This document shows positions 1 to 37,140 of a DNA stretch of 37,140 bases, piece after piece. The DNA is from a virus (lineage: Duplodnaviria > Caudoviricetes). The DNA is taken from positions 1 to 37,140 of IMG/VR virus record IMGVR_UViG_3300028422_001987. One strand, written 5' to 3'. The notes beneath the pieces are model-generated. The model searched no databases, was not told the DNA's origin, and saw nothing but the letters and a program-made list of their open reading frames with translations. The position numbers and the translations under genes were made by a program. The first letter of the stretch is position 1. The number at the start of each line of letters is the position of its first letter.

Positions 1-471
1 TCAACCCCCCTGCAAATAGCCCTGCACCAGGTCGAGAATCTCCTCCAGGTCGTCGTCGCCCACACCGAGATAGGGGCGGGCGGGGACGGCGGCGGGACCT
101 GGAGGCATGCCTGGCAGCCCGCCGAACTGGTGGATCGCGGCGTAGTCTAGGTTGGACCCGACCGCTGCCCAGTCGGGTCCGTAGGAGACGCTACCCTCCA
201 CCGAGCGGCGGAGCTGTCCAATCACCTGGAGGATGGGGTGGTCACCGCGCACACCTCCCCCGATCTTCCTCTCGGTGGTCCCCTCTTTCAGGGGCACCCA
301 GGGGGTCCCGGTAGCTGGGTCGGATTCATTCCCAAATGCCCGGAGGGAGGCGTCTTTGAGGACCCCGGCGATGTCCCGCATTACGGGGGTGAGGTCCTGG
401 CCGCGGATCAGCAGCTCGTGGAGGACATCCATCACCTCCTGGTCATCGAGCCGGACTTGGATTGAGATCAC
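1..471 (-). CDS. Mu gpG-like virion morphogenesis protein
   Basis: GTG at 471 after GGAG, overlapping the upstream stop (GTGA). Motifs DLTPVMRDIA, VGSNLDYAAIHQFGG and VPARPYLG are typical of the gpG/tail S family. Confidence 0.9.
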   Translation of the reverse strand: MISIQVRLDDQEVMDVLHELLIRGQDLTPVMRDIAGVLKDASLRAFGNESDPATGTPWVPLKEGTTERKIGGGVRGDHPILQVIGQLRRSVEGSVSYGPDWAAVGSNLDYAAIHQFGGLPGMPPGPAAVPARPYLGVGDDDLEEILDLVQGYLQGG

Positions 472-968
472 GGGGTCTCCGCCTCGGCAGGCGCATCGGT
501 CCCCAGGTACTCCCCCAGGGAGTTGTACCAGCCGGGTGCTCGCTGGCCGGACACGTTGACGAGGTCGGTGCCGGATATCGGGTGGCGGGTTGTCGAGCCG
601 TCCTTCATGCGCTTCTGCACGAACGTCCGGCCCCCATCCTCCACCTGATAGTGCAGCTGGAGCACATCGCTGACGAGTGGGGGCAGCTCGGCCCCGATAT
701 ACTCGGCGCGGACGTTGTACCACCCAGCCAGGGTTACCGGCTCACCGGCGAGCCTGCCAAGCGTCTCCAGCGACACCTCGCGAAGTGGCTTGGTGAGACC
801 ATCCGTTGCACGCTGCACGGAGGCCGCGCGGCCATCGGGCCGCACCTCGTAGAACACGTCCGAGATGGTGTCGCCATCGAGCGGCATGCCAGGCGCCCAT
901 GAGGTCTTCTCCTGCCAGTGAGGGCCCGGCACGAAACTCCGGTCAGCGTCATCGAATTGTTCGGCCAT
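468..968 (-). CDS. Hypothetical protein with two-fold internal repeat; candidate immunity protein for the MuF toxin
   Basis: Starts 1 nt after the MuF-ART stop. GWYNxxxEY(I/L)G occurs twice. Position matches the toxin-immunity layout. Confidence 0.65.
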   Translation of the reverse strand: MAEQFDDADRSFVPGPHWQEKTSWAPGMPLDGDTISDVFYEVRPDGRAASVQRATDGLTKPLREVSLETLGRLAGEPVTLAGWYNVRAEYIGAELPPLVSDVLQLHYQVEDGGRTFVQKRMKDGSTTRHPISGTDLVNVSGQRAPGWYNSLGEYLGTDAPAEAETP

Positions 969-969
969 G

Positions 970-2517
970 TCACAGCTCCGTCATGGTGATGATGTACTTG
1001 CCCCGCTCCTTGTCGACCTTGTCGACGCGGAACCGCGTACCAGGCGCGAAAAGGACTTCGCGCTCGGCGCCGTACTGGGAAAACCGGGCGATATTGACGC
1101 CTGTCTTCCCATCGATCTTCATGATCACATTCCCGTCGAACGCTGCCTCGTCGCCATACGAGGACGAGACAAATGAATTTTCCTCTACCTCTGCGCCTTC
1201 CTGGTAGCGCTTCAGGACCTGATCCAGAGCATCCGGCTTGAACGTCGCCCCGCGGATCGACGGGCCGACAAACCGGGGCATCTTTTGTAACCCTTCCTGA
1301 GCAGCATCGACATACGCCTGGAGGTACGGATCCGTCTCGTACTCGCCCGCCCGCAGAGCGATGTTCAGCGGCTTGTAGGCGCCGCCAGTATACATTCTGA
1401 TGGCGGCCGACTCCTCGACCGTCAGCTCCGGCAGCCCTAGCTTCTGCTGCTGGGCGTTCATGGCGCGCAGGCCCCATGTGTCCACCTCGCCGCCGAACTT
1501 CTGGAGCCCGAGGGCGCGCTGGGCGGGGGAGAATCGGGGCGGTGGCGGTCTGCCGTCGCGTGGCGACGAGGCAGGGCGGGCCGGGGTCATGTCGACCTCC
1601 GATCCCGGTAGCGGGGCCCAAGGGGGCTTCGCTGGAGTTGGCGCAACTGGCGCCGGCGTGGGCACCAGCTTTGGCGGTGGCGGCGGCGGCACCTTCTTCT
1701 TCGCTTGCGCCAGCGCCTCCATCCCAGCCTTCCCAGGGTTGTAGCTCCACCCCGGATCCGGCTGGAACCACATCTCCTTCCCGGTGGACTTGTCCATGTA
1801 CCGCAGACGGGTGACCGGCTTGGTGATGGGGTTGCCGTCGTCGTCCTGCCCCACCCGTACCTGCACCTGTTCGAGCTTGCCGGCGCTGGATTCCACCTTG
1901 AGCCCTTCCTTGTCGAGGCGCTTCTTGCTCAAGGTCCGCACGCCGCAGCGGCAATTGAAGCCGTTGGGCGGATAGATGGAGTCCCAAACCGGGTCGGTCG
2001 CCTCCCATACCCGGCCATGCAGGGCCGCGTGAGTGGGTCGGGTGCGGCCATCCTTGACGGCCCAGTATTGCCAGTAGGGCCGAGACTTCTGGTTCTCCGA
2101 GTCGAACTTGTACCCGCCGACCGAGTAGGCGGTCATCATGTTGACGCGGTAGATGGTGGAGAGGCGGCGGGGGGAGCCCCATTGCACGGGCACGCTGGTG
2201 CCGGGGTAGACCTCCAGGATCTCCCCGGTGTCTGGATCGATGGCCTTGCCCCACCATCCTTTCTTCTGGCAGACCGTGGTCATCTCCTTGATGAACCACT
2301 TCTCGGTCTTGCCTTCCTTCAGGGATTTCGTGATGGCGTTCTGGATATCCTCCTCCAGATCCAGCCGTGCGAGGTGGGCGACGGTGAACGCCTTGGCATG
2401 GGCCTCCTCATACAGCTCATGCCAAGAGCCGGTGATCACCAGTTCCTTGGCTTCAAAATATTTGACCGCCTCCTCGGGCGTGAGGCGGATGGCAAAGCCA
2501 AGATCGACATCACTCAT
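970..2517 (-). CDS. MuF head morphogenesis protein with C-terminal ADP-ribosyltransferase toxin domain
   Basis: MuF motifs HAKAFTVA, DGRTRPTH and YPPNGFNCRC, then a Pro-rich linker, then ART motifs IRG, FVSSS and EREVLF. ATG at 2517 overlaps the portal stop. Confidence 0.9.
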   Translation of the reverse strand: MSDVDLGFAIRLTPEEAVKYFEAKELVITGSWHELYEEAHAKAFTVAHLARLDLEEDIQNAITKSLKEGKTEKWFIKEMTTVCQKKGWWGKAIDPDTGEILEVYPGTSVPVQWGSPRRLSTIYRVNMMTAYSVGGYKFDSENQKSRPYWQYWAVKDGRTRPTHAALHGRVWEATDPVWDSIYPPNGFNCRCGVRTLSKKRLDKEGLKVESSAGKLEQVQVRVGQDDDGNPITKPVTRLRYMDKSTGKEMWFQPDPGWSYNPGKAGMEALAQAKKKVPPPPPPKLVPTPAPVAPTPAKPPWAPLPGSEVDMTPARPASSPRDGRPPPPRFSPAQRALGLQKFGGEVDTWGLRAMNAQQQKLGLPELTVEESAAIRMYTGGAYKPLNIALRAGEYETDPYLQAYVDAAQEGLQKMPRFVGPSIRGATFKPDALDQVLKRYQEGAEVEENSFVSSSYGDEAAFDGNVIMKIDGKTGVNIARFSQYGAEREVLFAPGTRFRVDKVDKERGKYIITMTEL

Positions 2518-4039
2518 CGGCCGCGGCCGCCCGCTGCTGCGCCTGGAGCCGGCCATACAGCTCGCCGACGAAGATCACCCGGGCGAGGAGATCGGTGAGC
2601 TGCTCGAAATCCATCTTCGGGAACAAGGCTTCGAGCCGTGACATCAGCGCTTCGGGATCGACCCCTTCACGCACCTCATCGAATAGCGGCTTGAGCATGG
2701 CTTCCGCGATCGGGCCGAGTTCCTTGTCCAGATTGACCGCTTCCATCGCGGTGAAATCGTCGTCCACTCCCTTTGCGAAATCGAAACCGCCGCGAGAGAA
2801 GGCTTCGAAGCTGGGCGCGGCGGGCGGCTTGCTTTCACCGAACCCCGGCAGCACCGCTTCCCCATCGACCGGCGCCGGGATTTGCAGGCGTTCATGGGCG
2901 AACTGCACCGGCACCTGCACGAACGCCCGCGCCTTGTCCAGCACCTCCACCCAATCCTTGCGGGCTTCGGCCTCTTCATAGAATTCGAAGGTGGGCGGCA
3001 CGGCGCCGGGGACGTTCAGTTCGGTGATCCACGCGAACAGCTCGTTCATCGCGTCGGAAATCACCGTCCGATCGGATTCGTTCACCGCCTCCTCGCGCCC
3101 GCGGTGGGTTTCGGAAGCGGCCCGAGAACCGTTCCCCTGGATCTCGGTCGCCAGCGTCTGGGAGGTGAGGGCCTTCGAGATCTCCCGATTGCATAGCGAG
3201 ATGAGGCGTTCCTGCGGCAGTTGCTGGCCGCCGCCCTTGTTCTCGACCAGTTCGACCAAGCCCCCTTCTGGGATGGCGGCGACCGCGTCCTCGATCATCC
3301 TTGCGAGGGCGTTCGCCAGCGCGTCCTGCTCCGGCTTGGGCGTCCCCAGCGGGTAGCGTCCAATGGCCCAGGGAATGCCGTATTTCTCGCAGAATTTGAC
3401 AAAATAGCGGTAGCCGGAATTCTTGAATGTCCACGGCCAGAAGCAGGAGGAGAACACCGCCACCCCATAGGGGTTTTCGTGGCTCGGCATGTGCCGCGTC
3501 ATCAGCCACTTGTAGGCGCCGAGTTCGAGCCCGCTGATCTGATTTTCGCGGGTAAGCAGGCGCAGCTCGTTGGAGTCGGAGCCGAACGCGAAACGCCGGT
3601 TTGGTTTGTCGAGCACCGCCTCCGGCATGAGGTACTGACCTTGCCGCGCCCATACCACCTCATGGACACGGAACCCACGGAACACGGCGCCGGCCATGTT
3701 CCAGATCACGTCCGGCCAGCGCATGCCGGGCGCTGGCCGCTGGGCCATGAGCTGTTCGCACAGTGCAAACGCTTGCACATCGGAATTCGAGTAGCCGCCC
3801 GCCTGGACCCGCCACTCGAATCCGAGCAGACCGGAGCGGATGGAGCGCAGATCCCCCACCACATGGGCATCGGCGGCGAGGCCGTCGAACACCTCCTCGG
3901 AGCGTCCCAATTTGCGCAACACCGTATCGGGGTTGGGCAGGACGGTCAGCGCAGAAAAGAACTTCGGATCGGTGGTGCGGGTGGCGATCTCGCGGGCGAG
4001 GTTCGCACGGCTGGCCTTGGCCAGGTCGATCTTATCCAT
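2510..4039 (-). CDS. Portal protein (Mu gp29/DUF935)
   Basis: FCEKYGIPWAIGRY and CNREISKALTSQTL motifs. Lies between terminase and MuF. ATG at 4039. Confidence 0.92.
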   Translation of the reverse strand: MDKIDLAKASRANLAREIATRTTDPKFFSALTVLPNPDTVLRKLGRSEEVFDGLAADAHVVGDLRSIRSGLLGFEWRVQAGGYSNSDVQAFALCEQLMAQRPAPGMRWPDVIWNMAGAVFRGFRVHEVVWARQGQYLMPEAVLDKPNRRFAFGSDSNELRLLTRENQISGLELGAYKWLMTRHMPSHENPYGVAVFSSCFWPWTFKNSGYRYFVKFCEKYGIPWAIGRYPLGTPKPEQDALANALARMIEDAVAAIPEGGLVELVENKGGGQQLPQERLISLCNREISKALTSQTLATEIQGNGSRAASETHRGREEAVNESDRTVISDAMNELFAWITELNVPGAVPPTFEFYEEAEARKDWVEVLDKARAFVQVPVQFAHERLQIPAPVDGEAVLPGFGESKPPAAPSFEAFSRGGFDFAKGVDDDFTAMEAVNLDKELGPIAEAMLKPLFDEVREGVDPEALMSRLEALFPKMDFEQLTDLLARVIFVGELYGRLQAQQRAAAADE

Positions 4040-5648
4040 ATCTCGATAGGTCCGTACTGTCGCGGCGACCGCGGGTTGTGATCTGGGGTAGGCCACCGGC
4101 GCCGGAGACCGCCGCCATCCACAGCATCTGGAGTGCGTCCGGTCCGTCGTCGTGGTCCGCCTTGGGGAAGTGCGTCAGCTGGTCGATGAGGGTCCGTTGC
4201 GACGGGTGCAGCCGAATGAGCCCGTTGGCCATGTGCGGCTGGAGCGACTCGATGCGCAGGATCTTGTCGGCGATGGGCGATACGGCGCGGGCCGGTACCG
4301 GGTAGCCGCGGGCGGCCGACCGCTTCACCAGCTCCGAGCGGAGGAACTCCTGAAACTGCACCGTCTCGATCACCCACAGCAGGCAGCGATACTCCTGGTG
4401 TAAGGCAATCACGTCCTCGATGATGCGGTCAGGCAGGCGTTTCCGGATGGCCGCCTCCACCACATCGAGGATCCCGGTCTCCCGATTGAATCCCCCCACC
4501 AGGATGGCGGACGGGTCACGGGACGCGCCGGCCTTGCCGAGCGACGGGTCGCAGGAGCCGAAGAAGAGCCATTCCCGCAGCCGGTTCACCCAGAAGGTGA
4601 TCACCTTGGCGAACGGGGCATCGTCATCGGAGAGCGGATCGTTCTGCAGCTCGGAATCGAATGAGGCATGCCCATCCCGGGCCCGGGTCACCATCAACTC
4701 CACCAGCGGGCGGCCGGCCGGCCAACTCACCTCGGCGCCGGCGTTCATCGCCGTCGCGCGTTCTGCATAGAACGCCTCCGCCGCCGCCTTGCTGTCGTTG
4801 AGCAGCAGCTCCTCCCAGCGGTCCCACAGGTCCATTCGGTGGGGCCAATGGATGAGGGCCTTGAACTTGCGGCTGTTCCACAGGGGGTTCTTGAGCAGCC
4901 GCGCCAGCACCGAGTCGTAATGCAGGATGGTGCCGATGATGATCACATCGAACTTGGCGCCGGCGCCGCCCAGCTTCAGCACCGCCTTGGTGAGCCAGCT
5001 TTGCAACTTGTCGCGCTGCTCTGGGGTGCGGACGTTCTCATCGTTCTCCAGGTCGTCCCCGATGAACAGGTCGGGGCGGTGCGGGCCATGTCGGCGACCG
5101 CGGATGCGCTTGCCGGAGCCCACCGCCTCCACCTTGCGGTCGTTCGCGGTGACAATGACGCCCGCCTGCCACACACGGCCGCGCCCAGTCGCTTCCGGGA
5201 AATCCATCGACAGGCGCGGATTGCTCTCCAGCTCTGCCTTGATGGCCTCCAGCATGATGGCCGCCTGGTCAAAGGCATCCATGCCGATCATCGGGTACCA
5301 CTTCCTACCGGTCACGAGACACCACAGCACGAAGAGCTGGCTGGTGATGGTGGACTTTGCCTCGCCGCGGGGTGCGGCGATTGCGTCGGTCTCGCTCTGG
5401 TCGGAGTCGGCGATCTCCGGCAGCCGGCGATACAGATAGTCGTGCAGCCGGCTATTCGGCTTGGTGACGTAGTGCGGGAAGTAGGTGCGGGCGAAGAACT
5501 CGAAATCGGTATCGGCCCGCTCCCGGCGCGCCTTGGACGCTGAGGGATCCGGATCAAAGCCCGAAACCTGGGCCTCGATCTGCGTGCGGAATTCAGCCGC
5601 CAGTTCTGCGAGCTGCTGGGCGAACTGACGGGTGGAGAGCTTAGCCAT
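4032..5648 (-). CDS. terL: Terminase large subunit
   Basis: Walker A-like APRGEAKST, RPDLFIGDDLEND, nuclease DPS and HDDGPDAL. Confidence 0.95.
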   Translation of the reverse strand: MAKLSTRQFAQQLAELAAEFRTQIEAQVSGFDPDPSASKARRERADTDFEFFARTYFPHYVTKPNSRLHDYLYRRLPEIADSDQSETDAIAAPRGEAKSTITSQLFVLWCLVTGRKWYPMIGMDAFDQAAIMLEAIKAELESNPRLSMDFPEATGRGRVWQAGVIVTANDRKVEAVGSGKRIRGRRHGPHRPDLFIGDDLENDENVRTPEQRDKLQSWLTKAVLKLGGAGAKFDVIIIGTILHYDSVLARLLKNPLWNSRKFKALIHWPHRMDLWDRWEELLLNDSKAAAEAFYAERATAMNAGAEVSWPAGRPLVELMVTRARDGHASFDSELQNDPLSDDDAPFAKVITFWVNRLREWLFFGSCDPSLGKAGASRDPSAILVGGFNRETGILDVVEAAIRKRLPDRIIEDVIALHQEYRCLLWVIETVQFQEFLRSELVKRSAARGYPVPARAVSPIADKILRIESLQPHMANGLIRLHPSQRTLIDQLTHFPKADHDDGPDALQMLWMAAVSGAGGLPQITTRGRRDSTDLSRYG

Positions 5649-6138
5649 AGAGGCGGCTCAGCTCCTCGCCGAAGGGTTCCAACACCTCCAGCAGCGCCGG
5701 AGCGTGTTGCGGGTAGCGAGTACGGAGGTACTCGACAAACCGCTCCAGTACTTCCAGGGCCACCGAGAGCTTAGCGAGCTTGCCATCACCGCCCCCGGCC
5801 GCCTTCACCGTCTTGGTGTAGGCATCGGCCAGCTTGGCGATGGCCTCGGCGCGGACGATGGCCGGGATCTTGTTATCCTGAAGTTCCTCCATTGTGAACT
5901 GGAACAGCAGGGCGAAATCCTCCAGCACTTGGGTGGTCAGATCGCCCAGCCCACCGACCACCATGCGGGCGGCCTGGCGCGCCCGGTCCCAGTCGTCCCC
6001 GGTTTCTTTGCCCTTCGCCTTCCAGCTGCGAACCGTAGCGAATGCCACCCCATGCTTCTCTGCCGCGGCCTCCAGTGAGAGGCGCTCGACGACGAAGGAC
6101 CGGCGGACTGCCGCGCGGAGTTCTGGGGGATGAGCCAC
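5641..6138 (-). CDS. Terminase small subunit (Mu-type, DUF1804-like)
   Basis: N-terminal HTH, WKAK..GDDWDRAR motif, directly upstream of terL. Confidence 0.85.
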   Translation of the reverse strand: MAHPPELRAAVRRSFVVERLSLEAAAEKHGVAFATVRSWKAKGKETGDDWDRARQAARMVVGGLGDLTTQVLEDFALLFQFTMEELQDNKIPAIVRAEAIAKLADAYTKTVKAAGGGDGKLAKLSVALEVLERFVEYLRTRYPQHAPALLEVLEPFGEELSRLYG

Positions 6139-6477
6139 TCACCCCTCCCCGCGCAGGCGCTGCGCCAGCAGGCTGGTACCCACGCCGATAATTCCACCGG
6201 GCGGCCGGCGCTGGACCCCCGGCACATCGGCTCGGCCCAATGCGACATCGATGCCGCGCTGGGTGAGCATGGCGGCACCAGCCTGGTGCTCCACCAACCC
6301 CTGCTCGGCCAGCCACGCCACCTCGGTCCGCACCCGGTCCAGGCCGATGGCCAGCGCATGGGATTCCAGCGCATCTTGCAGCAGCTGGAGCGGTGCGGTG
6401 TAGGACGGCTCCCGCTCCAGCGCCTCCAGCAACATGCGCCGGATGAGCCCGGCATGCCGCTCCCGGTAATCCGTCAC
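6139..6477 (-). CDS. Mu gp26-like winged-helix protein
   Basis: DRVRTEVAWLAEQGLV...LTQRGIDVALGRADVPGVQR, in the conserved position upstream of the small terminase. Confidence 0.8.
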   Translation of the reverse strand: MTDYRERHAGLIRRMLLEALEREPSYTAPLQLLQDALESHALAIGLDRVRTEVAWLAEQGLVEHQAGAAMLTQRGIDVALGRADVPGVQRRPPGGIIGVGTSLLAQRLRGEG

Positions 6478-6842
6478 GGTGTCTTTCCCATCAGGTGGTG
6501 GTGGATGGTCTCCAGCAGGCCCCGCATGCCGGACGACTCGCCCACCAGGCGCTGGACCTGGCCGGAGAGATGGCCGACCGAGCTGTGCACCTCGGAGGCG
6601 AGGGCATCGATCCGGGCGTGCAACCGGATGAGGTCATCCTCGGAGGGTGCGTGCTCCACATGGGTCTCCAGTACGGTCATGCGTCGGTCCAGCGCCGCGA
6701 TGTCACGTGCGTTGGCTTCGGCGTGTTGGGTGAGGTCAGCCCGCTGCACGATGGTGGCCCGGATGGTCAGCGCGGCCCAGGCGGCCAGCACCGACAGGAT
6801 GGTGGTGGCGATCGGCAACCATTTCAGGATTTGGTCAAGCAT
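6474..6842 (-). CDS. DUF2730-like protein (N-terminal TM plus coiled coil)
   Basis: ATG at 6842. One TM helix, then RMTVLETHVEHAPS. Usual Mu position before gp26. Confidence 0.75.
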   Translation of the reverse strand: MLDQILKWLPIATTILSVLAAWAALTIRATIVQRADLTQHAEANARDIAALDRRMTVLETHVEHAPSEDDLIRLHARIDALASEVHSSVGHLSGQVQRLVGESSGMRGLLETIHHHLMGKTP

Positions 6843-7411
6843 GCAGCCCCCCGCAGCCGGGTGGCCGATTCCTCCCACGCGGTGGCGCCGAACAGATCGA
6901 CCGCCCGCCACATCAACTGCGTCGTGATCGGATGAGTGCCCCACTTGGGCATCGCATCCAGGAAAACGCGGTCCGCGTCGCCTTTGGAGATGCCCGGTGG
7001 TTGGGTGCGATAAAGGAAGTCGTGGATGATCGCCGGCACACCGTATCGACCCCAGGGCGAATAGAGCCAGTGCAGCCACCAAGGCACCGATGCGAAATCA
7101 GTGACGAAGCCGACCGGGACAACGATCGCCTGGCGCAGGTGGGCCGAGTGGTAGCGCACCTCCTCGGTCAGCTGCCAATGCTTGCCATCCGGTAGCGGCC
7201 GCAGGGCTGGAAGCATCTCCGGAGTGATCGCCACCCGCTGCGTGGCGGTCAGTCGTCCATATAGGGACCAGAGCCCACCGGCCAGGCCGGCCAACGCGAG
7301 CAGCCCCGCCGGCATCGAGGGGACGAACAGCAGGTGCAGCAACCCGGCGATGCCTGCGCCGACCGAGAGCAGGGAGCCGCGTACGCCGTGTGATGCAAGG
7401 AGGTGCTTCAT
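6824..7411 (-). CDS. DUF1353 domain protein with two N-terminal TM helices
   Basis: VPVGFVTDFASVP...AIIHDFLY...ADRVF, preceded by two hydrophobic segments. Confidence 0.8.
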   Translation of the reverse strand: MKHLLASHGVRGSLLSVGAGIAGLLHLLFVPSMPAGLLALAGLAGGLWSLYGRLTATQRVAITPEMLPALRPLPDGKHWQLTEEVRYHSAHLRQAIVVPVGFVTDFASVPWWLHWLYSPWGRYGVPAIIHDFLYRTQPPGISKGDADRVFLDAMPKWGTHPITTQLMWRAVDLFGATAWEESATRLRGAACLTKS

Positions 7412-7938
7412 GGCAGCAGCTGATGCAGCCCAACCGCCAGCCGCACCAGCTCAAGGCCAGCGTCGACCAGCTCCCGGGCGCGGTCGGCGGATGGGGTGGC
7501 ACGGTAGGCATCGTAGGCGACCCGCAGCTGGTCGTGGCGCCGCCCGAACGCCTCCAGCGCTCGCCGGTCGTCGGCGCCGAACGTGTGCAGGTGCGGCCCC
7601 ACCAGTGCGCGACCATCCAGGTACAGCGCCTCGGCCCGCGCCAACACCAGGTCAAATTCGGCGGGCGTGGGCAGGGTGGTCAGGTCCCGCGGCCGATCCA
7701 GCTCGGCCAGTAGGGCGTCCACCTGCACCCGCAGCTCCCGCCAGCGCGCCTGGTCCTCCTCTGGCCACTCCCCGACGTGCTGCTCTACCCGGGACAGCGC
7801 GTGATCGATCTCGTCGCGAGCGGTGAGCACGCTGGTGGCGGTGGCCACCGCGGTGGCCAGGTGGGTCGGATCTTCCTGGTTGGCGCAGCCCACCAGGGCA
7901 GTGACTGCAATGGGGATGGCGATGATCAGTTTCTTCAC
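7408..7938 (-). CDS. Helical lipoprotein in the lysis cassette
   Basis: Signal peptide MKKLIIAIPIAVTA with LVGC lipobox. AAGGAG RBS. Confidence 0.8.
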   Translation of the reverse strand: MKKLIIAIPIAVTALVGCANQEDPTHLATAVATATSVLTARDEIDHALSRVEQHVGEWPEEDQARWRELRVQVDALLAELDRPRDLTTLPTPAEFDLVLARAEALYLDGRALVGPHLHTFGADDRRALEAFGRRHDQLRVAYDAYRATPSADRARELVDAGLELVRLAVGLHQLLP

Positions 7939-7956
7939 GGGGTTCTCCTTTTCCTG

Positions 7957-8439
7957 TCAAAAACAGTCCGGCCGTGCCACAGCCCGACCCAGGGCCATGA
8001 AGCCCTTCTGCAGATCAGTGGTGGCGATATTCGCCCAGAGGGGATCGTGCTCGGGCAGTTCCAGGCGAATGCGTTCGATGAGCTGGCCGATTTCGTTGCC
8101 CTTCGCCTTGATGGCGTTCATCAGGTCCAGCTCCTGCTGGTCGAGCGCGCGATAGCCGGTAATCGGGGGTGGGGTGTAGAGGGGGTTACTGCTCGCCGTA
8201 TCCATCGGTGTGTAGCCGGACTCGAAGGCGTGAGCCGGGGAATAGCTCTCGTACCCGTCCTCGTACCGAACCCAATAGCCGCCCACCTGCGGGTTGTGTT
8301 TGGTGATGAAATCACTTGTCACCACCACTGCGGGCATCCCCTGTTTTGGGAAGAGGTTCCACATAAAATCGTCGATTTGGCGGGTTCCTTCGATGCGAAA
8401 GGCTTCCACCACCTTGTGGGACTGGAATATCGGGAACAT
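7957..8439 (-). CDS. acb2: Two-domain protein: N-terminal YxDGYxSxSP domain fused to Acb2-like cyclic nucleotide sponge
   Basis: C-terminal ITGYRALDQQELDLMNAIK...WANIATTDLQKGFMALGRAVARPDCF matches the Acb2 pattern as recalled (GYRxLxxxE..MN..K ... W..I..TD.Q.G.MA..RA.A.P..F). Confidence 0.85.
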   Translation of the reverse strand: MFPIFQSHKVVEAFRIEGTRQIDDFMWNLFPKQGMPAVVVTSDFITKHNPQVGGYWVRYEDGYESYSPAHAFESGYTPMDTASSNPLYTPPPITGYRALDQQELDLMNAIKAKGNEIGQLIERIRLELPEHDPLWANIATTDLQKGFMALGRAVARPDCF

Positions 8440-8954
8440 CAGGTCTTCGCTCCTGTGACGCGGGTTAGCGCTTGGTCAATCGAATGCAGGCCGGGGACAT
8501 AGACCGTGCGCACCGCGCCGCCCGGACCCACCGGCGCCTTCACGGCAGTGAGCAGAGAGCGGCGCGGCTGCTGTCCGGCAACGGCGATGGAGACGTGAGT
8601 CCAGCGGCCGAACTCGTGGATGATCTGGTCGGCAACTGCGGGGAGGTTGCGGTGGATCCAGCGACACACCTCCAGCGGCGCAACGCCCGGACAGAGGATG
8701 TCGGCGGCCAGCCCCTCAAGGTGCTGGCTCTTCGCGGCCCCGCCCACCAGGGTATTGACCTCCGGAGAGCGGTACCCGGACAACACCACCGTCGGGCCAA
8801 ACGCCTCCCGCACCGGCTCCAGCACGGAGTGACAAAGTCGCTGGAGGTTGGCCATCACCGGAGACGCCTCCGGCACGACGATGTCGATGCCGTGCCGAGT
8901 AGCGGTCTCCGAGTGCGTCAACTCGGCGAGGGTAAAGTGGGGCGAGATGCGCAT
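8439..8954 (-). CDS. Endolysin, peptidase M15A family
   Basis: SPHFTLAEL, SGYRSPEVN, SQHLEGLAAD and WTHVS (Zn ligands H, D, H). ATG at 8954. Confidence 0.9.
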   Translation of the reverse strand: MRISPHFTLAELTHSETATRHGIDIVVPEASPVMANLQRLCHSVLEPVREAFGPTVVLSGYRSPEVNTLVGGAAKSQHLEGLAADILCPGVAPLEVCRWIHRNLPAVADQIIHEFGRWTHVSIAVAGQQPRRSLLTAVKAPVGPGGAVRTVYVPGLHSIDQALTRVTGAKT

Positions 8955-9133
8955 GCAGCCCTCCGGGTAAAGTGGTCGGCGACATAAAACCGGACCCACT
9001 CCCGGCACCAGGCCGGCACCTCGGCCAAGGCGGTAGTGCGAGCGTCCCGTGTCGGCAGTTCGATGATGCGGGCGGCGTAGTGACGCGGCCACGGATCACC
9101 GGGGTACCATTCACGGTACGTTGATGGGTCCAT
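8918..9133 (-). CDS. Small hypothetical protein, first gene of the lysis operon
   Basis: ATG at 9133 directly after the late promoter. WPRHYAARII..TRDARTTALAEVP. Overlaps the endolysin start. Confidence 0.6.
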   Translation of the reverse strand: MDPSTYREWYPGDPWPRHYAARIIELPTRDARTTALAEVPAWCREWVRFYVADHFTRRAACASRPTLPSPS

Positions 9134-9141
9134 ACCGGGCC

Positions 9142-9188
9142 AGATTGCCGGTGGACGGGGGATTCGAGGAGGGGGAAACACTTCCCCC
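9142..9188 (-). promoter_or_regulatory. Putative Mor/C-activated late promoter (lysis/packaging operon)
   Basis: GGGGGAAgtgTTTCCCCCTCCTC-N18-CAATCT. Near-identical copy upstream of gene I. Confidence 0.75.
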
Positions 9189-9241
9189 AGGCGGGGGGTG
9201 GGGGGACATCAGTCTCTCGGGGAGAGGGTACGGGCGTCAAG

Positions 9242-9652
9242 TCAGGCGAACAAATCGCCCGTTGGGTCCGGCGAGCGGTCGCGGGCGGCCTGGCGGATCT
9301 GCTTAACCCGACGCCAGGTGATCCCCAGTTCGTGTGCCACGGCCCGTGCGCTCTTTGCACCGCTACCGACCGCCTCCAAGAGATAGTGGTTGCGGAGCTG
9401 GGCCAGCAGCTTATCGGATTTCGGTAAATCGACCGTGTCGCCCGCGAGCGGCGATGCACACAGCGCCGCCAGTGCCGACGGCGCGATCACATCGCGTAGC
9501 GCGGTCTGGTCTGGGTGGGTGGGGATGTAGAGAGGCAGCCCGCCGCGGGCCTCCAGGAGGCGCAGCGTCTCCGCCACCCCCAGGAGGCCCACCAGCTGCC
9601 GCAGCAGCGGCGGCAGCAGGGAGGGATCGATGATGTCGAGGTCACTCGACAC
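9242..9652 (-). CDS. mor: Mor/C family late transcription activator
   Basis: LLPPLLRQLV..LG...GGLPLYIP...RN and C-terminal HTH (AHELGITWRRVKQI). Follows gemA. Confidence 0.88.
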   Translation of the reverse strand: MSSDLDIIDPSLLPPLLRQLVGLLGVAETLRLLEARGGLPLYIPTHPDQTALRDVIAPSALAALCASPLAGDTVDLPKSDKLLAQLRNHYLLEAVGSGAKSARAVAHELGITWRRVKQIRQAARDRSPDPTGDLFA

Positions 9653-10109
9653 CAACGCCCTCCCGGAGGGACCAGCTCTTCAGCCCCTCGATGCAGGCGT
9701 TGAGCCCGGCGGACTTCGCCCACTCCAGTTGGGCGGTCTTGGTATGGTGCGCGCACCACTTCACCATCGCCGCCTCGCTCCTATCCCGCACCACCCCCGC
9801 GTCGGCGAGAGCGCACCAGAGGGCGGTGATCTTCTCGATGCGCGGCCGGCGCCAGTCCTGCGAGCGCGGCCGGCTTTTCCCGGTGGGTTTGAACCCCTTG
9901 GCCTTCATCTCCTCCAGCGCCGCCTCAAGGCCGCCGATGGGCATGGTGGTGGCGGAGTACCGGCCCTTGACCTGCTTGGCGCCGTGTCGAGCCAGGAACA
10001 GGCGGTAGGCCTCCTCATCCATACCGATGTCGGCACGGCCGACTTGGAGCAGGGTGTAGAGGTGCTTGCGCGGGTCGGCTTTGTTTGAGGCGGTGCTGTT
10101 GTTTTTCAT
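9642..10109 (-). CDS. gemA: GemA (Mu gp16/DUF1018)
   Basis: IGMDEEAYRLFL, KITALW..L...GVVRDRSEAAM and CIEGLKSW. Confidence 0.9.
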   Translation of the reverse strand: MKNNSTASNKADPRKHLYTLLQVGRADIGMDEEAYRLFLARHGAKQVKGRYSATTMPIGGLEAALEEMKAKGFKPTGKSRPRSQDWRRPRIEKITALWCALADAGVVRDRSEAAMVKWCAHHTKTAQLEWAKSAGLNACIEGLKSWSLREGVGVE

Positions 10110-10468
10110 ATCACGCTGTACCCGTGGCTCTCAAGAAGTTTCTTGGCCCGCTCAAGCTCTACCGTAGCCCGCCGCAGTTTTGGATCAAACGGTTTAGCGC
10201 CAAGCCATGCTCGAACTTCATTCACTTCCCTGAACGTCATGCGCTTGCCGCTATTTCTCCATTCCCAATTTTCGCATGGTCGCCACCCAGGCAGCGCCAC
10301 GGACATTCGATATACATCAAGGTCATCTCTGCAAAGAACTTGACAATCCTCCTTGCTAGAGAAACCGCAACGCCGAAGCGCGTGTATCGTCCGGGTCGTT
10401 AGGCCTCTGTGCCACGGAATTAGTTGCCGAATAGTCTCCGCCTCGATTCGCTTCTGCCCCGGATTCAT
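10106..10468 (-). CDS. Hypothetical protein, more AT-rich than its neighbours
   Basis: ATGA coupling at both ends. Confidence 0.7.
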   Translation of the reverse strand: MNPGQKRIEAETIRQLIPWHRGLTTRTIHALRRCGFSSKEDCQVLCRDDLDVYRMSVALPGWRPCENWEWRNSGKRMTFREVNEVRAWLGAKPFDPKLRRATVELERAKKLLESHGYSVI

Positions 10469-11001
10469 GCCACCGCCTTCGCGGGCTCGGCCCGCTCGAT
10501 CTCGGAACTGAAGGGCTTGGCGACGAACTCCTCCTTCTGCGAGATGGTGATCCCGGCCACCCCCTTCACCGCCTCCGGTTCGGAGAGGATCGCCTCCTTG
10601 TTCACCTCCTCCTTGGTGCGGACGAACCGTTTAAGTCCGAGCCGCTTCAGGGTCTCGATCACCACCGCCGGCTGCCGCACCGTGACGCTGGGCGGCGTGG
10701 TGCGCCAGGCCACATCGCCCGTGGCCAGCTTGGCCGTCTTGCCGCCCTTGGCGAGCAGCTCGCCACGGTGCGCTTCGGCCCAGGCGTGCAGGGCGGTGAA
10801 CTTCGTTTCGATGGCGCTGTTGACAGGCTTCGCCAGCTCTTCATAGCGCCCTTTGATCACGCTCAATTCGTCATTCATCGCCGCTTCGATGCGGCTCACC
10901 TCCCGTTGCAGATCGCCGATTTCCTGCAAAATAATCTCGGCCTCGTCCTGGGTAGCCGGCACCGCGAGGGTGTCGGTCTTGATCCGATTACGCTTCGCCA
11001 T
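10465..11001 (-). CDS. gam: Gam host-nuclease inhibitor
   Basis: IGDLQRE..RIE..MNDE, KTAKLATGDVAWRTTPPSV and FVRTKEEVNKEAIL. Confidence 0.95.
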   Translation of the reverse strand: MAKRNRIKTDTLAVPATQDEAEIILQEIGDLQREVSRIEAAMNDELSVIKGRYEELAKPVNSAIETKFTALHAWAEAHRGELLAKGGKTAKLATGDVAWRTTPPSVTVRQPAVVIETLKRLGLKRFVRTKEEVNKEAILSEPEAVKGVAGITISQKEEFVAKPFSSEIERAEPAKAVA

Positions 11002-11386
11002 CGTTCTGCTCCTGTCGATTTAATTCCAGTTCGTACTGTTTCACCAGCTCCCCCGGTCGCATCCGCCGCAGCGCCGCTTCCTGGCGCAACGACGACAGCG
11101 CCCGGACGTGGAACCAGTCCACCGTAGGCTGCAGCTCCTTGGCGTTGCGGGCGATGTAGTACCCGCCGCCGGCGCTGCTCTTGTGCGCCACCGGCATCCC
11201 TTCACGCCGCAGCTCCTCCACCAGCGAACGGACGATCCGCGACTGGTCGTAGCGCCGCCACGGGATCACCACCTCACCGGTGATGGCCTGGAACAGCGCG
11301 ATCATGGTGATCGGGTGGTCCGCGGTGTGCTCCTCCAGGATCTCCCGGATGCGCCGCCGCAACTCGGCGCGGTCGTCCGTCTGCAC
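10988..11386 (-). CDS. Winged-helix DNA-binding protein
   Basis: RIVRSLVEELRREGMPV...GGGYYIA. Coupled within the early operon. Confidence 0.75.
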   Translation of the reverse strand: MQTDDRAELRRRIREILEEHTADHPITMIALFQAITGEVVIPWRRYDQSRIVRSLVEELRREGMPVAHKSSAGGGYYIARNAKELQPTVDWFHVRALSSLRQEAALRRMRPGELVKQYELELNRQEQNDGEA

Positions 11387-11388
11387 GG

Positions 11389-11922
11389 TTACTTCCCCCT
11401 CGCTGCTGAGAACAATGCTTTCGGCGGCGGAGTCCGCTTGGGCGGCTCCGCCTTTGGCGCCGGCGCCGGCTCAACCGGCATCGGCGTGAGGTCACGATAG
11501 GGCTGGCGATGGCGCTCGATCTGGGCCTGCTCCTGTCCGGCCGCCGCCCGCCGCGCCATCGTTGTCACCACCTCCAGCAGGTAGCCGTGGCTCTTCACCG
11601 GACGCTGGAGGGTGGGCGAGGCGGCCATCGTCTCCATCGCCTCCCGCCAGTACTCCAGCGGCGCCGGCCAGGTCTGCCGATCCCGGGTGACAGACCGCGG
11701 CTCCATCAGCCCCTGGATCTCCACTAATAGCCGCGCCAGTTTCCGCTCCTGGAGCCGTTTGCCGGGCGGGGCCCACAACGCCAGATAGTCGAGCAGCGCA
11801 TCGGCGATGCGCGGATCGATCCGCAGCGCCGCCCCCAGCGCCTGGCGGGAGCGGGTCTCCGCCAGATACTCCGCCAGCGGCCGGCTGTCGCCGCAGGCCG
11901 GACAGATCCCGATCACGCCCAT
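11389..11922 (-). CDS. Conserved-type Mu-like early protein
   Basis: N-terminal CPACG, YLALWAP and PVKSHGYLLEV. Confidence 0.75.
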   Translation of the reverse strand: MGVIGICPACGDSRPLAEYLAETRSRQALGAALRIDPRIADALLDYLALWAPPGKRLQERKLARLLVEIQGLMEPRSVTRDRQTWPAPLEYWREAMETMAASPTLQRPVKSHGYLLEVVTTMARRAAAGQEQAQIERHRQPYRDLTPMPVEPAPAPKAEPPKRTPPPKALFSAARGK

Positions 11923-12281
11923 GACCCCTCCTCGCCGGCGAGCGCCGCCCGTACCGCCTCCAGATCAGCCAGCAGGGCCTCCGCCTCGCCGCGGAAAGCG
12001 GCGCGCATGGCGAGGCCATCGAGGATGGCCTGCGGTGCCTGCACGAATGTGTCGAATCGGATCTGCATCGACCACAGATCCAGCGCCTCATAGATCGACG
12101 CCCAGTGCTCGATGTAGGACTCCGGCAGCCGCACGCTGGTCACCACGGTGGGCTCGCGCACCTGCACCAGGTCCCATCCATCGCCGTGTGCCGGCGCTCG
12201 CCGGAGCGACCAGGTCGCCACCCCAACGCCAGCGAGAGCGAAGAGAGCTGTTGTGGTGTAGAGGATCGGTTCGATAGTCAT
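11913..12281 (-). CDS. Hypothetical protein with N-terminal TM
   Basis: GGAGG RBS, ATG at 12281 coupled to the upstream stop. Confidence 0.7.
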   Translation of the reverse strand: MTIEPILYTTTALFALAGVGVATWSLRRAPAHGDGWDLVQVREPTVVTSVRLPESYIEHWASIYEALDLWSMQIRFDTFVQAPQAILDGLAMRAAFRGEAEALLADLEAVRAALAGEEGSWA

Positions 12282-12505
12282 GCCCGCCTCCTGCTTACGC
12301 GCTCCAGCGCGGTGAACGACACCTTCACCACCAGCGTGTCGTTGTCCGAGAGCACGAAGTGCTGAACCCGGCACTGGTCGCATGAGCGCAGGGTGTCCCA
12401 CAGCTCGCCCGCGGGCGGTACCTGCTGGCCGATCACGGTACCGCACGCCGGGCAGCGGTAGGCCACGGTGCGGTACGTCGGCGCCTTCTTCTTTGTCATG
12501 CCCAT
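12278..12505 (-). CDS. Small zinc-ribbon protein
   Basis: CPAC...CDQC, immediately after MuB. Confidence 0.7.
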   Translation of the reverse strand: MGMTKKKAPTYRTVAYRCPACGTVIGQQVPPAGELWDTLRSCDQCRVQHFVLSDNDTLVVKVSFTALERVSRRRA

Positions 12506-12506
12506 C

Positions 12507-13559
12507 TCAACCCCCAGTGGGGCGCTTCAGCCCCATCAGCTGCTGACCGGCAGAAAACACCAGCTCGGCCGAAAGAGAGTGCCCTTGCTGTAGCCCCAGC
12601 TCGATGACGTTGCGGATGAGCTTGGTGAGCACGCGAGCGTGTCCCGAGCACATCTGCCAGCAGGCATCGAGCACCGGATCGGTCAGTTCGACATCCGGAG
12701 CGTTGTGGGCGAAGGCGGCGCGGGTGATGGCCGCTGCATCCTCCACGGTGATGGCCTTGATCTCGGGCGGCCAGAACCCGACCCGCGAGGAGATCTGCCC
12801 GTGCTTGCCATTGGCGTTGGCCACCATCGTGCGCAGCAGGGCGTTACCGGAGAGCACCAGTCCGATCTCGGCGAGGTCCGAGATCCGCCGGGCGTATTCC
12901 AGGCACTGATCGGTCGTCTTGTCCGCCTCGTCGATCACCAGCAGCCGATCGGTCTGCCGCAGCGCCTCGACGATGGCTGCCAGCATCTCCGGCTTGGTCC
13001 CGGTGCTGTCGCGCCGGGACCGCTGCGGCGCCGCTCCGGTGCGCTGCACCAGCGTGCGCAGCAGGGCGGTCGCGTTCATGTCCGGCTGCCCTTCGATGAT
13101 GATCGTGTGGGCGTGCTGGGCGGCGTACCGCTTGAGACCCGCCGTCTTGCCGGTCCCAACCACACCGGTGAGGATCCCGATGTCTCGGTATCGGCTCGCC
13201 CGGTCGCAGACGTAGCCGACCAACTTGCTGACGCTGGTCTCAACGAACGGGATCTCCAACGAGGTGGCGCGGGCCGCCTCGCGGGCGACCCATTGCAGCG
13301 CCGCCTGCAGGTGCTTGGTCGGCGGGCTCGGGTAGAGCCCGCGGAGGATGCTGTTGAGGGTCGCCGCAGAGACACCGATTGCGCGCGCCACCTTCGCCTG
13401 CGAGCGATGATTGGGGTAGCCGGGGGCGTGGGTCTGCCCGGCGTTGATCCAGTCGACCAGCCGCACCACCGCGGCCTGGTCCTCGTCACTGTAGTGAGCG
13501 GGCCATTCGGTCGGTGCCTCGGCCAGACTCTGGATGTGCTGCGTCACAGCTGCGTTCAC
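12507..13559 (-). CDS. MuB-like AAA+ transposition ATPase
   Basis: N-terminal HTH, Walker A GVVGTGKT, Walker B LLVIDEAD. Follows the transposase. Confidence 0.93.
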   Translation of the reverse strand: MNAAVTQHIQSLAEAPTEWPAHYSDEDQAAVVRLVDWINAGQTHAPGYPNHRSQAKVARAIGVSAATLNSILRGLYPSPPTKHLQAALQWVAREAARATSLEIPFVETSVSKLVGYVCDRASRYRDIGILTGVVGTGKTAGLKRYAAQHAHTIIIEGQPDMNATALLRTLVQRTGAAPQRSRRDSTGTKPEMLAAIVEALRQTDRLLVIDEADKTTDQCLEYARRISDLAEIGLVLSGNALLRTMVANANGKHGQISSRVGFWPPEIKAITVEDAAAITRAAFAHNAPDVELTDPVLDACWQMCSGHARVLTKLIRNVIELGLQQGHSLSAELVFSAGQQLMGLKRPTGG

Positions 13560-13606
13560 GTGCTACACTCCTTACGGTTTGTTGCTGGGAAACGGGACTG
13601 GAGCGG

Positions 13607-15331
13607 CTACTCCTGATCCCAATCGAAGGGGGTCAGCCTGACCGGGCTGGCCCCTTTGTCTTTGCGTCGCTCGGCATCGAGCACCGAGCCCACCAGGTCG
13701 ATGGCCGGCCCCGCCGGCTGATGCTCCAGCGCCGGCGCCGCCGGCGGGCCCGATAGTTGCTCCAGCTGCACCAGCGCCTGGTCGTGGCTGAGGGCCGGCC
13801 GGTGCTGCGCCTCCACCTCCGCCACCTTCCGTGCCAGCCGCTTGAGCTGGCCCTCGCGCCGCTTCGCCCGCGCCTCCTCCAGGCGGGAGGCCGGCAGGTA
13901 GTCCTGCTTGCTCTTCAACTCCGCCACGCACAGCAGCCGGTCCTGCTCGTCGTAGACCCACACATGGGTGTCGTCGTGGATCGAGTACTCCACCGGCAGC
14001 AGGCGGCGCTCGTACATCGCCAGGTCGGCGTGGGAGTAGGTCCGGTTGTCGAGGATGAGGGTGCTACGGCGCACCACGCGCGCCTGGCGCTCGCGCACCA
14101 GCGCCGCCTCGGGCAGCTCCAGCGGAACACGCTCCAGGGTGGCCCACAGCTCGGCCGGGGTGCGGCCGTCCAGCGCGCTGTGGGGGGTGTTGTTGTAGCG
14201 GTCGATCCAGCGCGTCAGGCTGTCGCGGTATTCGCCCAGGGTCGGCAGGCGCCGCTTACCCTGCTTAATCTGGTCGTGCAGCCGGCGGTTGATCTCCGAG
14301 GCCATGTCGTCCCCGCAGTACCACTCACCGCCCATGAACAACTTGTCGTGCTGGTCGCGCAGCGTCCGGAACCACCGCTCGATGTTGCCTTTGCCCTTCG
14401 CGTTGCCGGGCAAGGCGAACATCGGCGTGATCCCAAATCTCGCATAGAATCCGTTCGCCTCGTCGCTCATCAGCTTCGCCTTGAATCCGGAACCTACGTC
14501 CACGTGCAGCAGCGCGCACACGTGGTCCCAGGTCAGCAGCGCGTGTCCAAGGGCTAGCTGAGTGGTGCGGCTCGACTCGGATTCGGTGATGTACCAGCCG
14601 ACGATGTATCGGGTGGCAAGGTCCATGACGGCCGTCAGCTCGGCACGCCAAATGCCGCCGCTGAACGGGTGCCGTAGATAAACGTCGACGGTGTGCCCGT
14701 CCATCTGGTAGAGCTCGCCCACCAGCAGGCAGGAGGTGTCTCTGGACCGGTAGCGGCCGATGTTCTGGCGGTAATAGTGCGTGCCCACCCGCAGCGGGCT
14801 GTGCGAGCCATGCGTCTCCGGCATGGATTTGAGGTAGCTCCGCACCCGGTCGTCGGAGGCATCAACAAATCCCTCGTCGCGCAGCTGCGCGGCCACGGCG
14901 GCATAGGACGGCTGCGATGGGATGTGGTACAGGCTCATCGCCCGCAGCTCCCACCCATAGGTCTTCCGAACGGATCCGCGATACCCCGGCGCCAGCGCCG
15001 GCAGCCCGCCGGAGCGGTGCGCCTTGATCCAACGCTGGACGGTCGCGCGGGATGGGCAGTCGCCCCCGCGGGCGAGCTGCTCGGCGGCGCTCTTGAGCTG
15101 GCCATCCACCTGGCCCAGCGTCACCGCCCGCAGCACGTACTCCACCGCCGCCCGCTCGGACACGCCGGGGCGTACCCGGGCGAGGGCCGCGGCAACGATC
15201 TGATACCGCGCCAGCGCGACCGCCCGCTTGTCCGCCGGCAGCCGCTCCCAGGCGGACGGCGCCGGCGCCGCCGGGTCCGGTTTGCGCGGGCGCGGCAGGC
15301 CCGGCATGTGGTAGGGGATGAGGTTGCTCAT
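13607..15331 (-). CDS. MuA-like DDE transposase
   Basis: QMDGHTVD, LHVDVGSGF and KGNIERWF. Mu-type C-terminus (VEYSIHDDTHVWVYD). ATG at 15331. Confidence 0.95.
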   Translation of the reverse strand: MSNLIPYHMPGLPRPRKPDPAAPAPSAWERLPADKRAVALARYQIVAAALARVRPGVSERAAVEYVLRAVTLGQVDGQLKSAAEQLARGGDCPSRATVQRWIKAHRSGGLPALAPGYRGSVRKTYGWELRAMSLYHIPSQPSYAAVAAQLRDEGFVDASDDRVRSYLKSMPETHGSHSPLRVGTHYYRQNIGRYRSRDTSCLLVGELYQMDGHTVDVYLRHPFSGGIWRAELTAVMDLATRYIVGWYITESESSRTTQLALGHALLTWDHVCALLHVDVGSGFKAKLMSDEANGFYARFGITPMFALPGNAKGKGNIERWFRTLRDQHDKLFMGGEWYCGDDMASEINRRLHDQIKQGKRRLPTLGEYRDSLTRWIDRYNNTPHSALDGRTPAELWATLERVPLELPEAALVRERQARVVRRSTLILDNRTYSHADLAMYERRLLPVEYSIHDDTHVWVYDEQDRLLCVAELKSKQDYLPASRLEEARAKRREGQLKRLARKVAEVEAQHRPALSHDQALVQLEQLSGPPAAPALEHQPAGPAIDLVGSVLDAERRKDKGASPVRLTPFDWDQE

Positions 15332-15615
15332 TGGACCGGCCCCCTTAACGTCAGGGCGAAGTCCAGCGCGGACTCCCGCAGCATCGCCAGCTCCACATCG
15401 GCCATCGCCGCATAGGCGGTGGCCGCATCCAGCTCGCCCCCATAGGCCGCGAGCGCCACAGCGATGGTGCTGTACTTGTGCAGCTCGGCCGAACACGTGA
15501 TACACCCGCAGCCCCGCTGGAGGTACCGCTCAATCTCCCCCTCGCTCTGCGCCAGCGCCGCCGCCAACTCTTCTGGGCTCCCCTCCACGAGATTCACAAC
15601 CATCACCTCAGCCAC
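15328..15615 (-). CDS. Hypothetical protein
   Basis: GTG at 15615 overlaps the upstream stop. Its own stop is coupled to the transposase ATG. Contains CGCITC. Confidence 0.65.
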   Translation of the reverse strand: MAEVMVVNLVEGSPEELAAALAQSEGEIERYLQRGCGCITCSAELHKYSTIAVALAAYGGELDAATAYAAMADVELAMLRESALDFALTLRGPVQ

Positions 15616-16678
15616 GGCCCACCCCCTTGCGCGGCCGGCCGCGGCCACGCCTCACCGGCTCGGCGCCGGCGCGGATATCGGCCCGGGCCGCCGACTGGGC
15701 CCGATGCTGGGAGAGCAGTACCTCGCGGGTGGTCATTGCCTGCACCACCTCTGCATTGCTGAACGGGATCAGGATGGTGTCGTCGCCCTCGACGACGTCG
15801 GGTTCCAGTCGCTCAGCGGCCTCGCCCATCACCCGGTTGGCGCGGGCGGTCACCGCGCGCAGCTGCGCCCACAGCGCGCCGGCACCGCCTCGGTACTCGG
15901 CATCCGAATCGGGCTGCTGCTGTATCCACCGCTCCAGGAGTCGATGCAGCTCGTCGATGGCGAGGAGCGCCTGCTCGGCCAGCGCCGCCGACTCCATGCG
16001 CACTTCGGCCACAATGGACGGCCAGGGGGACGGCTCGCGTTGGGTACTCTGCTGGCGCCGCAGGTCGAGCAGCTCCATCTCGCTCTGCTCCAGGAGGTGT
16101 TTGGTGCGGTTCAGTTCCTCCTCGAACTCCTTCCGTGCGTCGGACCGCTCGGCGTCCCGAATCCTCTCCTGCAGATCTCTGTAAGAGAGCGACGGCAGGG
16201 CATCCAACGTGATGCCGTGGACCTCTTCGCCCTCCACAAGCGAGGCGAACTCAGGAGCTGGTAGACGACGCAACACGAGCAGCTTGGTCTGATCGATCTG
16301 GAGCAGGGCGTTGACCAAGGCACCGCCGCCCGCCTGTGCGGCTTGCTCCAGGACCTCATAGACCCCTTTGTAGTTGTAGAGCGTCGACGGGTGTGCACCG
16401 ATACGGCGCGCCTCGTCGACAATGAACGGACGCCCCCCGAGGTCGTGCGCTTGCGCAAGATTCCACCCAGCCAGCGCGGCGTGGGCAGCACCCTTCTGCA
16501 TGTGCCGCAGAAACGCCTGGAAGTAGGCGGCCGGGTCATTGGATGGGGCCTCTGGGGCCGCCTCATCCATCTGCTGCATGATGTGGGAGAGCCACGACGG
16601 CGGCGTGCGCTGCACCAGCGCTCCGCCGTCGTGTTCTGGGATGGTCATCCCAGTGGTGGGTTTCTTCTTGGTCGCCAT
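15608..16678 (-). CDS. Helical early protein upstream of the transposase (DUF3102-like position)
   Basis: 356-aa ORF with GITLDALPSLSYRDLQERIR and a coiled coil. Confidence 0.7.
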   Translation of the reverse strand: MATKKKPTTGMTIPEHDGGALVQRTPPSWLSHIMQQMDEAAPEAPSNDPAAYFQAFLRHMQKGAAHAALAGWNLAQAHDLGGRPFIVDEARRIGAHPSTLYNYKGVYEVLEQAAQAGGGALVNALLQIDQTKLLVLRRLPAPEFASLVEGEEVHGITLDALPSLSYRDLQERIRDAERSDARKEFEEELNRTKHLLEQSEMELLDLRRQQSTQREPSPWPSIVAEVRMESAALAEQALLAIDELHRLLERWIQQQPDSDAEYRGGAGALWAQLRAVTARANRVMGEAAERLEPDVVEGDDTILIPFSNAEVVQAMTTREVLLSQHRAQSAARADIRAGAEPVRRGRGRPRKGVGRG

Positions 16679-16699
16679 CTTTCGTATTCCATTGGTTGT

Positions 16700-17170
16700 T
16701 TAGCCGCCGAGGCGGCGCTTCAGTTCACGCTCGCGCCGGCCCAGTTGCACCCGGGCCGACACGGTCTGCCCCAACTCGGTTGCCAGCGTCTCCGCCTCGT
16801 CGATGGTCACCAGGCCAAGGGCTCTGGTGATCACCTCCACCGGATCGGCCACACCGCAGGCCCACACCACCGCCGGCAGGAGCGCAGCTGGGATGCGGTG
16901 GAACTCCTTGGATTCGGCGCACCAGGCATCCAGCTGTCGCTTGGTGATCCGCTGCCCCTCCGGCAGGCACAAGTTCATCCGCTCCACCACCCGCTCCCGC
17001 GAGAGGCCGCGCTTCTTGGCCTCCCGCAGGGCGTACCGCAACGCGCCCAGCAGCTCGGCTTCGATGTCCAGGTCCGGGGCGTTCTCCTGCTCCAGCGTCG
17101 GGACATGCCCGGCCACTTGCTGGAAAAGATCCGGCTGGTTGCTGGATAAAATTGGGGGACGCTTAGCCAC
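16700..17170 (-). CDS. Phage regulatory protein (CII-like)
   Basis: GTG at 17170. LSRERVVERMN...ITKRQLDAWCAESKEFHRIPA. Confidence 0.7.
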   Translation of the reverse strand: MAKRPPILSSNQPDLFQQVAGHVPTLEQENAPDLDIEAELLGALRYALREAKKRGLSRERVVERMNLCLPEGQRITKRQLDAWCAESKEFHRIPAALLPAVVWACGVADPVEVITRALGLVTIDEAETLATELGQTVSARVQLGRRERELKRRLGG

Positions 17171-17239
17171 TGATTTACCCCCCCTTCCGGGGTACGCTGT
17201 TCCTGGCGTACACCACCCGCACACACCAGGAGGTCAACG

Positions 17240-17698
17240 ATGAATACGCACACCCAAGCGCCCGGCGGAAGGCGGCTCTCTTTCTATGACGATCTGACCC
17301 GCGACCTGATAGCCGAGCTGACGGAAGCAGAAGTGCGGCGGCTACACACCAAACTGCAAACGCTAGGGCGCGACCAATGGTGGGATTGGCTGCAAGACCA
17401 CCTAGAAGATATCGAGCGATATATCGCCAACTCCCCGCGCGATCGGAAAAAGCTGCTAGCGAAGGCCGAAGACGGATTGCTGCTGAAGTACGGTGCGATC
17501 TGGACGGCCCAGCTGCCGGCGGTGGTTGACCCGTGGTTCCACGATCCCTGTCTCCAGGGGGAGCTGAACGATCCGGTGACCCGGGCTGCCCGTTCGCGTC
17601 TCCTTGCGGAGAGCCTGTTTGCGGAGATTGATGAGTGGCCGTTCGATGAGCCGCCTCTTCCGAATCCTTTCTCCGCGTCAGATCAGCCCGGCGCTTAG
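17240..17698 (+). CDS. Hypothetical protein, antisense to the early operon
   Basis: AGGAGG RBS 7 nt before the ATG. Globular, helical composition. Confidence 0.7.
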   Translation: MNTHTQAPGGRRLSFYDDLTRDLIAELTEAEVRRLHTKLQTLGRDQWWDWLQDHLEDIERYIANSPRDRKKLLAKAEDGLLLKYGAIWTAQLPAVVDPWFHDPCLQGELNDPVTRAARSRLLAESLFAEIDEWPFDEPPLPNPFSASDQPGA

Positions 17699-17735
17699 CT
17701 GCCGCTTCGGCAATGCGGTTTTCTGGGAGGTAGTA

Positions 17736-18580
17736 ATGCATGGGTCTAATGCCTTTAGTGGTGATGGAGTGGCTCTCGTCGCGGACCCGCCCATGGCGGC
17801 CCACGACTGCGCGGCGCAACCGACTCAGGTGCGGCGCCATCGGCCAGCCGCGCAATCAGCGGACGATGGCGAACAGAGGGCGGCGCTCAGCCCCCCGACC
17901 CCGCGGTACCGATGCAGCGGCGGGCAGGACCCGCAGCTCGGCGATGCACAGCACCGCCACCAGCTGGAACAACGACACCGCCATCAGCTGCATCACGATG
18001 ATCACGACCCGCTGCACATCCATCCGCGGCGGCGGCTCGGCCGCGGCGCTCATCAGCCGCGCCCGCTCGGCGCGTGCGGCAGACAGATCGGTACTGGTGG
18101 AGGTGATGAGGCCGTCCCAGCCGCGGCGCGCCTTGGAGTTGGCGCGGTAGGTCGCCAGCTCCAACTCCAGGGCGGCGATCTCGCGGTCGAGCACGGCGCG
18201 TCGGTCCCCCTGTGCAACACCGCCGGCCGCAACTGCCTGCCACTCCGCCACCAACGGCGCGGAGAGCACGTAGAGGGGACCCGCCAGCAACAGCAGGGTG
18301 GTGATGCCGCCGGCGACGCGGTATGCCCGGCGACGGTCGAACCAGAGCCACAGCGCGGTGCCTTCGAGCAGAACCGAAAAGACCGGGCCGGTGAGGGCAT
18401 CCACCTCGCGCCAGAACTGGATGCTGTGGTACTGGAGCAGCACGATGCAGCCGAGCAGCAGGGCGACGGTGGCGTGGCGCCTATTCATGGGGCCCGCCAG
18501 TGCCGTTTTCTGGCGCTGATTGGGCTGGGGTGGTGGGCTGATACTGACAGGGAGACTTATGCATCGATCTAATGCCTTTA
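17736..18580. repeat. 22-bp direct repeat pair (17736-17757 and 18559-18580, 20/22 identical)
   Basis: ATGCATgggTCTAATGCCTTTA versus ATGCATcgaTCTAATGCCTTTA. Confidence 0.8.
17856..18488 (-). CDS. Multi-pass membrane protein with coiled coil
   Basis: ATG at 18488. Three N-terminal hydrophobic helices, a coiled coil and a C-terminal TM. Confidence 0.75.
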   Translation of the reverse strand: MNRRHATVALLLGCIVLLQYHSIQFWREVDALTGPVFSVLLEGTALWLWFDRRRAYRVAGGITTLLLLAGPLYVLSAPLVAEWQAVAAGGVAQGDRRAVLDREIAALELELATYRANSKARRGWDGLITSTSTDLSAARAERARLMSAAAEPPPRMDVQRVVIIVMQLMAVSLFQLVAVLCIAELRVLPAAASVPRGRGAERRPLFAIVR

Positions 18581-18588
18581 AATGGGGG

Positions 18589-18936
18589 TTATGGGTGCTG
18601 CGAGACGGCTGCTTCCGTGGTCTCGTCCCGCCGCCGGCCCGTGATGCCCTGCCAGGGACGAACCGGGTGGAGCGGGCAGCTTTGGCGGGGGCAGTCGCGC
18701 ACCCGGAGCTTGGGGCCGGGATCAGCGTTCTCGCCCGCGCAGTGGAAGCACATCGCTCGGATTGCGGGCTCAAGCGGACGGCGCCCCCTCCCATCGATGT
18801 ACGGCCGCACAGGGCGCAACGGGCAGCGCTCTACCGAGCACTCACGGATCAGGGAGGGGGTGTTAACGTTGGCACCGTCACCCATGCAATCGATGCACAT
18901 GGCGCGAACGGCTTTGGGACGGCTGCGGGTGCTCAT
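18589..18936 (-). CDS. Tandem C4 zinc-finger protein
   Basis: Two copies of A(V/I)RAMCxxC...RxCxxxxCPLxPVRP. Confidence 0.8.
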   Translation of the reverse strand: MSTRSRPKAVRAMCIDCMGDGANVNTPSLIRECSVERCPLRPVRPYIDGRGRRPLEPAIRAMCFHCAGENADPGPKLRVRDCPRQSCPLHPVRPWQGITGRRRDETTEAAVSQHP

Positions 18937-19214
18937 GCCTGCACCTCTCTATAGATTTCTGGACCGAGCAGCTGGTACAGGGCCAGCTGCCGGTGGACAT
19001 CGGCGGCCCAGGCGAGGGCGGCGACATCATCGTCGCTCTCTGCCATGAGGGCGGCGCCGTCGAAGGTGGCGGCGTGGAGGTCGAGGCGCTGCTGTACGGC
19101 CTCGTTGTGATAGGTACCCTGGGGCGGCAGCGTCCACCAGTACGTCAGGATGGACTGCACCCGCGGGCTGATGCAGGGCCAGGATGGCGTTGTGCAAAGG
19201 GTCACGTCGGTCAT
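18933..19214 (-). CDS. Hypothetical protein
   Basis: ATGA coupling on both sides. Confidence 0.7.
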   Translation of the reverse strand: MTDVTLCTTPSWPCISPRVQSILTYWWTLPPQGTYHNEAVQQRLDLHAATFDGAALMAESDDDVAALAWAADVHRQLALYQLLGPEIYREVQA

Positions 19215-19453
19215 GACGCGGCCCTCCGGCTGTCGAAACGTTTATTCAACCGAGAGGTGTAGCGCCCGTTGGGGAACAGCTCGCTGATGGCGCGCCCGGT
19301 CTTGCGGGCGATGAAGGTAGCGACTGGCCGTGAGGTGGCCTTGCCGTGGATAACCTTGCTGACCAGGCCACGGGAGACCTTGAGATGTTTGGCGACCTTG
19401 GCAGAGGGCCAGCCAGCCTTTACCATCGCCGCGATGATGTCGGCATGATGCAC
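19211..19453 (-). CDS. ner: Ner/Cro-like HTH regulator
   Basis: AAGGAGG RBS, GTG at 19453. HHADIIAAM...VSRGLVSKVIHG...ISELFPNGRY. Divergent from the repressor. Confidence 0.85.
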   Translation of the reverse strand: MHHADIIAAMVKAGWPSAKVAKHLKVSRGLVSKVIHGKATSRPVATFIARKTGRAISELFPNGRYTSRLNKRFDSRRAAS

Positions 19454-19540
19454 GGGGAGTGCCTCCTTTCGGCATTTGGGGCGGTCTGGCAGGACCGCCG
19501 TTTTTTGGGTCTGGTAACTCAACAAGTTGAGCTGGGGGTG

Positions 19541-19569
19541 ATTGTGGGGACAGAAATGTCCCCTGTCAA
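19541..19569 (-). promoter_or_regulatory. Sigma70 early promoter
   Basis: TTGACA (19569-19564), 17-nt spacer, CACAAT (19546-19541), upstream of ner. Confidence 0.8.
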
Positions 19570-19593
19570 TGGCTATGGAGAACATTTCTGTCC
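19546..19593. promoter_or_regulatory. Putative repressor operators
   Basis: Palindrome GGGGACA-gaaa-TGTCCCC (19546-19563) fills the promoter spacer. An inverted 12-bp copy ACATTTCTGTCC lies at 19582-19593. Confidence 0.7.
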
Positions 19594-19937
19594 ACTCGCG
19601 TTTGCGGGAGGAGAGGACGCGACTTGGGCTCGAACAGAAGACGGTCGCCGCTGCGTGCGATGTTGCGCCGAAGACCGTGAGCCGATGGGAAAGCGCGATC
19701 CCTATTCCCGCGGACAAGCTGGCGGTACTGGAGCCCCTAGGCTTCGACGTGCTCTATGTGGTGAGTGGGCGGCACGCGGTCGCCGCCGGGGCAAGCGAGC
19801 TATGCCCACGAGACGCCGACGAGGCGCAATGGGTGCGCTATTGGCGGGCGATCCGCCCGGAGGACCGGCGCTTCGTGGTGGTCACGGTGCGGGCCTGGGC
19901 CACGTCGCAGGACAACGCGGGGCAGGACACGGGCTGA
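19575..19937 (+). CDS. Prophage repressor (XRE HTH)
   Basis: RLREERTRLGLEQ...KTVSRWE...GFDVLYVVSG. Start is 19569 or 19575. Confidence 0.9.
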   Translation: MENISVHSRLREERTRLGLEQKTVAAACDVAPKTVSRWESAIPIPADKLAVLEPLGFDVLYVVSGRHAVAAGASELCPRDADEAQWVRYWRAIRPEDRRFVVVTVRAWATSQDNAGQDTG

Positions 19938-19988
19938 TTTCCAAACGTTTGGACAGGGGCTCGGTGAATAAACGTTTCGACAGTGGCC

Positions 19989-20165
19989 TCAGCGCACCGG
20001 GTGCAGATGGGGCGGGCGGCGGCTGGGTGAGGTGAGCAGCCGCGCGACAGCGGCTTCGTAGGCGCGCAGCTGGTTCTGATCGGCCGTCAGCTCGATGGCT
20101 AGCTTGTACAGCAGCGCAAACTGGTTGGCGACGATTCGCCTGATCTGGTCGTGGTCGGTATCCAA
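19989..20165 (-). CDS. Small hypothetical protein (58 aa, not in the ORF track)
   Basis: Hand translation from TTG: MDTDHDQIRRIVANQFALLYKLAIELTADQNQLRAYEAAVARLLTSPSRRPPHLHPVR. Start uncertain. Confidence 0.45.
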   Translation of the reverse strand: MDTDHDQIRRIVANQFALLYKLAIELTADQNQLRAYEAAVARLLTSPSRRPPHLHPVR

Positions 20166-20277
20166 GGCATCATGCAGCGACCAGGACCCAGGGGGCTGCT
20201 TGCCCCCCTTGAGATAAGCCGGTCGCGTCCGTAGGTCGCGGCCGGAAATTGGACCACATCACGAGAGGGAGAGGGAG

Positions 20278-20763
20278 ATGGAGATGAACAAACGGGTTCA
20301 CGCCGCCGCCACGGTGGCCCTGGGAGTCGCGCTGTGGAGTTCCGCCCAGGCGGAGATCTACAAATGCACCGTCAACGGTAAGACTGCCTACTCTGAGCGC
20401 CCCTGTGGGGCCGATGCGGAGACGGTACAGATTAAGGTGGCGCCTGTAGATCAGGCTGCAAAGGAGGCCGCCCAGCAGAGGATCAGCGCCCTCGGTACCC
20501 GTGTCCAAGCCGATCAGATCCGCACAAAGATCAGCAGTTTGGAATCTGAGATCAACGCACTCAACCGCAAACGCGAAGCCGATCTCCAACGCATCGCAGC
20601 AAAGAAAACCCGCGCCGCGAACAACCTCGCCGGCGCAACCTGGGAGCAGTCTCTCTCGACCGAAATGGACGCCACCAACAGGAAGTACGACAGTTTGATC
20701 AGCTTGAAGCAGGGCGAACTGGAGCGGACCCGCGAGGAGTTGGCCAGGGTGGAGGGGCAATGA
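20278..20763 (+). CDS. Exported DUF4124-like protein with coiled coil
   Basis: Signal peptide ending AQA, then EIYKCTVNGKTAYSERPC. Purine-rich RBS. Confidence 0.8.
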   Translation: MEMNKRVHAAATVALGVALWSSAQAEIYKCTVNGKTAYSERPCGADAETVQIKVAPVDQAAKEAAQQRISALGTRVQADQIRTKISSLESEINALNRKREADLQRIAAKKTRAANNLAGATWEQSLSTEMDATNRKYDSLISLKQGELERTREELARVEGQ

Positions 20764-20807
20764 ATCAGGAGCCACCCATTCATTGGTACGGGGGGATGGG
20801 GCGCAGG

Positions 20808-21017
20808 TCATTCGTCGCCTGGGCGCAGGGTTTCGTACATGAGAGCGAGGGGCACGCGGGCGAACTCAATATCGAGTACCAGGGCGGTCTCTTCGCTGTC
20901 CGGCAGCCCTTCGGGAAGGGTCGCCATCCTCGCCGCCAGCATGTCGAAGCGTTTCCTTGCTTCGGCAAAGAAGAATTTCAGGTCAGTCACCTTCATTTCA
21001 GGAACGGAGTCGCACAT
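20808..21017 (-). CDS. Small hypothetical protein
   Basis: Helical, acidic 62-69 aa ORF. Competes with + ORF 20760-21053. Confidence 0.4.
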   Translation of the reverse strand: MCDSVPEMKVTDLKFFFAEARKRFDMLAARMATLPEGLPDSEETALVLDIEFARVPLALMYETLRPGDE

Positions 21018-21243
21018 GGGATTTCACTCTCCTCTCGAAACCACGGACCTTGAGAGCCGCCTCAAGGATCGGATGAACAGGCTGTTGCATGCCGTGCGCG
21101 GCCGGGAGTTGGCTGCGGACGAAGTGGAACTGCACAAGTATCCAGAAGATCACCGGTGGGTTGACTCCCGGTCGGTGCGTCTCGCCGTCGATGAATTCAG
21201 CGCGATCCTGAAAGAGGTGAAGAAGGCGCTGGGGAAGAGTTGA
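21016..21243 (+). CDS. Small hypothetical protein (75 aa)
   Basis: GGAG 6 nt before the ATG at 21016. Protein-like composition. Confidence 0.6.
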   Translation: MGFHSPLETTDLESRLKDRMNRLLHAVRGRELAADEVELHKYPEDHRWVDSRSVRLAVDEFSAILKEVKKALGKS

Positions 21244-21323
21244 CTCAATCCGCGTTCACCTCGTCGGCTTGACGGCGCCGCCCAGAAGCCGCCACCCTAA
21301 ACAAGCACCGGGGTAATCTCTGC

Positions 21324-21370
21324 GGGGGAAACCTTTCCCCCTCCTCCCGTCCCCACCCTCACCGCATCAT
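21324..21370 (+). promoter_or_regulatory. Putative Mor/C-activated late promoter (head/tail operon)
   Basis: GGGGGAAaccTTTCCCCCTCCTC-N18-CATCAT, 20/23 identical to the box at 9166-9188. Confidence 0.75.
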
Positions 21371-21376
21371 GCGCTC

Positions 21377-22507
21377 ATGAAAGAGCGCACCCACACCACC
21401 CCCCGCGGACTCGACGCCTGGGTCGAGATCTTCCGCGCCGGCCGGCAGACCGCCGGCAACGGCACCGAGATCGAATTCTCCACCGCCGATCTCGATCAGA
21501 TCATCGATAGCCATGCCGCGGGTTGGCGGGCACCGCTTGTAATCGGCCACCCCAAGCACAACGATCCCGCCTACGGCTGGGTCGAGTCGCTCAAGCGTGA
21601 CGGCGACTCACTTTTTGCCAAGTTCCGCGACATCACCCCGGAGTTCGCCGCCGCCGTCGAGGCAGGCCACTACAGCAGCCGGTCGGTGCGTCTCGTCAAA
21701 GACAAGGGGCGCTGGCTCATTGACCACGTTGGCTTCCTCGGCGCCAAGCGCCCGGCCATCCCGCTCGCCCCACTCAACTACGAAGCGCCCCAGGGCGAAA
21801 TCTTCGACTTCTCCACCGGCTCCGCCCGTGCCCTGGAGATGATCGCCCGCGGCTTCCGCCGCCTGCGCGAACTCCTCATCGACAAATTCGACCGCGAGAC
21901 GGCCGACGCCGCCCTCTCCGAATGGGAGCTGGAAGAGATCGCTCGGCTCGCCGCGGATGAGTACACCGTTCAGCCCAATCAGTTCACCGCACCAGGAGCA
22001 GATGCCATGAGTTTCACCCAGGAGGACATTGACGCGGCCAAGGCTGCCGGCCGCGCCGAAGCCGAGACCGCCGCCCAGGCGGAACAGATGCGCCTTTCCA
22101 ATCAGCTCGCCTCAGAGCGCCGTGAGCGGCGTAACGCCGAGTTCCAAGCCCACTACAACCGACTGGTGGACGCGGGACACGCGCCCGCCAAACTATCCGG
22201 CTTCATGGACTTCATGCACGCCATTGATGCGCTGGAAAACGCCACCTTCGAGTTCAGCGCCGCCGACGGCACAAAGAAAACGGGCCAGCTCGTACAGTGG
22301 TTCATCGACTTCGCCTCCGCCATGCCGCCCGATGTCACCCCTGGCAAGACAGACACCGGCGCCGGCGCCGACTCCATCATCGACACCAGCGACGCCGAGG
22401 CCATAGCTCGCGCCGCAGCGGATTTCCAGGCGGCAGAAGAGCGTGCCGGCCGGACCATCTCGGTGTCTGCCGCCGTTGCCCACGTCATGAAGGGGAAGAC
22501 GGCATGA
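21377..22507 (+). CDS. Prohead protease/scaffold (Mu I/Z-like)
   Basis: WVEIFRAG, APLVIGHP...PAYGWV and HVGFLGA. In-frame internal ATG at 22007 with AGGAG. Confidence 0.9.
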   Translation: MKERTHTTPRGLDAWVEIFRAGRQTAGNGTEIEFSTADLDQIIDSHAAGWRAPLVIGHPKHNDPAYGWVESLKRDGDSLFAKFRDITPEFAAAVEAGHYSSRSVRLVKDKGRWLIDHVGFLGAKRPAIPLAPLNYEAPQGEIFDFSTGSARALEMIARGFRRLRELLIDKFDRETADAALSEWELEEIARLAADEYTVQPNQFTAPGADAMSFTQEDIDAAKAAGRAEAETAAQAEQMRLSNQLASERRERRNAEFQAHYNRLVDAGHAPAKLSGFMDFMHAIDALENATFEFSAADGTKKTGQLVQWFIDFASAMPPDVTPGKTDTGAGADSIIDTSDAEAIARAAADFQAAEERAGRTISVSAAVAHVMKGKTA

Positions 22508-23091
22508 ACCTGATGCTGACCAAGAACCGCGTGGCCGACGCCGCCATCAATCCCTACCGCCTGGCGAAACACGGCGCCGCCGATGGCGCCGTGTTGCAGG
22601 CCGCTGGTGCCACCGATGCCATCTGCGGCGTCTCGGGCGAGCTGGGTGCCGACACCGGTGAGCGTGTCGACATCCACACCCACGGGATTGCGGAAGTGGA
22701 GTTCGGCGGCACCATCACCCGCGGCCAGGCGGTGACTGCCGATGTCAACGGCAAAGCAGTGGCCGCGACCGCGCCCCAAATACACCAGACGGTGATTGCC
22801 GGCGGCGGCGCCGGAAATCACACCGTGACCGGCATCGCCACTACCGACACCCTCATCTCGGTAATGCACCTCGATGCCACCGACGCCTCCGAGACCGCAG
22901 CTGATCTAACCGCTGAGTTCGAGGCGCCTGCGCCAGACACCATTGCCAACGTCGGTGGGACCGACACTACCGGCGGGTATCTGGTGGTGACCTACCGCAA
23001 TCCCGCAGTGCGCATCGCCGGGTTCGCCGAAGTATCCGGCAGCACCGGCGACATCGCTGAGGTGTTGCTGGCCCCCGGCGTGCTGAGCTAA
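22504..23091 (+). CDS. Capsid decoration/cement protein (DUF2190-like) with internal insertion
   Basis: VEFGGTITRGQAVTADVNGKAVAA...GDIAEVLL. Lies between protease and capsid. Confidence 0.8.
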   Translation: MNLMLTKNRVADAAINPYRLAKHGAADGAVLQAAGATDAICGVSGELGADTGERVDIHTHGIAEVEFGGTITRGQAVTADVNGKAVAATAPQIHQTVIAGGGAGNHTVTGIATTDTLISVMHLDATDASETAADLTAEFEAPAPDTIANVGGTDTTGGYLVVTYRNPAVRIAGFAEVSGSTGDIAEVLLAPGVLS

Positions 23092-23107
23092 CGAAGAGGA
23101 TCAAGAG

Positions 23108-24034
23108 ATGAGCCAGGCCCCGTTCCCGATCCAGCCGCACCTGACCGCGATTGCCATCGCCTACCGCAATCGCCGTCTGATAGCCGACCAGGTAATGCCC
23201 CGTGTGCCGGTAGGCAAGCAGGAGTTCAAGTACCTGAAACATGCGATGGCCGAAGGATTTACCATCCCGGACACCAAAGTCGGACGCCGCAGCAAGCCCG
23301 GCGAAGTGACCTTTTCCGCGACCGACGTGACCGCCTCCACGGTCGATTACGGCCTGGATGCGCCGATCCCACAGGCGGACATAGACAACGCACCGCCCAA
23401 CCACGATCCGCGCGCCAAGGCCGTCGAGCAGGTGACCAACCTCATCGAACTTGACCGCGAGGTGCGGGTGGCGAACGTGATGTTCAACGCCCACAACTAC
23501 GCGGTGGCGAACAAGGATCAACTGAGCGGCACCGACCAGTTTAGCCACGCCGACAGCCACCCCATCAAGCTTCTCACCGAGGTGATGGATTCGATGCTGA
23601 TGCGGCCCACCGCAGCCGTGATCGGCCGGCCCGCATTTTCCTACCTCGCCCAGCATCCCGATGTGGTGAAGGCATTCCACGGAAACTCTGGCGATGCGGG
23701 CATCGTGCCGGCAGCATTCATCGCGCAGTTGCTGGAGCTGGAGGAATTGATCGTCGGCGAGGCGTTCGTCAACACCGCACGCAAGGGACAGGCCGCCGTG
23801 ATGGCCCGCTGCTGGGGCAAGCACATGGCATTCATGTACCGCGACAAACTGGCGGATGCGTCGAGCGGCACCACCTTCGCCCTCACCGCACAGTTCGGCG
23901 GGCGCGTCGCGGGCTCGATCCACGATCCCGATATCGGATTGCGGGGTGGTGAGCGGGTGCGCGTCGGTGAGAGTGTCGCGGAGCTGATCACCGCGCCGGA
24001 CCTCGGCTACTTACTGCAAGACGTGGTGGCCTGA
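23108..24034 (+). CDS. Major capsid protein
   Basis: APFPIQPHLTAIAIAYRN..LIADQVMPRVPV, LDREVRVA. 308 aa, expected position. Confidence 0.92.
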   Translation: MSQAPFPIQPHLTAIAIAYRNRRLIADQVMPRVPVGKQEFKYLKHAMAEGFTIPDTKVGRRSKPGEVTFSATDVTASTVDYGLDAPIPQADIDNAPPNHDPRAKAVEQVTNLIELDREVRVANVMFNAHNYAVANKDQLSGTDQFSHADSHPIKLLTEVMDSMLMRPTAAVIGRPAFSYLAQHPDVVKAFHGNSGDAGIVPAAFIAQLLELEELIVGEAFVNTARKGQAAVMARCWGKHMAFMYRDKLADASSGTTFALTAQFGGRVAGSIHDPDIGLRGGERVRVGESVAELITAPDLGYLLQDVVA

Positions 24035-24035
24035 T

Positions 24036-24278
24036 ATGCCCCGCTATACCGTACGCATGAACCTGCGGCATGACGGCCGGCGCTACCTCTCCGGCTCGCA
24101 TGTCGAGTTGCCGGAAGATGTCGGGGAGCCGCTTCAGCTGAAGGGCGTGTTGGGTGATCCGGAGCCCGAGCCCGAGCCCGAGACTCCGGAGCGACAGGCT
24201 GAACCGCCGGAGCAGCAGCCAGAGGCTCCGGAGCGGCCGGGCGATCCGCCGACGGCCAAACCGAAAGGACGGCGATAA
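24036..24278 (+). CDS. Small head-associated protein
   Basis: LRHDGRRY..G..VEL followed by a PE-rich tail. Directly after the capsid gene. Confidence 0.7.
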   Translation: MPRYTVRMNLRHDGRRYLSGSHVELPEDVGEPLQLKGVLGDPEPEPEPETPERQAEPPEQQPEAPERPGDPPTAKPKGRR

Positions 24279-24281
24279 GCC

Positions 24282-24773
24282 ATGCCGTACGCGACCCCCT
24301 CCGACCTACTCATCCTCGGCGCCGACCAGCTCGCACAGCTGGCGGAGCCGGATGACGCGGCCGTCACGGGCGACCTGCTCCGCGCCACCATCGACGGGGC
24401 CGACCGCTCCGCCTGGAGCGCCGAGGATCGCACGCTCGCAGATGAGGCGCTGGGCCGCATCGTCAAAGAAATTTCGAGCGCCTCCGCACGCATCGACAGC
24501 TATTTGGCGCCCAGATATCCCCTGCCGCTGTCTGCCGAATTGGTCGCCGGCGCCGACCTGCGCCGAGTCTGCACCGACCTGGTCTGGTACCGGCTGCATG
24601 TCGGCGAGCCGCCGAAACACGTGGCCGACCGCCACCGCGACCACATCGCTTGGCTGCTCGATGTGAGCCGCGGCCGCGCCAGCCTCGGCGCCCAGGACAC
24701 CGCCACCGCCGCTCCCGATGGGCGCGTGGTGGCGCGGTCCGGGGTGAGCCGCATTGACTGGACGCGATTCTGA
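24282..24773 (+). CDS. Head-tail adaptor (Mu gp36/DUF1320)
   Basis: MPYAT..DL, ASARIDSYL..RYPLPL and WLLDVSRGRASLG. Confidence 0.9.
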   Translation: MPYATPSDLLILGADQLAQLAEPDDAAVTGDLLRATIDGADRSAWSAEDRTLADEALGRIVKEISSASARIDSYLAPRYPLPLSAELVAGADLRRVCTDLVWYRLHVGEPPKHVADRHRDHIAWLLDVSRGRASLGAQDTATAAPDGRVVARSGVSRIDWTRF

Positions 24774-25198
24774 TGTTGGAGGCGGGGCCGCTCATCGTGG
24801 CGAGGTTGGAAGAGCGGCTGGCGGCAATTACTCCGCGTCCGCGCGTGTTGACTGCTGCGGACTTGTCCGGAGTGGTCGAGAGTAAGCAGCCAAGCCCGGC
24901 TGTGCACGTTGTTTTCGGCGGCCACAAAGTCGACGCAGTGCACGGCACAGGCCGAATCACTGAGATGACTCTCACCTGGTTGACCGTAGTAGCTATTCGC
25001 AATGCACGTCCCCGCAGCGACGAGATGCACGTTGATGCTGGGGTCCTGATGGATGCGGTATATGAAGCCCTCGCTGGATGGCGAATCGGGGACAACCTTG
25101 GGCACCTCGTCGCAGTAACGCCGCCGAAGGCAGGACACAGCGCCGGGTTCGGATATTACCCGCTCGCGTGGACGCATCAGCGAATAGCGCGAGCCTGA
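24773..25198 (+). CDS. Tail terminator-like protein (Mu gp37-like)
   Basis: PAVHVVFGG, WLTVVAIRNA, ALAGW and GFGYYPLAW. Follows gp36. Confidence 0.8.
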   Translation: MLEAGPLIVARLEERLAAITPRPRVLTAADLSGVVESKQPSPAVHVVFGGHKVDAVHGTGRITEMTLTWLTVVAIRNARPRSDEMHVDAGVLMDAVYEALAGWRIGDNLGHLVAVTPPKAGHSAGFGYYPLAWTHQRIARA

Positions 25199-25218
25199 TC
25201 CACTACTGGAGAACGTCA

Positions 25219-25389
25219 ATGGCCGAGAAAGCCGACAAGACCGAGGCGGCACCGCCGCAGAAGAAAGTGACCGTGACCATCAAGAAGGACAACCACATCC
25301 ACGCCGGCGTGGCCGTGCCCAAGGGCGCGAAGGTCGAGGTCGACCAGGCCCGCGCAACGCGGATGAGGCAGGCCGGCATCGTCGAGTAG
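25219..25389 (+). CDS. Small virion-region protein
   Basis: GGAG RBS, ATG at 25219. HIHAG....GAKVEV. Confidence 0.7.
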   Translation: MAEKADKTEAAPPQKKVTVTIKKDNHIHAGVAVPKGAKVEVDQARATRMRQAGIVE

Positions 25390-25422
25390 ACAGACCGCAA
25401 ATACCGATTAAGGAGACTGTGA

Positions 25423-26223
25423 ATGGCACATAACCAGATCACTGAAACGTATGGGTACGGCGGCCAGGGCGTTGTCTCTGTCGCCCTGCGCAATGCCCTC
25501 GGCAAGCCGCTTGGGTTTCGCCAGGTTGGCGAGGTGGATGAGCTGAAGATCGCCCTGGATGTCTCGATGGAGTACCTCCGTGAGAACCAGACTGGCAACC
25601 AGGGCAAGATCAAGCGCAGGCGCACCGAGCAGTCCTGCAAGTTGACCGCAAATTGGCTCTCCCGCGAGCGCCAGAACCTGGCCCACCTGCTCTACGGCGA
25701 GAGCGCCGTAGTCGCGGCCGGCAGTGCGACCGATCAGGCCATCACTGCCTTCACCGGCCTCACCATCAGCCTGGGCTATCTCAATGTCTCCAGTGTGGTG
25801 CTGACCTCTGTGGACGGTCTCACCACCTACGACGACTACACCGTCAACCCCGAGTGGGGGTCCATCAACGTTACCGCGGGCGGCGACCTCGCCACCGCCA
25901 TTGCTGCGGCGGTGGCAGCCGAATCCGATGAGGACGGCGGCCTGCCCATCCACGCGGACTTCAGCTTTGGCGACCAGGTGGTGGTTGATGCGTTGACCAC
26001 GATTGCGCCGGACCTGTGGTTGCGCTTCGAGGGCCTGAACGACGTGGAGAGCTCCAAGCCGGTCACGGTGGATGCCTTCCGCTTCGCCTCTGACCCGCTC
26101 AAAGAGCTGGTGCTCGTGAACCCGAAGGGCTTCGCCCCGATGTCCGTCAGCGGCGAGGTAATGTCGGACATGACCCGCCCGGCTGGGAAATCGAAGTTCT
26201 TCGAGTATCGATTCGGCGCCTAA
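25423..26223 (+). CDS. Major tail tube protein (siphovirus type)
   Basis: AAGGAG RBS. GYGGQGVVSV and LRFEGLN...PVTVDAFR. Precedes the tape measure. Confidence 0.85.
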   Translation: MAHNQITETYGYGGQGVVSVALRNALGKPLGFRQVGEVDELKIALDVSMEYLRENQTGNQGKIKRRRTEQSCKLTANWLSRERQNLAHLLYGESAVVAAGSATDQAITAFTGLTISLGYLNVSSVVLTSVDGLTTYDDYTVNPEWGSINVTAGGDLATAIAAAVAAESDEDGGLPIHADFSFGDQVVVDALTTIAPDLWLRFEGLNDVESSKPVTVDAFRFASDPLKELVLVNPKGFAPMSVSGEVMSDMTRPAGKSKFFEYRFGA

Positions 26224-26257
26224 CCTTACCCACTGGCCGCACCCGAGACCACCCCAC

Positions 26258-29200
26258 ATGTCCAATCAAGACCTCAACATACAGATCGTCATCTCCGCTC
26301 TCGATCTCGCAACCCGGGACATCGAAGGGGTCAACAAAAAGGTGCGGGAGCTAGGTGAGGCACTCACCACCAGCGGCTACACCCATGCCGCCGGACTGAT
26401 GGATCGATTCGGGGAGGCGGTCAAGGGAACTACAGAGCCGCTGGCCGCCGCGACGACAAAATCGCTAGCGCTAGCGGCAGCGCTAGACGCTGTGATAACA
26501 GCGCTCGCAATCAACGTACATCAGGCCGCCACCGGGTATGAGAGTGTGCTGTCCGGGCTGGCAAAAGTGTCCGAGAACGGTACCGAGGAAGCGCGCCAAT
26601 ATGGAGAACAATTAGATGTATTAGCGATCAAATACGGCGCAAATGGCGAGCGACTAGTCGATGCAATGACGTCGTTCAAGCAGGCCGGATTTGAGTCCGC
26701 AGACGCGATTGAGTTAGTAGAACGAGCCACACAGATGATGATCTCAGGCGAAATGGATGCCGCCGAATCATCCGCCAATCTCGTATCGATACTAAAAGGG
26801 TTCCGCGCCCCCGCCTCCGAAGCCGCGCATGTTGTTGATCTGCTCAATGAGGTCTCTAATCGTTACGCGACGGACGTGCGGCAGCTCTCAGATGGTATGG
26901 CTGGCATCAGCCCTATTGCCAAGGCAATGGGGTTTAGCCTCAGCGAAACTGCCGGGCTACTGACCCCAATAATCGAAGTGTACCAGTCGGGGGCCGAGGC
27001 CGCCGATGCACTCAAAATGGGTCTGCAGAGGTTGACTGACGATGCAACGCCGGTAACGGACGCATTAGCGCAGATCGGCGTATCCCAGACTGACGCCAAT
27101 GGAGCATTACGATCTGGGCGCGAGATATTCATCGACGTTGCGAGTGCCCTTGGGCAGTTGAGCGATGCTGAGAGACAGCAGGCAACAGCTCAGCTGGTGG
27201 GCATCGAGCAAGCGGGCCGCATGGCTGTAGTGTTTGGCGATTTAGCAAAGGTGATGGATGTTACCTCCGCCGCGGAAACATCGTCTGGCTCGGCGATGGC
27301 CGAGGTTTCGACGCGGATGGAGACCTCCGCCTCTAAGACGGCCCAGGCAGACGAAAAATATCGTCAACTGGCGGTCACTTTGGGCAACCAACTCAAGGAC
27401 GAAATCACCGGCGTTGTAACCGCCACCGGCACGTTGGCAGCGGCATTTGATGCTGCTGTCGAGTCCGGCAGTTTGTCCCCATTACTCGATGCAATACGGC
27501 CGCAAATCTCAGCACTCCAATCGCTCATAGAGGCGATGGCCTCCAACCTGGAACTCGCCATTGAAGGTGTCGACTGGTCGCCGTTGGTAGACGGCCTAAC
27601 GTCAGCCAGTGGCGAACTGGGAGAGCTGCTCAGTGCGTTGTTTGATGGGCTAGATTTGCGCACCGTAGACGGGTTGCGTAACGCAATCCAGTCTGTCGCA
27701 AACGTCACCGGGACGTTTGCACATTACGTAGCCGGGCTGCTCGATGGCCTAGAGCCGTTGGCAGACACCCTCTCATTAGTGTGGGAGGCGATGTCTCGCG
27801 GTCAATCCACCTTACCCAATATCATCGGCCAGATCGAGGGCCTTGGAACTAGCGCACACGTAGTTATCCCAGTTATAGCGCAGATTGCATCCACAGTATT
27901 TGGTACTGTCGGCACCCTGGCCGACTGGGCTGTAAAAATCGGATTGGCCGCCGCAGCTTGGCGACTGTTAGTAGCCGCCGGGGTGCCGGTGGGACCGCTG
28001 CTATCTACTATATCCAGCACCCTAACGTCCATGTTGCCGACGTTGCTATCTGTGGTAGGTAGGTTTACCGGTCTAACCGCCTCTATTCAGGGTCTGGCGG
28101 GTGCCGGTGCGTTGCTCATCGGGTACAACGTTGGGGGCGCGCTCCGCGAGTGGGCAATAGAGTCGGGTCAGGCTGCGGATGCCGGGCTGATAGCACGCAC
28201 GGCGTATCAGCTGCTAGCCACCGATGTTGAGCGACTGACCCATAGCATCCAGCAAAACCAAGGCAAGGCCGCTCAACATCTGGCAGAGATCAGCGAGCGG
28301 ACGGGTGTAGTGGTTGATAGCATGGATGACCTCAATCGAGCCGAAGCCGATGGGATATTGGTATTTGATCGCGCAACAGCGCAGTGGGTGCGCGCAAAAA
28401 CTGAGTTGCAACTGCTCGATGAAGCGAGTCAGCGGATGTTGGCAGATAGCGAAGCAATGCTGGCAGCACACCAACAAGAAGCCGATATCCTGACCGCGCT
28501 GACTCAAACCTTTGCGAGGGCCGGGCAGGCATTTGACGCAGCGACTGGCGCCGTTGGCGATCAAAACACCGCGGTTGAGCACGCGGTAGCGTTATCAAAG
28601 GCGTGGACAAAACAGCTGGAAGCGGAAGCTCAGGCGCACCAGCGGCAAACAAACCTCATCGACTCGGCGACGAAAGCGGCCGTCGCCGAGGCGACGTCGA
28701 ACGCTGATCTCATGACCCGACTCGGCAACGAGACTGCTGCACGGCACTATGCCGCCGACGCGATACAAGCCCAAGTTGACGGGACCAGGGCAAAAATCGA
28801 GACACTACAGTCAGCCGCCGAACTTGAGCGACAACATGCAGCCGAAATCCTCGATAAAGCCGGCGCATATGAAAAACTAACGGAGGTCGAAAAGCAGTCT
28901 AGGCAAGAGCTGATCGACAGTGCTAACGAAAAGTCAAATGACGCGGAGGCTCTGCGACATCAGGCTGATATGCAGGAGCGCCAGGCGGATGAGACTCGGC
29001 GGGGAGCGCAACAAACCAGACAGTCAACAGAGGCCAATGCTGAGCACGCGGAGTCCACTGATCAAGTGGCCGCCGGCATAGAGCGGGCCGCGGCGGCAGC
29101 CGCCGCCGGAGGCGGTCAATTTGACGCGCTGAGGGGCATCGTTGAGCGTGGGAGGCAGGAGCTGAGTCAATATGGTCAAGCGGGCCAGGTAGCGCTCGAT

Positions 29201-30067
29201 GATCTGATTGATACCATCACCATCAAGGGCGGCGGCGTCGGCAAATGGATGGACGATTTTGCCGATGGATTCCGCCAGATCGAGGCTCGTCTGTCCGAGG
29301 CGCAACAAGCGCAGTACGCCGGGGCATCTGTGCTGACGCAGCGGCTAGCATCGCTAGAGACGATTAGTAGTCGAGAGCTGTACGCAATCGAGCAAAGCGC
29401 TCGCGGGTTTGACATGCTCGATCAGCAAACGCTCTCCGGGATCACCTCAGAAGTGGAGCGTCTGCGCCGGGCAAATCAGCAATTGACCGATGAGTTGGAC
29501 AGCACGATCGCAGCTCTACAGGATGAGCTAGACAGGCTGACAGATAATCAGGATGCGATCGAGCAACGCGACTATGAAAAACGTCGGCGGGAGCTGCAAC
29601 AAACGGAGGATGAGGCACGTCAATCTGGCAACGACGAGGCCGCAGCACAAGCGGCAGAAGCCCTCCGGCTGCTGGACCAAGTGCATCAGCGCAAGATGCA
29701 GGATCTCGCCGATGAGCGGCAGGAGCGAGAGCGTACGGATCGGGAGCAAACGGAGCGTGAGAACGCCCGTGATACCAGCAGTCAACGGCCAGGAAGCAGT
29801 GGGCAGGGGGGGGGCGCCGGCCAGATACAGACTGCACGCCAGGATGCCGAGGCACTCGACGAGATCGACCGGGAATACTCCCAACGCCGCATCCAGCGGC
29901 GCGAGCGTGAGGCACGTGCGCTGCGCGAGGAGGCCGAGCGCACTGCACGCCACGTGGCCAACCTGGGCGGTGGAGAGCAGTCCCTGCTTCAAAGCGGCGA
30001 ATTCCTGCGGGGCCTGGCGCGGCGGCTTGAACCCGAGCTGGCGGCCATAGAGAGGCGCAAACGGTGA
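26258..30067 (+). CDS. Tail tape measure protein (TP901-like core)
   Basis: 1269 aa, Ala-rich and helical. VVDLLNEVSNRYATDV and SGAEAADALK. Central hydrophobic stretch. Confidence 0.93.
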   Translation: MSNQDLNIQIVISALDLATRDIEGVNKKVRELGEALTTSGYTHAAGLMDRFGEAVKGTTEPLAAATTKSLALAAALDAVITALAINVHQAATGYESVLSGLAKVSENGTEEARQYGEQLDVLAIKYGANGERLVDAMTSFKQAGFESADAIELVERATQMMISGEMDAAESSANLVSILKGFRAPASEAAHVVDLLNEVSNRYATDVRQLSDGMAGISPIAKAMGFSLSETAGLLTPIIEVYQSGAEAADALKMGLQRLTDDATPVTDALAQIGVSQTDANGALRSGREIFIDVASALGQLSDAERQQATAQLVGIEQAGRMAVVFGDLAKVMDVTSAAETSSGSAMAEVSTRMETSASKTAQADEKYRQLAVTLGNQLKDEITGVVTATGTLAAAFDAAVESGSLSPLLDAIRPQISALQSLIEAMASNLELAIEGVDWSPLVDGLTSASGELGELLSALFDGLDLRTVDGLRNAIQSVANVTGTFAHYVAGLLDGLEPLADTLSLVWEAMSRGQSTLPNIIGQIEGLGTSAHVVIPVIAQIASTVFGTVGTLADWAVKIGLAAAAWRLLVAAGVPVGPLLSTISSTLTSMLPTLLSVVGRFTGLTASIQGLAGAGALLIGYNVGGALREWAIESGQAADAGLIARTAYQLLATDVERLTHSIQQNQGKAAQHLAEISERTGVVVDSMDDLNRAEADGILVFDRATAQWVRAKTELQLLDEASQRMLADSEAMLAAHQQEADILTALTQTFARAGQAFDAATGAVGDQNTAVEHAVALSKAWTKQLEAEAQAHQRQTNLIDSATKAAVAEATSNADLMTRLGNETAARHYAADAIQAQVDGTRAKIETLQSAAELERQHAAEILDKAGAYEKLTEVEKQSRQELIDSANEKSNDAEALRHQADMQERQADETRRGAQQTRQSTEANAEHAESTDQVAAGIERAAAAAAAGGGQFDALRGIVERGRQELSQYGQAGQVALDDLIDTITIKGGGVGKWMDDFADGFRQIEARLSEAQQAQYAGASVLTQRLASLETISSRELYAIEQSARGFDMLDQQTLSGITSEVERLRRANQQLTDELDSTIAALQDELDRLTDNQDAIEQRDYEKRRRELQQTEDEARQSGNDEAAAQAAEALRLLDQVHQRKMQDLADERQERERTDREQTERENARDTSSQRPGSSGQGGGAGQIQTARQDAEALDEIDREYSQRRIQRREREARALREEAERTARHVANLGGGEQSLLQSGEFLRGLARRLEPELAAIERRKR

Positions 30068-33000
30068 GTACCCTGTTCCTGCACCAGGGGCGGAACCTTC
30101 TCCCTGGCGCCGAGCTGACCGCCTCCCACGTGCGCCCGTCGACGGCCATCGCCCTCAAGGAGACGCGCAAGACAGGCAACGGGCGCGTGCGTTTGGGCGG
30201 TGCATACACCGGCGCTGAGGACACCACCGTGGAAGTGGAGATCGTATCAACCGACGCCGGTGCGTCGCCGCAGGTCTCTTCCCCCCAATTCGCGGGCGCC
30301 GGCAACGGCACTCTGGAGGGGCTCGCAGTCGACGCTGGGGCTACTGCCGGCGTGTATACGATATCGCTAGTCGACCTCGGCATCGATACCCTGCACGCCT
30401 GGGCGATGCTGTATGGATACACTATTCGCGCCCGTAACCCGGGCGCGGACGGCAACACCATCCGCCTCTCCGTATCCACGGCCGGCATCGTGCGATCCGC
30501 GGCGCCATATAGCCTGCTCGCCGACCTCAGCGCTGGCGCCACTGGCGTTTCTGGTCCTGAGTACGACTGGGGCGCGCTGGCGCTGCTACCCTCCGGCGAG
30601 TTGCAGGCCGCAGCGCCGCGGATCTGCTTCGCCGCTGACCCTCAGCAGATTTATCGGCAATACAAACAGACGACGGACGGGGCGATTACCTACACCTTCG
30701 TGCCGGCGGTGGCCCGCTCCATTCCGGCTGGTACGGCGGTGCAGCTCGTGACCGGCACCTATACCGTGACCATCACGGACGGGGTGACCACCGAGACGCT
30801 CGCAGGCATCGTCACCCTCTACGACCTGCTCGCCGCGATCGTCCGCGATAGCAGCCTGCTGACCGTGGATGGCTCCTACTCAGCGGAGCGTCTGCCAGCC
30901 AGCCCAAACGCCAGGGATCTCCTCCTGCGCACCGAGAGCTACCAATTGCCGGTGCAGACATCTGGCTCCGAGTATGTCCGGGCCTCCGAGTTAAATAACC
31001 TCACTGTGCCTGCCGGTGCCCCCACGGAAAAGTTGAGCGTGGTGTGCATCGAGGCGAGCACCACCGGCGCTGAGGTGTGGTCCGTCATCGGATCCGTGAG
31101 CGGCGCGCTCCAACAGGCAACCAGCGGTGTGCCGTGGTCCAATGAGGGCTATGAGTTCACCATCCCGCGGCGCTTGCCGGAGGTGTCGGCGCCGCCGGGA
31201 CAGGTATGGATTTCTGATATCAACTACGCCGGCCGCGGTGATGGCGAGGTGTCGCCACCAGTGTGCCTGGATGAGCCGAGATTGGGGGCTGCGGCGCCCG
31301 CATCAATGACTCTGCGGCTGGTGTGGAAAGCCGTCCCAAACTACGGAGATTGTGCATGCGAAAACACCGCTTACACCGGCTCTCCCTCGGAGGAGTGCCT
31401 TGGGATCGAGCTGGAGGATGCCAACATGGGCCTTGACCCGACCTACCTGGCCAAACTGGAGGCGGTTACGTCCTGGCATCACGCTTTCGTCGCCGGCAAT
31501 GCGGTACTGTCCGCGGAGGGCGAAATCAAAGTGGCACAGCATGACGTGACGGCCGCCAACCGCGTGCGAGACGACGTGCTTTTGACAGTGCTCGCGGATA
31601 TCTTCGCGGCGGGTGTGCCGGCTGCTGCGGCGTTGACCGAGTTCGATGCGCTGCTGACCTTGGTCAGCAGCGACTTCGCCGCACTGAGCGGCATTGATAC
31701 CTTCGCTCTGCCGAGTGCCACGGACTTCACGAGCGTGCAACTCAGTCCAGGCGCGTCCTTCAACTTCACGACCAATAGCACCTATCGCCATGCTGATGGC
31801 TTCTTCAAGTGTCTTGCTGGCGGGGCCGTTACCAACAGTTCAGGGGGCACCAACACTTACGTGACCGTGAGTAGCGTGTCCAGCGGGTCCGGTCGTGGCG
31901 CAATCTTCCATCCGACGGGCAGTTATCTCTCAGGCACCAACGCGGTGGTGCTGGCCTATCTAGGCTCGGTCGATGAGATCGGATACCAAAAGGACCTGAG
32001 CGACCAAGTCGCCGCCTCTGGGCGAATTTCAGCGCAGATTGATTCCCTGGCCACCAAATACAAGTCCCGAGCGGATCACGTGCGTGTTAAAGCGGGTCTG
32101 CTCCCAAAAAAATCTGACGCCGGCACCGACGGAAGCGAGTGCTGGCAGCGCTATGACGACTACGGCTTTGAGGTCGAAGGAAACCAATACCTCTGGCTGT
32201 TCCCCAATCACTACTGGATGTCCGCACGCAGGGTCTACGATCCAGAAACCGGCTGGCGCATCGAACCGACCCGTGAGGTGGGTTTCGTGCTGAAAGTCGA
32301 ATGCCCTGAGTCACTGAAGCCGGGCGACACCGTGACGGTCGAGATCAGAAGCGACGGGATCTCCCTCGGGACCTACGCCCTAAACGATAGGTTCGAGATC
32401 TCGGTCATCCACGGTGCTCCCCTGTATTTGTCGGGTGGAGTCGATGGCAATGACACCCACACCTGGCGCGTAGACGGTCCCGCTGGACTGCTGCCGCCCT
32501 ATGCCGTGGTTCACAACAGCGAGGCCGCCTATAGCGCCGGCGGCCTGCATTTCCTTTTGCGGCGCGGTGCAGTGGCGAACGCTGTGGGCGATCAATGGCA
32601 GGTGGAGGTCACCGGCGGCCGGTGGCGGTGGCGCAAGGGGGGCGGCGCCTGGTCCGGCGAACAGCAGCTCACGACCGGTACGCAGGCGATTGTGGATGGA
32701 CTCCAGGCGACCTTCCAGGCGGGCGTGTCACCCAGTTGGGCGGCGGGTGACCTGTGGGTTTTCGCTGTCGAGCAGCCTCACGCGCCGGGTCATCTCCCGC
32801 ACCCAGATGACGAGCGCTGGGCGTGGGATGACGATGGTCGCACCGTCACCGCGTCATGGGCCACCCCGCAGGCATTCGACGCTCTGGCGGTCGCCCTGCA
32901 CAAACTGCCGGTCGGCGCAGTGGTGCAGGTCGACCGCTGGGACGGCGCGGCCTGGGTACCGGTGGCGACACTCGCGCAGCGCCGGGGGGCGATGGTCTCG

Positions 33001-33450
33001 CTGCTGCCCGAGGCGCTGGAGGTGCAGCAGCTCCGGTGGACCGTCTCCGGTGCCCCAGGCGCCGAGGTCGGCTGGCTGTTCGTCGGCCGTTCGGAGCGTG
33101 TATCGGAGCCGCAGGAGCTGCGCCTCTCCCGCGCCTACGCCGTGACTCGCTCCGGCGGCCTGCGCCCACGTAGCGCGTTTCTGGGACGCGGCGACGGCGG
33201 ATTGGTGGCGTGGCGCACCTGGGCCGATTGGTCGGATGCCGATGCCGTCCTGGCGATGGTCGACGGGCTCAAGGAGAGCGGCGATTGGCCGCTCGTGCTG
33301 GTGCCACATCACCTTCACCCGGGCGATGCCAGGCTCGTCCGCATCGCCACCGATCTCATCGAGGTCCAGGACGTATTCCAGTACCAGCAGGATGAGCAGC
33401 GGGTGCCGTCCCTCTCCATTGAGCTGCCGCTGGAGGCGGTCATCGAATGA
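30064..33450 (+). CDS. Large tail tip/structural protein
   Basis: 1128 aa, beta-rich, GTGA-coupled to the tape measure. Confidence 0.8.
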   Translation: MSTLFLHQGRNLLPGAELTASHVRPSTAIALKETRKTGNGRVRLGGAYTGAEDTTVEVEIVSTDAGASPQVSSPQFAGAGNGTLEGLAVDAGATAGVYTISLVDLGIDTLHAWAMLYGYTIRARNPGADGNTIRLSVSTAGIVRSAAPYSLLADLSAGATGVSGPEYDWGALALLPSGELQAAAPRICFAADPQQIYRQYKQTTDGAITYTFVPAVARSIPAGTAVQLVTGTYTVTITDGVTTETLAGIVTLYDLLAAIVRDSSLLTVDGSYSAERLPASPNARDLLLRTESYQLPVQTSGSEYVRASELNNLTVPAGAPTEKLSVVCIEASTTGAEVWSVIGSVSGALQQATSGVPWSNEGYEFTIPRRLPEVSAPPGQVWISDINYAGRGDGEVSPPVCLDEPRLGAAAPASMTLRLVWKAVPNYGDCACENTAYTGSPSEECLGIELEDANMGLDPTYLAKLEAVTSWHHAFVAGNAVLSAEGEIKVAQHDVTAANRVRDDVLLTVLADIFAAGVPAAAALTEFDALLTLVSSDFAALSGIDTFALPSATDFTSVQLSPGASFNFTTNSTYRHADGFFKCLAGGAVTNSSGGTNTYVTVSSVSSGSGRGAIFHPTGSYLSGTNAVVLAYLGSVDEIGYQKDLSDQVAASGRISAQIDSLATKYKSRADHVRVKAGLLPKKSDAGTDGSECWQRYDDYGFEVEGNQYLWLFPNHYWMSARRVYDPETGWRIEPTREVGFVLKVECPESLKPGDTVTVEIRSDGISLGTYALNDRFEISVIHGAPLYLSGGVDGNDTHTWRVDGPAGLLPPYAVVHNSEAAYSAGGLHFLLRRGAVANAVGDQWQVEVTGGRWRWRKGGGAWSGEQQLTTGTQAIVDGLQATFQAGVSPSWAAGDLWVFAVEQPHAPGHLPHPDDERWAWDDDGRTVTASWATPQAFDALAVALHKLPVGAVVQVDRWDGAAWVPVATLAQRRGAMVSLLPEALEVQQLRWTVSGAPGAEVGWLFVGRSERVSEPQELRLSRAYAVTRSGGLRPRSAFLGRGDGGLVAWRTWADWSDADAVLAMVDGLKESGDWPLVLVPHHLHPGDARLVRIATDLIEVQDVFQYQQDEQRVPSLSIELPLEAVIE

Positions 33451-33791
33451 TCTGGCGCTGGCTCTACATTGCTACCGAACCAGCCGTCGAGATCTATTCG
33501 GGCGGCGCGTTCCCGGTTTCGCTCCTAACCGCGCCGCTGCGATTGCCACGGCTCATCGCCCTCGATCCGGTGCGCGGCGGCGCCCGTCTGGGCGGCGGCG
33601 CCGAGGCGCCGACAGCTGGCGCCACTCTGGCGAACGGCGATGGGGCACTCTCGCGGCGTTGGGCAGTGCCGCCGCTCGGCGCCCGGGCCGAAGTGCGGGC
33701 AGAGATCGACGGGGAGGTGGTGGTGCTCGCTGAGGGCCGCGTAGTGGCGGTGGAGTGCGGCGCAGAGGCGCGCGTGGAGATCGAGTCGTGA
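33447..33791 (+). CDS. Tail protein
   Basis: ATGA-coupled within the tail operon. Confidence 0.7.
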   Translation: MIWRWLYIATEPAVEIYSGGAFPVSLLTAPLRLPRLIALDPVRGGARLGGGAEAPTAGATLANGDGALSRRWAVPPLGARAEVRAEIDGEVVVLAEGRVVAVECGAEARVEIES

Positions 33792-34372
33792 CCCTGCTCA
33801 CCCTGCCAGACAAAGTTCCCCTGCGTACCACCGCGGTGTGGGGCGAATTCGCCGAGCTGGGGGCGCTCCCATGGGTGTGGGGTCGCCGCGATATCCAGCC
33901 GGTGCCGTACGACCGCACAGGCCGCTGGTATCTCGTCGCCGATCACGTCTGCGCCGGCCTGGACCGGGTGGAGCGCGCCGGCGTGGTCACCACCGCCCCG
34001 CGTCTCACAAACACCACCGACCGCACCGGCCACGCTGTGGCACTCCTCGATCTCGGCACCCCACTGCGCCTAGGCGAGAGCCTGCGGGTGTGGGTGCGCG
34101 GCCGGCTTCACCCCCGCACTGGTGCGTTGATCACCAACCCTGCCGATCTGCTGTGGGATCTCCTGGCTAACCTCTGCGGCCTGGACATCCAGCCCGCACG
34201 CCTCGACGACTTCCGCGCCGAATGCGCTGCAGCGGGACTGGAGGCGAGCGGTGTGCTCTCCGATAGCTCACAGACCGTGCGTTCTGCGCTAGATGATATC
34301 TGCAACTCCGTGGGCGCGATCTGGTCGCTGCGGCGCCAGGGCATCGCCCGCCTCTATCCACCTGAGTGGTGA
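33788..34372 (+). CDS. Tail tip/hub protein, N-terminal part
   Basis: GTG at 33788. LPWVWG, YLVADH and LITNPADLLWDLL resemble tail tip J-like motifs. Confidence 0.7.
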   Translation: MTLLTLPDKVPLRTTAVWGEFAELGALPWVWGRRDIQPVPYDRTGRWYLVADHVCAGLDRVERAGVVTTAPRLTNTTDRTGHAVALLDLGTPLRLGESLRVWVRGRLHPRTGALITNPADLLWDLLANLCGLDIQPARLDDFRAECAAAGLEASGVLSDSSQTVRSALDDICNSVGAIWSLRRQGIARLYPPEW

Positions 34373-34380
34373 CCTGCCCC

Positions 34381-35868
34381 ATGACCGTGATTTACCACGT
34401 CCAAGATTTTGTGAGAGCAACGTTATTAGAGGCCGTCAGCGCCGCCACTAGCACCTTGGTAGTGCAGCCGTTTGATGGAGAGTACGCGACCCCGGCCGCG
34501 GTACCAGAGGGTGTGATGGCAGTGTTGGTGATATCCGATGGTCTCTCAACACCCGAGGTGGTGACCTATACCGGCGTTAGTGGGAGTGGGCCGTACACGC
34601 TGACAGGGGTAGAGCGAGGACAATGTGGATCTACGGCGCATGCCTGGGGCAGTGGCGCCGAAGTGGCCAGCGACGTGGTATCGACACTGATAAATCGGTG
34701 GGAGGAGCACGTAACGGCGGCAGGCAATCCGCATAACACAACATTAGATGACCTCGGCATCGTGCCGATACCGGTCAAGGCGTTGGGAGATTTGGCAGAT
34801 CCGGTGCTACACGCTCCGCTGGTTTGGTCTACCGAGTTGGCAGTTGGGAGCGGATCCATCACATCCCAGCGCGCTACAACTGCCACGTATGTCGATCGCG
34901 GCGGGATCATCCGAACAGCAGCGATCAATGCGCCGCGATTTGAGTCAGCTGGTCTGCTAATTGAGGGGGCGTCGTCAAATAGTTGTTTGTACTCTGCTGA
35001 TTTCAGCGCAGCGGCCTGGCTACGGCTCTATAACTGCGCCGTGCAAGTCAATACACGGGCGGCGCCCGACGGCACCACAAATGCTGATACGTTGGTGTTT
35101 GACGGTACGCAGTATGGCCAAATCACGCAGTCAGTAGCTGGCTACACAATAGGCACCACGGTGACGATTAGTGTGTATGCGCTGGCTGATACGCAAGGCG
35201 CCACGTTTGCCGTGTGGTGTGCGGGAGTATATTTAGGTGATATGGCGCCAACGTCAACATGGCGACGATACCAATGGCAATCGACGCTGACTGGTACCAC
35301 CGCATCACTGACGATTGTGTCGCATGTATCGGCGCGAGTGTATGTGTGGGGTGCACAGATAGAGGTAAAACACTATGCAACCAGTTATATACAAACGTCG
35401 GATGCACCCGTCACTCGCGCCGCCGATCTGATCTATTTGTCGTCTGACAATTGGCCGGTAGATAGTTATACAGTAGTCGTAGATGTTGACCACATCGATG
35501 TTGGCCATGTGGGCGGTCACCGCATATATCAGGTGATGGGCGCAACAAATCAGTTATTTGGCGTGCAAGCGGGCTCGGGCGCGCTGGTGGGGTGGCACAA
35601 CAGCACCACTCCGGTCACCTCATCTCCGACCATATTGCAGGCGGGATTGACCTATCGAGCTGGGTACGTTGTTGACGGATATGCGTCGCAGCGTGTGTAC
35701 CTAGACGGGGTGTTGGTAGGCGCTCAAAGTGGGGGCGCGCCGCCTAGCGGCTCGCCATATATCGTGTACCTCGGATCAAATAGCTCAACGATTCCTCTTG
35801 ATGGACATTTGCGCAATCTGCGCATTTACGATAGAGCGTTATCCGCCGATGTACTGAGGATTGCATGA
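34381..35868 (+). CDS. Tail fibre/receptor-binding protein with carbohydrate-binding and LamG-like domains
   Basis: RATTATYVD...PRFE..GLLIEG...WGAQIE...ATSYI.T....VTRAAD, ending GHLRNLRIYDRALS. Confidence 0.8.
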   Translation: MTVIYHVQDFVRATLLEAVSAATSTLVVQPFDGEYATPAAVPEGVMAVLVISDGLSTPEVVTYTGVSGSGPYTLTGVERGQCGSTAHAWGSGAEVASDVVSTLINRWEEHVTAAGNPHNTTLDDLGIVPIPVKALGDLADPVLHAPLVWSTELAVGSGSITSQRATTATYVDRGGIIRTAAINAPRFESAGLLIEGASSNSCLYSADFSAAAWLRLYNCAVQVNTRAAPDGTTNADTLVFDGTQYGQITQSVAGYTIGTTVTISVYALADTQGATFAVWCAGVYLGDMAPTSTWRRYQWQSTLTGTTASLTIVSHVSARVYVWGAQIEVKHYATSYIQTSDAPVTRAADLIYLSSDNWPVDSYTVVVDVDHIDVGHVGGHRIYQVMGATNQLFGVQAGSGALVGWHNSTTPVTSSPTILQAGLTYRAGYVVDGYASQRVYLDGVLVGAQSGGAPPSGSPYIVYLGSNSSTIPLDGHLRNLRIYDRALSADVLRIA

Positions 35869-36431
35869 TGCGCGACGCCATCTATTATGCTGTTGACGGC
35901 TCTCTCTTCAACGCTACAGATTTTCCAGTGGCAGACAAAATCGTAGTTTCTAGTCGGCTGGGGGAAGCTGAGGCTATCGCGCTGCTCCGCCTATTGCCAC
36001 AGCAAGAGGCGGCCCTCGCCGAATTCCCAGGGATTGTGGAGCTGGGCACATTCGGCGAGGTGTTCGCAGACCCGGCCAAGCTAGAGGTCTACGACCGGAT
36101 ATATTCGCGAGTGTCCTATGATGTGGAAGGACCCGCCGGCCCGGTCACGGTGTACCCGCCTGCGAGGTTCGGGTCCTTCGGCCCCCTTCCTGAGACCATC
36201 CGGGAGATATCCGGCACCGCATTCCTGCGGCGGTTCACAGCACTGGAGCGGATTGCTGTATACCAAGCAGAAGCCAACGACCCGGTAATCCGGGACTTCT
36301 TCGAGCTGCTTCGCGTCACGTCCGCGGCCGGCCCGATCCAACTGGATGACACCGACGTAGCGGCCGGGCTTGACTATCTCGCGACCGTCGGCATCCTGGC
36401 GGCACACCGCCCGGCCGAGATCCGTGCGTGA
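35865..36431 (+). CDS. Fibre-associated protein/chaperone
   Basis: ATGA-coupled. C-terminal FLRRFTALERIA...IQLDD....GLDYL...GIL...R..EI. Confidence 0.7.
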   Translation: MMRDAIYYAVDGSLFNATDFPVADKIVVSSRLGEAEAIALLRLLPQQEAALAEFPGIVELGTFGEVFADPAKLEVYDRIYSRVSYDVEGPAGPVTVYPPARFGSFGPLPETIREISGTAFLRRFTALERIAVYQAEANDPVIRDFFELLRVTSAAGPIQLDDTDVAAGLDYLATVGILAAHRPAEIRA

Positions 36432-37140
36432 CGGTACGCCGCCCCATCGGCCTGGGGACACTCGGACTCCCATTTATCAGGTCTGGAGCGCAGGCTGCAC
36501 CGGTGCACCAGCCCGTTGTAACGCTTGGTCCCCTAGATCTCATAGACCCACGTCCGCGCAGTGCTCTGGCAGACCTCACGACCGCGTTGCGGGTGGAATT
36601 TGGGCACGTAGGTGGCGCACCAAATGGTGCGGTCGAGTTAGAGGCGCCTGGAGCAGTAGAGGTCTGTGGTAGGTTGCATCGCGTGTGGTCCGCCCCGTGG
36701 ATCGACTCACCGCGGGTAGCTGTGGCTGTTGGCACGCGGCTGTTGCGATGGCTGGCACGGCCTCGCTGGACCACATCAGCTACCGTCTCACTGCGGTGGT
36801 ACCGCCTCTCACCCGGGGACTGGATATCAGTAGAGCATCCACTGCTGCCGGTACAAGGCACAGCACTGGTGCTGGATTCGTCAATTGCTGATGATGGCAT
36901 TACTCTGGAGTTCGAGTCGCACCCCGGTGGGGTCCGCCCAAAGGTGGTTGTGGTGCAGTTGGCCGGCACCTGGTCGAGCGCAACACAGGTGTCAGTGGCG
37001 GTAGAGGAGTACAGGGATGGCGCGGCTAGACTGTTGGTTTTGGGTGCGGATGGGCGGCCGTTGGCCGGTGCAGACGTGCGCTTAGACGGAGGAGTGGCTA
37101 CACGTACAGATAGCGCTGGGCGTGTCCAATTCTCATCCAA
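36428..37140 (+). CDS. Tail tip protein, C-terminal part (runs off the window; not in the ORF track)
   Basis: GTGA-coupled frame open to the window end: ...LRVEFG...APWIDSPRVA...LARPRW...LSPGDWISVEHPLLP...PLAGADVRLDGGVATRTDSAGRVQF. Confidence 0.7.
   Translation, partial: MTVRRPIGLGTLGLPFIRSGAQAAPVHQPVVTLGPLDLIDPRPRSALADLTTALRVEFGHVGGAPNGAVELEAPGAVEVCGRLHRVWSAPWIDSPRVAVAVGTRLLRWLARPRWTTSATVSLRWYRLSPGDWISVEHPLLPVQGTALVLDSSIADDGITLEFESHPGGVRPKVVVVQLAGTWSSATQVSVAVEEYRDGAARLLVLGADGRPLAGADVRLDGGVATRTDSAGRVQFSS

Follow-up and report, generated by a model that had tools for sequence, protein, structure and literature searches.

Published sponge proteins are small and form homo-oligomers whose pockets lie between protomers; fusions are frequent among them, and Sequestin was discovered by following fusion partners (Tal et al., bioRxiv 10.1101/2025.07.12.664507). 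In Acb2, Y11 and K26 form part of the cyclic-dinucleotide site and R67 and T74 part of the trinucleotide site; the latter varies within the family, and the R67A substitution abolished cA3 binding in PaMx33 Acb2 (Cao et al., PMC10312549). For some homologues of Acb2 the ligand is 3'cADPR (Hadary et al., bioRxiv 10.1101/2025.08.24.671296).

Hadary et al. (bioRxiv 10.1101/2025.08.24.671296, Methods) excluded from their set fusions of a sponge with a domain labelled 'PDB 6E3C', the structure of the Dec protein of phage L; the architecture of a sponge plus a Dec-like domain is thus not new, being already in that 2025 study. In the crystal of RyR Tad gp68, strand beta1 of the N-terminal domain inserts into the other protomer; this domain alone (gp68_N, residues 1-86) was apparently inactive against type I Thoeris, gp68_C alone was active, and the preprint describes the domain as a fold of unknown function that is often a single ORF (bioRxiv 10.64898/2026.06.04.730250). 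In its accessible text, an October 2026 review names seven families of sponges without describing any of them as this domain (PMC13712596). The residues with which Dec contacts the capsid are K30, Y31, Y49, Y71 and E73 (PMC6449081).

A fusion gene in the lysis region of a Mu-like prophage

We analysed a window of 37,140 nucleotides (the whole stretch of phage DNA under study), in which the following features surround and make up a gene for a two-domain protein.

7957..8439, minus strand: fusion gene, 160 aa, Dec-like OB domain plus Acb2 (Pfam, phmmer, AlphaFold, Foldseek, GC)
8200..8439, minus strand: N-terminal Dec-like OB-fold domain, aa 1-80 (AlphaFold, Foldseek, VIA, hhalign, dimer prediction)
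8164..8199, minus strand: flexible Pro-rich linker, aa 81-92 (pLDDT <50 over aa 83-95)
7957..8163, minus strand: Acb2 domain, aa 93-160 (Pfam, phmmer, Foldseek, residue roles from PMC10312549)
8439..8954, minus strand: endolysin, Peptidase_M15_3 (Pfam E 3.9e-19; phrog_894 endolysin E 2.8e-38)
7408..7938, minus strand: lipoprotein-like ORF, 176 aa, with signal peptide and lipobox (sequence; NCBIfam lipoprotein matches below cut-off only)
9242..9655, minus strand: Mor/C-like HTH gene upstream (weak Mor match, E 0.08, below cut-off)

The fusion gene was intact in translation, and all motifs quoted for it in a preliminary description of this DNA were present. It begins with ATG, has an AGGAG ribosome-binding site in front, and its start codon shares one base with the stop codon of the endolysin gene (TGATG). 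Its GC content was 0.588, below that of 11 other phage genes that were measured (0.64-0.71), which fits the expectation for an acquired accessory gene. The protein's cluster is a singleton, and an ESM Atlas feature search with it returned nothing but unnamed viral clusters, at 0.89. Among 42 matches, however, four more full-length proteins of the same N+Acb2 layout were found (P0003-P0006; 40-47% identity), indicating that the fusion is no accidental read-through.

The order of genes up to this point was transposase, AAA ATPase, Gam, GemA, the weak Mor-like gene, endolysin, fusion gene and lipoprotein-like ORF, followed by DUF1353, DUF2730, DUF1804, a 538-aa ORF, a Mu portal and MuF. The surroundings are those of a Mu-like transposable prophage. 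The 538-aa ORF stands in the position of the large terminase, and no relevant Pfam match was obtained for it. The HTH gene at 9242..9655 is likely the late activator, as judged also from its place between gemA and the lysis genes. The location between endolysin and lipoprotein noted in the preliminary description was borne out by the Peptidase_M15_3 gene upstream and the ORF with signal peptide and lipobox downstream. Its suggestion of late expression held in part: gene order, rather than a promoter, places this copy in a presumed late operon, a Sigma-70 scan of positions 6000-10200 having found no promoter and two terminator-like sites at chance level, but such a position is neither special nor a family trait. 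It is ordinary because acb2 of JBD67 also sits among late head genes, two genes past the major head gene (coordinates via PMC10312549). Next to relatives of the N-terminal domain, replication and packaging genes were equally frequent (11 each among 140 neighbours). Two of 51 other genomes of the phage's family carry a stand-alone Acb2, and none carries the fusion. The host genome (95.6% complete), queried with the SMODS and ThsB_TIR families alone, matched neither.

Other parts of the window merit description in their own right. The ORF at 6824-7411 (minus strand) places a DUF1353 domain behind a hydrophobic N-terminal stretch at the expected holin place; none of the genes in the lysis block was recognised as a holin. 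The ORF at 970-2556 (minus strand) encodes a MuF head-morphogenesis protein (PF04233, E 3e-24) with an ADP-ribosyltransferase domain (PF03496, E 2e-12; PF01129) fused at its C-terminus. Fusions of MuF with toxins are known, and this ORF resembles them; it is possibly an enzyme delivered by the virion against the bacterial host. Beyond the early genes, a second head/tail gene set at 23108-36431 (plus strand), with a weak capsid match, Mu gp36, a tail terminator and a tape measure, faces opposite to that at 1-19717 (minus strand); the layout is either split in the manner of B3, or a second prophage is present.

The Acb2 half and the N-terminal OB-fold domain

The AlphaFold model of the fusion protein contained two domains joined by a low-confidence linker (residues 83-95). 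Together with the translated ORF and the Pfam and phmmer matches, this confirmed that an Acb2-like domain is fused to a second domain, as the preliminary description had claimed, and its assignment of the last ~70 residues to Acb2 held by Pfam, phmmer and fold over residues 93-160. Residues 95-156 matched PF24729 (Acb2_Tad1_hairpin) with 53 bits against a cut-off of 27 (E 3.9e-14), and phmmer aligned the C-terminal half with the solved Acb2 p26 (8ixz/8h2j) at E 1e-8. In the model this half formed two long antiparallel helices (101-127 and 133-155), which aligned with Acb2 in Foldseek (8h2x, E 2.7e-3). Part of the NPLYTPPP stretch, earlier taken for a linker, is the N-terminal lead of an Acb2 subfamily, since PPPITGYR recurs in the fusion P0003 and PPITGYR occurs in the stand-alone Acb2 P0027.

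Residues Y96, K111 and T141 correspond to Y11, K26 and T74 of Acb2 and are kept, and R67 is replaced by L134. Over 68 Acb2 rows, which are close relatives collected with the fusion protein's own patterns, Y96 was present in 67 and K111 in all 68, and Arg was found at the R67 column in 66. The Acb2 half would assemble into the hexamer typical of Acb2, and the kept residues make it likely that this half binds cyclic dinucleotides such as 3'3'-cGAMP. Binding of cA3 is doubtful because of the replacement of R67 by L134, and the cyclic-trinucleotide site has probably been lost. Since some Acb2 homologues bind 3'cADPR, the ligand of this half is not certain.

Residues 1-80 were modelled as an OB fold with a pLDDT of 97. 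Foldseek returned phage L Dec (6e3c) at E 2.7e-4, with a TM score of 0.71 and 24% identity, and VIA aligned Dec over 80 residues (Z 7.6, rmsd 3.4); Dec was the sole clear PDB match. Residues 1-94 had no Pfam match at E 0.1 and no NCBIfam family. The preliminary description had proposed comparing this half with Tad1, Tad2 and Acb4; no sequence-profile match to them was obtained, and a Dec-like OB fold was found instead. Family profiles searched against PDB sequences, Tad1, Tad2 and Acb4 included, returned Dec only, plus one row at E 1.5, and in fold searches Dec came first, with Tad1, Tad2, Acb4 and Sequestin not among the matches listed. At the level of sequence profiles, identity of the domain with Tad1, Tad2, Acb4 or Sequestin was rejected; one of these may still stand among the unlisted fold matches.

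The domain belongs to a large family, comprising 5,784 clusters at 50% identity (profile search, E up to 0.001). It matched the N-terminal halves of PHROGs 11049, 872, 9467 and 32732, and the C-terminal halves of PHROGs 872, 9467 and 32732 aligned with the Tad2, Acb4 and Sequestin parts of relatives. In an alignment of 125 rows, K9, G62, Y63, F72 and G75 were invariant and H8, H48, Y55, Y59, D61, S65, S67, P68, E73 and Y76 nearly so; the C-terminal motifs had served as search patterns for loci, and H8 and K9 had not. Alignment of gp68_N with the domain by hhalign gave a probability of 96 (E 1.9e-9), pairwise BLAST gave E 0.009, and the family profile missed gp68_N at E 0.01; as judged from these alignments, gp68_N is a divergent homologue. 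The gp68 structure was not among the PDB matches. Among the matches listed in searches of the main texts of open-access papers and bioRxiv preprints, none gave the domain a function, and two mentioned it (Hadary et al. and the gp68 preprint).

Similarity to Dec did not extend to its functional residues. The Dec contact residues align to variable positions of the family or to the differing residues D61 and Y63, Dec is without the H-K and S-x-S-P motifs of the family, and the N-terminal domain had no match to phrog_3018, which Dec matches at E 9e-59. Labels of GenBank homologues (Dolphis gp96) as capsid decoration proteins were rejected, since they look transferred from Dec similarity: the genes around that for gp96 are hypothetical ones, one for a methyltransferase and one for a regulator. 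In a separate observation, the C-terminal part of gp184 (chain I of PDB 8y6v) matched the Tad1 domain of P0012 at E 3e-8. If 8y6v is the phiKZ capsid structure, as we take it to be, gp184 would carry a virion-borne sponge-like domain.

Multimer modelling, also proposed in the preliminary description, was run on the N-terminal domain and predicted a homodimer with an ipSAE of 0.64, compared with 0.01 for the best of three controls; 20 of 30 solved pairs reached the mark used, as did 1 of 23 single chains. Contacts agreed between runs at >=94% and pLDDT was >=87. The prediction supports self-association of the domain. In the closest predicted contacts, strand 2-7 pairs with residues 10-14 of the other copy, matching the strand swap of the gp68_N crystal, and the predicted interface includes H8, K9, Y59, D61, Y63, F72 and Y76. 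By a hand tally, conserved residues made up 13 of 30 positions at the interface and 13 of 52 elsewhere; enrichment was rejected as not significant (Fisher p 0.14).

Partners and neighbours of the N-terminal domain family

Longer relatives of the domain were scanned for partners (91 of 150 listed; the scan left aside four of 125-127 aa and everything shorter). No Pfam partner was found in 67, and in 19 of the 24 that were annotated the partner was a sponge: Sequestin in six, Tad2 in five, the Acb2/Tad1 hairpin in five, Acb4 in two and RyR in one. The remaining five matches were to DUF551 (twice), to DUF2158, weakly to RMF, and in one case inside the N-terminal domain itself. P0012 joins the domain to Tad1 (PDB Tad1, E 1.7e-13). 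With at least five unrelated sponge families as partners, several separate fusion events are needed. For the N+Acb2 fusions themselves we do not claim several origins: the AU test did not reject one clade for the six fusions (p 0.83), the tree constrained in this way scored higher, and they may go back to a single event. The tree of the domain itself, built from 84 rows (all 44 sponge fusions and 40 of 153 stand-alone proteins, with 104 'other' rows left out), was poorly supported, with 2 of 81 branches starred.

Of 301 distinct family proteins, 153 were stand-alone, 44 were fused to a sponge, as called with small custom profiles, and 104 carried other or unrecognised sequence. That 153 stand alone argues for a function of the domain's own. 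We also collected 107 distinct loci (118 fetched, minus seven duplicates and four without a called ORF), and in 11 of them the domain was fused to a sponge. Separate sponge genes at these loci numbered 11 within 300 bp of the N-domain gene, in ~122 kb of sequence, and two farther away, in ~639 kb. One locus (L168) holds an unfused pair, the N-domain gene followed by acb2 at a distance of 2 bp; most Acb2 loci are stand-alone. The 140 adjacent genes (150 had been picked, and 10 from duplicate loci were left out) comprised 11 for replication or recombination, 11 that were packaging/portal-like and none for a major capsid protein. The N-domain gene shows the behaviour of a mobile accessory and not that of a structural gene with a fixed place.

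Several arrangements among the relatives were recorded. Stacked sponge cassettes were seen at L035:465-1711, L045:3272-4215, L090:4965-5776 and L199:4600-5507, the combinations being Tad2-Sequestin beside N-Acb4, N-Tad2 beside Acb4, and N-Tad2 beside Acb2. Tandem pairs of the domain, one copy often degenerate, occurred in P0046, P0047, P0060, P0077, P0167 and P0007, and these proteins may form the dimer within one chain. Unrecognised domains are fused to the N-terminal domain in P0112, P0121, P0105, P0103, P0124, P0127, P0181 and P0100; by analogy with the sponge partners, they are candidates for further anti-signalling modules. At L050:3458-4270 the domain follows a MazG/deoxyribosyltransferase-like nucleotide-metabolism domain, and phrog_37613 (MazG-like) also includes it.

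Interpretation and comparison with known systems

We lean slightly towards the fusion being a dual nucleotide-signal sponge, in which the candidate ligand of the second module is left unnamed. The Mu-like prophage would express a two-module sponge together with its late genes. The Acb2 half, as a hexamer, would soak up cyclic dinucleotides such as 3'3'-cGAMP and probably not cA3. The N-terminal domain would make strand-swapped dimers, three per hexamer, in which H8, K9, D61 and Y63, with Y59 and Y76, would line an inter-protomer pocket capturing a second immune signal, probably one other than the type I Thoeris signal. In this way one late gene could weaken two signal-based defences in the next host. 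We favour a dual sponge because the N-terminal domain fits the published sponge traits of size, oligomerisation and fusion where these could be tested. The preliminary description had already proposed a second anti-defence module, and the sponge partners, sponge neighbours and predicted dimer agree with this; the lack of activity of gp68_N, the one tested homologue found, against type I Thoeris in the preprint does not. Also counting against a dual sponge are the 67 long relatives in which no Pfam partner was found, partners such as DUF551, DUF2158, the MazG/deoxyribosyltransferase-like domain and a tandem N-terminal domain, the weak enrichment of conserved residues at the interface, the absence of SMODS and ThsB_TIR matches in the host genome, and the fact that the sole solved fold relative is a capsid decoration protein.

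Fusion counts would look alike for a sponge, an enzyme and an inhibitor of proteins, and counts of fusions and neighbours indicate membership in anti-signalling gene sets, not mechanism. The domain might act against defence differently, by cleaving a signal, by binding a sensor, synthase or effector, or by shielding from Panoptes-type guards. Acb5 cleaves a signal, and the invariant His, Lys, Asp, Ser and Tyr residues could be catalytic; anti-signalling hotspots moreover include the non-sponges Bes1/Bes2 and Tad3 (bioRxiv 10.64898/2026.06.04.730250). We nevertheless regard such an action as rather unlikely, given that small size, a predicted homodimer and conserved interface aromatics match the published sponge profile, and that OB folds commonly bind nucleotides or nucleic acids. 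That the domain is a mere dimerisation or stabilising arm, raising the avidity or stability of the fused sponge, agrees with the dimer predicted here, with the contribution of the gp68 N-terminal domain to crystal dimerisation and its inactivity alone, and with partners that are themselves dimers, tetramers or hexamers (Tal et al.). This appears improbable, however, when about half of the family stands alone, stand-alone copies still adjoin sponge genes, and when the partners oligomerise and work without the domain, as gp68_C and most Acb2 proteins do.

Binding to capsids in the manner of Dec, either to decorate the virion or to tether Acb2 to assembling capsids, where the tether could mask or quench capsid-triggered signalling, agrees with Dec being the sole clear structural match. 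The dec gene of phage L also lies between lysis genes and terminase, the present copy is in a presumed late operon, and a Tad1-like domain occurs in gp184 of PDB 8y6v. Yet the capsid-contact residues are not conserved, the spike is absent, the H-K and S-x-S-P motifs of the family are missing from Dec, and major capsid genes were absent from neighbours that include 11 replication or recombination genes. The record of phage CB1 flags several virion proteins confirmed by mass spectrometry, gp68 not among them, and we consider a capsid role, too, to be improbable. Least credible, and very improbable in our judgement, is a decaying or neutral passenger gene with a partly degenerate Acb2 (R67L) and an N-terminal domain idle in this copy. 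The replacement of an Arg present in nearly all Acb2 rows and the singleton cluster point that way, but the ORF is intact, it has a ribosome-binding site and translational coupling, and in both domains hardly any family-invariant residue is lost.

The Acb2 half by itself is ordinary and the value lies in the N-terminal half, whose family occurs alongside five or more sponge families and was left aside in published work with no function assigned. We regard the domain as a strong candidate for a new sponge family. More tentatively, and as a possibility that we would not yet back, the Dec-like OB domain may found a sponge family of thousands of clusters that shares an ancestor with Dec and captures a signal that common panels miss, possibly an undescribed one. 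In that case, a single phage fold would have been used both for capsid cementing and for immunity quenching. A ligand, if found, would extend the list of sponge families and could bring to light a bacterial immune signal by way of the phage protein that binds it. The present fusion is a handy test case in which the Acb2 half serves as a built-in positive control, and the apparent loss of the trinucleotide site raises the idea that another signal is taken care of by the second module.

The locus can be set against the described systems as follows. It shares with Acb2 (PaMx33/p26, PDB 8H2J and 8IXZ; JBD67 orf24) the helical hairpin, the GYR..K and W..T..Q.G motifs and the Y11/K26 pair, and JBD67 is likewise a transposable phage with acb2 among its late genes; unlike p26 and JBD67 Acb2, the fusion protein has an N-terminal OB domain, Leu in place of R67 and a shorter inter-helix loop. 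With phage L Dec (PDB 6E3C) it has in common the OB fold and the P..GGY and F...YT pattern, but it has the linker and Acb2 where Dec has a C-terminal trimer spike, other conserved surface residues, and a predicted dimer where Dec is a trimer. The fusions filtered out by Hadary et al. similarly combine a Tad1, Tad2 or Acb2 sponge with a Dec-like domain, and were removed from that analysis and, in its accessible text, given no function. Acb4-Tad2, Tad2-Sequestin and Acb4-Sequestin (Tal et al.; Ab09 gp59) also place two small modules in one gene, and those tested block two defences; both of their halves are proven sponges, whereas here only one half comes from a proven family. RyR Tad gp68 of Pectobacterium phage CB1 differs in its shorter, divergent N-terminal subfamily, its RyR-like gcADPR sponge partner in place of Acb2 and its gene beside a primase. 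It nonetheless shares with the fusion protein the YQSHK and GY.V.Y..S.SP motifs, matches to phrog_872 and phrog_9467, and the joining of this domain to a sponge with a strand-swapped dimer, predicted in the present case.
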